The notes below the pieces were generated by a model that was not told the DNA's origin, made no database searches, and saw nothing but the letters and a program-made list of their open reading frames with translations. A stretch of 64,000 bases of DNA, from contig JAHDBA010000011.1 of NCBI GenBank assembly GCA_020630615.1, forward strand, positions 2,321-66,320, written 5' to 3'. This document shows, piece by piece, positions 1 through 64,000 of the stretch. The position numbers were made by a program, and so were the translations under genes. Source of the stretch: Myxococcota bacterium. GTDB taxonomy: Bacteria > Myxococcota > UBA727 > JAHDBA01. Position 1 is the first letter of the stretch, and the number at the start of each line of letters is the position of its first letter.

Positions 1-1127
1 CTGAATAATCTTAGGGTCAGCATCTTTGATATTCAGACCTGCGTAGTCCGAAATCAAATCTGTAAAAGCGCCTTCAGAGTTCACAGGGTCTACAGGTTGA
101 ATCCCTGCTTTCTCGCAGCCCGCAAAGTCATCTTCACCGTAGGCGGGTGCCATATGGACCATGCCGGTACCGCTCTCAGTCGTGACATGACTCGATGCAA
201 TAACCTTAAATGCGTTGGGGTGCCCCTCAAAGTATTTAAAAAGTGGCTTGTATGTTAAGCCGACGAGAGCTGCGCCTTTGCATTCTTCGATAACGCTTGC
301 TTTGTCTTTAAAGATTGCTTCAACACGGTCCTTCGCGAGCCAATAGGTGCCTTCACGTTCTTCGACTTTCACGCGAACGTAATCCACATCGCTTCCTACT
401 GCGATGGCAAGATTGGAGGGAAGAGTCCACGGCGTTGTTGTCCATATGAGAAATGAGATGTTTTCATCGCTTGCGGAACGCATCGCAACCGTGAGCGCAG
501 GGTCGTCAACATCGCGATAATCCGAGTTCGCCTCAAAGTTCGAAAGCGGAGTCGAAAGACGCCACGAAAAGGGCATCACACGAACACCTTGGTAGACGAG
601 TCCTTTGTCCCAGAGTTTGGAAAAGACCCACCACACGCTCTCCATAAAAGGGAGGTCCATCGTTTTATAATCATCATCGAAGTCGACCCAGCGACCAAGA
701 CGCGTTATTGTTTTACGCCATTCGCTTGCATACTTTAAGACATTGGCGCGACAGGCTTCATTAAACTTCGCAACGCCATACTCCCGAATCTCGGTCGGGC
801 CGTTGAGGCCGAGATCTTTCTCAACTAACATTTCGATGGGTAGCCCGTGAGTGTCCCAGCCAAATCGACGCTCAACATGCTTTCCTCGCATTGTCCAATA
901 GCGCGGAACAACATCTTTCAACATCGAGGCGACAATATGCCCGTAATGTGGGAGGCCAGTCGCAAAAGGCGGTCCGTCGTAAAAAGTATAGTCACTTTCA
1001 GGAGTCGTTCCCGCGCGCGCGTCTATCGACTCTTGGAAGGTGTTGTTCTCTGTCCAGAGCTTCAAAACTTCGAGCTCTTCGTTTGAAAAAGATGCTTTGG
1101 TGTCAACGGGTGGGAATTGTGTCATAT
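1..1127 (-). CDS. ileS: Isoleucyl-tRNA synthetase, type 2 (eukaryote-like). N-terminal portion only; the gene continues past the window start.
   Basis: Minus-strand translation starting at the ATG at 1125-1127 reads MTQFPPVDTKASF...EELEVLKLWTENNTFQES. It continues with a TTPWTLPSN-type editing motif and KLWDKGLVYQG...VMPFSWRLSTPLSNFEA. This region is cysteine-free, as in type-2 IleRS, rather than the Zn-binding CxxC of type 1. Confidence 0.8.
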
Positions 1128-1407
1128 CGTCCTCAGAGCCGACAACTTAAAGGTTTTTTGGAGTCAAAGCAATCACACCCAGGCCCATAAAAACGCTCAG
1201 AGCGCATAGTGGAGAAAGTATTCAGATTCACAGCTAGAGATTTTGACTGGCTTCGGTGGCCCTAGGGTAAGTTTCATCGCCCTGAGTGAGCGCGGGGACC
1301 GTCATTTTATATTTTGACAAGAAACTCGGTCATTTGTCTGATGCGCGGGCAATGCCCTTTTTCATACACTGAAGTTCGAAGGTATTTGACACAGAAGGAG
1401 AACACTA

Positions 1408-2021
1408 TGAGCTGGTTTTCTAACACTTCAGGCGCGGAGCGAATCGCAAACCGAGTCACTCTGAGATCTATTGATGATATGAATGGCGATGGAGCTGTTG
1501 ATGCTACAGACCTTGATCTCGCAAGAGATGCTGTGAAACGAGATCTTGAGCAAAGTGGTGTCTCCGAAAACTTTCTATTACGCGCGGACAAGGCGATGAG
1601 TCGCTTTCAAACCGAGATTGTTGTTGCCAGCGATGGAGCGAGTTTCGTTTTTGGAGACGCCCGCGATGGGCAAATCGACGGTCAGATCAGTGCCGATGTT
1701 CCATGGGCAAACGCTGGTTACTTCAACGGAAAGTACCTGGCGGCGCGCGTGGACTATCGTGGAAATATGTCGAAAGGAAACGACAATGGAATGTACAGCG
1801 TCTTAATTCATGAGCTTGTTCACGCAGTATTGAGCAGGTTACCGGATCGTGCCTACAATGATTTGATGGCAGAGAGTCAGGATTTAGTTCGAACCATGCG
1901 TCAAGGACACCACCGAAACAGTGTGGAAGAGGCGGTCGCGACTGCGTACGCGCGTTATGTACACAACGATAACCAATATTTTGAAGCGCTTGAGCCCTTC
2001 TTGAAGCTGTTTCATGATTAA
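1408..2021 (+). CDS. Hypothetical small zinc-metallopeptidase-like protein with an HExxH motif and a dockerin/EF-hand-like DxNGDGxVDxxD loop.
   Basis: The SD sequence AGAAGGAGAA lies 5-14 nt upstream of the ATG at 1408. The loop motif is DDMNGDGAVDATDLDLA. The HExxH motif appears as VLIHELVHAVLS. No signal peptide is evident. The track ORF starts earlier, at 1314, but the internal ATG with an SD is preferred. Confidence 0.5.
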
Positions 2022-2060
2022 GAGGGTGCATGCCCCAGGTGTGCGGTTAGCGCAAAACCC

Positions 2061-2996
2061 TTAAAGTTTCTGGGGCGCATGCCTCGAGTCCACTGGCACC
2101 GCAGCGTGCTGTCCGCCTGCTTGCAATCGTTCACCGACTCGACGTGTGGGGAGTTTTCCATCCGAAGAAAAGAGGCCCTTGCGTGCTTGAAAGCGGGTCA
2201 AGAGGCTATCGGTGGTATTATAAATTGCGATCACCACTAACATTATGATGAGCGGAATAAAACTACCATCTTCAAGAAAGCCGAAGGTCGCAACGCCGAA
2301 TGTGATAAGCCACAAGAAAATCGACCCGAGAAGCTCCATGAAACCAAAGAACTTGTGGCCAAGGTAAATATCGCCGAGGCCTGGTAGGAAGTACGAAAGG
2401 CGTGCCGCTTTACTTGGGTCTTTGACCTCAGTGCCACACTGCGAACATTGGAGCACGCGAGATTGCGGTGAAAAACATGCAGGGCAGAGGTGCTCTAGAC
2501 CCTTTTCTGGTTTCGCTTCGATTTCTGGCATGAGCTCTTTGAAGCGCTTGGTGTCTCCCCGATGCATATTAAAAGTTGCTTTACGGTCAATCATCTTTGC
2601 AGTGAAGCCACCAATAAGGCCTCGTGTCTTGAACTCCATCAATTCTCGGTGACGAATCTGGTTGGCATACGACTTCGGACGCCCCTTCATATCCGTATGA
2701 ATCAACACAATTCGCTTATCGGTCAAAACGATTGTGTTCATATTGATCAGTTGAACAACGGCAGCACCTCCAAAGTATACCTCCCAGAACTTAAAAAACG
2801 TCCCGGGTGAAACATACAAAATCTTTTCATCTGAGGCGACAGCCGCCTCCAACACCGATCTGGCCTCCCTAAAAAATTTCATTCGACGTTTTGTGGCTCC
2901 ACCCTTAAATATGCCGCTACTCGCCTGCCAGAAGTTTTCATCAATACTGAGAGGGGAGTTTTGGAATACAGCTTGAGTCTCTTCGATAATTTTCAT
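2061..2996 (-). CDS. Hypothetical membrane protein with an N-terminal bacterial PH-like (bPH/GRAM-like) region, a CPAC...CSQC zinc-ribbon and C-terminal TM helices.
   Basis: The 311-aa ORF carries a CPACFSPQSRVLQCSQCGT C4 motif. Hydrophobic stretches (FFGFMELLGSIFLWLITFGVATFGFL and IPLIIMLVVIAIY) follow it. The PH-like assignment is by resemblance only. Confidence 0.45.
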   Translation of the reverse strand: MKIIEETQAVFQNSPLSIDENFWQASSGIFKGGATKRRMKFFREARSVLEAAVASDEKILYVSPGTFFKFWEVYFGGAAVVQLINMNTIVLTDKRIVLIHTDMKGRPKSYANQIRHRELMEFKTRGLIGGFTAKMIDRKATFNMHRGDTKRFKELMPEIEAKPEKGLEHLCPACFSPQSRVLQCSQCGTEVKDPSKAARLSYFLPGLGDIYLGHKFFGFMELLGSIFLWLITFGVATFGFLEDGSFIPLIIMLVVIAIYNTTDSLLTRFQARKGLFSSDGKLPTRRVGERLQAGGQHAAVPVDSRHAPQKL

Positions 2997-3455
2997 TTCT
3001 TAATCTTATTATAAATCAAATCTTTCAATAAACCTGTGCAAGTGAGGCGTCCCATAATGGCGCAGTAAAATCATAAGACCTTGAAATGTGTGAAGGGAAT
3101 TCGATAGAATATAACAATGGATAACACATCACAAAAGTATGACTTAAGGTCGGCGATGTGTTCCCTCGGGGCGTTGCTACCTTTGGTGCTCTTTGGGAAG
3201 GTTCTGCTGGTTTTGGGGGCAAGCCAGGGGGCCTTCGTAATTTTTACGAAGCTTCTTTTTCCGTCAACGATTTGGTCTCTGACTTTTTTCGGCATCGGAC
3301 GCATGAAGCAAAGCGCTGAACATCTCGACTGGAGTCACAAAGACAAATGGGTAAACGCAGGGTTATTGCGGGGAAAAGTCCAGTCAGCGAGCAATCAGCG
3401 CAGCGAAAGCAGTGTCGCACTTCCCTATTAGCTGACGTTTCAGAACCACAACGGG

Positions 3456-4376
3456 TTACTCTTCAAGGGTGGCTTCATAGTTGAGCGCCTTCGACATGCC
3501 AACAAGGCCACCTACCATTACACCCAGACCCGTACCAAAGCTTGAGCTTGCGACACCTGCACCGGTTAAGATTCCATCGCGTACCATCGCCTTTTGTTCC
3601 TCTTCGCTGAAGCCATCCCAACGCGACCAATTGTTCGTCGTATCTTTAAAGCGTTGATACCCAACGATAGTGAGCGTCACCCCAGGAACAAAGAAAAGGA
3701 GTCCGCCCGTTAAGACACCAGCCCAATATCGGCCCCGCCCGCCGCTCGTTTCAAGCTCTGTAAAGGTCGGGATGATTGGCGCGAGCAGTGCACCAAGACC
3801 TGGGAAGGTTGTGCTGAGTGCAACAATCGGCATGGATGCACGCCCATCGGAGCCAAGCCCGGAAATACCATCATCGTTCGTCGCAAAAAAATCTTCTTGT
3901 CGGGTGAAATAAAGGCCGGCGAAGGTTCCGCCTGCTGCTGCTGTTCCAAAAAGCATTCCATACCAAGGGGCGAATCCGGCATGGACCATCGACCGTGTCC
4001 GATGCGGATGTTTTACATTTTCTCCTTCACTGAGAAGACGACGTTTCGTTTTTGAAAAGTCGTGTGTACGTTCCGTGCCGGTGTTCTCCTCTACCGATTT
4101 TGTCCCAGCCTGGACTTTCTCGTCGTTCAGAGAGCTTTCTTCTAGGCGGCTGCTTTTAGTATTCTGAAGCTGGGCGTCATCGTTGAGGGGTTCGTTAAGA
4201 TACTTCTCAATCGCATCGTCTTCGGCTTGCGTGGTTGTATCTTGTGCTGCTGCCGACGCCGATTTTCCTGTCGAAACGTGTGTTCTTTCGGCATGAAGGT
4301 TCATTGAAATTAAAAACAAGATGCTCAGCGCAGTCAGGGAGGGCATGTGTCTGTGAGTACGAGTTAACTTAAGCAT
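3456..4376 (-). CDS. Hypothetical secreted/membrane protein with a low-complexity acidic middle region and a C-terminal glycine-zipper-like hydrophobic region.
   Basis: N-terminal signal-like MPSLTALSILFLISMNLHA. C-terminal Gly-rich segments include GTAAAGGTFAGLYF and GLGVMVGGLVG. Confidence 0.5.
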   Translation of the reverse strand: MLKLTRTHRHMPSLTALSILFLISMNLHAERTHVSTGKSASAAAQDTTTQAEDDAIEKYLNEPLNDDAQLQNTKSSRLEESSLNDEKVQAGTKSVEENTGTERTHDFSKTKRRLLSEGENVKHPHRTRSMVHAGFAPWYGMLFGTAAAGGTFAGLYFTRQEDFFATNDDGISGLGSDGRASMPIVALSTTFPGLGALLAPIIPTFTELETSGGRGRYWAGVLTGGLLFFVPGVTLTIVGYQRFKDTTNNWSRWDGFSEEEQKAMVRDGILTGAGVASSSFGTGLGVMVGGLVGMSKALNYEATLEE

Positions 4377-4462
4377 GATAGTGGTATAGCGAAAAGTTGT
4401 GCCTTAGAGCAATCCTAAAGTTTAGCAATCAAAAAGGTGACGATGAAAAAAGGTTGAAAGAC

Positions 4463-4494
4463 GCAAAAAAAAACGCCGCGAGAAGCAGCGTTTT
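4463..4494 (-). terminator. Putative rho-independent terminator downstream of etfA.
   Basis: On the minus strand an AAAACGC...GCGTTTT stem is followed by a T-run (plus-strand A-run at 4465-4473). Confidence 0.35.
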
Positions 4495-4517
4495 GGGGAG
4501 CACATTCGAAGCAGAGC

Positions 4518-5450
4518 TTAAATCTTTTCGAGCAGTTCAGGCACAGCTTTGAATGCGTCTGCCACGATACCGTAGTCCGCAACCTGAAAGATAGGTGCCT
4601 CTTCATCGGTATTGATGGCTACGATACACTTTGATCCTTTCATTCCTGCAACATGTTGAATCGCGCCAGAAAGCCCAACCGCAATGTAAAGCTCTGGAGC
4701 AACAACCTTACCGGTTTGACCCACTTGCCAATCGTTTGGTACCCATCCTGCATCACAAACCGCACGACTCGCACCGATTGCAGCACTAAGCTTATCTGCA
4801 AGCGGCTCTACAATCTCTTTGAAGCCTTCAGGGCCTTTGAGCCCGCGGCCACCTGAAATCACAACACGAGCATCGCCAAGCGCAGGGCGATCGGACTTCA
4901 CTGCATCGAAGCTTACAAAACGCATCGACGAATCACCTGCGTCAATATTGGCTTCTACTAACTCGCCACCAACACCACCGACTGCTTTGTCAAACTCGGT
5001 CGGGCGCACCGTAATAACCTTAATAGGAGATGTAACCTCCACCGTTCCGATAATATTGCCGGCCCACATGGGTCGTTTAAAAGTAGACCCGTCGATTACT
5101 TCCTGAATGTCAGAAGCCATTCCTGCATCAAGTCGTGCTGCAACACGAGGCATGATGTCCTTGCCCGCGACGGTAGCGCCGTGCCATACGTGCGTTGCGC
5201 CTTCTTGGGTGGCGACTTCAGCAATAACTTTGGCATAGGGCTGTGCAAGTCTATCGTTGAGCGCGCTGCTGTTCACAAAGATGGTCTTTGCGGCATAATC
5301 CTTCAACACTGTCGCCGCTTCATTCGAACTTGCCCCCATAATCAGAGCTGTAATCGGCCCCTCAATCTTGCTTGCAGCACCAAGAGTTGTGAGGGTTGAG
5401 TTGTGTAGTTTTCCGTCTTGCACTTCGGCAATAATAAGATGTTTTGTCAT
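4518..5450 (-). CDS. etfA: Electron transfer flavoprotein alpha subunit.
   Basis: MTKHLIIAEVQDGKLHNSTLTTLGAA... is a typical ETF-alpha N-terminus. The C-terminal FAD-binding region PELYIAVGLSGAIQHVAGMKGSKCIVAINTDEEAPIF is present. Confidence 0.9.
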   Translation of the reverse strand: MTKHLIIAEVQDGKLHNSTLTTLGAASKIEGPITALIMGASSNEAATVLKDYAAKTIFVNSSALNDRLAQPYAKVIAEVATQEGATHVWHGATVAGKDIMPRVAARLDAGMASDIQEVIDGSTFKRPMWAGNIIGTVEVTSPIKVITVRPTEFDKAVGGVGGELVEANIDAGDSSMRFVSFDAVKSDRPALGDARVVISGGRGLKGPEGFKEIVEPLADKLSAAIGASRAVCDAGWVPNDWQVGQTGKVVAPELYIAVGLSGAIQHVAGMKGSKCIVAINTDEEAPIFQVADYGIVADAFKAVPELLEKI

Positions 5451-5559
5451 AATAAATCCTTTGATGAAGGGACGTGATCCCTGTTGGGTCGTCGGTCTTC
5501 GCTTTGTCGAAACTTAGGTCTAAACTTCGAAGGTCGAGAGACCTGTAAAAGCCAAAAGC

Positions 5560-6306
5560 TTAAAGAACCTTGGCCTCACTTTTAAGTTTCTCCACAAGCG
5601 TTGCAATGTCTGGAAGAATCTGGCCGGCGGCTTTTGCCGGTGGCTCTTCAAGCCCTTTCATGACAACGTAGTTGGTCGGAGTTACGCCGAGTTCGTCTAA
5701 GGTTTTCGTAGCCAAAGGCTTTCGCTTCGCTTTCATGATGCCTGGAAGTGATGCGTAACGCGGCTCATTCAGGCGCAAGTCCGTTGTAATCACTGCAGGA
5801 AGCTTGACTGCAATCGTTTCGAGACCACCATCAGCCTCTCGTGTTACAGTTGCCTCTTCGCCTTCAATCTTCACTTTGTATGCGTAAGTGGCTTGGCCCC
5901 ACCCGAGGTTTTCAGCCAGCATTTGTGCCGCTTGGTTGCTGTCACCATCGATTGCCTGCTTGCCCATCAGAACCAGGTCAGGAGATTCTTCCGTTACGAC
6001 CTTGCCAATGATTTTAGCAATGGTGTTGGAGTCCATGTCCGCTTCCGCTCTCACAAGAATACCGCGGTCTGCCCCCATCGCCATGGCGCTACGAATCTGT
6101 TGAATTGAGTCATCGCTGCCAATTGACATCACGACGACCTCACCACCTTTGCTCTCTTTAATCTTTAAAGCCTCTTCCACACCGATTTCGTCGAAGGGGT
6201 TCATAATCATGTTCACGCCATCAGTTTCAATGTCGCTACCGTCTGATTTTAGGCGAATCTTAGCCTCGTAATCCGTAACGCGTTTTACTGTGCATAGTAT
6301 CTTCAT
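5560..6306 (-). CDS. etfB: Electron transfer flavoprotein beta subunit.
   Basis: MKILCTVKRVTDYEAKIRL...VVVMSIGSDDS is the ETF-beta family signature. It lies immediately upstream of etfA on the same strand. Confidence 0.9.
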   Translation of the reverse strand: MKILCTVKRVTDYEAKIRLKSDGSDIETDGVNMIMNPFDEIGVEEALKIKESKGGEVVVMSIGSDDSIQQIRSAMAMGADRGILVRAEADMDSNTIAKIIGKVVTEESPDLVLMGKQAIDGDSNQAAQMLAENLGWGQATYAYKVKIEGEEATVTREADGGLETIAVKLPAVITTDLRLNEPRYASLPGIMKAKRKPLATKTLDELGVTPTNYVVMKGLEEPPAKAAGQILPDIATLVEKLKSEAKVL

Positions 6307-6499
6307 CGTGTGCCTCCGTAGTTATGATGCAAAATCAACCACGTGTTAGCGCTGGGTGCGGCTAAAGACAAGTATGAAGAGGAAGTATCCTCAGAATCTA
6401 TTCATTGTCCGAGTCGCCGAGATAGCGTTCGTCGGCAGTTTCGACTGTGACCACGACATTTCGCCTGGAAGACGCTTTTGAGCAGGCTGCTTTGAGGCT

Positions 6500-8557
6500 T
6501 TAGTTGTCGAGAAGGATGCTCAACCTCGAGGTCTCAGTTCCCCTTGCATCGATATCACCGACCGTGTGAACGACAAAAACTTGTTCGCCACTCACGACAG
6601 TGTCGACAAAGAAGCCGTTGGCTCCTGCTGCTGCAAGAACACGGCGCGACCATGAGCCATCACCAGCACGATCCGCGACCTTCAAGTCCAATGTCGTCGC
6701 ATCTTGATAAAAAACGCGCAGACGTGAACCTGTTTTAACAAGCGTAGCGTCAGCCCCAACAAAACGCATTCCCGGGATGCCTGAAAGGTTGCCCCCATCG
6801 TCGACGCTTTCACTACCATCGTCGATGATGGATATCGAACCATCACCCGCTTGTTGGCCCTGCCAAACTTTGAGTTGGTGGCGCGAAAAGTCTGTGTATG
6901 CGATTAGAATATCGCTTCCATCAAGAATAATTGATGGAAAACGCCCAATATCACCTTCGTCTCGCAGGCCAACGCCGTCTCCATCGATCACTCGGGTAAA
7001 TGGTGTTCCGTTCGCCGGAATAATACTCAGAAGCAAGTTGCCTTCCGCAGAATCGTAATAGGCGACATAGGTTACGCCTTGAGACACAACAACACTTGGA
7101 TGTAGGCCATGTGCTCGCGGAAGACCTTCAAACTCTGGGGGGAGTGCATGCGGTAGGCATCCCACCGTCGAGCCACTTGCGTCGGGTGCAGGCAAAGAAA
7201 CGCAGCTCCGACTGTCCCCACATGTTTGAGCGCAGCCTGCCTGGCGAGAGCGGCATTCTGGCGTACCCCCGCTGAGTACACAATCTTGTGACCCTGCACA
7301 GCTGCCACCACACGCATCAAACTCAGCTTTCGTACTGATATCAAAGAACGTCCAATCGCTGTCACTCGTTGGGTTGAGCGTTGAAGAACGTGCGATCCGA
7401 AGACCTGTCTTTAGTGGTGCTGCACCGCTAAGAAAGGTCGCGTTATCGACAAGGTAGGCGATGACATAGGCAGAGTTTTGGGTGTCAACGGTGAGGGATG
7501 CATATGCACCCACCCGTGCCCGGGCTTCCCCGCGTGGGGTGTCTACAGTGTGAACGTCCCACCCGCTAGGGCTTCGTGAAGCAAACTTGAGCGAATGGTT
7601 GTCACGGTCATAGTACGCAATGCGTGCTTGACCCGAGTCCGAAAGGACCAAGGAGGTATGTGTTCCAACATCGGGGCCCGGATCGAGATAGCCCCCGCGC
7701 GGACCATTGGGGTTTCCTGAGACTGTTCCAGTTGTCGGCATTCCATCAACAAACTCGGTGTACAGAAGTTCGCGAGATGCTTGATCGTAATGGGCAAGAA
7801 TAAGGTCGCCATAATCGGCGTCATACGCGCTCACCAAAAGTTCACTGTTCGCAAGGCCCATACTCGGGTAGCGACCAAAGCGATTTGCACCCAGAGGAGG
7901 AACATCGACACATGAACATTGGACCTCGCAACAGGTCTCACCACTCATGGAGTCCGGATCGTCCAGTACGAGGATCCCACGGTTCGGGCAGGACGATGAG
8001 CGACGACAACTCGCATCTGCAGAGTCAGGAATTGGAAAGCAAGTGTCCGTGAGAACATCACAGATTTCGCCCAGTCCACATGCTCCTTGACAGGGAGCTT
8101 CCGCAACGCAGGTCGAGTTAAAACACGCAGCAGAAGGAAGGTTCAACTTGGAGCGACATTCTTGATCATTGGTACAGCGCTCAAACTGACATGCGCTAGT
8201 GGTCCCGCCGCCCTGCAACGAAAGCTCTAGGCATCTCTGCCCTCGGTTTGGACACTCACGATCTTCGATGCATGCATATTCTGCATCCAAGAGACGGTTC
8301 AGACAAATTGATGTGCCACCAACATTGCGGCAAGTAGAGCCCGGGCAACATGGCACATCGTCGCTACATCGATTTTCAAGACATTCGCCATATCGAAAAT
8401 AGGTGCCCTCTTCTAAACATTCACTATCGACAGTGCATTCCTGGGTTGAAACCAGTCCGTCGTCACCACAGCCACAACTGTCAGAGCATGACAACCCTGC
8501 AAAAAGGGCAAAGAGTGTGACGATTCGGTATGGGGCGATCTTAAAAAATCCAGTCAT
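6500..8557 (-). CDS. Large secreted Cys-rich repeat protein with C-terminal beta-propeller-like repeats.
   Basis: Signal-like N-terminus. The first ~200 aa have repeated C..D.EC......C units. Later repeats are IAYYDRDNHSLKFASRS, VAYYDSAEGNLLLSI, ILIAYTDFSRHQLKVW and LRVFYQDATTLDLKVADR. Confidence 0.6.
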   Translation of the reverse strand: MTGFFKIAPYRIVTLFALFAGLSCSDSCGCGDDGLVSTQECTVDSECLEEGTYFRYGECLENRCSDDVPCCPGSTCRNVGGTSICLNRLLDAEYACIEDRECPNRGQRCLELSLQGGGTTSACQFERCTNDQECRSKLNLPSAACFNSTCVAEAPCQGACGLGEICDVLTDTCFPIPDSADASCRRSSSCPNRGILVLDDPDSMSGETCCEVQCSCVDVPPLGANRFGRYPSMGLANSELLVSAYDADYGDLILAHYDQASRELLYTEFVDGMPTTGTVSGNPNGPRGGYLDPGPDVGTHTSLVLSDSGQARIAYYDRDNHSLKFASRSPSGWDVHTVDTPRGEARARVGAYASLTVDTQNSAYVIAYLVDNATFLSGAAPLKTGLRIARSSTLNPTSDSDWTFFDISTKAEFDACGGSCAGSQDCVLSGGTPECRSRQAGCAQTCGDSRSCVSLPAPDASGSTVGCLPHALPPEFEGLPRAHGLHPSVVVSQGVTYVAYYDSAEGNLLLSIIPANGTPFTRVIDGDGVGLRDEGDIGRFPSIILDGSDILIAYTDFSRHQLKVWQGQQAGDGSISIIDDGSESVDDGGNLSGIPGMRFVGADATLVKTGSRLRVFYQDATTLDLKVADRAGDGSWSRRVLAAAGANGFFVDTVVSGEQVFVVHTVGDIDARGTETSRLSILLDN

Positions 8558-8608
8558 ACCTATGGTCTAACGCCTATTTGTTCACCTGCAATGGGTGAGG
8601 AAAGCCCG

Positions 8609-9781
8609 TTATGACGCGGAGCGAATTGAGTCCAGTAGCCTTTCGAGCCCTTCATGAATATGCTCCTCAAGATGCTCTTGAATCGGCAATGATATTCGGA
8701 GTGTGCTTCTTGCGGCGAGCTCAGAAAGCCCGAGTGCTTGTAACCCTGCCGACGGCTCTGGGGCAAGGCCCGAACAGGCAGAGCCAAAGCCGAGCGCAAG
8801 ACCTTTCATGTCTAGCATTATTCTGAGAGCATCGGGGTCAACACCCGGGAATTGGACCGCGAGAGTGTTGCACAAACGCGGATGTTCACAACATAACACT
8901 TGGGCCGCAGGAATTTCGGTTTCAATGCGGGCTTGAATGTGTTGAAGGGCGATTTCGGTGCTTTGGAGTGCAAGTGTATATCGCCCCGCCTGTGTTGCGT
9001 CGAGGTGACCTCGCGCAGCACCCCCCATCGCGGCGATCGCAGTGAAGGGTTCAGTGCCCGGGCGAACCCCTTTTTCTTGTCCAGGGCCAGTCCATGGGGC
9101 CTCCAGATCTTGCGCATTTCCACGAAGGACCAAGAAACCACCACCACTAATTCCGCCGAACTTCTGACCCGACCCACAAAGTATGTCGACTCGACTTGGA
9201 AGCGCCGGGCGCCGCGCGATCCATTGTGCGGCGTCCAGAACCACTAAGGTCTCCTCCTTGATCTTTGTAAAGATTTCTTCGAGAGGGGCGAGCCAGCCGG
9301 TTTCATTGTTCGCCGCCGCCATGTACACTAGATCCACGTCCGACAGGTCGGGTAGATGGTAACGACCTTCAGGATCAATCGATATCATTCGCAGCTCGCA
9401 CATCGGATGCTCGGCTAATCGGCTCAAGTTCTTCTGTAGGGCAGGGTGCTCCGTCAGCGTGCTCAATATTGTTAAGGGTGCGCCGTCATGGCTTTCACCG
9501 CGAAGTTTGAGAATGTCTGTGAGCGAATCGCAAACCCAGCGATGTGCTTCTGTCGTTCCCGAGGTCCAATAGAGTTCGTCTTCGAGACACCCCAGAAGTT
9601 GAGAGACGCTCTCTCGAGATTCGTCCAGAAGCGTACGGGCATTGCGACCATACATATGGGGGGAACTTGGGTTGCCGACGCTATCAAGGGCGCGGGCGAT
9701 CCATTCTCGTGCAAGGGGCGAAGGGGGAGACCAGGCGTTCGCATCCCAATAGATTGCAGACATAACTTTTGACCTCAACAA
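8609..9781 (-). CDS. Cysteine desulfurase-family (class V aminotransferase, NifS/IscS-like) protein.
   Basis: PLP-lysine context SGQKFGGISGGGFLV. Active-site cysteine context LGFGSACSG. Start may be the internal M of MSAIYWD. Confidence 0.7.
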   Translation of the reverse strand: MLRSKVMSAIYWDANAWSPPSPLAREWIARALDSVGNPSSPHMYGRNARTLLDESRESVSQLLGCLEDELYWTSGTTEAHRWVCDSLTDILKLRGESHDGAPLTILSTLTEHPALQKNLSRLAEHPMCELRMISIDPEGRYHLPDLSDVDLVYMAAANNETGWLAPLEEIFTKIKEETLVVLDAAQWIARRPALPSRVDILCGSGQKFGGISGGGFLVLRGNAQDLEAPWTGPGQEKGVRPGTEPFTAIAAMGGAARGHLDATQAGRYTLALQSTEIALQHIQARIETEIPAAQVLCCEHPRLCNTLAVQFPGVDPDALRIMLDMKGLALGFGSACSGLAPEPSAGLQALGLSELAARSTLRISLPIQEHLEEHIHEGLERLLDSIRSAS

Positions 9782-9802
9782 AATAGCAACGCCGGCTTCG
9801 CG

Positions 9803-10906
9803 TCATGAATTTTTCGGTTGGCCCGCAATATTAAGCTGCGAAGCATCAACGTTTGGCGCAAAGCGTTCAGCAGGGCCCAGTGCCCCAATCGCGCTAAGTG
9901 TCGCTTTGAGAAATCGTTTTCGCGCCTTGGTACGTGATGCGGGAGACTGGAGGTGCGTTAAAGGGACGCGTCCTCCAGCCATACTTGAATGACCACCACC
10001 GCTTCCATTCTCAAAGTGGCGCATCACATCTTTCATCAGTTTGCCGGCCGAGAAACGTTTGTCGTTGACTCGCATTGAAGTTACGAGTTGACCTTCATGC
10101 TCACCCACGACAACCGACCAGCGGACTCCTTCGGCAGAAGCGAGATGATCGGCAACCTCTGGAATCATATCCGGAATGTACGTCGTTCCAATATCACAGT
10201 GGACCACAGAGTCCGTGACATGTGCTCGTTGAATAGCGCGCGCAAAAAGCGAAAAATAAGCCCGCGGCAGCTTTGGATGTTCAATCGCAGAGATCAAGGG
10301 CATGTCCGCGAACTGCACAAGATGCGAATACGCCCAAACATCGTCATCGGAGCTTTCGCGACCAAGGTCGCGGGTATCGGATTTGATCCCGTAAAAGAGG
10401 GCGGACGCAAGTTCTCGGCTTGGCTCAACTTTGGCCGCATCCAAATAACGAACGAGAAGGGTTGACGTTGAACCGTAGTCGCCTCCCACGTCCGCATACT
10501 CTGGGTCTTCACGATCATCATGCCGAGGGTGATGGTCAACACATATCATTGTTTTTCCCTCGATGATTTCGGGTGTGAGGGGGTGATTCCCATGCTCAGG
10601 CTGTGTGTCGACGAGGCCTAAAACATCGTAATCGTCTAATTTGATTCGACCAAATCGTGTCAGTGGTATCTTGAGTCTGCGAACAAGTTCACGGTTTTCG
10701 GCACGGCCGAGGACTCCATCGTAACCCAAGGTATAGTCGACACCTCGTCGTTGCTTAAAGAGCTCGCCCAGCGCGTAGGCGCTGGCAATGGAATCCGGAT
10801 CAGGATTGTCATGTGTGCAGACAAGAAGACGTTGGCCTTCTTTGATAACACCCAACAAACACTTCACGCGTTCTTCGATCGACAATTCTTGGTTGATGGT
10901 AACCAT
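9803..10906 (-). CDS. nrnA: DHH/DHHA1 phosphoesterase (NrnA-like nanoRNase / pAp phosphatase).
   Basis: Motifs LLVCTHDNPDPDSIASAYAL, CVDHHPRHDD (DHH) and GGGHSSMAGG (DHHA1). Start placed at the ATG at 10904-10906 (MVTINQELSIEE). The track ORF extends to 11095, and that extension has no homology signal. Confidence 0.7.
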   Translation of the reverse strand: MVTINQELSIEERVKCLLGVIKEGQRLLVCTHDNPDPDSIASAYALGELFKQRRGVDYTLGYDGVLGRAENRELVRRLKIPLTRFGRIKLDDYDVLGLVDTQPEHGNHPLTPEIIEGKTMICVDHHPRHDDREDPEYADVGGDYGSTSTLLVRYLDAAKVEPSRELASALFYGIKSDTRDLGRESSDDDVWAYSHLVQFADMPLISAIEHPKLPRAYFSLFARAIQRAHVTDSVVHCDIGTTYIPDMIPEVADHLASAEGVRWSVVVGEHEGQLVTSMRVNDKRFSAGKLMKDVMRHFENGSGGGHSSMAGGRVPLTHLQSPASRTKARKRFLKATLSAIGALGPAERFAPNVDASQLNIAGQPKNS

Positions 10907-11116
10907 AGCGAACGCTAGACCGAGGCCGCCCCTGAACGCAATGGTGGTTGGAAATCTTTGGCAACTTTCCGAAGACTTTGAAGCGTTGCTCCAGAATGGT
11001 GCGGTAATCTTGCGTGAAAGGACTTCTGTTTTTTGCCGAAAATCTATTGGTTGCAAGTGTTTAGCTCTTTTGCTTGATTTCTCATCGTATTCCACGAATT
11101 TAGACTTGATGTTCCC

Positions 11117-12553
11117 TTGGTGTTAGGAGAACCTCTAAACACGAGAAATCTTTCAAAGGAAGATCGTTTGAGTGACGAAGAATCACAATCGGGTGTCGAT
11201 GGGTCGACAAAGAGCGACTCTAAAAAAGCAAAGTCAAAGGGCCGATCGCAGCGTCTGCGGTGTTCCTTTTGCGGCAAAGGACAATCCGAGGTTCAAAAGC
11301 TCATTGCGGGTCCATCGGTCTATATTTGCAATGAGTGCGTTCATTTGTGTCAGGATATCGTTTCCAAAGGCGAAGAAGAGACGGAGTCCTTCAATCTCAA
11401 CTTGCCCACTCCACATGCGATTCATCAACACTTGGACGACTACGTAATTGGCCAACATGAAGCGAAAAAAACACTCTCTGTTGCTGTTTATAACCATTTT
11501 AAGCGGATTCGCCATGAGAGCTTGGTGAAGCAAAAGGGCTTGTCAGGAGAAAACCCAGTCGAGATCGAAAAGAGCAACGTGTTGCTTGTTGGACCTACGG
11601 GGACAGGAAAAACGCTCTTGACGCAGAGCTTGGCAAGGATGCTTGATGTACCCTTTGCGATTGCGGATGCGACCTCACTCACAGAAGCAGGATATGTCGG
11701 CGAAGATGTCGATGGCATCGTTCAAAGTCTGCTTGCAGCAGCAAACCAAGATGTCGCAGCTGCCGAGAGAGGTATCGTTTACATTGATGAAATCGATAAA
11801 GTTGCTCGCCGAGGTGAAGGTGCTGCTTCAATGCGCGATGTGTCGGGTGAGGGTGTGCAGCAAAGCTTGCTCAAACTGATTGAGGGAACGGTGGTCAATA
11901 TATCGCCTCGCGGGACAAAAAAGTACGGTCAACAACAAGACAGTGTGCGAGTTGATACCCGCAATGTGCTCTTTATTTGCGGTGGTGCGTTTGTGGGTCT
12001 TGACGACATGGTGCTGAGACGCACTGGCAAAAAGACGATTGGATTTAGTGAACAAAGCGGGGATGGGCGCAAGGTGGGCGAAAAGAGTGATGCTTCATTG
12101 AGTCTGCTTGCGAGCCAGACTCAGGAAGCGAATGACACCGGAAAGATTCTGCATTTCGTCCAGAACCGAGACTTGACCACCTTCGGTCTGATCCCCGAGT
12201 TTGTGGGAAGGCTTCCTGTGGTGTGTGCTTTAGAGGAGCTGTCCGCTGACGATCTTATTCGGGTTTTATGTGAGCCGAAAAATGCTATTGTGAAGCAGTA
12301 TCAAAAACTCTTTGGGATGGAGGGTGTCGACCTGACTTTTGATGACGATGCTCTTCGTGCTGTTGCAGAACTCGCGATAGAAAGGAAAAGCGGCGCGCGG
12401 GGGTTAAGAGCTATTCTTGAGTCCGTGATGGTCGATATTATGTATGAAGTACCATTTCGTGACGATGTGGTAAGTTGCCGGATTACCCGTGCAGTGATTG
12501 AAGGCAGGGAGGAACCCGAGCTAGCGCTGATGCCTTCGCAAAAAAGTGCTTAA
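11117..12553 (+). CDS. clpX: ATP-dependent Clp protease ATP-binding subunit ClpX.
   Basis: C4 zinc finger CSFCGK...CNEC. Walker A LLVGPTGTGKTLL. Typical ClpX C-terminal region. It has an S/K/D-rich N-terminal extension of about 40 aa. Confidence 0.9.
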   Translation: MVLGEPLNTRNLSKEDRLSDEESQSGVDGSTKSDSKKAKSKGRSQRLRCSFCGKGQSEVQKLIAGPSVYICNECVHLCQDIVSKGEEETESFNLNLPTPHAIHQHLDDYVIGQHEAKKTLSVAVYNHFKRIRHESLVKQKGLSGENPVEIEKSNVLLVGPTGTGKTLLTQSLARMLDVPFAIADATSLTEAGYVGEDVDGIVQSLLAAANQDVAAAERGIVYIDEIDKVARRGEGAASMRDVSGEGVQQSLLKLIEGTVVNISPRGTKKYGQQQDSVRVDTRNVLFICGGAFVGLDDMVLRRTGKKTIGFSEQSGDGRKVGEKSDASLSLLASQTQEANDTGKILHFVQNRDLTTFGLIPEFVGRLPVVCALEELSADDLIRVLCEPKNAIVKQYQKLFGMEGVDLTFDDDALRAVAELAIERKSGARGLRAILESVMVDIMYEVPFRDDVVSCRITRAVIEGREEPELALMPSQKSA

Positions 12554-12613
12554 CGACGGCGATTTTTTTGTTTTTGATGTTTTCCACATCAACCCTTAAA
12601 AAAGAGCTTGTGT

Positions 12614-12994
12614 CTATTCGGGTGTTTTATAGCCGAGTTTTTGAATTGCGATTTTGGCCTGAGCAATGAAATCAGCGTTCGCGTTCACGCACTGAACCTG
12701 ACCCTCTTCATGCGATACGACACATTCGGTCTCAGAGTCGATTTTTTCTAGCGCCTCACCGATCATCATTTCACAGCCACCGCACGTCATGCCCTCGACT
12801 TTGATGACTTGCGAATTGCCAATCTGTGTACCTTTGTGTTGGGGTATCTTTTCGGGATTCTCACCTACGGGCGTGCTGGTAGCGGGTGCCTTTGTCTTTG
12901 CAGCGGCAGAACTGGATTGTGTACAGGCGGTGAATGCCAGCGTGAATAAAGGCAAAAGCAAAACAAACTCTGCAAATCTTCTAGGGGTAACCAT
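12614..12994 (-). CDS. Heavy-metal-associated (HMA) domain lipoprotein (CopZ-like metallochaperone).
   Basis: MTCGGCEMMIGEALEKI matches the MxCxxC HMA motif. N-terminal MVTPRRFAEFVLLLPLFTLAFTAC is lipoprotein-like. The track ORF extends to 13081. Confidence 0.65.
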   Translation of the reverse strand: MVTPRRFAEFVLLLPLFTLAFTACTQSSSAAAKTKAPATSTPVGENPEKIPQHKGTQIGNSQVIKVEGMTCGGCEMMIGEALEKIDSETECVVSHEEGQVQCVNANADFIAQAKIAIQKLGYKTPE

Positions 12995-13167
12995 TTTTCG
13001 CTCCTTGAGCAGCGGATAAAGACGGGTCTTTAGGCGGGCGCCGCATGCTCTTTGTCGGCTATCGTCGAAGCCTCGATTCAACCTTGTCTTTTCAGATGAT
13101 TATTGTAAACCGTTGTTTCAAGTTGATCCTCTGGCCAGCAGGGCGAATGATCGAAGGAGTAAAGAAA

Positions 13168-13896
13168 ATGAGCCAAAAAGCAAGTCTTGGCATTCTCGCA
13201 ACCAAAATTGGCATGACACAAATCTTTAATGATGAAGGTGTTCGTGTTCCGGTTACAGTGCTTCAGGTTGGCGACAATAAAGTCGTTCAAAAGAAAAGCG
13301 TTGATAAAGACGGCTATGTCGCGTTGCAGGTTGGTTATGAGTCACGTCCCACAAAAGGCGTTTCGAAGGCTCTTGCGGGTCACTTCAAAAAAGCAGGTGT
13401 TGATCCCGTCCGTCATCTCGTAGAGTTTCGCTGCACTGAAGAAGAAGCTGAGAAATATGAGCTTGGTGCTGAAATCAGTGTTGAGGCTTTGAATGAAGCA
13501 GCTTCGCTAGACATCTCGGGCACAAGCAAAGGTAAAGGTTTTGCGGGTGTGATGAAGCGTCACAACTTTGCGGGTTTTCGTGCAACGCACGGTACGCATG
13601 AGTTCTTTCGACACGGTGGTTCCATCGGTATGTGTGCAAAACCGGGTCGCGTTTTCAAAGGTAAGAAAATGGCCGGCCAAATGGGTAATGTGCGCGTGAC
13701 GACCGTTAACCTTGCGGTTGAAGATTTTATTGAAGAAGATCGCTTGATTCTTGTCCGCGGTGCAGTACCGGGGTCGAAGAATGGCGTGGTTGAGCTTCGT
13801 CCGTCGGAACGTAAGGTTCGCCGAGGTAAGGCTCTATCTGCTGCTGCTCAGGCAAAATCACGAAACCCGATGAAGATTTCAAAAGCGGGTGGTTAA
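13168..13896 (+). CDS. rplC: 50S ribosomal protein L3.
   Basis: MSQKASLGILATKIGMTQIFNDEGVRVPVTVLQV...GTSKGKGFAGVMKRHNF...KGKKMAGQMGN...LVRGAVPG is colinear with bacterial L3. SD GAAGGAG precedes the ATG at 13168. There is a basic C-terminal extension of about 30 aa. Confidence 0.9.
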   Translation: MSQKASLGILATKIGMTQIFNDEGVRVPVTVLQVGDNKVVQKKSVDKDGYVALQVGYESRPTKGVSKALAGHFKKAGVDPVRHLVEFRCTEEEAEKYELGAEISVEALNEAASLDISGTSKGKGFAGVMKRHNFAGFRATHGTHEFFRHGGSIGMCAKPGRVFKGKKMAGQMGNVRVTTVNLAVEDFIEEDRLILVRGAVPGSKNGVVELRPSERKVRRGKALSAAAQAKSRNPMKISKAGG

Positions 13897-13925
13897 TCGT
13901 TAGTCCAATAGCTTTTAAGTTGAAG

Positions 13926-13950
13926 ACGCGGCCATTGGGTCGCGTTTTTT
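13926..13950 (+). terminator. Rho-independent terminator after rplC.
   Basis: ACGCGGCC-ATTG-GGTCGCGT forms an 8-bp stem with one G-U pair, followed by TTTTTT. Confidence 0.6.
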
Positions 13951-13991
13951 GTTAGGGTGTCTTTATATGTGTCTTGGGAGAGAAAATCGTC

Positions 13992-16049
13992 TTACACGAT
14001 AGGGCGGAGTGAGTTGAGTAGGGAATCCCAGATACTCGCAGACAGATCGGAGGGCATGCGCCAGTCCCCTCTTGGGGAAAGACTTGCTTGAGTGACCTTC
14101 GGGCCATCCGGTGTTGCACTTCTTTTAAACTGCTGCTGCGTAAAACGCTGCATAAAGACTCGTAGTGTTTTCCAAATCATGATCGGCGTGAACCGGCCCT
14201 CAAATGCCGCAAGTGCATTGTAAAAGACTCCAGCAAGATTGCGACGCTGAACAAGAAAATGATGAATGAAAAAGTCATGCAGCACGTAGGGCCCAATCGT
14301 GTCTTCCGTGAGTTGCATCCCTTGACCCAAAGTTGGCAGAAGCTCGGGAGAGATGGGAGTTTCGAGTACGCCATGCAGAACTCGACGCAGGCCCTTTGGG
14401 TCTTCTGACCAGCGATGCGCTCGAGTCTCGATTGCGACTTTCATCACATGTTGAATGAGTGTCTTCGGGACACTGCAATTGACATCGTAGTGTGCAATCT
14501 GGTCCCCCGAATAGGTAGACCAGCCGAGTGCTTTTTCTGAGAGGTCACCCGTGCCAACGACAAAGCCACCTTCTTGATTGGCCAAGTTCATGAGTGTTAA
14601 GGTTCGGATCCGCGCTTGGACGTTTTCAACCGTCACGTCAATATGTTGAGGGTTCGCCTCAAATGCTTCATGCCAGTTTTGATGAACGAACTCTGTGTCA
14701 TCGTTTTGAGTCACTGGATGCTCAAGATCAATGAGGTGCCCCCATGCCAGTTGAGCAATGTCGATTTCTCGGTAACGGCTTCCCAGCGCTCGAGCTAGCC
14801 TTTCTGCTTGCTCTCGCGTCCGCGCGGAAGTTCCAAACCCCGGCATGCTCACGCTCAGCAAGTCATCCGTCTGACGATTTGAAATCCGAAGTGCTTCGGC
14901 GCACACGAGTGCGGCATGTGTTGAGTCGATCCCGCCGGAGATGCCAAGAACAAGCTTCGGTTTGCCAATAGCGTTCATACGCCGAACCAGACTTTGTGCC
15001 TGAATTTCAAAGACCTCCCAAGCGAGCTTGTTTCGATGAACATTGTCATTGGGAACGAATGGGAGGGGCGAGGGGATTGATGTCGCTCGAGCCAAAGGGG
15101 GACCGTCGCTAAAGTTGAGCTTGCGCCTTGAGAGAACAATCGTTTCACTCTTTACAGCCGAAGAGCGTAGACGCGCTTGTCGCAAGCGCAAATTGGGCAA
15201 AGACCCGGTGTCGAGGTCGGCGAAAAGAATTTGGTTCCCACGATAAAAACGTTGGCTCTCAGCGATCATTCCGGAGGGGCCGACGACAAAGGCGTCGCCA
15301 TCGAATGCCATATCGGTCGAGCTTTCGTTTGGACCGGCCGCTGTATACGCCAGGTATGCTGGGCCACGGATCGCGGGAGACGCAAAGATGGCGCGACGTG
15401 TCGATGCCTTGTCTACCGTGTAGTTGGACGCGGAGAGGTTGCAGATGAGGTGCGCACCTTTTTCAAGGAGAAGATTGTGGCGCGGGCGTTCTACCCACCC
15501 GTCCTCGCAGACCTCGACACCAAAGTAAAAATCATGTTCATGCGTATTGGACGCTGGAATCGTAAATATCGGGTCGCCACCGGCGAGTGCCTTTGTCCCC
15601 GCGTAATCAACCCAAGAGCGTTCAAAGTCTTTACCAGACAGAAACCATCGGTCCTCTTCGAATTCACCATAGTTGGGCAAATGATTTTTAAAGAGGAGTC
15701 CTTTGAGCTCGCCACCGTGAATCACCAAAGCCGCATTAAAGAGCATATTGCGAATTTCGACTGGGGCCCCCACCACTAACGTTGACGACATCGTTGCAGA
15801 GAGTTGGATGAGTCCACCTGCTGCTCCCTCGACGCTTCGAAGGATATCGCGCTGCTGGAAGAGATCTCTTAAGGTGTAGCCTGAAAGTGAGAGCTCCGGT
15901 GTCACGACCAGACTTGCGCCACCAGCCTCCGCTTGATGCCACAGGTTTACAATGCATTCGGCATTTGCGATCGGGTCCCCCAGAACGAGTTCCGGGATGA
16001 GTAGGGATATCCGGACACGGTCGTGTCCATACGCTTGTTGCAATTCCAT
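13992..16049 (-). CDS. nadE: Glutamine-dependent NAD+ synthetase (N-terminal CN-hydrolase domain plus NAD synthetase domain).
   Basis: The 685-aa ORF has the PP-loop LVLGISGGIDSTHAALV. The N-terminal nitrilase-like domain is recognisable from ISLLIPELVLGDP...LVVTPELSLSGY. Confidence 0.9.
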   Translation of the reverse strand: MELQQAYGHDRVRISLLIPELVLGDPIANAECIVNLWHQAEAGGASLVVTPELSLSGYTLRDLFQQRDILRSVEGAAGGLIQLSATMSSTLVVGAPVEIRNMLFNAALVIHGGELKGLLFKNHLPNYGEFEEDRWFLSGKDFERSWVDYAGTKALAGGDPIFTIPASNTHEHDFYFGVEVCEDGWVERPRHNLLLEKGAHLICNLSASNYTVDKASTRRAIFASPAIRGPAYLAYTAAGPNESSTDMAFDGDAFVVGPSGMIAESQRFYRGNQILFADLDTGSLPNLRLRQARLRSSAVKSETIVLSRRKLNFSDGPPLARATSIPSPLPFVPNDNVHRNKLAWEVFEIQAQSLVRRMNAIGKPKLVLGISGGIDSTHAALVCAEALRISNRQTDDLLSVSMPGFGTSARTREQAERLARALGSRYREIDIAQLAWGHLIDLEHPVTQNDDTEFVHQNWHEAFEANPQHIDVTVENVQARIRTLTLMNLANQEGGFVVGTGDLSEKALGWSTYSGDQIAHYDVNCSVPKTLIQHVMKVAIETRAHRWSEDPKGLRRVLHGVLETPISPELLPTLGQGMQLTEDTIGPYVLHDFFIHHFLVQRRNLAGVFYNALAAFEGRFTPIMIWKTLRVFMQRFTQQQFKRSATPDGPKVTQASLSPRGDWRMPSDLSASIWDSLLNSLRPIV

Positions 16050-16118
16050 AACCTAGCTTAACAAGCTTCAATGTCCCAAGGCATAGATTTTCTCTGGAAA
16101 TACGAATAGTGTTGAAGA

Positions 16119-17531
16119 ATGTTAAGTGGGATTGGCGTTGCGAGAGACTTGATACAAATCAAAATGGTTGTCATGAACCTCAACGGTGACGTGCGGCTGG
16201 CCTATGCTGACAAGGATGGCAGTGAGCGGACCTGGCTTGCGCGGGTTGGTGTGAGCAAGAAGTCAGATAATTGGGCACTTCGTGTCGGTGATGAAATCTG
16301 CTTCAGCCTCAAAGACGGCGTTATGAAGGGTCACAGTGTGGATGCCCGTATCGTTGCTGTCACGACTCAGAGGGGTTTCGAGGGGAGCGTAGTTCACGAC
16401 TTGAACGAAGTTGCCTTTCGTCCGGGACATCGCGCAGAGCTCTTGATTGCGGATGTGGCCTGGCTCGAACGTCGGAGTCAAGCGCGACCTGAAGATGCTC
16501 GCTTGGCATTTGACCCTTTTGCAGAGCTCGACGATGACAAGACGTTGATGGGGGATAATGTTCTCGCCGCGCTTCGGGAGGGTGCCAAAGGCGATAGTTC
16601 GGCGCCGAATTCGAAGGGGGCATCAGCAAGCAGCAAGCGACGAGAAGAGCAAAAGACGAAGTCTCTCGAAATCACACGCGAGGCTCGACTGAGTCAACTT
16701 CAGCAGAGTCAATCACAGGATGGGGCGTTCGAAGAAATTGACGACGAGAGTGTGCATCCTGATATTTCTGAGACGAACGATGTGGTGACGACTGAAGCGG
16801 TAGACGCAAGCCAGAAGCTCTTTTCTGACCTGCCGCTTGAGCCCTCTGGTGTTCTTGGAAATCTGAGTCAGGTCTCAGTGGTCGAGATTCTTCAGGGGCT
16901 TGAGTTGAGTCAAAAAGTTGCACGCATCGATATCTCAAGTGAGCATGGCCTTCAAGGAACGCTTTACGTTGATAAAGCAGTACTGGTGTCTGCATATATA
17001 AAAGGCCGATCGTTGAGCTCGTATCTACATCGTATTCACCCCGCGCGTCAGCGAGAACTTCAAGACCACAACCAAAAAGGGCCGGGTCGACAAGGCCGCT
17101 TTGCATTCGAGGGCAAGTACGCTTTTTATCTGGCGCAAGCGCTTCAGGTTGGCACGTATCGAATTCGTTTTGGTGTGCAAGACAACGAACCCAATATCTT
17201 AAAGCCCTTTTCGTTTTTGATGTTGGATATGCTGCGAGAAGTGGACGAAGCAGGAAAGTGCAATGAGCAAACAAAGAGTGCCCAGCTCGAAGACGAACTC
17301 AGTGAAAAATTTAGGGAAGAGTTCAGTGAAGACACTCGGACAAACCTACGCTTGCCCACACCATCCCTTCTTGCCCAAAGTGTTGCCGAAGAGGACGCCG
17401 TAGAGACACGACTCCCGTCGGATGCACAACATGCAGACTTTGCAGAGCAGAAGACAGCGATCCTCGGTGACCGAGCGACGATATTGTCGGCGCTGAAGAA
17501 CGCGAAGCTTCAGGACGACGGTGACGAGTAA
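16119..17531 (+). CDS. Hypothetical protein with a possible DUF4388/PATAN-like segment.
   Basis: The 470-aa ORF contains VSVVEILQGLELSQKVARIDISSEHGLQGTLYVDKAVLVSA, which resembles DUF4388 of myxobacterial-type proteins. Domain assignment is by resemblance only. Confidence 0.4.
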   Translation: MLSGIGVARDLIQIKMVVMNLNGDVRLAYADKDGSERTWLARVGVSKKSDNWALRVGDEICFSLKDGVMKGHSVDARIVAVTTQRGFEGSVVHDLNEVAFRPGHRAELLIADVAWLERRSQARPEDARLAFDPFAELDDDKTLMGDNVLAALREGAKGDSSAPNSKGASASSKRREEQKTKSLEITREARLSQLQQSQSQDGAFEEIDDESVHPDISETNDVVTTEAVDASQKLFSDLPLEPSGVLGNLSQVSVVEILQGLELSQKVARIDISSEHGLQGTLYVDKAVLVSAYIKGRSLSSYLHRIHPARQRELQDHNQKGPGRQGRFAFEGKYAFYLAQALQVGTYRIRFGVQDNEPNILKPFSFLMLDMLREVDEAGKCNEQTKSAQLEDELSEKFREEFSEDTRTNLRLPTPSLLAQSVAEEDAVETRLPSDAQHADFAEQKTAILGDRATILSALKNAKLQDDGDE

Positions 17532-17533
17532 CG

Positions 17534-18298
17534 ATGCAACTATCTCACTTGAACGAACTTGCAGAGTTGAATGACCCGAAGAATTTGGGCGAGGCAATAT
17601 TGACCCGCTTAAGATCCGCAGCGAATGCGGATTATCTGGACATCGCCAAAGCAGATTTTGATTTGCTTGATGTTCAGGTGCAACGTTTTGAGCAGCTTGT
17701 GCAAAGTGAAATGTCGGGGGGGCATAAGGAGCCAGAGCCTCGAGAGAGACTCGGGTCAATGTGTTTTACGCTTGCATTGGCCTTGATCGAGTTTCGTGAA
17801 GCGGCACTTGTGCGCGCAGAGACTGGACTGGCCCCGAAACGCTTTGCGAGATTGATGCGACTCTTAGACCTTTCAGTTGAGTGCTGCAGCATTGAACTTG
17901 GACGTCAGGCTCGAATCACCCGAGCAATTTTGCTCGCAAAGCTTGGTAAGATGAGCAAAGCGATATTTGAGTTGCGTCGTCTTGCACCAGCGGACGGAAA
18001 GCCCTCGGCGACACGTTCGACTGCCCTGGACACCTTGCATTGGATTTACTCGGAACGCGCCGATTCTCTGGAAAACAAAGCCGAGCTCCAGCGCATTGCA
18101 TTGCAACGTGCCAACGCACATTTGCAGATGCTAAAGGAGAGCCGAGAGGGCGATGAGGCGACGCACTGGGCCGAACGTCTTGCTCTCGCGGCTCGGCTGC
18201 TTCCAGCCGACAAGCGAGATAAATTCCAGAGTGCGATCGACGCCCAGAATGATCGTTCTTCGCCACCTTTAGAAAAGACGCTGTCTCCGCGGGGCTAG
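17534..18298 (+). CDS. Hypothetical helical (TPR-like) protein.
   Basis: The 254-aa ORF starts 3 nt after the previous stop. It is predicted helical with no recognised motif. Confidence 0.4.
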   Translation: MQLSHLNELAELNDPKNLGEAILTRLRSAANADYLDIAKADFDLLDVQVQRFEQLVQSEMSGGHKEPEPRERLGSMCFTLALALIEFREAALVRAETGLAPKRFARLMRLLDLSVECCSIELGRQARITRAILLAKLGKMSKAIFELRRLAPADGKPSATRSTALDTLHWIYSERADSLENKAELQRIALQRANAHLQMLKESREGDEATHWAERLALAARLLPADKRDKFQSAIDAQNDRSSPPLEKTLSPRG

Positions 18299-18310
18299 CT
18301 TGGCTTTGAC

Positions 18311-19714
18311 ATGACACTAAGCTCATTGACCTTACTCGACGACCGTTCATGGGAAACGCTGCATCTGAATCTCAGCACTTCGGCCACCCTTTTGGTCGGT
18401 GCGAATGGTACGGGGAAAACCAACGTGCTGGACGCTATTCATGCAGTGTGTACGGGGCGCCCGCTCAGTCGTGGAACAAAAATAATTGAGTCCATTCGAC
18501 ATGGTTGTGCCAAAGGGGCGGTTAAGATTTCTCTTGATGAGCAACCTGCCATCGATGTGTCATTGACATTAACGAAGCGGACGCGACGCCTCATGGTGGG
18601 GCAAAAAGGCTTGAAGGCGCGCTCGGAGTTGTTGGACTGGGTCCGTGTTGTCGCTTTCACACCCCAAGATATTCAACTCGTTGATGGTGCTCCGAAGTTA
18701 AGACGTGATGAAGTTGATAGGGTTGCTATCCATCGAAAGCGAGCGCATGCAACGCATCTTAAAAATTTCAACATGTTGCTCAAAACACGAAATGCGCTTC
18801 TGAGCAATGTCGCCAAAGGTTTTGATGTTCAGTCTTCGAAAAAACAGTTGGACGCCTTCTACCCGCAGTTTAAGAGTTTGGCACTTGAACTGTGGCGTGG
18901 CCGCCTTGAAACCTTAGCCGTACTGCGTACCGCTTTTGAGAATTATTCAGAGACGATAACACTGGGTGATTGTAGACCCTTAATCCATTACCGTTTTGGT
19001 GGCGTGCAAGATTTTTCGCGGCCCCAAAAGAACACACTTCAGCATGATGAACCCGTCCCACCTGAGACGCCTTCAGACTTTCTGGTGACTCCGCACATCT
19101 GCGAATTTGAGCAAAAGGATGGACGAATAGAAGGTGAGGTTGAAGCTCTCTCTCACAAGGTCGAAAGAGCCTTGCAAGAACTCGAGCAGAACTTTGATTC
19201 GCTGCGCGAGTTCTACCAACGTAGAGAGCAAGTTCTTGGGCGGACAATGTTCGGCCCGAGTCGTGACGCATGGAGTATTCTTTTAAAGAGAAATTCGGAT
19301 GAAAGAATCGACACGAGTGCAATTAATTCGGAGTCAAGACCACGCCCAGATGATGTGCTTCCAAGGCAGGAACTGGGTCCGCAAACCGAGTTGTCTCTGC
19401 ACTCGTTACTCGAGCGATACGATGAGGCATCGGTGGTTGCGAGCCAAGGGCAAAAGAGAGCATTGGTCTTGGCTTTTCGAATGGCAGAGCTCGATCTTTT
19501 CTCAAGTGTTGGAGGACCAACACCGATATTGCTTTTGGATGATGTGGGGGGGGAGCTCGACATGAAGCGCTTGGATGTACTGACGCAGATTGTCGCTGAA
19601 AATAAGCATCAGGTGATTATGACAAGCCCGAATGCTGATCTCTTCCCCGCTTTCGAGGGTGTTGAAGTCATTGATTTAGCAGAACAATCACCTTCTAACC
19701 TGCATGACGATTAA
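18311..19714 (+). CDS. recF: DNA replication/repair protein RecF-like ABC ATPase.
   Basis: Walker A LVGANGTGKTNVLDAI. Signature ASQGQKRALVLAFRMAEL. Walker B/D-loop ILLLDDVGGELD. It carries an internal insertion of about 100 aa relative to canonical RecF. Confidence 0.7.
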   Translation: MTLSSLTLLDDRSWETLHLNLSTSATLLVGANGTGKTNVLDAIHAVCTGRPLSRGTKIIESIRHGCAKGAVKISLDEQPAIDVSLTLTKRTRRLMVGQKGLKARSELLDWVRVVAFTPQDIQLVDGAPKLRRDEVDRVAIHRKRAHATHLKNFNMLLKTRNALLSNVAKGFDVQSSKKQLDAFYPQFKSLALELWRGRLETLAVLRTAFENYSETITLGDCRPLIHYRFGGVQDFSRPQKNTLQHDEPVPPETPSDFLVTPHICEFEQKDGRIEGEVEALSHKVERALQELEQNFDSLREFYQRREQVLGRTMFGPSRDAWSILLKRNSDERIDTSAINSESRPRPDDVLPRQELGPQTELSLHSLLERYDEASVVASQGQKRALVLAFRMAELDLFSSVGGPTPILLLDDVGGELDMKRLDVLTQIVAENKHQVIMTSPNADLFPAFEGVEVIDLAEQSPSNLHDD

Positions 19715-19843
19715 GAGAAATGGTACTCGTTCTAAAGCAGCTTGATTGTCCCCGGCTCATGGGTTAGAGCTCAAAGACGATGGTTGCCTTTAGGCGACTG
19801 AGGGCCTCAGGTCACTGAGAACACTGAAGCAGGAGTGTAACGC

Positions 19844-20431
19844 ATGGCAGAACTTGATCCAAGAACCGGTGAAGACCTACAAGGGCCTTTCGCACCCTAT
19901 TTACCACCGATTGAGAACAACTTTGTGCTTGGGGCAAGTTTAGCTTTTGTCCCTTCATTGTTGATGTTTCTCAATGGTTTGGCGGGTGCTGTGCGTATGC
20001 GGGTCGAGAACCATGCCGCGATCATGGAATACAACACAGACCATATGAGCGGCGCAGACTGGGGCATGCTTATCGCTGCATTGGTTTTCCTAATTGTCGG
20101 TATCTTTTTGATGGTGAGTGCTTCAACTGTGGATAAGGCGCGAGCAAAGAACGCACGCAGCTCTGCGGTAAAGGCTGCGGGTTTTGTAAAGATGATTGGT
20201 CGGGTCGCTTGGATCCCCGCCGCATTGTTATTGGTCTTCACCTTTGGACGGGCTCTCGGAGAGCTTTCTCATGAGGCAGACGGGCATGCGGTCGAGGCAA
20301 CAAAAAAAGAAAAAGCTGCAGCAATGAAGATTCTTGAGGAGAAGAAAGCTGCCGCTGCTGCTCAAACTGTTGAGACCACAGATTCTAATAAAGAAGTACC
20401 GAAAGCTGCGGAAGCGAAAGAAGCGAAATAG
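19844..20431 (+). CDS. Hypothetical membrane protein with a K/A/E-rich C-terminal tail.
   Basis: Four hydrophobic segments, followed by KKEKAAAMKILEEKKAAAAAQ...KAAEAKEAK. Confidence 0.45.
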   Translation: MAELDPRTGEDLQGPFAPYLPPIENNFVLGASLAFVPSLLMFLNGLAGAVRMRVENHAAIMEYNTDHMSGADWGMLIAALVFLIVGIFLMVSASTVDKARAKNARSSAVKAAGFVKMIGRVAWIPAALLLVFTFGRALGELSHEADGHAVEATKKEKAAAMKILEEKKAAAAAQTVETTDSNKEVPKAAEAKEAK

Positions 20432-20576
20432 TTTTTGGGCCTACAACAGAGATGATTCGAGCGCGGCTATTGGCTGCGCTTTTTTTGATGAATGTTGATG
20501 TTTGCCGCTTCGGCAACCATGTTGATTTGCAACTGAGGAGCGCCCTGCGCTAACGCACTTGAACAAAGATTTGACG

Positions 20577-21113
20577 TTAAAAAGTGGCGTCCAGAAACGC
20601 ACCCATCAACTGGGTGATTTGTTCATGTTGCTCTTCTCGAGAAATTGTCGGAGTACCATCCCCACGCTGAGCACCGTAACTTGCAAAGTTTGCATGATTG
20701 CCACCAATGATTTCGTAGAGGTAGGTGGTGCTGTCATTCGCAAAAGTCTCTTCTGCGTTGTCAGTGCTCGAGAGTGCTATCGTATGGGATAGACGGTCCA
20801 ATCCCTCGAGAATTTCTTCTCGCTCAGCGACACCATCGTTGGACGCATAAATATTCAAAACCTTGGCTTGCCAATCACTGAGGTTGGTGCTCCTCGGAGG
20901 ATGCGCAGCCAATAGAATCAACCCCTTAAACTCTTCTGGGTTCGCCTCAACGAGCCTTGCGGCCGTTGCGCCACCGAGTGAATAACCGGCTATTGCCCAG
21001 GATTCAACATGTGGGAAACGCCCCACAACTTTCAGTGCAGAGTTGGGTGCAAGAACCGCTAAATCCAAGGGGGCTTGATCAAATACGATAGCAACGTCAT
21101 TGTGCCCGCTCAC
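20577..21113 (-). CDS. Alpha/beta hydrolase. Possibly N-terminally truncated; see findings.
   Basis: GxSxG nucleophile elbow AGYSLGGATAARL. The frame stays open upstream to 21290 and encodes the conserved ...ALVFYPGGRVHEDAY... segment. No ATG, GTG or TTG lies upstream of the GTG at 21113. Confidence 0.5.
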   Translation of the reverse strand: MSGHNDVAIVFDQAPLDLAVLAPNSALKVVGRFPHVESWAIAGYSLGGATAARLVEANPEEFKGLILLAAHPPRSTNLSDWQAKVLNIYASNDGVAEREEILEGLDRLSHTIALSSTDNAEETFANDSTTYLYEIIGGNHANFASYGAQRGDGTPTISREEQHEQITQLMGAFLDATF

Positions 21114-22005
21114 GACTTTCGCTAAGACTTTAATATATGCATCTTCGTGAACACGACCGCCGGGGTAGAAGACCAGTGCTTTGGTTTTGTCTTCAAAATC
21201 ACCTAACGTGAGTGTGGTAAGCCGGCGTTGTTCCTCTACCTCAATGTCGTCAGGGAGTTCAAACTCAAGTGCGCGGTACGAGCGCGCTATTCAACGCAAA
21301 CGCGATGATACATAGATATAGAGAAGATAACAGATATCTAGAATGAACCACCAAGCCTCCCAAAGCATAGAAATCTAGGGTGCTTGCCCCTCGGTCGACA
21401 ACAATCGGTCGCTTGGCCGAGATGAAGTTTCAAAAAGTCGAGAGTACTTTCGCCAAAGCACTTTCATAATCTTCGATTTGAACATCTGGTTTGAGAGCTA
21501 TGCGTTCATGTTTGGCCTCCCCATCGCTTTAGTTGGCATGAGTTGGAGTATACGCCTCAACGTCTTCGTTGCATAATTTTAAGAGGCCAGGGGGCCCATA
21601 ATGCAGGACACCTGCAGCGTTTGTTCCTACCAGCGTTGCATTCAGATACTTCTTGAAAAGCAAATTCAGCACTACACTCTGCTATATTTTACCATATGAA
21701 AGAAACTTGTGGACCTTGGTTACCCATAACCGTGGCAGACCGACGGAACAAATAAAAGAACCACAAAAACGCACGGATTTATGGTGCGACTCTACAATTG
21801 GGTCTTAGAGAGCGATTCAGTGCTTGCTTTCTTGTGAGCTGCTCGATTACTCTCTCAAATATGCAAACTTTGTTTCAAAACTGCTGGCATCATCGTCACC
21901 ATTAGGTTGGGCGGTGAATGATTCTATAGATTGAGACACAACACCGGCCCGCGCGCCGGTTTTTGTTTGTCGAAAGTTGGGGTGGTGGCTGGATTCGGAG
22001 AACAA

Positions 22006-22383
22006 ATGGCCACAACAATCGGAAAGCTCATCATTCCCCGCGGGGAAATTTTTCTGCAGATTATTCAACGCTTGCACGACGCAGGCTTCCCCGTGATACG
22101 GAGTGTCGAAGGCCAATCTGAAATCGTGGTTGGAGCACAGCGTTGGGTTCTTCAAACATGTTCTGTTGATGACCTCTTTGACACTTTCGAAGTTGAGAGC
22201 AACTGTGTGGCGCTTATCCCATCGTCTGCACCAGAGCAGCTAAAATCAAAAGTACGTCAAACTCAAGTGCGCCCACTCAATGATGATCAAGGGCCTCTTT
22301 GTGTGTTAGCACCGCGCCAGGAGAGCTCATTTGAACGTTATCGCTCGGTGATTAAGCTGACGATGGGCTTGTGTAGGCAATAA
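22006..22383 (+). CDS. Hypothetical small protein (126 aa).
   Basis: The ATG at 22006 is preceded by GGAG. A hairpin plus T-run sits just upstream, at 21946-21970. No domain recognised. Confidence 0.4.
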   Translation: MATTIGKLIIPRGEIFLQIIQRLHDAGFPVIRSVEGQSEIVVGAQRWVLQTCSVDDLFDTFEVESNCVALIPSSAPEQLKSKVRQTQVRPLNDDQGPLCVLAPRQESSFERYRSVIKLTMGLCRQ

Positions 22384-22403
22384 AAAACCCACTCAATGAG
22401 TGG
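22381..22403 (-). terminator. Rho-independent terminator immediately 3' of tRNA-Asn.
   Basis: The minus strand reads CCCACTC-ATTG-AGTGGG followed by TTTTTT. Confidence 0.6.
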
Positions 22404-22404
22404 G

Positions 22405-22480
22405 TTGGCTCCGCAGGAGGGACTCGAACCCCCGACCTGGTGGTTAACAGCCACTCGCTCTACCAACTGAGCTACTGCGG
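22405..22480 (-). tRNA. tRNA-Asn (anticodon GUU).
   Basis: The minus strand reads TCCGCAG-TA-GCTC-AGTTGGTA-GAGC-G-AGTGG-CTGTTAA-CCACC-AGGTC-GGGGG-TTCGAGT-CCCTC-CTGCGGA-G-CCA. This folds as a cloverleaf with GUU at positions 34-36. Confidence 0.9.
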
Positions 22481-23198
22481 ACCGTGCCCCTTTTGTTTCA
22501 GAATGGAGGAAGAGTGTCAAGTGTTCTAATGCAGAAAGGAGCTAAAAATTGTGAGCGCTATAGTTTTGGCCTTGCTGAGTTGGAATTGAACTACACCAAC
22601 AAGCGAATACGTTGTGGAGATTTTTTGGGTGCGCGTTCGATTTCACCCCGCGCCTCGATATCGGTCTTAATGTAGCGTGTGTAGTTTGTGAGACGCCCCT
22701 TCGGGAAGGGACATCGGACTCCAACTCTATTTGGACAAAAGCGACAACATCTTTAAGGAGGATGCCATTTGTGACGCTTTCGTTGTTGTCCATGTATCTA
22801 AGGATAGCGTCACGAACGAGCAGATATTGTTCAGCAGAGACGGTGAAAGCTTCTGAATAGTTGGGTCGGTTTGCGTTAAGAATTAGCGCGCGACCTTGTT
22901 GTTATTTCTCCTCCACTCGGGAAATAACATCGACAGGAAGTACGGAACACGCAGCCTTAGAACAGCCATTTTTAGGCAGGGGGTACTTAACATTTCGCAT
23001 GCCACTGCGATGTCCATGTCGGGGAAGTGTTACCAGCGGACTCACTTTGGAAAGATACTTCTAGCATGTGAACATATCCCACCCAGGTCCATCATGCGAA
23101 ACATTAGGAAATCAGGCTTCTGGACCAAATAAAAGCTTCGGGCCTGGTACATCTGTTCAATATCGAGTATCGAAGAGGTTGTTTGTGAGGAGTCCATC

Positions 23199-23489
23199 AT
23201 GGGTGAAGCGATAACGGAAATTGTAAGTCGCGAGATGACCTTTTGGAATATGGTCGGGCATAGCGGGTATTTGCTACTCTTTATCTCTTTCTCTGTGAGT
23301 CGACTCTCCGTCTTACGAATCTTAACGATTAGCGCAAACTGCTTTGTCTTCGCTCATTTTTTCTGGGGCTATCAGGATGGAAGCTTTCAATGGACTCATG
23401 TCAAATGGGTCCCCGTAATGTGGGCAGTCATCTATAACATAGTCAATGTTTTGAAGCTTATCCAGGAGTCAAAAAAGTCAGAGCAATGA
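23199..23489 (+). CDS. Small hypothetical membrane protein (96 aa, about 3 TM). Paralog of the next gene.
   Basis: SD GAGGAG lies upstream. Hydrophobic segments present. Shared motifs with the 23617 ORF are LRILTISANCFVFAHFFW versus LRVITLIGLAANIAFFWCAL, and WAVIYNIVNVLKL versus WNSLYFAVNVYQL. Confidence 0.5.
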   Translation: MGEAITEIVSREMTFWNMVGHSGYLLLFISFSVSRLSVLRILTISANCFVFAHFFWGYQDGSFQWTHVKWVPVMWAVIYNIVNVLKLIQESKKSEQ

Positions 23490-23616
23490 TTCTGATGCCG
23501 GGTGTGCTCTCAGCTTGAAGCGACGCTCTCAGGCTTGACGGAAAAGATAGGTTAGGTATATTTCGCGCAAATTGATTTGCTTGGTTGAGACCGTGAGGTC
23601 TTAAAGGAGTGGATGG

Positions 23617-23898
23617 ATGACGCAGATGAGCCTTGGTACGATCCCGCTAACAACAATCTTGTGCAATCTTGCCGGAGCAATGTTTTTATTGGCGTATGTG
23701 GTGCGCCAGATGTGGCTACTGAGGGTGATTACCCTAATCGGCCTTGCTGCCAATATTGCTTTCTTTTGGTGTGCCCTCGGGACGAGTGAGATAAGCCCCA
23801 TCGTGTGGAACAGTCTCTATTTTGCGGTCAATGTCTATCAGCTTGCCTGTATCAGACATAAGCAGAATCATGAGACAAATTCGCTTTCCATATCTTGA
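23617..23898 (+). CDS. Small hypothetical membrane protein (93 aa, about 3 TM). Paralog of the previous gene.
   Basis: SD AGGAG lies upstream. Frame chosen by paralogy with the 23199 ORF. Confidence 0.5.
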   Translation: MTQMSLGTIPLTTILCNLAGAMFLLAYVVRQMWLLRVITLIGLAANIAFFWCALGTSEISPIVWNSLYFAVNVYQLACIRHKQNHETNSLSIS

Positions 23899-23952
23899 GA
23901 CACTTTTCGGCTAAGCTTTCAAGATGAAGCTTCACGGCTTATTCTAGCCGAT

Positions 23953-25764
23953 ATGAAGGTTGTGAAAGGTCTAGGGTTCTCGGGCATTGGGAGGCAGGAC
24001 TCTGAGAAGCGTGAAGTCTCTACTACATCACAAAGTGCAGACTCTCTCACCTCTACAAATGTACACCATCCGGATGAAGATTCGTTCGGTGCTGAACGAA
24101 AGAACGGGCCACATGGTATCGACTCCGTAAAGCCCAATGAAGGTGCGCCTGCAGAGCGCGGGACGTCACCCGCTGCGAGCGAGTTGTTACGGCAGATTCA
24201 ATATTCTCGTTCGACATCGGAGCATCGTGCGCTCATAAGTGCTCGTTATGATTTTGATGAAGTGATGGGGGACGACTCGAGAGACATGGTATCACGCAAG
24301 GTCGCAATCCTTGACCAAATTGCTCTTGATGGGCGCAAAGGCCGGCTTAGCGAAGAAGTTTTCTATGCAGCACTTCAATGGGTCAGCGAATGTATGGAGG
24401 GTGAGTTCGCCTCTTTCGAGCATGAGCTTGCACAGGCGATGGCAGTACTCGTCACAAGCGCGACCCTGGAGCAAGACATCACTGCAATTGCAGAGCTTGG
24501 CGCAAAGCTGGATCTCAATTTCTACGGTGAAGATCTTGCACGAGCAATCTTTGAACATCCCAATGTGGATGCGCTGCATGTTGCGGCAGAGTTCCCGAGA
24601 TATGTGATGGCGATGCTCAATGAAAATGCAAGAGGAGCGAGCTTTGAACTTGAGAGTCGATGGTTTGAAAATGGGGAGGCGAGTGTTGTTCCTTTTGGAG
24701 GCAGCCGCCAGCCAGATTCAAGTGCGGCGCTGATCATGGCATGCGTTCGGCAGGTGCAAACACAAGGACCCGCGACGGAACGTTATATTGAGATTGTGAG
24801 TGGCCTTTTGAAGTCGCTAACGCCATCAGAACGTAGCGCTTTCTTTAGGCGTTTTGGGTCAGGGGAAGTCATCGAACGCTTGCGTCATCGCTGGACCTAT
24901 CAAGAAGGTGCAGAACGTCTCAACCCTTGGCCTTTAGTGAGTCTTGAGCGTATGAAAGGTGAGGTCCCAAACATGGTGGCCCTTATCAGTGAGCTCCTGG
25001 GGAAGAATATTATGTTGATGGAGAAGATGCTTTCGTTGCCAGACAATCGCACCTTCTTGGAGCGTGAATTCCCCCGCGAGATGCTTCGCTATCGAAGCGT
25101 CAAGAAGGAGCTTTACGCAATGCGCATTACCAACTTTGATTTGATGCCTTTCTCGCATGCACCAGAACGCGTGATCGAGATGTGGGACGATGAAAGCGCT
25201 CGAGTCGATGAACGCCCAATCGCTGTGGTCGTTCAAAGCCCAGTGGATGCCAATCTTGCAATGGATGCCAAGGGCGATTTTGAGCAACTCTACAACAATT
25301 ACAGAGTTCTTTTTACACAGGCCAGAAATGAAGAAGAGCTTGAAGATGCAATGCGACATTTTGATGCCGTGGTCTGCGATACTAAAATTCAACTGATGGT
25401 TATTGCGGGACACGGAAGCGTAGAGAGTATTGCCCTCGGGGCTGATGACCCCCGTTACGATGATAACGCCAATGAATCTGAGCTTTTAGACTTAAGTGAC
25501 TCCGAGATGTTTAAAGAGATGTTCAGACATCGTTTGGCGCCGGGGGCTGATATTGTTTTGAAAGCGTGCAGTACGGGTGCTGAAAATCAGGAGGGCAACC
25601 TCGCTCAGCGGATTGCAGAGGCAGTACCTCAAGGCAGGGTTCATGCTTTTCCGGATGATAACAACAGTACACTTCTTCTGGATCCGGAAGGAACATTCGA
25701 ATCTCTGAAGTTGCGAGATAGCGATGAAGGACAAGAGGTCATTGTTTTCGAGCCTACCGAGTAG
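23953..25764 (+). CDS. Large acidic hypothetical protein (603 aa) with a C-terminal caspase/CHAT-like (clan CD peptidase-like) domain.
   Basis: No signal peptide. C-terminal ~250 aa are paralogous to the next gene. The putative catalytic dyad is LMVIAGHGS (His at nt 25411-25413) and DIVLKACSTGAE (Cys at nt 25567-25569), 52 residues apart. Confidence 0.55.
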   Translation: MKVVKGLGFSGIGRQDSEKREVSTTSQSADSLTSTNVHHPDEDSFGAERKNGPHGIDSVKPNEGAPAERGTSPAASELLRQIQYSRSTSEHRALISARYDFDEVMGDDSRDMVSRKVAILDQIALDGRKGRLSEEVFYAALQWVSECMEGEFASFEHELAQAMAVLVTSATLEQDITAIAELGAKLDLNFYGEDLARAIFEHPNVDALHVAAEFPRYVMAMLNENARGASFELESRWFENGEASVVPFGGSRQPDSSAALIMACVRQVQTQGPATERYIEIVSGLLKSLTPSERSAFFRRFGSGEVIERLRHRWTYQEGAERLNPWPLVSLERMKGEVPNMVALISELLGKNIMLMEKMLSLPDNRTFLEREFPREMLRYRSVKKELYAMRITNFDLMPFSHAPERVIEMWDDESARVDERPIAVVVQSPVDANLAMDAKGDFEQLYNNYRVLFTQARNEEELEDAMRHFDAVVCDTKIQLMVIAGHGSVESIALGADDPRYDDNANESELLDLSDSEMFKEMFRHRLAPGADIVLKACSTGAENQEGNLAQRIAEAVPQGRVHAFPDDNNSTLLLDPEGTFESLKLRDSDEGQEVIVFEPTE

Positions 25765-25812
25765 CGTGTAGCGTGACCAAAATGAGACACTTGCGGCCTG
25801 GTTCCGCTTTAA

Positions 25813-28452
25813 TTGTCTGACGAAGCCACACATCCGTTACACTGGTTTATGTCGACTAAAATCGGAAGAGGACAAAACCCAATTCTTCAGTCACCAAAGC
25901 CTCGGAAGAATGTAGAGGGGCAAAAGCTCGAGAACACAATTGATGGTGCATGCCCGATTGGCGCTGACGAAGCGGTCAGCGATTCGTTTGATGCTTGCTT
26001 TGAAGCAACGAGTCTTGAAGCATCGAACACGAACAATTTGGAGACACAGCGAGTGCAGAAGCAAGCGATGCCCAGTCGAATACCGGACGCGCTGCATGAC
26101 GCATTGACCGACAAGTCTACCACGAAGCTTGAAAGCGTTGTATTGAAATCTGAACTAAGCACTTCGGTTTGGGATGAAAGAATCGATTATGCACTTTCAC
26201 CTCTATCCGGTGAAGAGGCATCATCGAAGGTCTATTTCAATAAGCTCTGTGACGCGAATCAAGTTGGTATTTTGCTCGCAACAGATGAAGGCCGCGACCA
26301 GCTCGCAGTGAGTCTCGTTGAACTTCGCTTGAATGACGTTTCGCAATACGAAGAAGTCAGTCTTTTCATTGCGACATCGTTCACGAGCACGGAGTTGCTG
26401 CAAGTTGTTGGCGAAATCGATGTGCACTCTTTTCAGCTTTTATCGTTGGACACGGTCAGGGATGTTGTTGTGCTGAGCGAGTTCACGCCAAAGATCTTCT
26501 TCCCAATATTGGAGTCTCGTTTGTTAGAACTTGGAGTGCCGAGGGAGCTTACCTCACAGGTCGTAGATGAGGGTTTAATCGCGCTGGGTGAAGAGGGGAT
26601 TGAAGGGTGGATGAACGCGCTTGGACCGGTCTTTGACCGCCAAAGGGTTTTTGATGCCTGGATGAATGTTTGGACAGACATTGTTGAGCGGGAGAACGAT
26701 GCGCACGCTCACAACGATGCGCGTGAAATTGTACTGACGCACACTTTGGCGCTGGGCGAACGCAGCGAACTACGAGGCCTTTATCGAGGCGACCCGAGTC
26801 GCTTCGACGCACTAGCTCGGATCGTTGAATCGTTAGCAGAGGGGGGCATCGAAGAAAGTCTCGCAAACCTAGCAAAACATATGGACGCGGAGCCTCATCT
26901 TAGGAATGTTCTAAGTGAACTGGTTGCCCGTCGTTTCGAAGGGGACATTTTTGACGCGATCGCGAGTAAGCGTCATAGCCCTGATCTTGAGTCTGTTTTG
27001 CAGTGGTTGGAAAGTTCACCGAACAAGATATCTTGTTTTCAGAGGGTTTTTGACCAAGTTTTGTTAACAACCACCGACGCTACCCTTCGTGCACGGTTGC
27101 TAGAACTTGCAAAACATTCTTCGCCCGATGAACAAAACGCATTGTATCGAACTATTGTTTTGGGGGATGAGACGTTACCCGACTCGTGTTTGGAAGGGTT
27201 GGGACCGCTCCTCGATACATACTTGTTGCGACAAGACGGCATTGTGGATGTTGATTTGCTGCGCAGCACGTATTCAAATCACAACTTTTTAGTCACATAT
27301 CATATTTACCGTCGTGATGACTTTGCTTTGGACTTGGCGCGTAGTCTCGCGGGTTATGATGACAACATTGAAACTTGGACGAAGTCTGAAGGGCTTGATG
27401 AACATCAAGAAACATCAATCTCTACCTTTCTCGCAGGGCTAAGTCGTATCCGCAGAGTGGGGAAAAAACAAGGTTTCGGTGAAGATGCAATCAACCGCCT
27501 ATTGCAGCTGTATTGGGACTCTGAGATTTGTGACGTGCCAGAAACTGACATGCTTGACCATGGGCTTTCTGTCTTTGGTGATTACGAAGGGCTTGACCTA
27601 AAAAAAGCGTACTTTGCAGACGTTTGGACAAATCGTGTGCTTGACGACGGTGACCTTGACTCCGTGGCCAATGCACTTGATGCAAACATCATGCTGATGT
27701 CGAAGATGCTGACGCGTGCAGGAAACCGTGAATGGTTAGGGGCGAATTACCCTGAAGAGTTGACACGTTATGAGACTTTGAAAGCGGAACTCGCAGAGAT
27801 TGGCATCGTAGATTACGACATCATACCTTTTAAGAATGAACCCGAGAAAATTTTGGAGGGATGGAAGGCCCAGAAGGATGAACGCCCCGTGGCGATTGTC
27901 ATACAAAGCCCTGAAGATTGGAACTTGGGTTTTTACCATGGCATTGCAGAGCATTACCCCAAACTCTATGAATCCCATCGTGTTCTTTTTGCACATGCTC
28001 GCGGCGAAGAGGATGTCGCGAACATTGGGGCGAGGGCTCATGGGTTTTTGGGCGAGTCATCGATTGATGTTTTGGTGCTGGCGGGTCATGGTTCTCAAAA
28101 CATGATTAGTTTTGGCGCAAAGGACCCTCGTTTCTCAGGCGACAAGGCGGGGCTTGCGCATCTTGATTCTGATGATGACTCGCTGCTTGAAGCTTCGTTT
28201 GCGAAACTCTTGAACGCAGACTCGGATATTGTTCTCTATGCGTGTAGCAATGGTGCAGAAAAAGAGAGTCAGTCGAATTTGGCAAAGGTTGTCGCCTCAT
28301 GTGTTGGGCAAAGTCGCGTTCACGCTTTGCCAGACCCGAACAATGCTTCTTTCACTTTTGATGAACACGGTCGTTTTCGAGGTCTCAAACTGGCAAACAC
28401 CAACGAAGGGCAGGTCCCGGTCGTGATTGAGCCAGACGCGTTAATTCGGTGA
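25813..28452 (+). CDS. Large acidic hypothetical protein (879 aa) with a C-terminal caspase/CHAT-like domain. Paralog of the previous gene.
   Basis: Starts 48 nt after the previous stop. The track start is TTG at 25813; the first ATG is at 25849. The N-terminus is helical, repeat-like and unrelated to the 603-aa protein. The shared C-terminal domain has LVLAGHGSQ (His at 28087-28089) and DIVLYACSNGAE (Cys at 28243-28245), 52 residues apart. Confidence 0.55.
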   Translation: MSDEATHPLHWFMSTKIGRGQNPILQSPKPRKNVEGQKLENTIDGACPIGADEAVSDSFDACFEATSLEASNTNNLETQRVQKQAMPSRIPDALHDALTDKSTTKLESVVLKSELSTSVWDERIDYALSPLSGEEASSKVYFNKLCDANQVGILLATDEGRDQLAVSLVELRLNDVSQYEEVSLFIATSFTSTELLQVVGEIDVHSFQLLSLDTVRDVVVLSEFTPKIFFPILESRLLELGVPRELTSQVVDEGLIALGEEGIEGWMNALGPVFDRQRVFDAWMNVWTDIVERENDAHAHNDAREIVLTHTLALGERSELRGLYRGDPSRFDALARIVESLAEGGIEESLANLAKHMDAEPHLRNVLSELVARRFEGDIFDAIASKRHSPDLESVLQWLESSPNKISCFQRVFDQVLLTTTDATLRARLLELAKHSSPDEQNALYRTIVLGDETLPDSCLEGLGPLLDTYLLRQDGIVDVDLLRSTYSNHNFLVTYHIYRRDDFALDLARSLAGYDDNIETWTKSEGLDEHQETSISTFLAGLSRIRRVGKKQGFGEDAINRLLQLYWDSEICDVPETDMLDHGLSVFGDYEGLDLKKAYFADVWTNRVLDDGDLDSVANALDANIMLMSKMLTRAGNREWLGANYPEELTRYETLKAELAEIGIVDYDIIPFKNEPEKILEGWKAQKDERPVAIVIQSPEDWNLGFYHGIAEHYPKLYESHRVLFAHARGEEDVANIGARAHGFLGESSIDVLVLAGHGSQNMISFGAKDPRFSGDKAGLAHLDSDDDSLLEASFAKLLNADSDIVLYACSNGAEKESQSNLAKVVASCVGQSRVHALPDPNNASFTFDEHGRFRGLKLANTNEGQVPVVIEPDALIR

Positions 28453-28526
28453 GTGAATACGACGAGCGAACCAGCGGGACGAACTTGCGTTTTTAACTTT
28501 TTTTAGAAATGCGCTTTGGGATATTG

Positions 28527-28602
28527 TGGTGGAGCTAGGCGGGATCGAACCGCCGACCTCCTGCATGCCATGCAGGCGCTCTCCCAGCTGAGCTATAGCC
28601 CC
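28527..28602 (-). tRNA. tRNA-Ala (anticodon GGC).
   Basis: The minus strand reads GGGGCTA-TA-GCTC-AGCTGGGA-GAGC-G-CCTGC-ATGGCAT-GCAGG-AGGTC-GGCGG-TTCGATC-CCGCC-TAGCTCC-A-CCA. GGC sits at positions 34-36. The G3:U70 alanine identity pair is present. Confidence 0.9.
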
Positions 28603-28628
28603 ACAATGTATGAGCTTTCGCTCATAGC

Positions 28629-30134
28629 ATGGTTCTGTTAAAGAAAACTCAGTCGTTTGTAAAGGGCGGATTTATGCTTCGATGGATTCTAACAGTACTT
28701 TGTATCACTTTCATGTTTGGATGTGATGGCATGACAAAGGGGTGTGCGGCACCCGATTCGATTGCCAGTCGCAGGGCGGACTCAAGTCATGTCTATAAAG
28801 TTGTTGGGCTCGAGCAAAACGCTCAGCCCGCGCCGGGTAACGACCAGGTCTATGGCACCGGATGGTACCCGAATATCGAGGTGGATGACACGGGTGGCAT
28901 TCATCTTGCGTGGACCAATGCTGAGTATGGCGATGTCATGTATGCGCGATGGGACCCAGAGGCACACCGTACGCGCGATGTGCAGGTTGTCGAACGTGAG
29001 GGCGCTGCGGGTTCGTTCTTGAAGCTTGCCCTCGGCCCGAAGGGCGAACCGATCTTAGCTTATTACAACCAAACAACCCACCAACTTCGTCTTGCGCACC
29101 GACCAAAAGATTGGCGCACAAAAGCGCTTGAATCCAAGTTGGACAAAGTGGAAAACGAAAGTGTGGATTTTGAGATTCAGCAACGAGGCAATGCTCAGAA
29201 GAAAGAAACCCGACAGTTATCAAAAAAGTCATCCAATACGTCGAAAGTGAAAAAGGCAAAGGGGAAACCTTCAGGCACGAATGCCGTCGAATCTTTTCTT
29301 GAAGCACAAAAGAACGCGAGGGAGGTAAAGTCGGATCATGAGCCACCAATGGGTGAAGGATGGCTTGGTGAAAATGTGGCCTATGGAGAATTTGTCGGCA
29401 TAGGAACCTCGTTGGTCATCGACTCGGAGGGCAGCCCTCATATTCTTTTTTATCACCCGGACGCTAAACATGGCGATCGTCTTCGTTACGCACGTCGACA
29501 CAGAAATATGGAAGGCTTCTCAGAAGAACACCTCGGGAGATTTAAGGTCTTAACGCTGGATGAGGACCTTGGTGCATCGCACAAAATACAAACCGGCTTT
29601 TGGGTTGGCAGTGATGAGGTGATCGCAAGCTACGCGGCGTGGCAAGGCATTAACATTGAGCTGCGTCTTGCGATTGTGGATCTCAAGAGTGATAGCGTTC
29701 AAGTTATTGAACCCAAGCGTAAGAAAGAAGTGGATGGTTACACGAGCACTCTATCGGTGCACGATAACACGATTGACGTGTACTCTGTGGTCAGTGGCGC
29801 GAGCGCACTCGCACACTTTCAGTTGAATAGAGAAAACCCCGTTATCCCAATGGAGCGTAAGACGCTGCTGTCGAGGCCAGGGCCCACCTCGATCACGCGA
29901 CTTGCGAAGGGTGAAACCTTCATCTTAACTTGGGGGCATGGCGACACTCGAAACGAAGGGCCAGGACTTTGGCTTCTTAAAAGTACCTCTTACAATGCTC
30001 CTCTAGAGAAAGTTGTTTTGGATGAAGGTAAACTCGAGGAGCCCTGGCTTGATACGGCATCCCGCGATGGTGTGTTATGGGCCGTCTGGACTTCGCCGGA
30101 TATGCACTCAATGAAGCTCTATCGGCACAAGTAA
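28629..30134 (+). CDS. Secreted (possibly lipo-) protein with beta-propeller-like repeats.
   Basis: Signal peptide MLRWILTVLCITFMFGCDG. Repeats are GIHLAWTNAEYGDVMYARW, GEPILAYYNQTTHQLRLAHR, GSPHILFYHPDAKHGDRLRYARR and VLWAVWTSPDMHSMKLYRH. These resemble the repeat in the 6500..8557 protein. Confidence 0.55.
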   Translation: MVLLKKTQSFVKGGFMLRWILTVLCITFMFGCDGMTKGCAAPDSIASRRADSSHVYKVVGLEQNAQPAPGNDQVYGTGWYPNIEVDDTGGIHLAWTNAEYGDVMYARWDPEAHRTRDVQVVEREGAAGSFLKLALGPKGEPILAYYNQTTHQLRLAHRPKDWRTKALESKLDKVENESVDFEIQQRGNAQKKETRQLSKKSSNTSKVKKAKGKPSGTNAVESFLEAQKNAREVKSDHEPPMGEGWLGENVAYGEFVGIGTSLVIDSEGSPHILFYHPDAKHGDRLRYARRHRNMEGFSEEHLGRFKVLTLDEDLGASHKIQTGFWVGSDEVIASYAAWQGINIELRLAIVDLKSDSVQVIEPKRKKEVDGYTSTLSVHDNTIDVYSVVSGASALAHFQLNRENPVIPMERKTLLSRPGPTSITRLAKGETFILTWGHGDTRNEGPGLWLLKSTSYNAPLEKVVLDEGKLEEPWLDTASRDGVLWAVWTSPDMHSMKLYRHK

Positions 30135-30316
30135 CAAGCGCCTTGTAGAATATATAAAAGACCCAGGCACATTGGATTGTCGGTGGGGTGAAGTAGTCTC
30201 TTGTAGGGTCCCCCCAGCTTCGTGTTTCAAGATGATGCATTCGCGGGGCAATTTAGGTTTCAAAGCACAATCCCCGTACAATAGAAGAGTGGCAAGAGTT
30301 ATATGGGGAGAATGTT

Positions 30317-31144
30317 ATGAAAATTCCTTCTGGGCAACTGGGACTCGCGGGGGCGATATGCGCGCTCGGAGCATGGCTTGCCAATGCTGACGATACTTCT
30401 CGAATTGAGCATGAGGCTGAAAGACTTCTCTTGGAACTACAAAGCTCTTCACTCGAATCGATTGGAAGCCAGCTGGTGAGCGATATCGCCGGCGGATCCG
30501 CACAAGTTTCATCGAGAGGAGTGGATGCTGTACGTGAGGCTCAGTTGAATAAAGAGCGTACCGTCAAAGAGCGCTCAAAGGAGTTGGATGCTGCCTGGGC
30601 CTTTGGTGAAGCGACCTATCATCATGAACTGACCAGCGAAGAGTCTTTAATCCCTGAGGGCAATGCCAGGGTCGCAGAAATTCGCGAGATGCTACGTGAG
30701 GCCTCGCAGCACAATATTGCGTCCAAACAGCAGCAGGACAATATTAAAGCGAACTGCATTGGCGAGCGCATTCTAACACTGAAGGGTGTTGCAAGAGTTG
30801 CGACTGAGGCTTTACGTCATCTCGAGAAGGCTGTCGACGCAAACGCATTCGATAGCGGTGCGAGGCGATACAGTGAAATTGTTTACGCGCATAAGCGCGC
30901 ACAAGATGGGCTGCGTGATGTCAAACATTGTGTCGGGATCGAGCTCGAGGACGATGTGGAGAAAGGGACGGATGTTGCAGTTGATGTCGAGGGGCACCAA
31001 GGCTCGATGGACTATTATGAAGCGGATGCTCGTGGAAGTGGCGACTTTGGAAGCCGCTTTGTGGATACTCAAAATGGAAATGTTGGCGGTGGCGAAGGTG
31101 CTGATGAGCTGAGTCGGCCGCAGCCCGCGTCGCGCAGTCTTTAA
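30317..31144 (+). CDS. Hypothetical secreted acidic coiled-coil protein.
   Basis: Signal peptide MKIPSGQLGLAGAICALGAWLANA, followed by charged, helical sequence. Confidence 0.45.
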   Translation: MKIPSGQLGLAGAICALGAWLANADDTSRIEHEAERLLLELQSSSLESIGSQLVSDIAGGSAQVSSRGVDAVREAQLNKERTVKERSKELDAAWAFGEATYHHELTSEESLIPEGNARVAEIREMLREASQHNIASKQQQDNIKANCIGERILTLKGVARVATEALRHLEKAVDANAFDSGARRYSEIVYAHKRAQDGLRDVKHCVGIELEDDVEKGTDVAVDVEGHQGSMDYYEADARGSGDFGSRFVDTQNGNVGGGEGADELSRPQPASRSL

Positions 31145-31219
31145 AAAAGAGAAGCGAACAAAACCCAAATTTAAAACGTAATGCTTTAGCCGGATGCCCT
31201 TCGATGGTAGCTTGAAGCA

Positions 31220-32593
31220 ATGACGACTCAATACGACTATATTGTAATTGGTGGCGGGTCTGCGGGTGTTCGTTCTGCGCGGATCGCTTCGGCCTTGGGC
31301 GCACGAACACTCGTAGTGGAAGAAAGTCGGCTTGGCGGGACGTGCGTCAATGTAGGGTGTGTTCCCAAAAAGTTGTATGCTATTGCAAGCCACTTTTCGA
31401 CTCGAATGCGCGAAGCAGAATCTTTTGGGTGGACCGATGTTGGTGCACGACACGATTGGACCTTCATGCGTGAACGTGTCGCTCGTGAAATTCGCCGCCT
31501 CAATGCCGCTTACACGCGAACCCTTGAGAATGCTTCGGTTGAGATTGTTCGTGGCCGTGCGTCTTTTCTTTCGCCCGGTACTCTTTGTGTTGGTGACCGG
31601 CAATTCAGCGCAGAACATATTCTTATTGCAACAGGGGCTAGAGCGCGTCCGGTAGACTTTAAAGGGTCTGAATACGCGCGCGACTCCGATGCGTTCTTTA
31701 GTTTAGACGAACGACCCGACCGAGCAGTAATTCTTGGAGCAGGGTACATTGGAGTTGAGTTTGCATCGATCCTTCGGAACTTTGGATGTGAGGTTCATGT
31801 AGTGAACCGTAGCCAGGGGATTCTCTCGGGTTTCGATCGTGAATGCGCCTCTGCTCTGGAAAAATCTATGAAGGGACGGGGTGTACATTTTCATTTCGAA
31901 GCCCAAATCCAAGAGATTGTCAAAGATGCAGGTCGTTATCATGCGGTGCTCGGCAATCAGCAAAGTATTGCAGCCGATGTGGTGTTTGCGACATTGGGGC
32001 GCGTACCCAATACCGAGGGATTGGACCTTGCAAAAGCAGGAGTTCGCGTGGGTGAGCGAGGCGAGATTGTCGTGAGCGCAGAAGGCAAGACGAATGTCGA
32101 GGGCATTTATGCGCTTGGAGATGTTATCGGTGGTCCGCAGCTCACGCCGGTCGCATTAAATCAAGGTATGACTCTTGCGCGTAGGCTTTTTGGTGGCGGC
32201 CAGGTTTGGCCAGAGCCTGACTTTCAGAACGTTGCGACCGCGGTCTTCTCAGACCCTCAGCTTGGCGCACTTGGCATGACGGAGGACGAGTGTCTGGATA
32301 GCGGCATCGAAGTGGACGTTTTTCAGTCTTCGTTCAGGCCGATGGACACCGTACTCAATCCGGAAGGCGAGCGATGTCTACTGAAAATGCTTGTTAATGT
32401 CGAAACGAATGAGGTGATGGGGTTACACATGGTTGGCAATGGCGCAGGTGAAATGCTGCAGGGAATGGCTGCGGCACTCTCAGCGGGCGCACGCAAGAAG
32501 GACTTGGATCGAGTGATTGGCATTCACCCAACGGTAGCTGAAGAGTGGGTTACCATGCGCACGCCTTCAAGACGACTCAACTCAACAACATAA
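31220..32593 (+). CDS. gor: Glutathione-disulfide reductase (FAD/NAD(P) pyridine nucleotide-disulfide oxidoreductase).
   Basis: YDYIVIGGGSAGV FAD motif. Redox-active disulfide GGTCVNVGCVPKK. C-terminal dimerisation and His motif IGIHPTVAEE. Confidence 0.8.
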   Translation: MTTQYDYIVIGGGSAGVRSARIASALGARTLVVEESRLGGTCVNVGCVPKKLYAIASHFSTRMREAESFGWTDVGARHDWTFMRERVAREIRRLNAAYTRTLENASVEIVRGRASFLSPGTLCVGDRQFSAEHILIATGARARPVDFKGSEYARDSDAFFSLDERPDRAVILGAGYIGVEFASILRNFGCEVHVVNRSQGILSGFDRECASALEKSMKGRGVHFHFEAQIQEIVKDAGRYHAVLGNQQSIAADVVFATLGRVPNTEGLDLAKAGVRVGERGEIVVSAEGKTNVEGIYALGDVIGGPQLTPVALNQGMTLARRLFGGGQVWPEPDFQNVATAVFSDPQLGALGMTEDECLDSGIEVDVFQSSFRPMDTVLNPEGERCLLKMLVNVETNEVMGLHMVGNGAGEMLQGMAAALSAGARKKDLDRVIGIHPTVAEEWVTMRTPSRRLNSTT

Positions 32594-32830
32594 GACACGG
32601 ATGTTTTATGGCTGGTGCCAAAGATAGGATGGATAATGCGCAAGCGGAATGTGCCAGGCCGGGTAATGCCCACGATGGCGAATCACGTCTCTACGCTCCA
32701 ACCCGTACGTGGACGGCCGATGATTTGCGGGGCCGCTATCGTTATCGGGGATTCCTCGAGCGAACGATGCTGCGCTTTGAACTCAAGATTGTCGACGACT
32801 CTTGAGTGCTTGTGCTAGTGAAGAGCATGA

Positions 32831-33532
32831 GTGAGGGTTCGAATGACGCCAACGATACTTATTGCAGATGATGATCCAGAGATTCGCGCGGTTATTCAAT
32901 ATGCGTTTAGACGAGAAGGCTGGGAGATGCTGCTTGCGTCAGACGGTGAAGAAGCGTTGGGACTCTACGCAGAAGAGTCGCCCGATGTTTTGGTGTTGGA
33001 TATTAATATGCCCAAAGTTGATGGTCTCGAGGTGTGTCGGAATGTTCGCTCGCGTTCAGAGACCCCTGTGCTTTTTGTTTCTTCGCGCGATGAGGAACTT
33101 GATAAAATTCTGGGACTGGAACTTGGTGGTGATGATTACATTACAAAGCCCTTTAGTCCGCGTGAACTTGTCGCTCGCGTGAAGGCCATATTGCGGCGTA
33201 TTGCACATAAGCCCCAGGGAGCACTTGAGCTCCATCGGATTGATGTCGGTCTCTTGGTGCTCGACTTGGATACCTTTGAGGTACAATGGGATGGCAACGA
33301 TGTGACTCTCACCGTGACGGAGTTCGGACTCTTAAAGCTTTTCGCTGAAAACAATCTCAAGGTCGTGACCCGAGAGGATATTCAAAATCATGTTTACGAT
33401 GGTCTGCAGGTGAGCAGCCGTACGGTTGACAGTCACATTCGACGTTTGCGCCAAAAGCTCAATCGAGCGGGGGCGGAAAATATTCTCGAAACGCTTCACG
33501 CAAAGGGTTTTCGTTTGCGGGTAGGCGCATAG
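32831..33532 (+). CDS. creB: OmpR-family response regulator (CreB-like).
   Basis: Receiver ILIADDDPEIR...VLVLDINMPKVDGLEV and a winged-helix C-terminal domain. It sits first in a response regulator, histidine kinase, CreD module. Likely start is the ATG at 32843 (MTPTIL). Confidence 0.8.
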   Translation: MRVRMTPTILIADDDPEIRAVIQYAFRREGWEMLLASDGEEALGLYAEESPDVLVLDINMPKVDGLEVCRNVRSRSETPVLFVSSRDEELDKILGLELGGDDYITKPFSPRELVARVKAILRRIAHKPQGALELHRIDVGLLVLDLDTFEVQWDGNDVTLTVTEFGLLKLFAENNLKVVTREDIQNHVYDGLQVSSRTVDSHIRRLRQKLNRAGAENILETLHAKGFRLRVGA

Positions 33533-33534
33533 CG

Positions 33535-35130
33535 ATGAACAAGGCTCTTCGGCGCAGCAGTCGCGTTCATCAATGGCCAAAGGTTCGAACACTGGTTGTC
33601 GTAATCGCGGTGCTTGCTTTGAGTGCACCCTGGGGGGTACTCACTTTCTTTCGCGTGTTTGACACGACAGTGATGCGGCAAACCGAACGCGAACTCTTAG
33701 CCCAAAGTGCAATGCTTGTTGCGGCGTATCAAAACGAGTACGTGCGTATTCATCCCTCAAACGAAAGCGCTATTGAAGAATGGAGAGCACGCAGCTTCAG
33801 CGATACCCGTATTGACCCGGCAGTGGTCAACCTGGATGTTTTTGCGCATGACACACTTCCGCCGCGCCCCTATGTCACCAAGATGATGAATGCGCATACT
33901 GAGGCGATGTCTATTGGAGAGTCCTTAACTCCGGTTGTGCGTGAGGCGCGAGCGTTAACACTCGCGAGTCTGAAAATCCTTGACAGTCGAGGTGTACAGG
34001 TTGCGGGCTCTCCAAGTGAGGCTGGTAAGTATTTTGGTCAAATTGAGGAAGTGCGCTTAGCGCTTCAGGGCACTTTGAGTGCTCGTTTGAGAAAGCGTGT
34101 GTCAGACGAGCCCATTCCCAAGCTAAGCTCACTGAGTAGAGGAGCCCAAGTGCGACTCTTTATTGCGATGCCGATCCCTCACCCCTTTAAAGAAGAAGTT
34201 TTGGGTGTCGTTTATTCGAGCCGTACGCCGAAAAGGGTCGTTGAAGTCTTGTATGACTTTCGCACACAACTGGGACTCGCATTGGGCCTTCTGATGCTCG
34301 GTGGAGTTCTGGTTCTTTTGCTCCTTTATCTTTTTCTGACATATCCGATGCAATCTCTGGCCAAGCGCCTCGAGAGCTATGAGTCGAACCCGATGCAGTT
34401 GCCGACTTCGCAACGATTTCTAGGGACAGAAGAACTCGCAATGATCGAGAGCTCGTTTCAAAATCTTGCAATGCAATTGACGGGGCGCCTCGACAATCTT
34501 GAACGCTTCGCGGGTCACGTCTCGCACGAGTTCAAGACACCTTTGACGAGCATGCGCGGCGCATTGGAATATCTTGACGATGGGGACCTCTCTGCGGAAG
34601 AGGAGAGTCAGTTCCTCGCAACCCTATCAAAAGGTGTCTCACGCCTTGAACGACTGGTGCATCGTTTTCTTGAGCTTGCTCGCGCCGATTCCGTGCGCCA
34701 TCATAAGGGTGTCTGTGACGTGGTTGAGGTTGCACGCGATGTGGGGCATGAGCTTGGGCTTCCGATTGAGTTGGAGTCACCGAAGAGGGCCTACCGGGTT
34801 GCGATTGCACGTGAAGACCTGCGAACAGTTTTCAAAAATCTTTTCTCGAACAGCTCAGAGCATGGTGCATCGAAGGTGACACTGATTTTCAGTCAGGACG
34901 CCGGTCGCTTCGTTGTGAAGTGTTGTGACAATGGGAATGGTTTTCACTCCGGAGATATCCAAAAGCTCTTTACTCCCTTCTTTACAGGGCGTCGAGAGAA
35001 AGGTGGGACAGGACTTGGCCTGCCCATAGTAAAGAGCTTGCTTGAGCGCTCGGGTGCATCGATTCAGGCTGTCGAGAGTGAACATGGAGCTTGTTTTGAG
35101 CTCGAGATTGTAGCGGCCCGTCTTGAATGA
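33535..35130 (+). CDS. creC: Sensor histidine kinase (CreC-like).
   Basis: Two TM segments. H-box HVSHEFKTPLTSMRG. G2 box GGTGLGLPIVKSL. Starts 3 nt after the response regulator stop. Confidence 0.8.
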   Translation: MNKALRRSSRVHQWPKVRTLVVVIAVLALSAPWGVLTFFRVFDTTVMRQTERELLAQSAMLVAAYQNEYVRIHPSNESAIEEWRARSFSDTRIDPAVVNLDVFAHDTLPPRPYVTKMMNAHTEAMSIGESLTPVVREARALTLASLKILDSRGVQVAGSPSEAGKYFGQIEEVRLALQGTLSARLRKRVSDEPIPKLSSLSRGAQVRLFIAMPIPHPFKEEVLGVVYSSRTPKRVVEVLYDFRTQLGLALGLLMLGGVLVLLLLYLFLTYPMQSLAKRLESYESNPMQLPTSQRFLGTEELAMIESSFQNLAMQLTGRLDNLERFAGHVSHEFKTPLTSMRGALEYLDDGDLSAEEESQFLATLSKGVSRLERLVHRFLELARADSVRHHKGVCDVVEVARDVGHELGLPIELESPKRAYRVAIAREDLRTVFKNLFSNSSEHGASKVTLIFSQDAGRFVVKCCDNGNGFHSGDIQKLFTPFFTGRREKGGTGLGLPIVKSLLERSGASIQAVESEHGACFELEIVAARLE

Positions 35131-35287
35131 CACTAGAGTGAACCTTCAGTGCGCTAGCTTTGTGGACCAATTCGTGCTGCGACCTTCTACAATGGTGCAA
35201 TTTGTGTGCAAACTTTACGCACTTTTTGCGCACCAAGAACATCTTTGAGAACTTCAGAGCATACTGAACTCTGCAAAGGAGTTTTTT

Positions 35288-36706
35288 ATGCAAACAACAA
35301 AGAGAAAGAAACGGAATTTAGGTTTTCGGAAGTCGATTATTGTCACAAAGGTGCTGCCACTTAGTGTTTTGGCTGTCATGTGTTGGGTTGCAACCTGCAG
35401 TGTCGGTGGAGTGGTCAGCGATCGAAGTGAACAAGCCACCTATGCTGAGCAACGAATTAAAGAGAGTTGGGCACCGGTTCTCAACGGAATGAATCCAGTA
35501 CTGGTGCTTGGGGAACGAAGAACGAGAGAAATTGAGAAAACGCTCAAAAATGAAAAAGGTAAATTTTACACGGAACGTCAAGAGGAAGTTTATGTGGTCG
35601 ACTCTACGCTGCTGAGCCATGTGGCCGATACACAAATCATCATTGACGTTGAAAAACGGCAACTTGGACTCTTTTTACAACCTGTGTACACAGCGCAAAT
35701 CAATGTGACGGGTGAGATTGAAATGCCGGACATCGAGGGCGAGCTCTACAAGCTCAAGTTACATTTACCATTAAGCAGTATTGAAGGGCTGCAAATCGCT
35801 AATGTTGCGGTGAACAATAATAGCATGTCAGTTGCAACCGATGCAGTTGGACTCGTGAGCGATATTACTTTTGAAGAGGCCCGGCACAAGACAATAGAGT
35901 ACGCAATCTCATTGGTAGTTCGAGGTTCAGAAAGGATTGCTTGGGACCCCATTGGCAAAGAAGGTCAACTTGAGATCTCAGGAAATTGGCCGCATCCAAG
36001 CTTTGCAGGACAAGGCTTGCCGAGTAGTAGAAAAGTGACATCGGAGTTGTTCTCTGCGTCCTGGCAATCATCGATTCTGTCGACAACGCTACAAATGAAG
36101 AGTGAAATGTCGGTTGCTACATTATTATCGTCGAGTCGCATGTTTGGAGTTGGCTTGCAGAATGGTGTCGATGTCTACACAAAGTTTTATCGAGTTGTTG
36201 AATATGGGATTCTTTTGATTCTCGTACTCTTTTGTACGCTCTTTGGTTTTGAGGTTGTGATGAAAGAGCGTCTGCACTTAATGAACTATCTTCTTATGGG
36301 AGTGAGTCTGGTTGTGTTCTTGCTTCTGGTCGTATCGTGTTCTGAACATGTTGGGTTTACGACAGCTTATGGTGGTGCTGCCTTTGCGCTTTGCGCATTG
36401 AACGGCTTCTATGCTTCTGGGTTTATCGAGCAGAGGCGTAACCGCTTTGGCTTGATCGTGGCGCTCGGAGGGTCGATGGCTGCGATCTTTGGTGTCGTGA
36501 ACTCAGAAGATCACGCACTCTTAAGTGGTTCGCTCTTGCTCTTTGCGCTCTTGTCTGTGGTCATGATTGCGACACGTAAACTCAAGTGGGATGAGCTGGC
36601 TATAGCTGGGGTGAGCGATGAAGCGCACAATGGTTTGGTGACTTCAGTCGCAATGCCGGGTCTGGCACTCGATGCATCGAAGACGCGTCTTGAAGAAAGC
36701 CCGTAA
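35288..36706 (+). CDS. creD: Inner-membrane protein CreD (cell envelope integrity protein CreD family).
   Basis: N-terminal TM segment. Conserved SGNWPHPSFAGQGLP block (E. coli CreD has SNWPHPSFLGDFLP). C-terminal segment LHLMNYLLMGVSLVVFLLLVVSCSEHVGFTTAY matches CreD HPMQYLLVGLSLVMFYLLLLALSEHIGFTVAW, recalled from memory. Confidence 0.75.
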   Translation: MQTTKRKKRNLGFRKSIIVTKVLPLSVLAVMCWVATCSVGGVVSDRSEQATYAEQRIKESWAPVLNGMNPVLVLGERRTREIEKTLKNEKGKFYTERQEEVYVVDSTLLSHVADTQIIIDVEKRQLGLFLQPVYTAQINVTGEIEMPDIEGELYKLKLHLPLSSIEGLQIANVAVNNNSMSVATDAVGLVSDITFEEARHKTIEYAISLVVRGSERIAWDPIGKEGQLEISGNWPHPSFAGQGLPSSRKVTSELFSASWQSSILSTTLQMKSEMSVATLLSSSRMFGVGLQNGVDVYTKFYRVVEYGILLILVLFCTLFGFEVVMKERLHLMNYLLMGVSLVVFLLLVVSCSEHVGFTTAYGGAAFALCALNGFYASGFIEQRRNRFGLIVALGGSMAAIFGVVNSEDHALLSGSLLLFALLSVVMIATRKLKWDELAIAGVSDEAHNGLVTSVAMPGLALDASKTRLEESP

Positions 36707-36779
36707 GTAGAAAACGATTAAACATTGAAACAATGCGGCCTTGATATGGGCCGTATTCTGCGTGGTTTCGGAATGAACG

Positions 36780-37406
36780 CTAGAGCTGAGGGGACTCGAA
36801 TGCTTCGCCGGTTAACACCCGTAATACATGCTTTAGAGACGGCGCCCGATGGACAAAGGTATCCTTGTGCTCAGTGATTATGGATGCAAGAACATGTGGG
36901 TTGTAACGCATCAGATTCGATGCGTAATACAAGCGTAAGACTTCTGCACAAAACGCGTTTGCTTCAGAATTGGGTGGCTCGCCGAGTACAGTGCCCAAGA
37001 GATTGTAGCTCGGCTTGGGGGATGAAAACTCATGGACTCGGACATGAAGGCGATCGGCTTCGAACCCTTTCAGTTGAAGCTGGAAGCACTCAAGGAGTAT
37101 GCTGGGCAGCACGCCTTTCTTTTTGATGTAGAGTGTTTCATCGTGGAAGCTTCCGCCCATTTGCATCGCGTCTTTTGTGGTGACGCCATGATGCACTTTC
37201 TCAATGAAGGGGACACCGTGCACCTTCACCAGAATACTTTTCGCAAGGTTCAAATAGACGAAGTAAGCGTTCAAATGCGCCAGCTCAAGCGGCATGGTCT
37301 TGAGCGAGCGAAGAATCAACTTTGCATGCGAAGAAAATCGTTCTGAAGCCTCTTCAGCTTTAGAAGCATTTTGGGTGGGAGTGTTGACGAAGGTCGTATT
37401 GTTCAT
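36780..37406 (-). CDS. Hypothetical protein (209 aa) downstream of mltG.
   Basis: Start placed at the ATG at 37404-37406 (MNNTTF). The longer track ORF, to 37721, would overlap 269 nt of mltG. No domain recognised. Confidence 0.4.
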   Translation of the reverse strand: MNNTTFVNTPTQNASKAEEASERFSSHAKLILRSLKTMPLELAHLNAYFVYLNLAKSILVKVHGVPFIEKVHHGVTTKDAMQMGGSFHDETLYIKKKGVLPSILLECFQLQLKGFEADRLHVRVHEFSSPKPSYNLLGTVLGEPPNSEANAFCAEVLRLYYASNLMRYNPHVLASIITEHKDTFVHRAPSLKHVLRVLTGEAFESPQL

Positions 37407-37452
37407 ATGCTGTCGGAACTTCCTGCGACCACGGACTTCGTTGAAACAATCT

Positions 37453-38514
37453 TTAGCGCTTCTTCCTAAAATATTCGACTTGCCACTTCTGAACTGCGGC
37501 CTCATGACATGCCAGTGTTGGACAAAAGACATGGGTGCCGTTGTTGCGACTGACGAAGAAGAGTGCATCGGTTTCCTCGGGGTAAAGCACTGCATGAATT
37601 GCATCGTAGCCGGGTGCAGCAATTGGCCCTGGGGGAAGGCCTTTAATGACGTAGGTGTTGTAAGGGTGCGGGTCGAGAATGTCTTTTTTTCGGATGTTGC
37701 CATCGTAGTTTTTGATGCCATATATAATCGAAGGGTCGGTTTGCATCTTCATCCCTTTCTTGATTCGGTTATGAAATACGCCTGAGATTTTCGGGCGTTC
37801 TTCGGGGGCCGCCGTCTCTTTTTCAACGATTGCCGCAAGGGTTAAGACCTTGTGAAGAGACCAGCGCATCTCTTTCATACGCGCCCGCATTTTGGGTGTT
37901 ACTTTCGCGTCAAGCTGTTTGCGCATCGCAACGAGGACTTGTTTGGGAGTAAAGCGTTTGGGGAACTTATACGTGTCGGGGTACAGATAGCCTTCAATCC
38001 CGCCGGGGATGCGCGCTTGGCCATTGGCACCGACTCTAGGAACCCCGAACTCTTTGCGTAAGGCACTGTCTTTTTCAAGTGTAGTGTAGTCGTCAAGAGA
38101 CCCGAACCCAGCCTGCACAAGGAGCCCATAGATTTCTTCCTTGCGCAGGCCCTCTGGGATGGTGACGCTACGCTCTTCGACTTCGGCATGTTGCAAGATG
38201 TCGAGTATTTGAGAATAGGACGCTTTGGCAGGTATGGTGAAGGAACCCGCTTCAATACCCTTAAGCTTGTCACTAAAAAAGCGTGCGAAAAGATAGAAGC
38301 GTCTTGAGCTCTCAATAACCCCTGCGTCTTCAAGCCTCTTCGCCACAAGCTTGCCCCCTGCACCTCGGGGTATCTCGACATGGGTTGCCATGGATTCACC
38401 GCCATGCGCCGGCCCCGCAAAAGTACCGTCTGAAGTTTTGAGGTAGGCAAAGGACGCGATGCCCGCCACACCAAGACAAAAGAGAAATCCACCAATGATA
38501 ACTTTTTTCAACAT
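37453..38514 (-). CDS. mltG: Endolytic murein transglycosylase MltG (YceG family).
   Basis: N-terminal TM MLKKVIIGGFLFCLGVAGIASFAY. YceG-like C-terminus ...FFVSRNNGTHVFCPTLACHEAAVQKWQVEYF. Confidence 0.85.
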   Translation of the reverse strand: MLKKVIIGGFLFCLGVAGIASFAYLKTSDGTFAGPAHGGESMATHVEIPRGAGGKLVAKRLEDAGVIESSRRFYLFARFFSDKLKGIEAGSFTIPAKASYSQILDILQHAEVEERSVTIPEGLRKEEIYGLLVQAGFGSLDDYTTLEKDSALRKEFGVPRVGANGQARIPGGIEGYLYPDTYKFPKRFTPKQVLVAMRKQLDAKVTPKMRARMKEMRWSLHKVLTLAAIVEKETAAPEERPKISGVFHNRIKKGMKMQTDPSIIYGIKNYDGNIRKKDILDPHPYNTYVIKGLPPGPIAAPGYDAIHAVLYPEETDALFFVSRNNGTHVFCPTLACHEAAVQKWQVEYFRKKR

Positions 38515-39020
38515 AATGTGTTCTCGCGCAATGACCCGCCTTCAGCTTGCCACAACCAATGGCCCTCGGTGAGAAAATCTTCAACAAGAATTGCGGCGGC
38601 AGCAGAGTCAAGTCGGTCTCGTGCGTGTCGCTTATTGCGAATTGCTTTGCCTTGCTGGGCAAGGCGCATCGATGCGCGCTTCGAAGATTGCGCCTCATCG
38701 ACCAGAAAAATAGTGCATTGAGAAGAAATTGTTTCAAAGGTTGATAGATATCGCGCAAACGATTTTGCACGGACTCCAATGACGCTCTCTTTTGACCCAT
38801 CCTTCTTTGGGAAGCCTAGAAGCAATGTCACAACGCTGTTCTCAACAACCAAAGCCTCAAGTCGCTTACGGTCATCGTCACGTTTGGAGGCAGAGTAGCT
38901 TGGCAGTGCGCGTACACTAATGCCAAGTGGGTCCGAGATGGCAAGGCCGCACCGTTTTAAGCCAAGGTCTATGGCGAGCACCGGACAAATCGTTTCAAGT
39001 TTTGTGTCGGATTTCATCAT
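38508..39020 (-). CDS. ruvX: Putative pre-16S rRNA nuclease / Holliday-junction-resolvase-like protein YqgF/RuvX.
   Basis: CPVLAIDLGLKRCGLAISD is the RNase H-like YqgF N-terminus. About 150-170 aa. Overlaps mltG start by 7 nt. Confidence 0.75.
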   Translation of the reverse strand: MMKSDTKLETICPVLAIDLGLKRCGLAISDPLGISVRALPSYSASKRDDDRKRLEALVVENSVVTLLLGFPKKDGSKESVIGVRAKSFARYLSTFETISSQCTIFLVDEAQSSKRASMRLAQQGKAIRNKRHARDRLDSAAAAILVEDFLTEGHWLWQAEGGSLRENTLC

Positions 39021-39056
39021 GGATAAGCGATCATGAGTGGTCTCTGATCATAGAAT

Positions 39057-40211
39057 CTAGCTTTCATTGGAGTTGAGTTCGTGTGCGCTCGCTTCGACGT
39101 TCTCGATTCGCGCCCTCAACTGAGTCAGTTGGGCCTTACCTTTATCAAGCCATTGATTGTCTTGCCCGGTTCGCGTCGCCATGGCTTCTGTAGATTCAAA
39201 AATCGAGATTGCTTTTTCGAGGAGCACCTTGGTGCGACTGTGTAAGGCGCTTCGGTAGAGAGCCTGACCGGCATCATCAAGTTCGGCCGGCATCGGCAGC
39301 GCATTGACTTCGTTAAAGAGTGTCTCGTAAAGATTCGCGACTTGAACTCCAGCAGCAGATGCCCACCCGGGGTGTTCACTGCGAATTGCTTTGACGTATT
39401 GGTTCTCTGCGCGGAGAAGCTGTTGGCACTTTTCTTCGAGTCTCCGTCCGATGACTTTTTCCAAGAAGTTAGGGTCTTCGTCATGGATGTCTTGAGTATC
39501 AGCGAGTGTCGTCAGTGTCATGGACTCAAAAGTACGGCGTTGCATTTCACCAAGGTAGAAGTTGGCTTGAGCGATGTAGTAATTTCGCACGGAGATACCC
39601 GGCTTTAGGTTCTTTTCGCGACGTAATGCTTCAAGCATTCGTGATTCAGAAGTCGCGAGGTCTTCAAGCATGTAATATGCAACGGCCGAGCTTACCAGCG
39701 CTTCAATACGTTCGACATTACCAAGCTCTTCAACAAGAAGCCTGTCAAAAACACGGGCGCTCGCACGAAAGTCTTTGAGACCCGCGTGTGCCACTGCACT
39801 TTGAAAGTTTCGATAATGCTCTTTGCGTGTCGCTTTTGGGAAACGACCTTCAAGTGACAGGAGCTGGTTCAGCGCGCTTTCAAAATGCTCGAGTTCAATA
39901 TTGCAGTCTGCAAGTTCAAGAAGAACGTCGGGATAACGTTTGTCTTCGGGGTATGCTTCGATAAAGGATTCGAGATAGGGCTTCGCGCTCTCACAAGAGT
40001 CTGCTTGGAGCAACTCGTCTGCACGGCTGAGGAGTGAGTCTGCATCGTGGGTTTCAAAACCATCGGGCAAGGCCTCAGCCGACGATGTCTTCGCTACACT
40101 CGATCGTGTCGTGGAGCAGGCCAAAGAGCCGAGGATGAGGCCAAGAAGAGTGAGGGTGCGGAGGTGGCTTCGAGCAGTGCGTATGCGCAAGGGATTTTTA
40201 CGAGCGTTCAT
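39057..40211 (-). CDS. Tetratricopeptide-repeat lipoprotein-like protein.
   Basis: Start placed at the ATG at 40209-40211 (MNARKNPLRIR...LTLLGLILGSLACSTT signal). The longer track ORF would overlap 211 nt of the upstream hydrolase. Helical TPR-like repeats follow. Confidence 0.55.
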   Translation of the reverse strand: MNARKNPLRIRTARSHLRTLTLLGLILGSLACSTTRSSVAKTSSAEALPDGFETHDADSLLSRADELLQADSCESAKPYLESFIEAYPEDKRYPDVLLELADCNIELEHFESALNQLLSLEGRFPKATRKEHYRNFQSAVAHAGLKDFRASARVFDRLLVEELGNVERIEALVSSAVAYYMLEDLATSESRMLEALRREKNLKPGISVRNYYIAQANFYLGEMQRRTFESMTLTTLADTQDIHDEDPNFLEKVIGRRLEEKCQQLLRAENQYVKAIRSEHPGWASAAGVQVANLYETLFNEVNALPMPAELDDAGQALYRSALHSRTKVLLEKAISIFESTEAMATRTGQDNQWLDKGKAQLTQLRARIENVEASAHELNSNES

Positions 40212-41109
40212 AGCTTGGAGTTTTGTCTTCAACGTGCACACTGTCAATTTTCTTCTCAAGTGTTTTATGAACGAGCGACAGGATGACCTCAATCGTCTTT
40301 TCGTGAAAAAGGATTCCAGCATGTCCAGTAGGAATCTCAAAATGTTCAAGTGTGCTACCGAGGCGGGTCGTTTCAGAGGGGTACACCGTCGTGTCGTATG
40401 TGGCTGCAAGGCTCATTGCGTTTCTCGGGATACCTTCATCGACCCAATCTGTTGCGTAGAGCCGCTTTTCTTGGGGCCTTTGTTCTTTGCCTTCGCGAAG
40501 AAGAGGTAGAAACTTCGCGAGCGGAGTCCCAAAGTGTGGGCTCGCAAGGGTTACGAACGCGCGTGTCCGTTTCTGGAGCGCGTGGGATCTTTCAAGAATG
40601 CGAGTCACCAGAACACCACCCATCGAGTGCGCAACCCAGATAATCGGGCGTTCATCTGCAATCGTTGTGTCGATTTGTTTTTCAAGGTCTAACGATAACT
40701 TTTCGAGGCCTGCTCCGAATCCATGGGTTGGGCCATGGACTCGGGGGCAGACGACATCCAGTGCGAACGCGGAAAGACTCTTTTTAAGTGTTCTAAAGTT
40801 CGCTGGATGTCCCATGAAGCCGTGGACGCATACAACGACGGGGTTTTCTTCCCTGTCGGAAGTGTCATGCTGCTTTGAGCGCGAGTCTTCTGGTAGAAGA
40901 CGGTACCCTGTTGCCCGAAGTATTGAGCCGAGCTCATCGATAAGATGGAGAGCTGAAAAGTGAAAAGGGGTCGATGTTCGGAAGGCCGGGTGTTCTCCCT
41001 TCATCAGGCGAATGAAAGTACAAATAAGAAGGTAAAAGGTAATCGACGATGTGACGACCAGCGCTATTGCAAGGAGCGAGAGGAGCCCCCAAAGGATTGC
41101 ATCAAGCAA
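40198..41109 (-). CDS. Membrane-anchored alpha/beta hydrolase (lipase/esterase-like).
   Basis: N-terminal TM segment. VVCVHGFMGHP oxyanion region. GxSxG WVAHSMGGVLV. Confidence 0.6.
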   Translation of the reverse strand: MLDAILWGLLSLLAIALVVTSSITFYLLICTFIRLMKGEHPAFRTSTPFHFSALHLIDELGSILRATGYRLLPEDSRSKQHDTSDREENPVVVCVHGFMGHPANFRTLKKSLSAFALDVVCPRVHGPTHGFGAGLEKLSLDLEKQIDTTIADERPIIWVAHSMGGVLVTRILERSHALQKRTRAFVTLASPHFGTPLAKFLPLLREGKEQRPQEKRLYATDWVDEGIPRNAMSLAATYDTTVYPSETTRLGSTLEHFEIPTGHAGILFHEKTIEVILSLVHKTLEKKIDSVHVEDKTPSYERS

Positions 41110-41111
41110 AG

Positions 41112-41702
41112 TTATGACTTGGGGCCCCGTTCAAGATCTGCGATACGCTTTGCCAAATCGTGGATCCGATCTTCAATGACTGCGGCGCTCAAGGACTCTG
41201 AACTTTGTTGGGTCTCACTATCGGCGTCACGCGCTGCCGCATCGTGCTTCGTGTCGTCAATGCATGTTGGGTTGGACAGGTCTTGAGCCTCGCTGGAATT
41301 GTTATCATTCTCAACCTTGAGCTCGTCTTGTTTTTTTGAGTCTTTCTTTTGCGGTTTCTTCCACAGTTGCTCGACGCGACGCTCTACGTCTTCGGTGATC
41401 TGCATCACGGGGTCATGAATTCGGTGCTGATAGAAGTCATTAAGTACGTGGTTGGAGTCTCGAATGATACCTTTTAGTAGGGTCAATGGCGTTCGTGCAG
41501 AGCGTTTCTCTTCTTCAAGAATAACTTGCGCGAAAGTTATGGCGGTGAGGTCATCGCCACTTTTATTGTCGATGACGCGAATTTCGTTATGCTCGCGGAC
41601 CATATCTGCAATGTCATCTAAGGTGACATATCGACTGTGCTCGGTATCATAGAGTTTTCGATTTGCGTACCGCTTGATCAGAATTTCGCTTGCCATGACC
41701 AA
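41112..41702 (-). CDS. phaR: Polyhydroxyalkanoate synthesis repressor PhaR-like protein.
   Basis: ILIKRYANRKLYDTEHSRYVTLDDIADMVREHNEIRVIDNKSGDDLTAITFAQVILEEE matches the PhaR N-terminal DNA-binding domain. Confidence 0.7.
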   Translation of the reverse strand: MVMASEILIKRYANRKLYDTEHSRYVTLDDIADMVREHNEIRVIDNKSGDDLTAITFAQVILEEEKRSARTPLTLLKGIIRDSNHVLNDFYQHRIHDPVMQITEDVERRVEQLWKKPQKKDSKKQDELKVENDNNSSEAQDLSNPTCIDDTKHDAAARDADSETQQSSESLSAAVIEDRIHDLAKRIADLERGPKS

Positions 41703-41822
41703 AAGTTAATGGTTTTGCGCAAAGGATCAACGGGTTATGGCACAGCGCAGCAATTCACGGAGCCGAGGCGCGAATATGCTGATTTTTTGACCCCTATCAA
41801 TAGCTTCTTTAGCATTGACTGC

Positions 41823-42734
41823 GTGAATGTGAACAAACCCCATATCCCGGTTATGCTGCACTCGGTGGTTGAAGCCTTGTCCCCAGTTGATGGCGCGAAT
41901 TTTGCCGATGTGACCGCGGGGGCGGGTGGCCATTTGGCTGCAATCTGCGAGCGCATCGCGCCATCGGGCTATGTTATGGCCTTGGATCAAGATGAGCGCG
42001 CTTTTCAGGACGATGCTGCGGGTGGTGTTGTCGCTCGCTTTCCAAAGAACAGTGTATTGCTTCGCGCAAACTTCGAAGAGATCGCAGCATGCGCGCGTAA
42101 ACAAGGTCTTGAAGGCTTTGATGGCATTTTGGCCGATTTGGGCGTCTCTTCAATGCATTTTGATGAAATGGAGAGGGGCTTCTCGTTCAGGCATGATGGG
42201 CCAATCGACATGCGAATGGATACCCGCCAGGGTGAGAATGCCTACGACCTTCTTGCTCGCCTCAAACAAGACCAACTTGCAGACTTAATCTTCGAGCTCG
42301 GCGAGGAGCGTTTCTCGCGACGTATTGCGCGATCCATTAAGTCGAAGTGGCCCATGCCTAACTCGACACTTGAGCTTGCAAAGCGTGTGCAAGACGCTGT
42401 TCCTGGAGCTGTAAGGTCACGCCGGCACCCTGCGACAAAGACTTTTCAGGCGTTGCGCATGGCTGTAAATCGAGAGTTGGATGTCCTGGAAACGTTTATC
42501 GAAAGTGCTGCTGCTCTTCTTGTACCCGGAGGCCGCCTCGGAATTATTACTTTCCATTCCCTTGAGGATCGCATTGTAAAAAACAAATTTCGCAACTTCG
42601 TACGCGAGAGTAAAAACTTCCAGCTCTTCTCAAAAAAGCCTCTGACACCGAGCCCATTCGAAGTACAAGAGAATCCGCGTGCCCGCAGCGCTAAATTTCG
42701 GGTCTTGATTCGGAGGCAAGATGACAGGGAATAG
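41823..42734 (+). CDS. rsmH: 16S rRNA (cytosine1402-N4)-methyltransferase RsmH (MraW).
   Basis: HIPVMLHSVVEALSP...ADVTAGAGGHLAAI (SAM-binding)...DLGVSSMHFD. The start is uncertain: GTG at 41823 or 41829, or ATG at 41853. The track ORF from 41637 overlaps phaR. Confidence 0.8.
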   Translation: MNVNKPHIPVMLHSVVEALSPVDGANFADVTAGAGGHLAAICERIAPSGYVMALDQDERAFQDDAAGGVVARFPKNSVLLRANFEEIAACARKQGLEGFDGILADLGVSSMHFDEMERGFSFRHDGPIDMRMDTRQGENAYDLLARLKQDQLADLIFELGEERFSRRIARSIKSKWPMPNSTLELAKRVQDAVPGAVRSRRHPATKTFQALRMAVNRELDVLETFIESAAALLVPGGRLGIITFHSLEDRIVKNKFRNFVRESKNFQLFSKKPLTPSPFEVQENPRARSAKFRVLIRRQDDRE

Positions 42735-43122
42735 GAGGAAATCTGTACACCCGCTTGACTTGGACACCCGCCCGGCAACGACACCAAAACATCACGCTTC
42801 ACGAGTTGCTACCGCGCGCGATAAGGCCGGATGGATAGCGCTCCACTGGGGTGAACGAATGCGCGGCCTAAGTACACTCATTCTTGCCACGCTCGCATTC
42901 TCAATGGTCACGGGGTGGTGCGTGCTACGGCTCAAGCGGCTCAAGGCTCAAGAAGTCATGGGTTTCGAGTTAAGGCGGCTGCAGATTGCTGTCGATGCAG
43001 CAGATGTCCACTTGAGACGTTTGAGTATTGAAGAACAGCGACTCTCGAGCCCACAGCGCTTGGAAGAAATTGCGAAATCTTTAGGGCTTGAAATGCGCGT
43101 CGAAGGTGGCCTTCATGAATGA
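42721..43122 (+). CDS. ftsL: Cell division protein FtsL-like (single TM plus coiled coil).
   Basis: TM segment LILATLAFSMVTGWCVLRL followed by a leucine-zipper-like helix. Its position between rsmH and ftsI supports the call. Confidence 0.55.
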   Translation: MTGNRRKSVHPLDLDTRPATTPKHHASRVATARDKAGWIALHWGERMRGLSTLILATLAFSMVTGWCVLRLKRLKAQEVMGFELRRLQIAVDAADVHLRRLSIEEQRLSSPQRLEEIAKSLGLEMRVEGGLHE

Positions 43123-45208
43123 AAGGCGAATCTGGAGCGTCATGGTTCTTTTCGTGCTTGTTGCGAGCGCATTTGTTTTAAAGTCTGCGCGTCTTCAGAC
43201 GCATCTTCATACGTCCTTAGAAGGATGGTCCGAAGCACAATCGAAGCGCGTGCACACATTGCGTGGTCGCCGCGGGGCAATACGGGATCGAGCGGGGCAC
43301 ATCATGGCGATGGATGTCGAAGGCTGGTCGGTGTCGTTGAGGCCGCAACTGGTTCGATGGAGCAAAGAGGAATTCTTGAGCGTTGCGCAGATCTTGGCGA
43401 TGAAGCCCGAGGAGTTGGCGACTAAAGTGAACTCGGATTCCCGTTTTACCTGGCTTCGACGCCGTGCGACGGAAAGCGAAGTGCATCAACTTCGTGAATT
43501 GAAAGTGAATGGTATTGATTTTCATCCCTTGCATCAACGCTTTTATCCCCATGGGGATGTCGCGGGGGCTCTCCTGGGAACAGTGAATATTGATGGCGTG
43601 GGGCAAAGTGGTCTGGAAGCCAAATGGGAAGAGACGCTGCGCGGACACGACTTGAAACTCCCGATGCGTCGAGACAATCGAGGGCGCCTTGGCTATCTTG
43701 CTGGTGGTTTTGCTTACGATGTGCGTGACGGCGAAGACGTCCACACGACCTTGGATCTCAATCTTCAAAGTCATCTAGATATTTTGGTGCAAGAAGCCGG
43801 TGCACGTCTGAATCCAAAGTCAATTTCAGTCGTGGTCTTGGACGTTGAAGAGGGTGAGTTGCGCGGGCTGGCCTCTTACCCTTCATTCGACCCGAACCGA
43901 CGAGAGGGGAATCCCAGGATTCATGCGCTCTCCGACATGTTTGAACCGGGCTCGACAATGAAAACGGTTGCCTTTGCATCGTTGATTGAACACGGACTCT
44001 TCCGAGCCGGGAAGAAGATTGATTGCGAGCAGGGTAAACTTTCCCTGGGTGATTTCACGATTCGTGACACACATCGTTACGACGTTTTGACGTCGGAAGA
44101 CGTCTATAAAAAATCAAGCAACATTGGAACCTTAAAGCTTGCGCTGGAGCTTAGTGAGACACAAACACAGTCGATGCTTCGAGATTTTGGCTTTGGTGAA
44201 AGTACGGGATTGGGAATGCGTGAAGAAGCCCGAGGGCGACTTCCGAAACGGAAAAAATGGGGCAAGGTTCGCCGTGCAACAATCAGTTATGGCCATGGTC
44301 TCATGGCGACACCTCTGCAGTTGGCCTCGATGGGGTTGACGATTGCCTCGGGTGGGTTGCGAAGGAAACTCAAGCTCATTTCGAACTCTGCACCTCATGA
44401 GGAAAGTGAGCACGCTTTAACCGGTGATATTTCAGAACCACGACGCGTTCTATCGAAGAAATCGGCATTGCGTTTAACGCGACTTATGGAGCGCGTGACC
44501 GAAAAGGGTGGGACAGGAGGAGGCGCTCGTATCCCAGGTATTCGTGTTGCCGGTAAGACCGGAACGGCTGAAAAAGTTGACCCTGAAAGTGGACAATACA
44601 GTCGTAGTCACCACATGGCATCCTTTGTGGGTTTCGCCCCGGCAGAACAACCGCGACTCGTCGCTTATGTCGTTGTCGACGAGCCTCAAGGTATCCAGTT
44701 TGGCGGTAGTGTTGCAGGGCCCTTATGGGCAGATGCTGTCGAGTATGGCCTGCGCTACGCGATCGATAACAATCGAAAGATTGTACGATCAATGGACGAC
44801 GCTCGAAGCCTCCTAGCGTTGGAAGAAGAGAAGAAAGCGATTCCGAGAGCCGGGGCTCCCCTTCGTAATGGCAATGGTGTTTTAGTGGGCAGTGAAACAC
44901 TGGACGAGACATTTGAAAGTGCATCGAACACAACGAAGGAGACCTACGCATGTTTGCCCCTCTACATTGAGAAGAACCCACAGAATATCTTGCCGGGTTC
45001 AGACCTCAGCGCAAACGCGGAGTCTGTTGACTTCTGTGGTCTTGATCCGCGTTCAGCACTCACACGCGCGAGTCAACTCGGTGTAGAGCTGCGTTTCGAG
45101 GGTGTTGGTAATGTTGTCGGTCAAAAGAATGTTCAAGGAAAAATACATTTGAAGTTGAGTGATGCATGGGTTGATGCATGGCCTTCTCTCCACAACGAGG
45201 GGCGTTAA
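43088..45208 (+). CDS. ftsI: Peptidoglycan D,D-transpeptidase FtsI (PBP3).
   Basis: N-terminal TM segment. Active site SxxK (FEPGSTMKTV). SxN (KSSNIGT). KTGT (AGKTGTAEK). C-terminal extension of about 100 aa. Confidence 0.85.
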   Translation: MKCASKVAFMNERRIWSVMVLFVLVASAFVLKSARLQTHLHTSLEGWSEAQSKRVHTLRGRRGAIRDRAGHIMAMDVEGWSVSLRPQLVRWSKEEFLSVAQILAMKPEELATKVNSDSRFTWLRRRATESEVHQLRELKVNGIDFHPLHQRFYPHGDVAGALLGTVNIDGVGQSGLEAKWEETLRGHDLKLPMRRDNRGRLGYLAGGFAYDVRDGEDVHTTLDLNLQSHLDILVQEAGARLNPKSISVVVLDVEEGELRGLASYPSFDPNRREGNPRIHALSDMFEPGSTMKTVAFASLIEHGLFRAGKKIDCEQGKLSLGDFTIRDTHRYDVLTSEDVYKKSSNIGTLKLALELSETQTQSMLRDFGFGESTGLGMREEARGRLPKRKKWGKVRRATISYGHGLMATPLQLASMGLTIASGGLRRKLKLISNSAPHEESEHALTGDISEPRRVLSKKSALRLTRLMERVTEKGGTGGGARIPGIRVAGKTGTAEKVDPESGQYSRSHHMASFVGFAPAEQPRLVAYVVVDEPQGIQFGGSVAGPLWADAVEYGLRYAIDNNRKIVRSMDDARSLLALEEEKKAIPRAGAPLRNGNGVLVGSETLDETFESASNTTKETYACLPLYIEKNPQNILPGSDLSANAESVDFCGLDPRSALTRASQLGVELRFEGVGNVVGQKNVQGKIHLKLSDAWVDAWPSLHNEGR

Positions 45209-45209
45209 G

Positions 45210-46907
45210 ATGTCCATAGAGACTAGAGGGCGGATTCGAAGGCCACAAAGCCTCCCCAAGGGCCTTTCAGGGAAAAAGGTCGCTGAAGGAATTCGAAGCC
45301 ACCATAATAAGGCTCTCGATGGTTCCTTGCTGGTAAGCGAGGTTGACTTTGTAAGTTTGCGTTCAATGCATTTTATTAATGTGTGTCTGGACTCCAGGCG
45401 CGTTGAGCCGAACTCAATCTTTATCGCAGCGGCCGGTGCCACAAAAACTTCTGCACATGGCGGGGAGTTCGTAGACAGTGCGCTGCAAAAAGGCGCGACG
45501 CTCGTCTTGCTTGAACACACGTATCCCGAACGTGCATCGGTGATCAAAACATGCGCACAAGCAGACATACTGTGTCTGCTGGTCGATGCCCCGCGCGCAC
45601 TTGCGGGTCTTTTAACCCACGCATTGTTTGGAAATCCCGCGGAGGCTTTCGCGTCTGTCGGTGTTACAGGCACCAATGGCAAGACCACAGTTGCGTGGCT
45701 TTTTTCCCAGATTGCCGCAAGACTGGGGGAGCCAGGGTATTCTGTTGGGACACTTGGACATGGCCCGGTTGGCGACTTAAGTTACGACGGGTTTACAACA
45801 CCCGAGGCCTCCGACCTTGCGCTTACGATAAACGCGTGGAAGCAAACACAAAGCGACGCGCAATCCAGCCCAAAGAAGAGTTTGATTATGGAGGTGTCAT
45901 CGATAGCGCTCGAGACCTCTCGCGTCGCAGGGCTTGCCTTTGATGTTGGTATTCTAACTCAACTGGGTTCGGATCACTTGGACGTACATCAAACCTTAGA
46001 ACGCTATTACGCCGCAAAACGCTTGCTCTTTAGCGATTACTTGAAGAAGTCTTCCGCGCATGATTCTCAACAAGGAAAAATTGTTTATCCTGAGGCACTT
46101 CGCCGGCATGCTTTTTGGGATGCTGGCTGCGATGCCGATGACTTTGACGCACTCTCATTCGGAGAGACCTCGGGCAATGTGCAAATTGCCCTGAAAGAGG
46201 GCAAGAGCAAAGGTATGCGGGTCACAATTAAGGAAGATGTGTTTGAGCTCGATTGGGTTCTCGCGGGGGCACACAATCGCTCGAACCTTGCGGCTTGCCT
46301 TGCGGCGTGGGTGCATCTCGGCCGAAAATCAGAACTTCGTTCATGCTTGCAAGAAGAACTCACATTGCCCCCGGGGCGATTGGAACGCGTGAAGGTTGAA
46401 GGTCAACCTGAAGTTTGGATTGACTTTGCGCACAGCCCCGATGCACTCGAGACCTTGCTGACCTCAGCGCGCGAAGTGTGCAATGGTCGACTCTGGGTAC
46501 TCTTTGGATGCGGCGGCAATAGGGACGCACAAAAACGACCTGAAATGGGAAGGGTGGCATCCTTGGCAGATGTTGTTGTCGTCTGTAACGATAACCCTAG
46601 AGATGAGGACCCGAGTTTTATTGCGGCGTCAATCGTTCAAGGTTTTGGAACCCTGGGTCATGCATGTTCCAGGGTCGTTGATGCGGGTGCATCTAAAAAG
46701 AGCTCAGGGACGTCCAAGGCAACACATTCATTCTCATATGTTGTGTGCTTGAACCGACGCGATGCAATTCGAGAAAGTATTCATGCGGCAGGGCCCGATG
46801 ATATTGTCGTCGTTGCTGGGAAGGGGCATGAAACGACGCAAGAAGTTGCCGGTGAGAAGTTTCCTTTTTCGGACCGAGGTGAGGTGGAAGTCGCGCTGAG
46901 TACGTGA
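45210..46907 (+). CDS. murE: UDP-N-acetylmuramoyl-L-alanyl-D-glutamate--2,6-diaminopimelate ligase MurE.
   Basis: Mur ligase P-loop GVTGTNGKTTVA. The ATG at 45210 lies 1 nt after the ftsI stop. The track ORF starts at 45159 in the same frame. Confidence 0.85.
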   Translation: MSIETRGRIRRPQSLPKGLSGKKVAEGIRSHHNKALDGSLLVSEVDFVSLRSMHFINVCLDSRRVEPNSIFIAAAGATKTSAHGGEFVDSALQKGATLVLLEHTYPERASVIKTCAQADILCLLVDAPRALAGLLTHALFGNPAEAFASVGVTGTNGKTTVAWLFSQIAARLGEPGYSVGTLGHGPVGDLSYDGFTTPEASDLALTINAWKQTQSDAQSSPKKSLIMEVSSIALETSRVAGLAFDVGILTQLGSDHLDVHQTLERYYAAKRLLFSDYLKKSSAHDSQQGKIVYPEALRRHAFWDAGCDADDFDALSFGETSGNVQIALKEGKSKGMRVTIKEDVFELDWVLAGAHNRSNLAACLAAWVHLGRKSELRSCLQEELTLPPGRLERVKVEGQPEVWIDFAHSPDALETLLTSAREVCNGRLWVLFGCGGNRDAQKRPEMGRVASLADVVVVCNDNPRDEDPSFIAASIVQGFGTLGHACSRVVDAGASKKSSGTSKATHSFSYVVCLNRRDAIRESIHAAGPDDIVVVAGKGHETTQEVAGEKFPFSDRGEVEVALST

Positions 46908-46915
46908 AATCACTT

Positions 46916-49276
46916 TCATAGCTGTCCGCGTAACGGAGCAAGCTTTTTTGGATACCGTAGTTTTTGTGAGAGACCGCTCATTGGATCGGGATGTCCATCA
47001 ACCCGCATATTAAACAGAAAATAGGTCGGCACACAAAACCCAACATCGTCTCGATGTAGGTCTTCGATAATCTTCGAATCTATATCGCCCGGGCTTGCCT
47101 TGTTGACTCTGATGCCCTTCTTTGTTCGTTCATAGGGCTCTCGTGCACTCAAATCATAGCGAGGTATTTGCTGACAAATATAATCTTCGCGACACAACCG
47201 ATCAGCATTACAGGTGTCGAGCATTGCACGTGCCACAAGCTTTTCAAGACATGCGCCGGCATTACTACCCGCGGCGCACGCATCGAAGCCTCGGCCGCCT
47301 TGGTGTGCGCAAATCTCATTGGGATAGTCTGGCCTACGCTCAGGCTCTGCACTCACATTGTCTGGGTGAAGCTCGTCAAAAACCTTGAAGGTTTCTTCTG
47401 CTTTCGAACATTGTCGCCCACGCCGGCCAAGGGGAGCACCACTTTTAGGTGATGCACATGAATAGCGTTTACGTCGGTCGCCTCTGCCATAATTGTCATG
47501 GACTTTGCGCTCAACTTTAAAGCGATCTTGAAATGCAACGAGGCTTGACGAGGAGTGTTCTTGTTTACGATTATATTCAATCAAGGTGCCCTCAAAGCAT
47601 GCACCACCAGCATATAAGTCCCTGTGATCCCCGCTTTCGGTGACAACACATTCGCCATAAATACTATCCCTACCTTTGACTGTCGTGTGACAAGTTGTGC
47701 TATGTGCACACGAAGCGCTTTCACGAAATGTATTTTGCCCTAGGTGATTCAAGCATAAACTTCCACGTTCAAGTGACGCATCGTGTCTAAAAGCGGAGAG
47801 TGAGCGAAAAGAGTCGTTCTCTTGGTTGTTTATTACGTTGTCGAGATAGAGTTCGCGAAACATCAACTCGTCTCTCAAATGAGGTGATACAGGAAACTGC
47901 TGGCGATTAAAGCTGTGAGAAGTATTTTGATTTGCGCGGCCAAGAATATGAAAGCCAGCAGTACCGCCACTTTGATGGCAGCCCATGCATGTCATATTAT
48001 CAAGACGCTCAATAAGCCCTCGTTCATTCTTAATGAAATCAAGCTGATGATAATCGATATCAGCGAGCAGCCCTTCTCGACCATCAAAGATTCGGGCATA
48101 AGGTTTATTGATCTTCCGAGCATGACCCATCGTCGACCACGAGATTGAACGCGTCGCTAGAACTTCGTTGGCTTTCTCGAGTTTGTCAGGGAAGACCCAT
48201 GTGCCTTGATCGATTGCATGAAGATTCTTTGGGTCTTTAAGTTCATTTAAAAGTATATCAAGTAAATGTTTCGATTCGAGCAAAGCCTCAACATTGGGAG
48301 TATTTTCAAGGGGCATCGGTTCGAATCGACTTTTTTTCTTTCTCAGCACACGCTGAATGTACATGGCCTGCCCACCCAGGTCTGTCATGTAACCAGAGGT
48401 GAAGCGTACACTTTGATAGTTGAGTTCTATCTGGTGAAGGTCTGAAGATTCAAGTAAGAGTCGCACAAGATTATCGTGACGCTGTTGCTGCGATTTGGAC
48501 TGTGTCTCAAGATTTTCTACAAGTCGCATCCATGAACGTCCATGTTCAACACATGGCTTGCTATCGCTCCAGCGCCGTACCACGTTAATAAAGTGCGGCA
48601 GTGTCGATTGTGTCGTTTTTGTGCGATAGCTGAGACGGTAGATGAGCCTTATCTCACCACATCTGCCGTGCCCGAAGTCACGTTTATCCATACGATTGAC
48701 AAGTGCGATTAACTGGTGGCGTGCAAATGGTGATTTGAGCCAACGTGGGTCAAAGATGCGCGGTTCGTCACCCTCGCGCTCTAATAAATAAGGTCGTGCA
48801 GCATCAAAGGTTGCTTCGCTAATACGATAGGGTTTGCGGGTTTGCTCTGATGCCCAAGCACCATCATCATTAAAGCCAGAGAGCGTGGTTCGTATTTCAT
48901 GAATATCACCGGTTGGCAGGTTGGGGGCCTCATCAAAGTACGTCAAATCGACAAGACTACGGTACGCTGCACTATTGAAATAGAGTTGGTCATTCGTTAA
49001 AAGCACATCGCTGCGGTAGGGGCTTTTGTCTTCAAGCATATGGTCTTCAAATGCGAGTCCAGACCCTTCAAGTTTGGATAATGTGCTAGTATCTAAAACA
49101 ACGGTCTTCGACGACTTAATATCATGACGCGGAGTTTTTTGTGTATAGCCCCCTGACGAAGCGCCGAATATCGCAGAGACTATGAATGCGAGAGGTGCAA
49201 TAAACGTCATCGTCGCTTCACCAGCCTCGTCGCATGTGCGCATTTGGAAAGTTGGAAGGGTAGAGACCATTGTCAC
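46916..49276 (-). CDS. Large secreted hypothetical protein with a single c-type heme-binding motif (CxxCH) and a Cys-rich C-terminal half.
   Basis: Signal peptide MTFIAPLAFIVSAIFGASSGG. Mid-protein motif NMTCMGCHQSGGTAGFH. Many cysteines follow. It is convergent with murE, with stop codons 8 nt apart. Confidence 0.55.
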   Translation of the reverse strand: MTMVSTLPTFQMRTCDEAGEATMTFIAPLAFIVSAIFGASSGGYTQKTPRHDIKSSKTVVLDTSTLSKLEGSGLAFEDHMLEDKSPYRSDVLLTNDQLYFNSAAYRSLVDLTYFDEAPNLPTGDIHEIRTTLSGFNDDGAWASEQTRKPYRISEATFDAARPYLLEREGDEPRIFDPRWLKSPFARHQLIALVNRMDKRDFGHGRCGEIRLIYRLSYRTKTTQSTLPHFINVVRRWSDSKPCVEHGRSWMRLVENLETQSKSQQQRHDNLVRLLLESSDLHQIELNYQSVRFTSGYMTDLGGQAMYIQRVLRKKKSRFEPMPLENTPNVEALLESKHLLDILLNELKDPKNLHAIDQGTWVFPDKLEKANEVLATRSISWSTMGHARKINKPYARIFDGREGLLADIDYHQLDFIKNERGLIERLDNMTCMGCHQSGGTAGFHILGRANQNTSHSFNRQQFPVSPHLRDELMFRELYLDNVINNQENDSFRSLSAFRHDASLERGSLCLNHLGQNTFRESASCAHSTTCHTTVKGRDSIYGECVVTESGDHRDLYAGGACFEGTLIEYNRKQEHSSSSLVAFQDRFKVERKVHDNYGRGDRRKRYSCASPKSGAPLGRRGRQCSKAEETFKVFDELHPDNVSAEPERRPDYPNEICAHQGGRGFDACAAGSNAGACLEKLVARAMLDTCNADRLCREDYICQQIPRYDLSAREPYERTKKGIRVNKASPGDIDSKIIEDLHRDDVGFCVPTYFLFNMRVDGHPDPMSGLSQKLRYPKKLAPLRGQL

Positions 49277-49465
49277 GAAACAAGTTTAAAGTTTTGACAG
49301 GCACGAATCAAGTTCGAGAGGTGGAATAAACTTGGACTGCTTTGGCAACCTGAATCCGGTTTGAAGTTGAAGGCTGCCTGCTTTGAAGGGGTATAAAGAC
49401 GTTGCGCTTGCGCGGACTACAATAATTTGATTTCGTCGATTTTGTTACATCGAAAGGATACATAA

Positions 49466-49980
49466 ATGCATTTGAAAATTGTGTTCGGTGACTTGATTGA
49501 ACAAAATGTGGATGTCATCGTCAACCCGTGGAATAGAAACATCATTCCTTGGTGGCTGCTGATTCCGCAAGGGTGTCCGGCGCTATTAAAAAGAGAGCAG
49601 GGTATAAACCTTTTAAAGAGTTACCTAGATTCCGTTCAATCCCGTTGGGCGAAGCAGTGTTGACATCTGCAGGGAGACTTCCACTAAAAGGTATCATTCA
49701 TGTTGCAGGGAACAACGCCTTGTGGCGAGCTTCCACCAGCTCGATTCAAACTTCAGTTCGAAGTGCAATAGATATAGGTAATGATAATCGTTTTGAGTCG
49801 GTAGCATTTCCTGCGATTGGAGCAGGTTCTGGTGGTTTCAATGTTGACAGTTCCGTAGAGATTATGGTCGAAACATTAGAGAGGGTTGGTTATCCTGGAC
49901 ACGTTCTTATTATTAAATATCCAGACGCAAAACAAGTAGACAGATATCGCATTATTCAAGAGGTCTTGATTTACCCCTAA
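49466..49980 (+). pseudogene. Macro-domain (ADP-ribose binding / O-acetyl-ADP-ribose deacetylase-like) gene with an apparent frameshift near nt 49540-49560.
   Basis: The frame-A ORF from 49466 begins MHLKIVFGDLIEQNVDVIVNPWNRNIIP, the macro N-terminus; compare IVNAAN..LLGGGGV. The frame-B ORF from 49549 continues VAADSARVSGAIKKRAG...GIIHVAGNN...VAFPAIGAGSGGF, the macro core. The two halves sit in different frames and overlap across 49549-49663. Confidence 0.55.
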
Positions 49981-50014
49981 GAGATTTTCCGGTGTATAAA
50001 GACAACGGGGCCCT

Positions 50015-51538
50015 GTGATAGACAATAAACACGAAAGCAATCATCATCTTCTACTCGCCGACTTTCTTGTCGAGAGTTCAGCGGATTCGAAAGTTGTGGT
50101 GGGTATGGAGGTACCTGCAACATTCGGGAATGCCTTTATCGATTCTAGAAAGTGCAATGACGGGGACCTCTTTTTTGCGCTCCCGGGTGAGCACCGACAT
50201 GGCTATGAGTTTGTGGCCGATGTTGTCGCAAAAGGGGCGAGCGCAGTGGTAGGCTTGGATTATGTAGGCAACGAGACGGGTCCTTGGGGAAAGGCAAGCG
50301 ACGAAACCCTAAGTCGGGTGATTCAGGTCCCTAACGTCGAAGCCGCACTGCAAGAATGGGCGAAGCAACACCGTCTACGCCTGAACCCGAAAGTGTTAGC
50401 GATTACCGGTTCTAACGGGAAGACAACCACAAAAGAAATCGTAGCCGCCTTGCTGAATGAAATCACTCAAACCCCGAAGGCGATTCTTGCCACAGAAGGG
50501 AACCTTAACAATCATCTTGGCGTCCCTTTGACTTTGTTGCGCCTGACGAGCCAACATCGTTATGCCGTTATTGAAATGGGGATGAATCACCGTTTTGAAA
50601 TTCAGTCCTATTGCCGGTGGGCGATGCCCGATATTGCTTACATTACCAATATTGGTACGGCGCATATTGGGGAGCTCGGCTCGAAAGATGAAATTGCGCG
50701 GGCGAAGGGTGAGGTTTACAAAGGATTAAAGTCTGACGGTGTAGCCATCGTAAACTCGAATGATTCGTTGTGTGTGCGTCAGGCGGAAGAGTTCGGGGGG
50801 GCGAGTCTTTTTGTTCGCTTGCTGGACACCGCAGAAGTTTCAGACTTTAATGCGACGAAAAACGAGCCTGGGACTTTTGAAGGTCGACAAGGGCTTATTG
50901 CCAAACATTCACGCGGGGAACTTCAGCTTTATTCTCCTTCAAGCACAGAGGTTGATTGGGGAATCCCCGCACCTGCAGAAACACGCGCACATTTAGGGAA
51001 CTGGTTGGGCGCATTTGGTGTACTGCAAGCGTGCGGCTTTGACTTGCAGGAGATTTGCGACGCGGCGCCCAAAGTTAAAATTGAGAATTCGGGTAGGGCA
51101 GAAGTACTGACACTCGATCACGAGCGTAATGTTCGAGTGGTCAACGATACTTACAATGCGAATTGGGACTCCTTTGAGGTTGGCTTTGAACAAATCCTCA
51201 ATGGGGAAGCCTTTGCGGGGAGCAAGCTTTGGATTATGCTTGGTGATTTTTTGGAGTTGGGTTCTTTTGAAGACGAGGTTGTCTTTCGGATTATCGAAAA
51301 GGTTAAGAACGAATCTCGGGTTACCCATCTTGGGTGCTGCGGTCCCATGATGAGAAAAGTATCCGACGCTTTTTCAAAATCTGTCACATCAAATCTGAAA
51401 AGCTACTGGGCAGAAGATAGTCGTAAGCTTGCCGAGTGGGCGAAGAGGCAAGATGTGCCTGCGCAGACCACAATCTTGGTAAAAGGCTCTCGTGGCAGTA
51501 AGATGGAAAACGTAGTTTCTGCATTTTTGGAGGCCTGA
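50015..51538 (+). CDS. murF: UDP-N-acetylmuramoyl-tripeptide--D-alanyl-D-alanine ligase MurF.
   Basis: P-loop LAITGSNGKTTTKE and Mur ligase middle and C-terminal domains. GTG start at 50015. Confidence 0.85.
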   Translation: MIDNKHESNHHLLLADFLVESSADSKVVVGMEVPATFGNAFIDSRKCNDGDLFFALPGEHRHGYEFVADVVAKGASAVVGLDYVGNETGPWGKASDETLSRVIQVPNVEAALQEWAKQHRLRLNPKVLAITGSNGKTTTKEIVAALLNEITQTPKAILATEGNLNNHLGVPLTLLRLTSQHRYAVIEMGMNHRFEIQSYCRWAMPDIAYITNIGTAHIGELGSKDEIARAKGEVYKGLKSDGVAIVNSNDSLCVRQAEEFGGASLFVRLLDTAEVSDFNATKNEPGTFEGRQGLIAKHSRGELQLYSPSSTEVDWGIPAPAETRAHLGNWLGAFGVLQACGFDLQEICDAAPKVKIENSGRAEVLTLDHERNVRVVNDTYNANWDSFEVGFEQILNGEAFAGSKLWIMLGDFLELGSFEDEVVFRIIEKVKNESRVTHLGCCGPMMRKVSDAFSKSVTSNLKSYWAEDSRKLAEWAKRQDVPAQTTILVKGSRGSKMENVVSAFLEA

Positions 51539-52644
51539 TGTTTTTTCATCTTGTGCTGCCTTGGGCATCGTCATTTTCTATTTTGAATGTTCTGCGCTAT
51601 CCTTCCTTTCGGATTCTTATGGCTGCATTGACAGCACTCATTCTTTCGGTAGCCGCGTACCCGCCGTTGATTCGACGCTTACAAGTTTTTAAATACGGGC
51701 AGGTTGTTCGCAAAGATGGGCCTGAGTCACACTTTCAAAAGCAAGGTACACCGACCATGGGTGGAGTCCTTATTCTTTTGAGCCTCACACTATCAACTCT
51801 TTTATGGGCTCGCTTGGATCTTAATGCGATTTGGATCTTACTCTTTGTGACCTTGGGTTATGGTGTTGTAGGTTTTGTCGACGACTACCGGAAAATCCGT
51901 TACAAATCTACGGACGGCCTTGCCGGCCGTTGGAAGATGTTCTGGCTCGGGTTGATAGGGCTCATAGCAATTCTACTCTATGTTTTTGACTACGCATCGA
52001 TTCCCTTCACCAGTGAAGTTATTATGCCTTTTGTTCCGCGGAAATACTTTTCCCCCGTGCTGCCAATAGCAATTTATATCGGTTTGGCATGGCTGCTCTT
52101 GGTGGGGACTTCGAACGCTGTGAATCTGACTGACGGCCTTGACGGTTTAGCGATTGGTCCGACGATTGTATCGGCATCCGTATTTTTAATCCTTGCCTAC
52201 ATCGCTGGAACCACAGTGGGATCTTTTGACCCTGCCGAGTATCTTGGGATACAGCATATTGAAGGGGGCTCCGAACTCAGTGTTTTCTGTGCTGCTCTTG
52301 TCGGTGCGGGGATCGGTTTTCTCTGGTACAATTCGTACCCCGCTTTGATCTTTATGGGGGACGTCGGTGCCTTGGCTTTGGGTGGCGCCCTCGGGATGCT
52401 TGCATTGTTCACCAAACACGAACTCTTGTCTGCACTTTTGCATGGTTTATTCTTGGTGGAAGCTCTCAGTGTGATGATTCAAGTCTTTTGGTTTAAACGT
52501 ACGGGGCAGCGCGTGTTTCGAATGGCGCCTCTGCATCACCATTTTGAAGAGCTGGGCTGGCCCGAACCAAGGGTGATTGTACGCTTTTGGATTGTGAGTG
52601 TGATGCTGGGCTTGTTGGCTCTTGCCTCTTTGAAGCTCCGATAG
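51538..52644 (+). CDS. mraY: Phospho-N-acetylmuramoyl-pentapeptide transferase MraY.
   Basis: About 10 TM segments. Motifs NAVNLTDGLDGLA and MGDVGALALGG. Confidence 0.9.
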   Translation: MFFHLVLPWASSFSILNVLRYPSFRILMAALTALILSVAAYPPLIRRLQVFKYGQVVRKDGPESHFQKQGTPTMGGVLILLSLTLSTLLWARLDLNAIWILLFVTLGYGVVGFVDDYRKIRYKSTDGLAGRWKMFWLGLIGLIAILLYVFDYASIPFTSEVIMPFVPRKYFSPVLPIAIYIGLAWLLLVGTSNAVNLTDGLDGLAIGPTIVSASVFLILAYIAGTTVGSFDPAEYLGIQHIEGGSELSVFCAALVGAGIGFLWYNSYPALIFMGDVGALALGGALGMLALFTKHELLSALLHGLFLVEALSVMIQVFWFKRTGQRVFRMAPLHHHFEELGWPEPRVIVRFWIVSVMLGLLALASLKLR

Positions 52645-52670
52645 AACCTTGCGCTTTGAGGCAAAATGCG

Positions 52671-54176
52671 ATGAGACACGATCGAGAACCGATTCATGAC
52701 GCACGGCAAGCTCTCCAATCCTTAACGAAACAAACGGTAAATGGACGTCGTGTAGGGATTTTAGGGCTTGGCGTTTCTGGTGTCGGAGCAGCGCAGCTGT
52801 TGCTTTCGAGCATGGCTGAAGCCCAGATGCGTCCAGCATCTTTGATGTTGATTGACGATGCTTTCTCGGAGCCATCGAAAAGAAGTGAAGTATGTCAGGC
52901 TTTGGGGCTCGCCTCCAACTCTGAAAACGCACTAAGAACGAAAGACATATCAATCCAAACCTTAACTTTCAGCGAAGCCACTACATCAGCAAGTGAATTC
53001 GCAATTGAGTCCTTTGTCGTCTCGCCTGGTTTGCCTAGGCGTCTCGTGGAGAGCATGAGTACGTGTTATGAGCAGGCGAAGCTCGTCAAAGAACTTGAGC
53101 TGGCGCATGCGCTCATCAACCCACACGATGTATGCATTGGTATAACGGGAACCAACGGAAAGTCCACGTTGACGCATATGACGCGCCATTTGCTCGCGGA
53201 GTCCATTGAGGCTTACGCGGTGGGCAACATCGGTGATGCTTGGTCCGCTGTGGTGGCTCAACAAGGCAAAAGTCGAAAGGCTCGGGCATGGGTTGTCGAG
53301 ATGTCGAGTTACCAGTTGGAGGGTGGGTGCGATCTTCAATTGGACGCAGGAATGATCTTACCCATGGCGGATGACCACCTCACCCGACATCAAAATGCTA
53401 AAAATTACGTTGCGGCAAAATGCCAGATGGTGCCCTTGGTATACTCGTTAGAAAAGCTCATTCTACCAGAGGTCTCCAATACCTATTTTTGGTCTGCTCG
53501 GAGCAGTACCTTCGCGCGTACGTATCGGAGTTGCGCCTTCGTGCCTGAGCAAAAGGCAAGAGCGCAGGTCATCACGCAAAAAGATGCCAATTGGAAGCGT
53601 GCCTTTCAGCTTGTGCGTAAAGTTCAAGGGCCGTGGGCTGAAGCGCAATCCGAGGCTGAGATTCACTTTGACAAAAGAATCGAAGGCTTTCGCGGGTTAC
53701 CCTTTCGATGTGAAGAGATACTTTCTTGGCCCGTGCGTGTTGTGAATGACTCAAAGGCAACGAATGTTCATTCGACATGTTTTGCGCTCATGACGGAATC
53801 GAATAGAATTCGCAGGCAATCCACGGAGAAAATATCGGGAGCACGTGAGGTTCATGGGCGCTTGCATCTTTTATTGGGTGGTGCCGCGAAGAAAGAGTCT
53901 TTTGCTCCATTGTGGCAACACGTCAAAGCACAGGACACTTGGGTCTATCTCTTCGGGGCCGATGGTCCACGAATCGCGGAGTCGGCGCGAACCCATGGGT
54001 GCCCTTATGTTGTGTTCGATTCAATGGAGGAGGCCACGATGGCAGCATTGGAGTCCACACGACACGGAGATGTCGTGCTTTTAAGTCCTGCATGCGCAAG
54101 CTTTGATGCTTATGAAAATTTCAGCGAGCGTGGCCAAGTTTTTTCATCGCTCGTGAGAATGTGTTACGCGAAATAG
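52671..54176 (+). CDS. murD: UDP-N-acetylmuramoylalanine--D-glutamate ligase MurD.
   Basis: GITGTNGKSTLTHM P-loop. Start placed at the ATG at 52671. The track ORF from 52587 overlaps mraY by 58 nt. Confidence 0.8.
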   Translation: MRHDREPIHDARQALQSLTKQTVNGRRVGILGLGVSGVGAAQLLLSSMAEAQMRPASLMLIDDAFSEPSKRSEVCQALGLASNSENALRTKDISIQTLTFSEATTSASEFAIESFVVSPGLPRRLVESMSTCYEQAKLVKELELAHALINPHDVCIGITGTNGKSTLTHMTRHLLAESIEAYAVGNIGDAWSAVVAQQGKSRKARAWVVEMSSYQLEGGCDLQLDAGMILPMADDHLTRHQNAKNYVAAKCQMVPLVYSLEKLILPEVSNTYFWSARSSTFARTYRSCAFVPEQKARAQVITQKDANWKRAFQLVRKVQGPWAEAQSEAEIHFDKRIEGFRGLPFRCEEILSWPVRVVNDSKATNVHSTCFALMTESNRIRRQSTEKISGAREVHGRLHLLLGGAAKKESFAPLWQHVKAQDTWVYLFGADGPRIAESARTHGCPYVVFDSMEEATMAALESTRHGDVVLLSPACASFDAYENFSERGQVFSSLVRMCYAK

Positions 54177-54211
54177 AAGGATTCCTACTCTAGGTTTCTT
54201 GGTTCAATCAT

Positions 54212-55426
54212 TTGAATGAGCCACGCTTGAGAGCCTGGAACTCGATGCTTTTGGGGCGGAGTCGGATGATGTTGAGCTCAGATGCGACCTATGATGTACC
54301 GATAGACCGGGGACCCATCGATCCTCTGATGTGCCTTGTGGGTTTGGGACTTTTATCGCTTGGGACGATCATGTCTTTTGCTGCGAGCTGGCCTGTGAGT
54401 CTTGACCTCGTGGGGACACCCTACCATTTTGCCTTTCGCCATTCGATCTTTGCCGGGTTAAGTGTTCTTGCAATCTTCGCGGGTTTTATGACTTCGCTTC
54501 GGCGGCTGTGGGCATTTCGTACTCCAATCACTCTTCTTTTAATGACACTTTTAATACTAGTTTTAGTTCCGGGAATCGGTCATGCTGCGGGTGGTGCACG
54601 GCGTTGGCTGAACTTTAAATTTTTTAATGTTCAAGGGGGGGAGCTTGCAAAGGTGGCGGCACTCTTTGCGTGGTCAAGCATCTGGTTGAAATTACGGGCC
54701 CTTCCTACACGTCATTCGCCGAGCGATTGGCGCGGTCTCGTTTACCGATTGCGAATTGAGCTCGGGACACTACTCGTGATGCTCGTTCTTCTACTTGTAG
54801 AGCCGGACTTTGGGACAGCCAGCTTGATTGCGATTGTGACTTGGCTGATACTCTATCTGGGCAATGTGCCGTTAAAGCCACTTTTGACGATGGTCGTCGG
54901 AGGCGCAGTGGCTGCGGGCCTGCTCATCTTTTCAAGTGAGTATCGCATGCGGCGTATTTTTGCTTTTTTTGACCCATGGTCGCATCGCTTGGACGAAGGG
55001 TATCAGATTTCTCAATCACTTATCGCCATTGGTCATTCCGGGCTTAGTGGTAGCGGCCTTGGAGGAAGTGTACAAAAACTACATTTTTTGCCGGCTGCCC
55101 ATACGGATTTTATTGCATCGATTGTTGCAGAAGAATTGGGTTTGTTGGGTCTCTTGATTTTAAGCCTTGGTTATCTGTTTTGGGCGCTGGCGTCTTTTCG
55201 ATATCGGAAAGTGCTGCACAGCGTGCCTTTGCTTCAAGGAATGCTTTTGTCGATTGGAGTACTCTTTTTCGTACAGGCCTTTTTCAATCTTTTTGTGTGC
55301 GTCGGCCTCTTACCCACCAAGGGCCTTACGCTACCTTTGGTGAGCTATGGTGGCAGCTCAATGCTCGTCTCGGGATATTTACTTGGGCTATCGTTAAACA
55401 TTGCGGCCCGAGCGAGGACTCGCTAA
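54212..55426 (+). CDS. ftsW: Peptidoglycan glycosyltransferase FtsW (SEDS family).
   Basis: Multi-TM protein with SEDS-like conserved C-terminal region ...LPTKGLTLPLVSYGGSSML. Confidence 0.85.
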   Translation: MNEPRLRAWNSMLLGRSRMMLSSDATYDVPIDRGPIDPLMCLVGLGLLSLGTIMSFAASWPVSLDLVGTPYHFAFRHSIFAGLSVLAIFAGFMTSLRRLWAFRTPITLLLMTLLILVLVPGIGHAAGGARRWLNFKFFNVQGGELAKVAALFAWSSIWLKLRALPTRHSPSDWRGLVYRLRIELGTLLVMLVLLLVEPDFGTASLIAIVTWLILYLGNVPLKPLLTMVVGGAVAAGLLIFSSEYRMRRIFAFFDPWSHRLDEGYQISQSLIAIGHSGLSGSGLGGSVQKLHFLPAAHTDFIASIVAEELGLLGLLILSLGYLFWALASFRYRKVLHSVPLLQGMLLSIGVLFFVQAFFNLFVCVGLLPTKGLTLPLVSYGGSSMLVSGYLLGLSLNIAARARTR

Positions 55427-55435
55427 AGAAGAACT

Positions 55436-56662
55436 ATGGCAAAGTTAATGGTCGCAGGCGGAGGAACGGGGGGACATCTCTACCCCGGAGTCGCTGTTGT
55501 CGAGGCGTGGCAAAGGCTAGAATATGGTGACAAGAATGAATGCGTATTCGTTGGGACAGAGCGAGGTATCGAAGCGCGCGTGATACCAAGTCTGGACTAC
55601 CGGCTCCATACGCTCAAGGTCGAAGGACTCAAGGGACGGGGTATCTCTCAGAAACTCCGTTCGCTGTTGAAAATTCCAAAGTCAATTGTTGAAGCGATGC
55701 GTGTTTTGAATGATGAGCAGCCTGATGTTGTTCTTGGAGTTGGCGGTTACGCATCCGGGCCTCTTGTCCTTGCCGCCTGGCTTAAGGGGATTCCCGTTGC
55801 CTTGGCGGAGCAAAATTCTGTTGCGGGGCTAACAAACCGGATTTTGGCTTTTTTTGCGTCGTCAATTTTTGTGGCGCAACGTGGCCAAGGGTCTTTTTTT
55901 AAGTCTTCTAAAGTTCTTCATGTGGGAAACCCTGTTCGCCGTGCGCTGCTTGCTGCGGCATCCGGCTCAAGAGATAGCACTCCCGGGGCAAGCCCTGAGA
56001 ACATCGACGACACTATTTCGGTTCTCATTCTCGGCGGCAGCCAGGGGGCCAAAGTTCTTAATGAGATGATGCCCCTTGTCCTCAAGGAGCTCGAGCAAAA
56101 GCTTGAGACAACACCTGCACTTAACTTACAAAGTGCATCGGAGCATCCATCAGCTCCAGAAGAATCGACACCCAATCAGGCGATAGCACAAGGGCGACCC
56201 GCGCAATACGTTGTTGAATGGGTGCATCAGTGCGGTCGTGGCAGAGGCCAAGGTGTTCGAGAGGCATATGCTTCGACACATTCCAAAGTGGATGTACGCG
56301 AGTTTATTGTAGATATGAAGAGTGCATATGCGAAAGCAGATCTCGTTATCGCACGCGCGGGTGCGACGACGCTTGCAGAACTCTGTGCTTGTGGGAAGCC
56401 CTCCGTTCTTGTTCCATTTGCTGCTGCAAGCGATGATCATCAGACTGCCAACGCGCAGGTCCTCGTCAACGCCGGGGCTGCAATCATGATTTCTGAGGCA
56501 AAGCTACGAGACACGAGCGCACGTGAAGCTTTGGTGGACGAATTGAGTGACCTTGTGCTTGACCCTCTTCGACGTGCGAAGATGCGCTCGTCTGCCCTGA
56601 GTGAGGCGAAACCGAACGCGGATGAAGATATTGCTCATAAACTCAAGGCTCTTCTATGCTGA
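55436..56662 (+). CDS. murG: UDP-N-acetylglucosamine--N-acetylmuramyl-(pentapeptide) pyrophosphoryl-undecaprenol GlcNAc transferase MurG.
   Basis: N-terminal GGGTGGHLYPGVAV G-loop and a GT28 C-terminal domain. A low-complexity insertion of about 50 aa lies between the domains. Confidence 0.85.
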   Translation: MAKLMVAGGGTGGHLYPGVAVVEAWQRLEYGDKNECVFVGTERGIEARVIPSLDYRLHTLKVEGLKGRGISQKLRSLLKIPKSIVEAMRVLNDEQPDVVLGVGGYASGPLVLAAWLKGIPVALAEQNSVAGLTNRILAFFASSIFVAQRGQGSFFKSSKVLHVGNPVRRALLAAASGSRDSTPGASPENIDDTISVLILGGSQGAKVLNEMMPLVLKELEQKLETTPALNLQSASEHPSAPEESTPNQAIAQGRPAQYVVEWVHQCGRGRGQGVREAYASTHSKVDVREFIVDMKSAYAKADLVIARAGATTLAELCACGKPSVLVPFAAASDDHQTANAQVLVNAGAAIMISEAKLRDTSAREALVDELSDLVLDPLRRAKMRSSALSEAKPNADEDIAHKLKALLC

Positions 56663-58155
56663 GGAACTTCATTGACCATGTCCACTTTATAGGAGTCGGC
56701 GGTATTGGCATGAGTGCTCTTGCCCATATCGCGCTTGACTTGGGGCTGAAAGTCAGTGGCAGTGACGTGAAGGTTAATGAAAATACCCAGGCGCTGATGG
56801 CGCGTGGAGCTATGATCACTGCTGGGCATCAAAGAAGAAACCTTGTGGTCTCAGACTCGAATCGCGCAGTGGTCGTGGTCAGTTCTGCTATACCCGAATC
56901 CAATGTCGAATGGCAGTATGCCAACGACCTTGGGGTCGCCGTCATTGCACGTGCCGCATTCCTCGCAGAGATCTTTAAAATGCGCGAAGGGATTGCCGTT
57001 GCGGGCACGCACGGAAAAACAACAGTTGCAAGCCTTTTGACCTGGTGTCTTGTTCAACTTGGAGAAAACCCCACTGCTGTTTTAGGGGGGCGTATTCAGC
57101 AGTCGAAGGCTCAAGAGGGTGTTGGTGATGTGGATCTCAAACACGGGGTGGTAGGTGCCGGACGCCTTATGGTGGCAGAGGCGGACGAGTCTGATGGTTC
57201 ATTTGAGCTCTTACACCCAACCCATATGATTGTGACCAATGTTGAACTAGATCACGTCGATCATTGGTCCGGTGGCGAAGGGGAGATGCAGGAAGCCTTT
57301 CATCGTTTTTCGTCCCATACGCCGTTCTTTGGCTATCGAGTTCTCTGCGGCGACGACCCTGGTAGTGCGACTTTGGCATCGAATATACGAGAGCGTGTGT
57401 ATACCTTCGGCTTTCACGAGAGAAACAATTTTCGAGTGCGCACTTTGGGGCAAGAAGGCCTAGGGCAAGAGGTTGAATTTCTCGAAGGGGCTAAGGTTGT
57501 GGCATGTCGAATCCCATTGATGGGGGAGCACAACGCCTCGAATGCATGCGGTGTCTTTGGTATGCTGCGTCTTCTTGGTTTCTCCCCTGCGGGTATTGTC
57601 GAGGTCATCGAAAGTTTCCCGGGTGTTCACCGGCGCATGTCGCTTATCGCGTCGGTCAAGGGACAAAAAATTGTGGTTGATGATTATGGTCATCATCCAA
57701 CGGAAGTGGCGGCTGTTTTTCAAAGTCTTCGATCGGCATTCCCGGCGCATCGTCTTGTATGTATTTTTGAGGGGCATCGTTTCTCGCGCCTGAACGCATT
57801 TTTTAAAGAATTTGTTCACGAACTCGCTGGAGCCGATCATGTCTATATTGCTCCAATTTACCCGGCGGGTGAAACCCAGGGTGAAGGGCCGGGTCAGAAT
57901 GAGCTCGTTGAAGCATTACGTCGTACAACAGACGTTTCAGGCTTTGATGTCGACGAGAACCTGCTAAGAATGTTGGGCCCAAAAATCCGTGATGAAGAAC
58001 CGACTCTCTTTCTAACGCTCGGTGCGGGTCAGGTGACCCATTTAGCGCCGAAGATCGAAAAGGCTCTGCTCTGGAACGCTGAATGCGATGAAGAGAACAT
58101 TCAGTCTGGCGCGAAACACGGGCAACCTCGAGCATTGAATGGAGCTTTATCGTGA
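56656..58155 (+). CDS. murC: UDP-N-acetylmuramate--L-alanine ligase MurC.
   Basis: HFIGVGGIGMSALA and AVAGTHGKTT P-loops. Confidence 0.9.
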   Translation: MLRNFIDHVHFIGVGGIGMSALAHIALDLGLKVSGSDVKVNENTQALMARGAMITAGHQRRNLVVSDSNRAVVVVSSAIPESNVEWQYANDLGVAVIARAAFLAEIFKMREGIAVAGTHGKTTVASLLTWCLVQLGENPTAVLGGRIQQSKAQEGVGDVDLKHGVVGAGRLMVAEADESDGSFELLHPTHMIVTNVELDHVDHWSGGEGEMQEAFHRFSSHTPFFGYRVLCGDDPGSATLASNIRERVYTFGFHERNNFRVRTLGQEGLGQEVEFLEGAKVVACRIPLMGEHNASNACGVFGMLRLLGFSPAGIVEVIESFPGVHRRMSLIASVKGQKIVVDDYGHHPTEVAAVFQSLRSAFPAHRLVCIFEGHRFSRLNAFFKEFVHELAGADHVYIAPIYPAGETQGEGPGQNELVEALRRTTDVSGFDVDENLLRMLGPKIRDEEPTLFLTLGAGQVTHLAPKIEKALLWNAECDEENIQSGAKHGQPRALNGALS

Positions 58156-59120
58156 GTTCAGGGGAAAGCGAAGTGTGGGGACGAAAAACAACCCCTCGTT
58201 GCAATCCGAATTCTTTTGAAGACGTGTCGCAGCTTTTCTCGAAGCTTGATTATCAGCAGGAGGTTCCTCTTGCGCCAATGACCACTTACCGTATCGGCGG
58301 TGCGGCAAAGCACTTTGTCGTTTTACACTCGGTCGAAGACTCGATACATTTTGCCAAAGTCATAGGGGGCAATGCGATTGATTGGTTCTTCCTTGGTGGT
58401 GGCAGTAATATTCTTGTGCACGACGAGGGCGTTGATAATCTTGTTGTGACACTTGGGAAAGAGTTTGCAACGATTGAAAATGGACCACAAAACACTGTCA
58501 AGGTTGGGGCACGTGCAAAGTTTCCAGCACTGACAAAGCATTGTCTAGGGCTCGGTATGCGCTCCGCCAAAGGATGGATTGGGACCCCGGGACATGTGGG
58601 TGGTGCACTTGTGATGAATGCGGGAACTCGCGATGGTGAGCTTGGGGATGTGGTGCGCTCGGTTCAGGTGTTGAACACAGAAAATGCCGAAATTAGCGAG
58701 TGGTCTCACGAAGAATGCGCGTTTCAGTATCGCAGTTCGGGCTTTGGGAAGGGGAAGATTCTGCTCTCAGCAGAGCTCTATGACCCCGAGGCCAATGTCA
58801 TGAGTGCGGAAAGGCTCTCACGTGAAGCCAAGGAACTCTTACGCAAAAGGCATTCCACTCAACCCAAGGAACGTTCGGCAGGCTCACTCTTTAAAAACCC
58901 GAACGGGGACCATGCAGGGCGCCTGATCGAAGCGGTCGGCTTAAAAGGGCACCGTGTCGGAAACGCGCAGATTTCTATGGTGCACGCCAATTTTTTTGTT
59001 AACTTGGGGGATGCCCGTGCGAGTGACATTGTGTCGCTAGCCAATGAAGCCTATCAACGCGTCAAATCAGAATTTGGAGTCGAGCTGGAATGGGAAATCA
59101 AACGCGTCGGAAATTTCTAA
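58152..59120 (+). CDS. murB: UDP-N-acetylenolpyruvoylglucosamine reductase MurB.
   Basis: FAD-binding PCMH region MTTYRIGGAAKHFV. C-terminal MurB domain ...GSLFKNP... Confidence 0.85.
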   Translation: MSSGESEVWGRKTTPRCNPNSFEDVSQLFSKLDYQQEVPLAPMTTYRIGGAAKHFVVLHSVEDSIHFAKVIGGNAIDWFFLGGGSNILVHDEGVDNLVVTLGKEFATIENGPQNTVKVGARAKFPALTKHCLGLGMRSAKGWIGTPGHVGGALVMNAGTRDGELGDVVRSVQVLNTENAEISEWSHEECAFQYRSSGFGKGKILLSAELYDPEANVMSAERLSREAKELLRKRHSTQPKERSAGSLFKNPNGDHAGRLIEAVGLKGHRVGNAQISMVHANFFVNLGDARASDIVSLANEAYQRVKSEFGVELEWEIKRVGNF

Positions 59121-59899
59121 ATCCTTATGTTGCGTGGGTCCCGATTGTGTTGCTTGTTGCGATTGGTGTGTTTTCGACTTTGGGTATTGGGCTTGGCCGT
59201 GCCGAAGACTTTCATTTCGAGATGGATGCGAACGGTTGCTCTACCTCGGAGGTTGAGTTTTTGGAGGCCGAGGTTCGCGAGGCTCTCAGCGACATTGCGG
59301 AAGAATATCGTGGCTGGTGGAAGTGGCAAATTCCGAGCTCGGTGGACCTGAAAAAGATAACGATTCATCCGCGTGTTCGAAGCGTTTCAATTGGGTGCTC
59401 GGATCATGTTGAATGTATCGTGCGAGCACAACTTCGAAGACCTGTTGCAGTTGTTGCGGGCGAAAAAAACTTTTTTCTCGACGAGGAAAGTGTACTTTTC
59501 CAGGAAGTTTTTTCGGACGAGCCGGTCGATTTACCAATAATTAGTGGTTGGAGTTTGAACTCTTTTTACGAAAAAGATGAGTTGCTACGATCACTTACGT
59601 CCCTCCTTGAAAGCTATCGTTTAAGTCTGAAAAAATTCGGAAAAATTCTTGAGCTTGGTCGTGACGAATCAGGACTTGTTAGGCTAGGCTTTGAAAATGG
59701 ACTTCACCTTCGCGCTCAACCCAAAGACCTCGCTAGTTTTCCGAACCTCTGGCGAGAGTCGAACGCGGAAAGTGCACTTCGAAGCTGCGTCCAAGAAGTT
59801 CTTGCTGAAGAGGAGTTTTCGAATCGCAAAGTCCTTGTGGACTGGGACGCGTCGAAACAACTCTGTGTACGTTGGTTTCCTGGGCCCCGGACTCCCTAA
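59090..59899 (+). CDS. ftsQ: Cell division protein FtsQ/DivIB-like.
   Basis: Single N-terminal TM (YVAWVPIVLLVAIGVFSTLGIGLG) followed by a POTRA-like region. Its position between murB and ftsA supports the call. Confidence 0.55.
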   Translation: MGNQTRRKFLNPYVAWVPIVLLVAIGVFSTLGIGLGRAEDFHFEMDANGCSTSEVEFLEAEVREALSDIAEEYRGWWKWQIPSSVDLKKITIHPRVRSVSIGCSDHVECIVRAQLRRPVAVVAGEKNFFLDEESVLFQEVFSDEPVDLPIISGWSLNSFYEKDELLRSLTSLLESYRLSLKKFGKILELGRDESGLVRLGFENGLHLRAQPKDLASFPNLWRESNAESALRSCVQEVLAEEEFSNRKVLVDWDASKQLCVRWFPGPRTP

Positions 59900-59937
59900 T
59901 ACATGCGAGAAGTTTCTCTGCACCAAGGGGGTTCACG

Positions 59938-61272
59938 ATGCCTGATCGTTTTAATGATGACGAGATTATCGTTGGGCTTGATGTCGGAACCACGAAAGTC
60001 TGTGCTGTTGTCGCCCGAAAAATAAAACGGGGAAGCTCAACTGCTAACTCGGATGCCTCAGCACGCGCTTGTTCGAGAGAGCTCTATGCCTTTGGTGATT
60101 TGTCCGCGCATAGCGTTCTAAAGGAATACGATTTGGAGATCCTCGGGGTGGGAGAGGCCGTATCACGAGGGCTCCGTAAAGGTGTTGTCATTAATATCGA
60201 TGCCACCACATCTTCGATCATGGAAGCACTCGAAGATGCCGAACGTAAATGCGAACGAAGTCTCGAGAACGTTTATGTTGGGGTGTCGGGCGCCCATATT
60301 CGTAGTTTTAATAGTCACGGTATCGTTGCGGTGGATGGAAATGAAGTTGTGCAACGCGATATTGATCGCGTGATCGATGCCGCGAAAGCTGTCTCGGTCC
60401 CGATGGATCGTGAAATTATTCATGTGTTGCCGCAAGAATTTATTGTTGATGGTGAAGATGGGATTCGAGACCCCTTGGGGATGGCTGGCGTTCGGCTTGA
60501 GGCTAAGGTGCATATTGTGACTGGCGCTCATGCATCGGCTCAAAACATCGTGACCTGTACAGACCGATGCACTCTAGAGGTTGACGATATCGTCCTTGAA
60601 CAACTTGCCTCGAGTTTGGCGGTCTTGACGGAAGACGAGAAGAAGCTTGGTGTTGTTCTTGTTGACATTGGCGGCGGCACAACGGACGTCGCGATTTTCT
60701 GTGACGGAGCCATTCAGCATAGCGCTGTGATTCCAATTGGTGGGCAGCATATGACGAATGATATTGCTGTTGGCTTGCGAACGCCCCAGAGTGAAGCGGA
60801 AGAAATCAAACGTCGAAGCGGAAGCGCACACGAGTGTCATATCAAGCATGGTGAGACAATTGAGGTGCCAAGCTTAGGGACACGAAAAACAAGAATACTA
60901 AGTCGACTCATTTTGCCTGAGATCTTGGGCCCGCGTGTTGAAGAGATTTTCGAGCTTGTGGCACGAGAAGTGGAAAAGGTCGGTCTCAGTGAGTTACTCG
61001 CCTCGGGCGTCGTCGTTACGGGGGGGAGCTCTTTGCTTCCCGGCCTCTTGGAGGTCGCAGAAGAGACGATGTCGGTGCCTGCTCGCTTGGGCATCCCGGA
61101 TTTAGGTCGAGGTCGTGCAGAAGCAATACGCAATCCAATGTATGCAACTGGGGTGGGCCTTGTTAAGTATGGCTTTCTTGATTCCGTCACAGCTACAAAT
61201 GTTGAAGTGAAAGCGAATGTGTATGACAAGGTCAAGAAACGCATGGGCGCGTGGCTTCAGGAAGTTTTTTAG
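59938..61272 (+). CDS. ftsA: Cell division protein FtsA.
   Basis: IVGLDVGTTKVCAVVA actin-like phosphate-1 motif and VLVDIGGGTTDVAIF phosphate-2. ATG at 59938. Confidence 0.9.
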   Translation: MPDRFNDDEIIVGLDVGTTKVCAVVARKIKRGSSTANSDASARACSRELYAFGDLSAHSVLKEYDLEILGVGEAVSRGLRKGVVINIDATTSSIMEALEDAERKCERSLENVYVGVSGAHIRSFNSHGIVAVDGNEVVQRDIDRVIDAAKAVSVPMDREIIHVLPQEFIVDGEDGIRDPLGMAGVRLEAKVHIVTGAHASAQNIVTCTDRCTLEVDDIVLEQLASSLAVLTEDEKKLGVVLVDIGGGTTDVAIFCDGAIQHSAVIPIGGQHMTNDIAVGLRTPQSEAEEIKRRSGSAHECHIKHGETIEVPSLGTRKTRILSRLILPEILGPRVEEIFELVAREVEKVGLSELLASGVVVTGGSSLLPGLLEVAEETMSVPARLGIPDLGRGRAEAIRNPMYATGVGLVKYGFLDSVTATNVEVKANVYDKVKKRMGAWLQEVF

Positions 61273-61323
61273 AGTACAAGCGGCCTTTTCCAATGTCTAA
61301 AAAGACATGGAGGGCCAAACACA

Positions 61324-62787
61324 ATGGGGGACACTATGATTGAGTTTGAACGTAAAGAGAAGAATGGACCCGATATTCATGTTGTTGGTGTTGGTGGCGG
61401 TGGTGGCAATGCCATTAACAACATGATTGAGCATGAACTTGCAGGGGTGACTTTTATCGCTGCAAATACGGATTGTCAGTCGCTGGAAATGAGCCAGGCG
61501 AGTGTCAAGGTTCGCTTGGGTAGTGAATCGACTCGTGGCCTTGGTGCAGGAGCCCGCCCAGAAGTCGGCTTGGCTGCGGCAAAAGAGAGCATTGATCAGA
61601 TCGAGGATACTCTTACGGGTGCCGATATGACCTTTATTGCAGCGGGAATGGGAGGCGGAACCGGTACGGGAGCGGCGCCAATCGTTGCCGAAGTTGCTCG
61701 TAAGAAAGGTGCTTTAACTGTTGGTGTGGTGACCAAGCCTTTCTCTTTTGAAGGAGCTCGCCGCCGTAAACAAGCGGAAGAAGGTATTCGTGCGCTCTCC
61801 GAATCGGTGGACACCTTGATTGTGGTTCCCAATGATCGATTGCTCGAGATTACTGCTGAAGAAACTTCGATGTTGGACGCATTTAAGTTGGCAGATCAGG
61901 TACTTTATAACGCTGTGAAGGGTATTAGCGATATTATTACGCAAAAAGGTGTGCTTAATGTTGACTTCGCGGATGCCGTGAGTGTGATGAGTGGCCAAGG
62001 ACGAGCATTAATGGGTATTGGTCGTTCGAAAGGTAAGAATCGAGCCGAAGAAGCGGCGAAGATGGCAGTGTCGAGCCCCTTGCTGGAGAATGTATCGGTT
62101 GACGGCGCAACCGGGATCCTCGTGAATGTCACGGGCGGAGCCACTTTAACATTGCATGAGGTGAACTCAGCAATCCATTTGATTACAGACGCAGCCGATG
62201 ATGATGCAAACATTATTTTTGGTTATGTTGTTGACGAAACAATGGGTGATGAAATTGCGATTACCGTTATCGCTACTGGCTTTGAAAATGCGGAGCAACG
62301 CAATGCAAAGTCTGAACTCAAAACAAAACTAGCGCATGAACATGCTGGTGCGTTGAATAGTACTCAAGAAGAGAAGCGTCGAAACGCAGATGTTCCTGCA
62401 TATCTACGAAAGAGTTGGGAGAAAAACACGTCGCCCCTTGACAGCGACTCTTTTGTTAAAGATGTCGCAGAAACAAATGTAAACGCGCTGGATAGACAAC
62501 ATGCGGGTCACGTGAACTCGATTGTTCCAACGCCGGCATCCGAACTCGAAAGCAATACCAGGACCGCCAGAAAGGGCAATGAAACAGAGCCCGTGATGTC
62601 TGTGCTTCCAGCGATATCGCACCGGGAGCATAATGCTAGAATGACGAGTGGGACGCGTCGCCCCCATGAAGATCGACGGCAGAAGCCGGCAAAGCGCGGA
62701 GTAGCCGCTGATTCCATGTACAGTGAAGCCTTACAAGATGATGAGTATGATATTCCTGCCTTCTTGCGTCGCAACAGTGAACACTAG
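61324..62787 (+). CDS. ftsZ: Cell division protein FtsZ.
   Basis: GVGGGGGNAINNMI and tubulin signature GGGTGTGAAP. Long disordered C-terminal linker, then a conserved C-terminal peptide DIPAFLRR. Confidence 0.9.
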   Translation: MGDTMIEFERKEKNGPDIHVVGVGGGGGNAINNMIEHELAGVTFIAANTDCQSLEMSQASVKVRLGSESTRGLGAGARPEVGLAAAKESIDQIEDTLTGADMTFIAAGMGGGTGTGAAPIVAEVARKKGALTVGVVTKPFSFEGARRRKQAEEGIRALSESVDTLIVVPNDRLLEITAEETSMLDAFKLADQVLYNAVKGISDIITQKGVLNVDFADAVSVMSGQGRALMGIGRSKGKNRAEEAAKMAVSSPLLENVSVDGATGILVNVTGGATLTLHEVNSAIHLITDAADDDANIIFGYVVDETMGDEIAITVIATGFENAEQRNAKSELKTKLAHEHAGALNSTQEEKRRNADVPAYLRKSWEKNTSPLDSDSFVKDVAETNVNALDRQHAGHVNSIVPTPASELESNTRTARKGNETEPVMSVLPAISHREHNARMTSGTRRPHEDRRQKPAKRGVAADSMYSEALQDDEYDIPAFLRRNSEH

Positions 62788-62808
62788 GCCTTTCGCTTCG
62801 GGCATGCT

Positions 62809-63393
62809 TTGACTTCGAAAGAAGACTCTCTCAAGCCGCCTAGCTCACAAGGTGCGTCTTTGAAACACGAAAGTGTCCACCAGGCATTGAGTGGGAACCC
62901 AAAAGGTGCTGGTAACAATTTGGGTTACTGGCTTGGCCTTTGGTTTGGGAGCGGCTTACTTCCAAAGGCTCCGGGGACATGGGGGACGCTTTTTGCGCTC
63001 CCCTTTTGGGGCCTTTTGTTTTGGTGGTCTGAAAATATACTGACTCGCATGGTTGCCGTCACGCTTGTGTCACTGGTTGGTATTTGGGCCTGTGACCAGG
63101 TTATTTTGCGTCTGAGTGAGGAAGACCCAAAGTCAGCGGTTATTGATGAAGCTGCTGGGTTTGGGTTAACACTTTTGATTTTCAAGATGAACCCGGTGAC
63201 GTTGGTGCTTGCTTTCATACTCTTTAGATTTTTTGATATTCTCAAACCGTGGCCAATACGAATTGTTGATGAGAGAATCCACGGTGGGCTTGGAGTCATG
63301 CTTGACGACCTCATTGCAGGTGTTTTTGCTGCGTTGATAATGTGCTTAGCGATGAAAGTCATCGGACTACCGCTTGAAGTGATAAGCTTTTAA
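62809..63393 (+). CDS. pgpA: Phosphatidylglycerophosphatase A-like protein.
   Basis: LPKAPGTWGTLFALPFW matches the PgpA GT(F/W)G(S/T)L motif. About 3 TM segments. Confidence 0.65.
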   Translation: MTSKEDSLKPPSSQGASLKHESVHQALSGNPKGAGNNLGYWLGLWFGSGLLPKAPGTWGTLFALPFWGLLFWWSENILTRMVAVTLVSLVGIWACDQVILRLSEEDPKSAVIDEAAGFGLTLLIFKMNPVTLVLAFILFRFFDILKPWPIRIVDERIHGGLGVMLDDLIAGVFAALIMCLAMKVIGLPLEVISF

Positions 63394-63413
63394 GAACAAG
63401 TGTAGGTTTTGAC

Positions 63414-63929
63414 TTGAGTGCGGCTCATATACTTCGTGTTCTTAGAAAGCGTGAGCAGAGCTTGGCTTGCGTGGAGAGTTGCACGGGGGGGCTCTTAGGG
63501 GCAAGCTTCGTGAGCTGTACTGGAGCATCACAAGTATTCGTGGGTTCTGCCAACGTTTATCAGCACTATGCAAAGAATACCTTATTTCATCGCACGGGCA
63601 TCGACTTTCATTTGAAGACGGGAGACGATGCGCTCACGACTTATTGTGTGGAAGCGATGCTTCAAGCGGGGAAACATTTCTTTGGTGCAGATCTTGTCAT
63701 TGCAACTTCAGGCCTCGCTCCTTCCGAGGGCGAAAAGGTAAGTCATGCATCAAACATATTGGGTCTTGCGCAGGGGGATGTTTTGTTTGGTGTGCTCTAT
63801 CAAGGCAATCTTGAGATGGATTGCATCAGCGTTCAATGTGCGCGTCGAGACCATTTTATGCCCTCGACAGTCGACGCGATCCTTTCTCGTGTTGCATCAA
63901 TGTGTGCCAAGAGTTCTAGCCTTGTTTAA
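63414..63929 (+). CDS. CinA C-terminal domain protein (nicotinamide-nucleotide amidohydrolase PncC-like).
   Basis: LACVESCTGGLLGASFVSCTGASQVFVGSANVYQHYAKNTL matches the CinA_C signature AESCTGG...G.S. Confidence 0.7.
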   Translation: MSAAHILRVLRKREQSLACVESCTGGLLGASFVSCTGASQVFVGSANVYQHYAKNTLFHRTGIDFHLKTGDDALTTYCVEAMLQAGKHFFGADLVIATSGLAPSEGEKVSHASNILGLAQGDVLFGVLYQGNLEMDCISVQCARRDHFMPSTVDAILSRVASMCAKSSSLV

Positions 63930-64000
63930 TACACTGGTCCAGAGATTCGTAATGTGATGGCGAAGTCGGTGTTGTCGAGCGCACCAAAGTTCACGCCAGG

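Follow-up and report, generated by a model that had tools for sequence, protein, structure and literature searches.

Two short genes of a Myxococcota bacterium probably encode only the three-helix membrane module of Popeye-type proteins

Popeye-type proteins and other small membrane modules

Mutations in the animal POPDC proteins lead to heart and muscle disease. To our knowledge, no biochemical activity has been assigned to the POPDC membrane domain in either animals or bacteria. The animal proteins POPDC1/BVES, POPDC2, and POPDC3 are cAMP effectors with three transmembrane (TM) helices and an extracellular N-terminus, and they are covered by the same Pfam model, PF04831, as a family of bacterial proteins. 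The animal proteins dimerise (PMC6952887) and have been treated as metazoan, with the soluble CAP/CRP proteins named as their closest bacterial relatives (PMC4821176). The bacterial PF04831 family has so far existed only as a database entry. Bacterial Popeye-like proteins (PF04831 plus PF00027, 210–290 aa) consist of an N-terminal three-helix module, a conserved ERRP linker, and a cytoplasmic cyclic-nucleotide-binding (cNMP-binding) domain. This arrangement, shared by hundreds of bacterial proteins, is the bacterial counterpart of the animal Popeye proteins.

Here, we analysed two consecutive open reading frames, ORF1 and ORF2, in a window of 64,000 nt from contig JAHDBA010000011.1 of a Myxococcota bacterium. 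Both show the N-terminal three-helix module of the bacterial Popeye-like proteins, with the same invariant residues, spacing, and implied N-out/C-in orientation, but without the ERRP linker and the cNMP-binding domain. Relative to those proteins, ORF1 has also lost the R-D of the TM1–TM2 loop and gained a 7-residue insertion between TM2 and TM3, and in ORF2 the His that opens TM1 is missing. Compared with animal POPDC, the two lack the Popeye/cAMP-binding domain and the C-terminal tail, and the likeness runs through the Pfam model only. Having two paralogues in a single genome recalls the animal POPDC paralogue sets. See Table 1 for the coordinates of all features.

Table 1. Features of the four-gene stretch and its edges, in window coordinates
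Feature	Coordinates	Strand	Description and basis
tRNA-Asn(GTT)	22406..22481	-	Linkage to the ORF1-type gene kept in a Myxococcota MAG
SD-like GAGGAG	23187..23192	+	6 nt 5' of the ORF1 ATG; read off the sequence
ORF1	23199..23489	+	96 aa, ATG start; putative stand-alone Popeye-type three-helix membrane protein
Sigma-70-like promoter match TTGACG-16-TATATT	23535..23562	+	In the ORF1–ORF2 gap; consensus match, 10/12
SD-like AAGGAG	23604..23609	+	7 nt 5' of the ORF2 ATG; read off the sequence
ORF2	23617..23898	+	93 aa, ATG start; putative stand-alone Popeye-type three-helix membrane protein
603-aa protein	23953..25764	+	Plausible C-terminal caspase-like domain of ~260 aa; 40% identity with the C-terminal end of the 879-aa ORF
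879-aa paralogue	25813..28452	+	Same plausible C-terminal caspase-like domain; sequence likeness to the 603-aa protein
tRNA-Ala(GGC)	28527..28602	-	Right-hand edge of the four-gene stretch

Other described membrane proteins were also compared. The PycTM-type effectors of Pycsar follow the same logic as the full-length bacterial relatives, a membrane module with a cNMP sensor, whereas ORF1 and ORF2 are sensor-less. The cNMP domains of the full-length relatives match those of the PADLOC Pycsar models at E values of 1e-14 to 1e-5. A Pycsar or other known defence effector was nevertheless rejected as an identification, as the three-helix module matches no PADLOC model and no cyclase was present in the contexts examined or among the window neighbours scanned. 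SemiSWEETs are bacterial three-TM dimers of about 90 aa with a conserved membrane Trp and Asn. Membership in the SemiSWEET/MtN3 clan was likewise rejected: family members had no Pfam match to the clan at E ≤ 0.01 except for one weak match to Imp-YgjV (E = 0.001), Foldseek placed SemiSWEET 4x5n at an E value of 3.3 with a TM-score of 0.41, and hhalign gave E. coli YgjV a probability of 0.5%. A sequence search of the PDB with the family profile returned only UreI, at E = 0.78.

Family assignment, topology, and the missing sensor

In word-index homology searches, each ORF matched only itself. An exhaustive HMMER search with a profile of ORF1 and ORF2 recovered 31 proteins at E < 1e-3, including two short proteins, P0003 (4e-18) and P0005 (1e-9), and many proteins of 210–290 aa that were matched at their N-termini. 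These longer relatives carry PF00027 (cNMP_binding) and match PF04831 (POPDC1-3) at 45–63 bits, above the gathering score, with an alignment that spans the three-helix region. As isolated segments, 28 of 29 three-helix regions matched PF04831 alone (E ≤ 0.01; best E 2.7e-11). Another 546 relatives were found, nearly all of them already annotated as PF04831.

A second, independent profile was built from 25 family proteins, among them neither the window ORFs nor their orthologues. The scores against it are 54.2 bits for ORF1 and 73.2 bits for ORF2, compared with a maximum of 11 bits among 1000 shuffles (10.8 bits for ORF1), and the reversed sequences of both score below 0. The 25 relatives had themselves been recruited with the ORF1–ORF2 profile, so this test is partly circular; the circularity is broken by the relatives' own Pfam matches. 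Direct Pfam scans are less sensitive to the short proteins. ORF1 has no match at E ≤ 1, and ORF2 matches PF04831 at E = 0.0019 with 18.7 bits, short of the 28.1 bits that the gathering score requires. The PF04831 model has 140 positions, of which the ORFs can cover only about 4–76, and the TM-only proteins P0003, P0005, and P0007, scanned in full, likewise score 18–22 bits.

The invariant columns in alignments of 29 and 121 sequences are an L-R pair at the start of TM2 and a W and an N in TM3. ORF1 has all four as L39, R40, W75, and N83, and ORF2 has them as L35, R36, W64, and N72. By profile score and invariant residues, ORF1 and ORF2 belong to the three-helix module covered by PF04831, replacing the view of an earlier sequence-only reading that no family was recognisable. 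That reading had also taken the two ORFs to be homologous. The pairwise BLASTP match is weak (E = 0.004, 26% identity), and it takes the family profile to make the homology robust. From the two shared motifs it proposed, the LR(I/V)(L/I)T(I/L) part of the first and W..(I/L)Y..VNV..L are in register and include the L, R, W, and N that are invariant in the family. The "..AN.." element of the first motif is out of register, with A46-N47 of ORF1 lying opposite G42-L43 of ORF2 in the ungapped family alignment.

Hydropathy shows three hydrophobic segments in each protein, in agreement with the three TM helices described earlier. In ORF1 these are TM1 at residues ~19–34, TM2 at ~37–57, and TM3 at ~68–88, and its 7-residue insertion falls in the TM2–TM3 loop. 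The AlphaFold model of ORF2 (pLDDT 71) has helices at residues 11–28, 32–53, and 59–90. Basic residues lie in the TM1–TM2 loop and the C-tail of both proteins, a charge distribution that fits an N-out, C-in topology. Both would thus be inserted with the N-terminus out and the C-terminus in, the orientation that is also required of the full-length proteins.

Both ORFs end 8–17 residues past TM3, and neither has a PF00027 match. Searching with a profile built on the C-terminal domains of the relatives, we detected no cNMP-like sequence in any frame of the window or of loci L001, L002, L007, and L008. The same search did find cNMP-like sequence just downstream of the frameshifted genes at L004–L006. 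The four genes running from ORF1 to the 879-aa ORF are co-oriented and separated by 127, 54, and 48 nt, and since the gaps downstream of ORF1 and ORF2 are only 127 and 54 nt, there is no room for a sensor domain. Judged from sequence, ORF1 and ORF2 are sensor-less versions of the bacterial proteins that combine the three-helix module with cNMP binding.

Orthologues and genomic setting

A search of genome_contigs for close relatives of ORF1 and ORF2 found them in only one metagenome-assembled genome (MAG), GCA_020627505.1 (Myxococcota); metagenome_contigs and viral_contigs held none. The ORF1 orthologue, P0003, is 54% identical overall and 60% in the core, and the ORF2 orthologue, P0005, is 42% identical overall and 47% in the core. 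Both are equally short, have their own stop codons, and lie on different contigs, so the short sensor-less form is kept in the only related genome found. The sequence-only reading had named a lack of conservation in related genomes as the observation that would count against it, and in this one MAG both ORFs are conserved. Its description of the pair as a tandem duplication is not supported, as ORF1 and ORF2 share only 19% identity in the core, under the family median, and each is closer to its own MAG orthologue.

By codon position, the two ORFs diverge from their orthologues as coding sequences do (3 > 1 > 2), with values of 0.37/0.18/0.59 at positions 1/2/3 for ORF1 and 0.42/0.36/0.66 for ORF2. 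Synonymous sites are saturated in these comparisons, and no dN/dS could therefore be obtained. ORF1 is also called as a gene in an NCBI-derived collection. Together with the SD-like site that had been noted for each ORF and is confirmed at 6 and 7 nt before the respective ATG, the profile scores, the codon-position divergence, and the retention of the short form in the MAG bear out the earlier statement that these are genuine genes and not spurious ORFs. A cluster look-up returned singletons.

We conclude that ORF1 and ORF2 are probably anciently diverged, translated genes, each encoding only the PF04831-type three-helix module. They are a domain-minimal variant that is new, of a parent bacterial family that is catalogued but uncharacterised. 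They would be small subunits embedded in the inner membrane, most likely as homo- or heterodimers like those of animal POPDC, and would do whatever the membrane module does, without cyclic-nucleotide control. In the MAG, the ORF1 orthologue adjoins the same tRNA-Asn and aroA-aroC begins 14 nt 3' of the orthologue, which is consistent with ORF1 being a normal gene of the chromosome that is linked to tRNA-Asn. The MAG contig with the ORF2 orthologue ends 9 nt past the gene.

As described earlier, ORF1 and ORF2 lie directly upstream of the 603-aa and 879-aa ORFs and run in the same direction. Both large proteins keep a dyad-like motif, GHGS ... ACS(T/N)GAE. The top Foldseek matches of a large protein are caspase-11, caspase-1, SAVED-CHAT, and MALT1 (E 9e-6 to 1e-3), with TM-scores of 0.34–0.38 from a low-confidence model (pLDDT 52.6). 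Pfam gave neither CHAT nor Peptidase_C14 for these proteins, only a weak DUF4347 match (E = 0.03). The motif and the fold matches make it plausible that the large proteins carry a caspase/CHAT-like domain, in line with the "CHAT-like" label they had been given. No relatives of the large proteins were found in genome_contigs with the 879-aa protein as query, in metagenome_contigs with the domain alignment, in plasmids by tblastn, or in the PDB by sequence.

The ORF1–ORF2 gap contains a sigma-70-like match that is possibly a separate promoter of ORF2 and the two large genes, in a region where such sites number 4 against 5.4 expected from shuffles, which is not above chance. Folding of the ORF1–ORF2 spacer (z = -0.56) and of the region 3' of the 879-aa ORF (z = +0.73) showed nothing beyond shuffles. 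ORF2 and the two caspase-like genes may share a transcript that starts at a promoter of ORF2's own; this would follow from adjacency in one genome and does not speak for a shared mechanism. The four genes had also been called an island, a term the data do not favour. Their GC content is 0.486, that of the window is 0.502, and GC3 does not differ from the flanking genes. No att-like repeats were found, Pfam, NCBIfam, PADLOC, and PHROGs gave no integrase or phage-like match to any of the four ORFs, and Rfam returned only the two tRNAs. The four-gene stretch should not be read as a coherent island operon from adjacency alone.

Competing readings and meaning for the family

We regard it as rather unlikely that ORF1 and ORF2, or at least ORF2, are operon partners of the caspase-like proteins, either as an anchor or receptor that recruits the proteases or as a membrane effector switched by proteolysis, the latter by analogy with protease-controlled membrane effectors of bacterial defence. 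The co-orientation and short gaps of the four genes are consistent with such a role, and the gap from ORF2 to the 603-aa ORF has no terminator-like site, while one is present at 28474, just past the 879-aa ORF. Furthermore, the N-termini of the large proteins, as read, have no signal peptide or TM helix ahead of the caspase-like C-terminal domain, and the early end of the MAG contig leaves the downstream neighbour of the ORF2 orthologue out of view. However, the ORF1 orthologue is followed by aroA-aroC and not by large proteins, and the ORF2 orthologue lies on a different contig, which argues against the conserved unit with CHAT-like genes that had been proposed. A caspase/CHAT-like neighbour was seen in 0 of 9 family contexts inspected, PADLOC matches none of the four proteins, and the caspase assignment itself draws on the low-confidence model. 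Searches of the genome, metagenome, and plasmid collections yielded no homologues of the large proteins from which co-occurrence could be shown. Because the context of the ORF1 orthologue differs in the MAG, the link to the caspase-like genes is one of adjacency in a single genome.

Holin, immunity, and effector roles had also been suggested for the two ORFs, and no match in Pfam, PHROGs, or PADLOC supports any of them. In size (93–96 aa), three TM helices, N-out/C-in topology, and charged C-terminus, the proteins resemble class I holins such as lambda S, and two relatives that stand alone are found on contigs made up of many short ORFs in the same orientation; one of these contigs (L007) has PHROG-matching neighbours. 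A phage origin, as holin-like or other small membrane proteins acting in lysis or superinfection exclusion, is nonetheless very unlikely. Unlike class I holins, the two ORFs have no match to a holin family in Pfam or PHROGs (best PHROGs matches at E > 0.02), lie beside no lysis cassette, and have no window neighbour that matched an endolysin, integrase, or phage gene; ORF1 also keeps its chromosomal position beside tRNA-Asn and aroA in the MAG. Searches by tblastn gave no matches in 50,697 phage genomes or IMG/VR, including those with P0007 against viral_contigs and with P0007 and ORF2 against the INPHARED phages. In addition, most family members are fused to a cNMP sensor and sit in housekeeping-type contexts. 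We give even less credence to the two ORFs as immunity proteins that shield the producer from the large proteins as secreted toxins. Small membrane proteins beside large paralogues that look polymorphic, their N-termini variable and their C-terminal domain shared, would suit this arrangement, and a T6SS effector complex (9qpe) is among the fold matches, ranked 23rd at E 2e-3. Yet the four proteins have no secretion-system, toxin, or immunity family matches, the ORF1 orthologue is present without an adjacent large protein, and elsewhere in the family the membrane module is coupled to a sensor. Finally, many "short" PF04831 database entries exist, and the three examined (L004–L006) are all truncated or frameshifted full-length genes, which raises the question of whether ORF1 and ORF2 are chance ORFs or decayed genes of the full-length type. 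This reading is close to refuted by the profile scores, the good SD sites, the equally short orthologues with their own stop codons in a second genome, the coding pattern of divergence, and a downstream sequence that holds no cNMP remnant in any frame and gaps too small to accommodate one.

On the reading we prefer, that of stand-alone Popeye-type modules, two proteins described as hypothetical and without a family gain a defined family assignment. Forms without the sensor occur in phage-like contigs and are conserved in two genomes, an indication that the three-helix module is functionally sufficient by itself. At 80–96 aa, the sensor-less proteins are minimal material for structural and genetic work. 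A more specific proposal, which we consider unlikely, is that the Popeye module is autonomous without its sensor and that an ORF1–ORF2 heterodimer docks or controls the two orphan caspase-like proteases at the inner membrane, as a system not described before. Such a system might be conflict-related, a role that is possible because other sensor-less copies occur in the phage-like contigs. If this heterodimer–protease reading is true, it would provide a simple bacterial handle on the role of the POPDC membrane domain.

Position, signals, and topology of the two small genes

The two small genes, ORF1 and ORF2, begin and end where a sequence-only reading had placed them. The bases 5' of their start codons, as read from the sequence, include a Shine-Dalgarno-like GAGGAG 6 nt from the ORF1 ATG and AAGGAG 7 nt from the ORF2 ATG. 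Kyte-Doolittle profiles show three hydrophobic segments in each protein, and an AlphaFold model of ORF2, with a 121-sequence alignment as input, has helices at residues 11–28, 32–53, and 59–90 (mean pLDDT 71). Both results agree with the initial description of the pair as membrane proteins with three transmembrane segments (TM1 to TM3). Basic residues cluster in the C-terminal tail and in the TM1-TM2 loop, where each protein has two Arg; neither the N-terminus nor the TM2-TM3 loop is basic, both being neutral or acidic.

Locations of the features discussed, in the window unless a contig is named
Feature	Location	Strand	Description
DUF4388 protein	16119-17531		470 aa
tRNA-Asn	22406-22481	-	left boundary of the inter-tRNA stretch
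Interval between tRNA-Asn and ORF1	22482-23198		~717 nt
ORF1	23199-23489	+	ATG start, 96 aa
ORF2	23617-23898	+	ATG start, 93 aa
603-aa ORF	23953-25764	+	downstream of ORF2
879-aa ORF	25813-28452	+	downstream of the 603-aa ORF
tRNA-Ala	28527-28602	-	right boundary of the inter-tRNA stretch
501-aa ORF	28629-30134		right after tRNA-Ala
CreBC/CreD-like cluster	32831-36706		
L001 tRNA-Asn	8366-8441		contig with the ORF1 ortholog
L001 span	10001-11583		
L004	5001-5727		short PF04831 gene
L005	1009-1655		short PF04831 gene
L006	5001-5644		short PF04831 gene
L007	2899-3144		P0007, stand-alone copy
L008	6001-6234		P0029, stand-alone copy

Homology and family assignment

Compared directly, ORF1 and ORF2 are weakly similar (BLASTP E = 0.004, 26% identity over 65 residues, gapped), and a word-index search of 5.8 billion proteins returned nothing besides the two queries. 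An exhaustive HMMER search of 1.84 billion representatives with a profile of both ORFs gave 31 proteins at E < 1e-3. In the family alignment, the ORFs are ungapped across TM1, TM2, and TM3, the sole gap being a 7-residue periplasmic-loop insertion in ORF1. Across 29 sequences, and likewise across 121, four positions never vary: a Leu-Arg pair that opens TM2, plus one Trp and one Asn within TM3. These residues form the cores of both motifs previously named as shared by the pair; the “..AN..” part of the first motif is out of register in the alignment and is coincidental. An independent HMM of 25 relatives, made without the ORFs and their two orthologs, scored ORF1 at 54.2 bits and ORF2 at 73.2 bits, versus a best of 11 bits for 1000 shuffles of each and less than 0 bits for reversed sequences. 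Scores so far over these controls show that ORF1 and ORF2 are homologous to one another and to a wider family, as the proposal of true paralogs had it. They appear to be ancient paralogs, adjacent here by happenstance, rather than the recent tandem duplicate that had been suggested, because their core identity is 19% (13/68 positions), under the family median of ~28%, and in a neighbor-joining tree each pairs with its own ortholog and not with the other.

The longer relatives (210–290 aa) have three N-terminal helices followed by a cyclic-nucleotide-binding (cNMP) domain. They match PF00027 and score 45–63 bits against PF04831, “POPDC1-3”, above its gathering cut-off of 28.1, with the PF04831 alignment starting within the three-helix region. 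Isolated three-helix segments match PF04831 in 28 of 29 cases (best E = 2.7e-11), ORF1 being the exception; ORF2 itself scores 18.7 bits (E = 0.0019), under the cut-off. Using the family alignment as query in a further search gave 546 more proteins. Nearly all already had a PF04831 annotation, and JGI names some of them “Popeye protein conserved region”. Very probably, then, both ORFs encode copies of the membrane module found in bacterial Popeye-like proteins, an assignment that supersedes the earlier remark that no family is recognizable. They are not Popeye proteins in the full sense, because the sensor domain is absent: Pfam matches no cNMP domain in either ORF, a profile made from the C-terminal domains of relatives matches no frame of the window, and the gaps to the next gene (127 nt after ORF1, 54 nt after ORF2) leave no space for such a domain.

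Other comparisons were rejected. A SemiSWEET-type triple-helix bundle gave a Foldseek E of 3.3, and no MtN3-clan Pfam family matched. YgjV rested on one weak Pfam match by a single family member (hhalign probability 0.5%), and UreI matched at E = 0.78. PADLOC models of Pycsar TM effectors match full-length relatives in the cNMP domain alone, never in the three-helix module, and no cyclase neighbors were present in the contexts inspected.

Many short PF04831 database entries are artifacts, and short members are not to be trusted at face value. On three contigs from long-read ENA metagenome assemblies (L004–L006), the short genes are full-length genes broken by a frameshift: the cNMP-binding domain resumes in another frame just 3' of the short gene, and neighbors (MFS_1 and MoCoBD, for example) show the same kind of split. 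ORF1 and ORF2 are not artifacts of this sort. Their close relatives come only from one MAG, “Myxococcota bacterium isolate MAG-51” (GCA_020627505.1). The ORF1 ortholog P0003 (83 aa, 54% identical) and the ORF2 ortholog P0005 (82 aa, 42% identical) are likewise short, each with its own stop codon, and the C-terminal-domain profile finds no cNMP sequence near either on the MAG contigs. Differences at codon positions 3/1/2 are 0.59/0.37/0.18 for ORF1 and P0003 and 0.66/0.42/0.36 for ORF2 and P0005; synonymous sites are saturated, and dN/dS is not computable. Further genuine stand-alone copies are P0007 (81 aa) and P0029 (77 aa), both on contigs with many short co-oriented ORFs. The neighbors of P0007, at the end of a 102.6-kb contig, match the PHROG families alkylated DNA repair, phrog_421, and polynucleotide kinase, pointing to phages as carriers of the sensor-less module.

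Genomic context and large neighbors

The features of the inter-tRNA stretch are not those of a mobile island. Its GC content is 0.486 versus 0.502 for the window, its GC3 equals that of the flanking housekeeping genes, no att-like repeats were found at the stretch, and none of the four ORFs has an integrase or phage-like match in Pfam, NCBIfam, PADLOC, or PHROGs. In the MAG, the two orthologs lie on separate contigs. P0003 keeps the tRNA-Asn neighbor, 1.6 kb off in the same relative orientation. What comes 14 nt after it is aroA (EPSP synthase) and then aroC, in place of large proteins. This order suggests that P0003 is co-transcribed with aromatic amino-acid biosynthesis genes in the MAG. The description of the locus as an island operon is not borne out. 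Neither aroA nor aroC was detected within the 64-kb window. P0005 lies 9 nt from its contig end, so that contig shows no gene 3' of it.

In the window, ORF2 and the two large genes would fit a unit separate from ORF1, because a promoter-like TTGACG-16-TATATT (10/12 consensus match) lies between ORF1 and ORF2 and a terminator-like consensus match follows the 879-aa ORF; sites of either kind are no more frequent than in shuffles. Folding predictions for the spacer RNAs gave nothing out of the ordinary.

The genes for the 603-aa and 879-aa proteins are 48 nt apart. Their products are 40% identical over a shared C-terminal domain of ~260 residues, which has the motifs AGHGS and (K/Y)ACS(T/N)GAE. 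Their N-terminal regions are unrelated to one another and have no database match. Pfam gives only a weak DUF4347 match at the same place in each (E ~0.03), and NCBIfam, PADLOC, PHROGs, and PDB searches by sequence gave no match. The AlphaFold model, built from two sequences, is poor (pLDDT 52.6); even so, its best Foldseek matches all have the caspase fold, namely caspase-11, caspase-1, caspase-4, a SAVED-CHAT filament, and MALT1 (E 9e-6 to 1e-3), with low TM-scores of 0.34–0.38. The earlier label “CHAT-like” is therefore plausible but not established. No relatives of the large proteins were found in genome contigs, in metagenome contigs, or, by tblastn, in plasmids.

Several other features of the locus were noted. 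The interval between tRNA-Asn and ORF1 has no convincing ORF and no Rfam match; in the MAG, the matching interval has a gene of the Exo_endo_phos family and one for a lipoprotein-like product of 79 aa. The 501-aa ORF has an N-terminal hydrophobic segment and then a Cys, lipoprotein-like by reading, with only a weak BNR_4 match (E = 0.058); its exact sequence is absent from the protein collection, its start probably being called elsewhere. Farther downstream, reading of the translations gives a 233-aa response regulator of the OmpR type and a 531-aa histidine kinase; an inner-membrane protein of the CreD family (Pfam E = 4e-87) comes next. The DUF4388 domain upstream (E = 1e-8) is common in Myxococcota-type genomes, consistent with the sole close relative being a Myxococcota MAG.

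Proposed role and alternatives

The best reading, which we hold with moderate confidence, is that a Popeye-type three-helix module without its sensor is used here as small membrane subunits. ORF1 and ORF2 would insert in the inner membrane with the N-terminus out and the C-terminus in, because full-length relatives must have their cNMP domain in the cytoplasm; the charge distribution agrees. Animal POPDC proteins are dimers tethered to the membrane (PMC6952887), and the subunits here would probably likewise form homo- or heterodimers. Without a sensor, they may perform the module’s activity constitutively, or another partner may control it.

The main rival has the pair forming a functional unit with the caspase-like proteins. 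Its basis is that the genes adjoin in one genome, and the MAG contradicts it for ORF1, with aroA-aroC following P0003; a caspase-like neighbor is present in 0 of 9 family contexts inspected, and we consider this rival unlikely. A holin-like or phage-derived origin has no positive evidence and is improbable, and an immunity function, equally without positive evidence, is slightly more so. Least probable of all is that the ORFs are spurious or decayed, for which nothing speaks; the Shine-Dalgarno-like sites, the profile scores, and the short form kept in the MAG uphold the original view of them as real genes.

Reviews of POPDC proteins name soluble CAP/CRP factors as the nearest bacterial relatives and do not mention membrane-bound bacterial homologs (PMC6952887, PMC4821176). 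ORF1 and ORF2 are a sensor-less, domain-minimal variant of a catalogued, functionally uncharacterized bacterial family. Such a variant is unsurprising by itself; it is useful in annotation and possibly offers a minimal model for the Popeye membrane domain.
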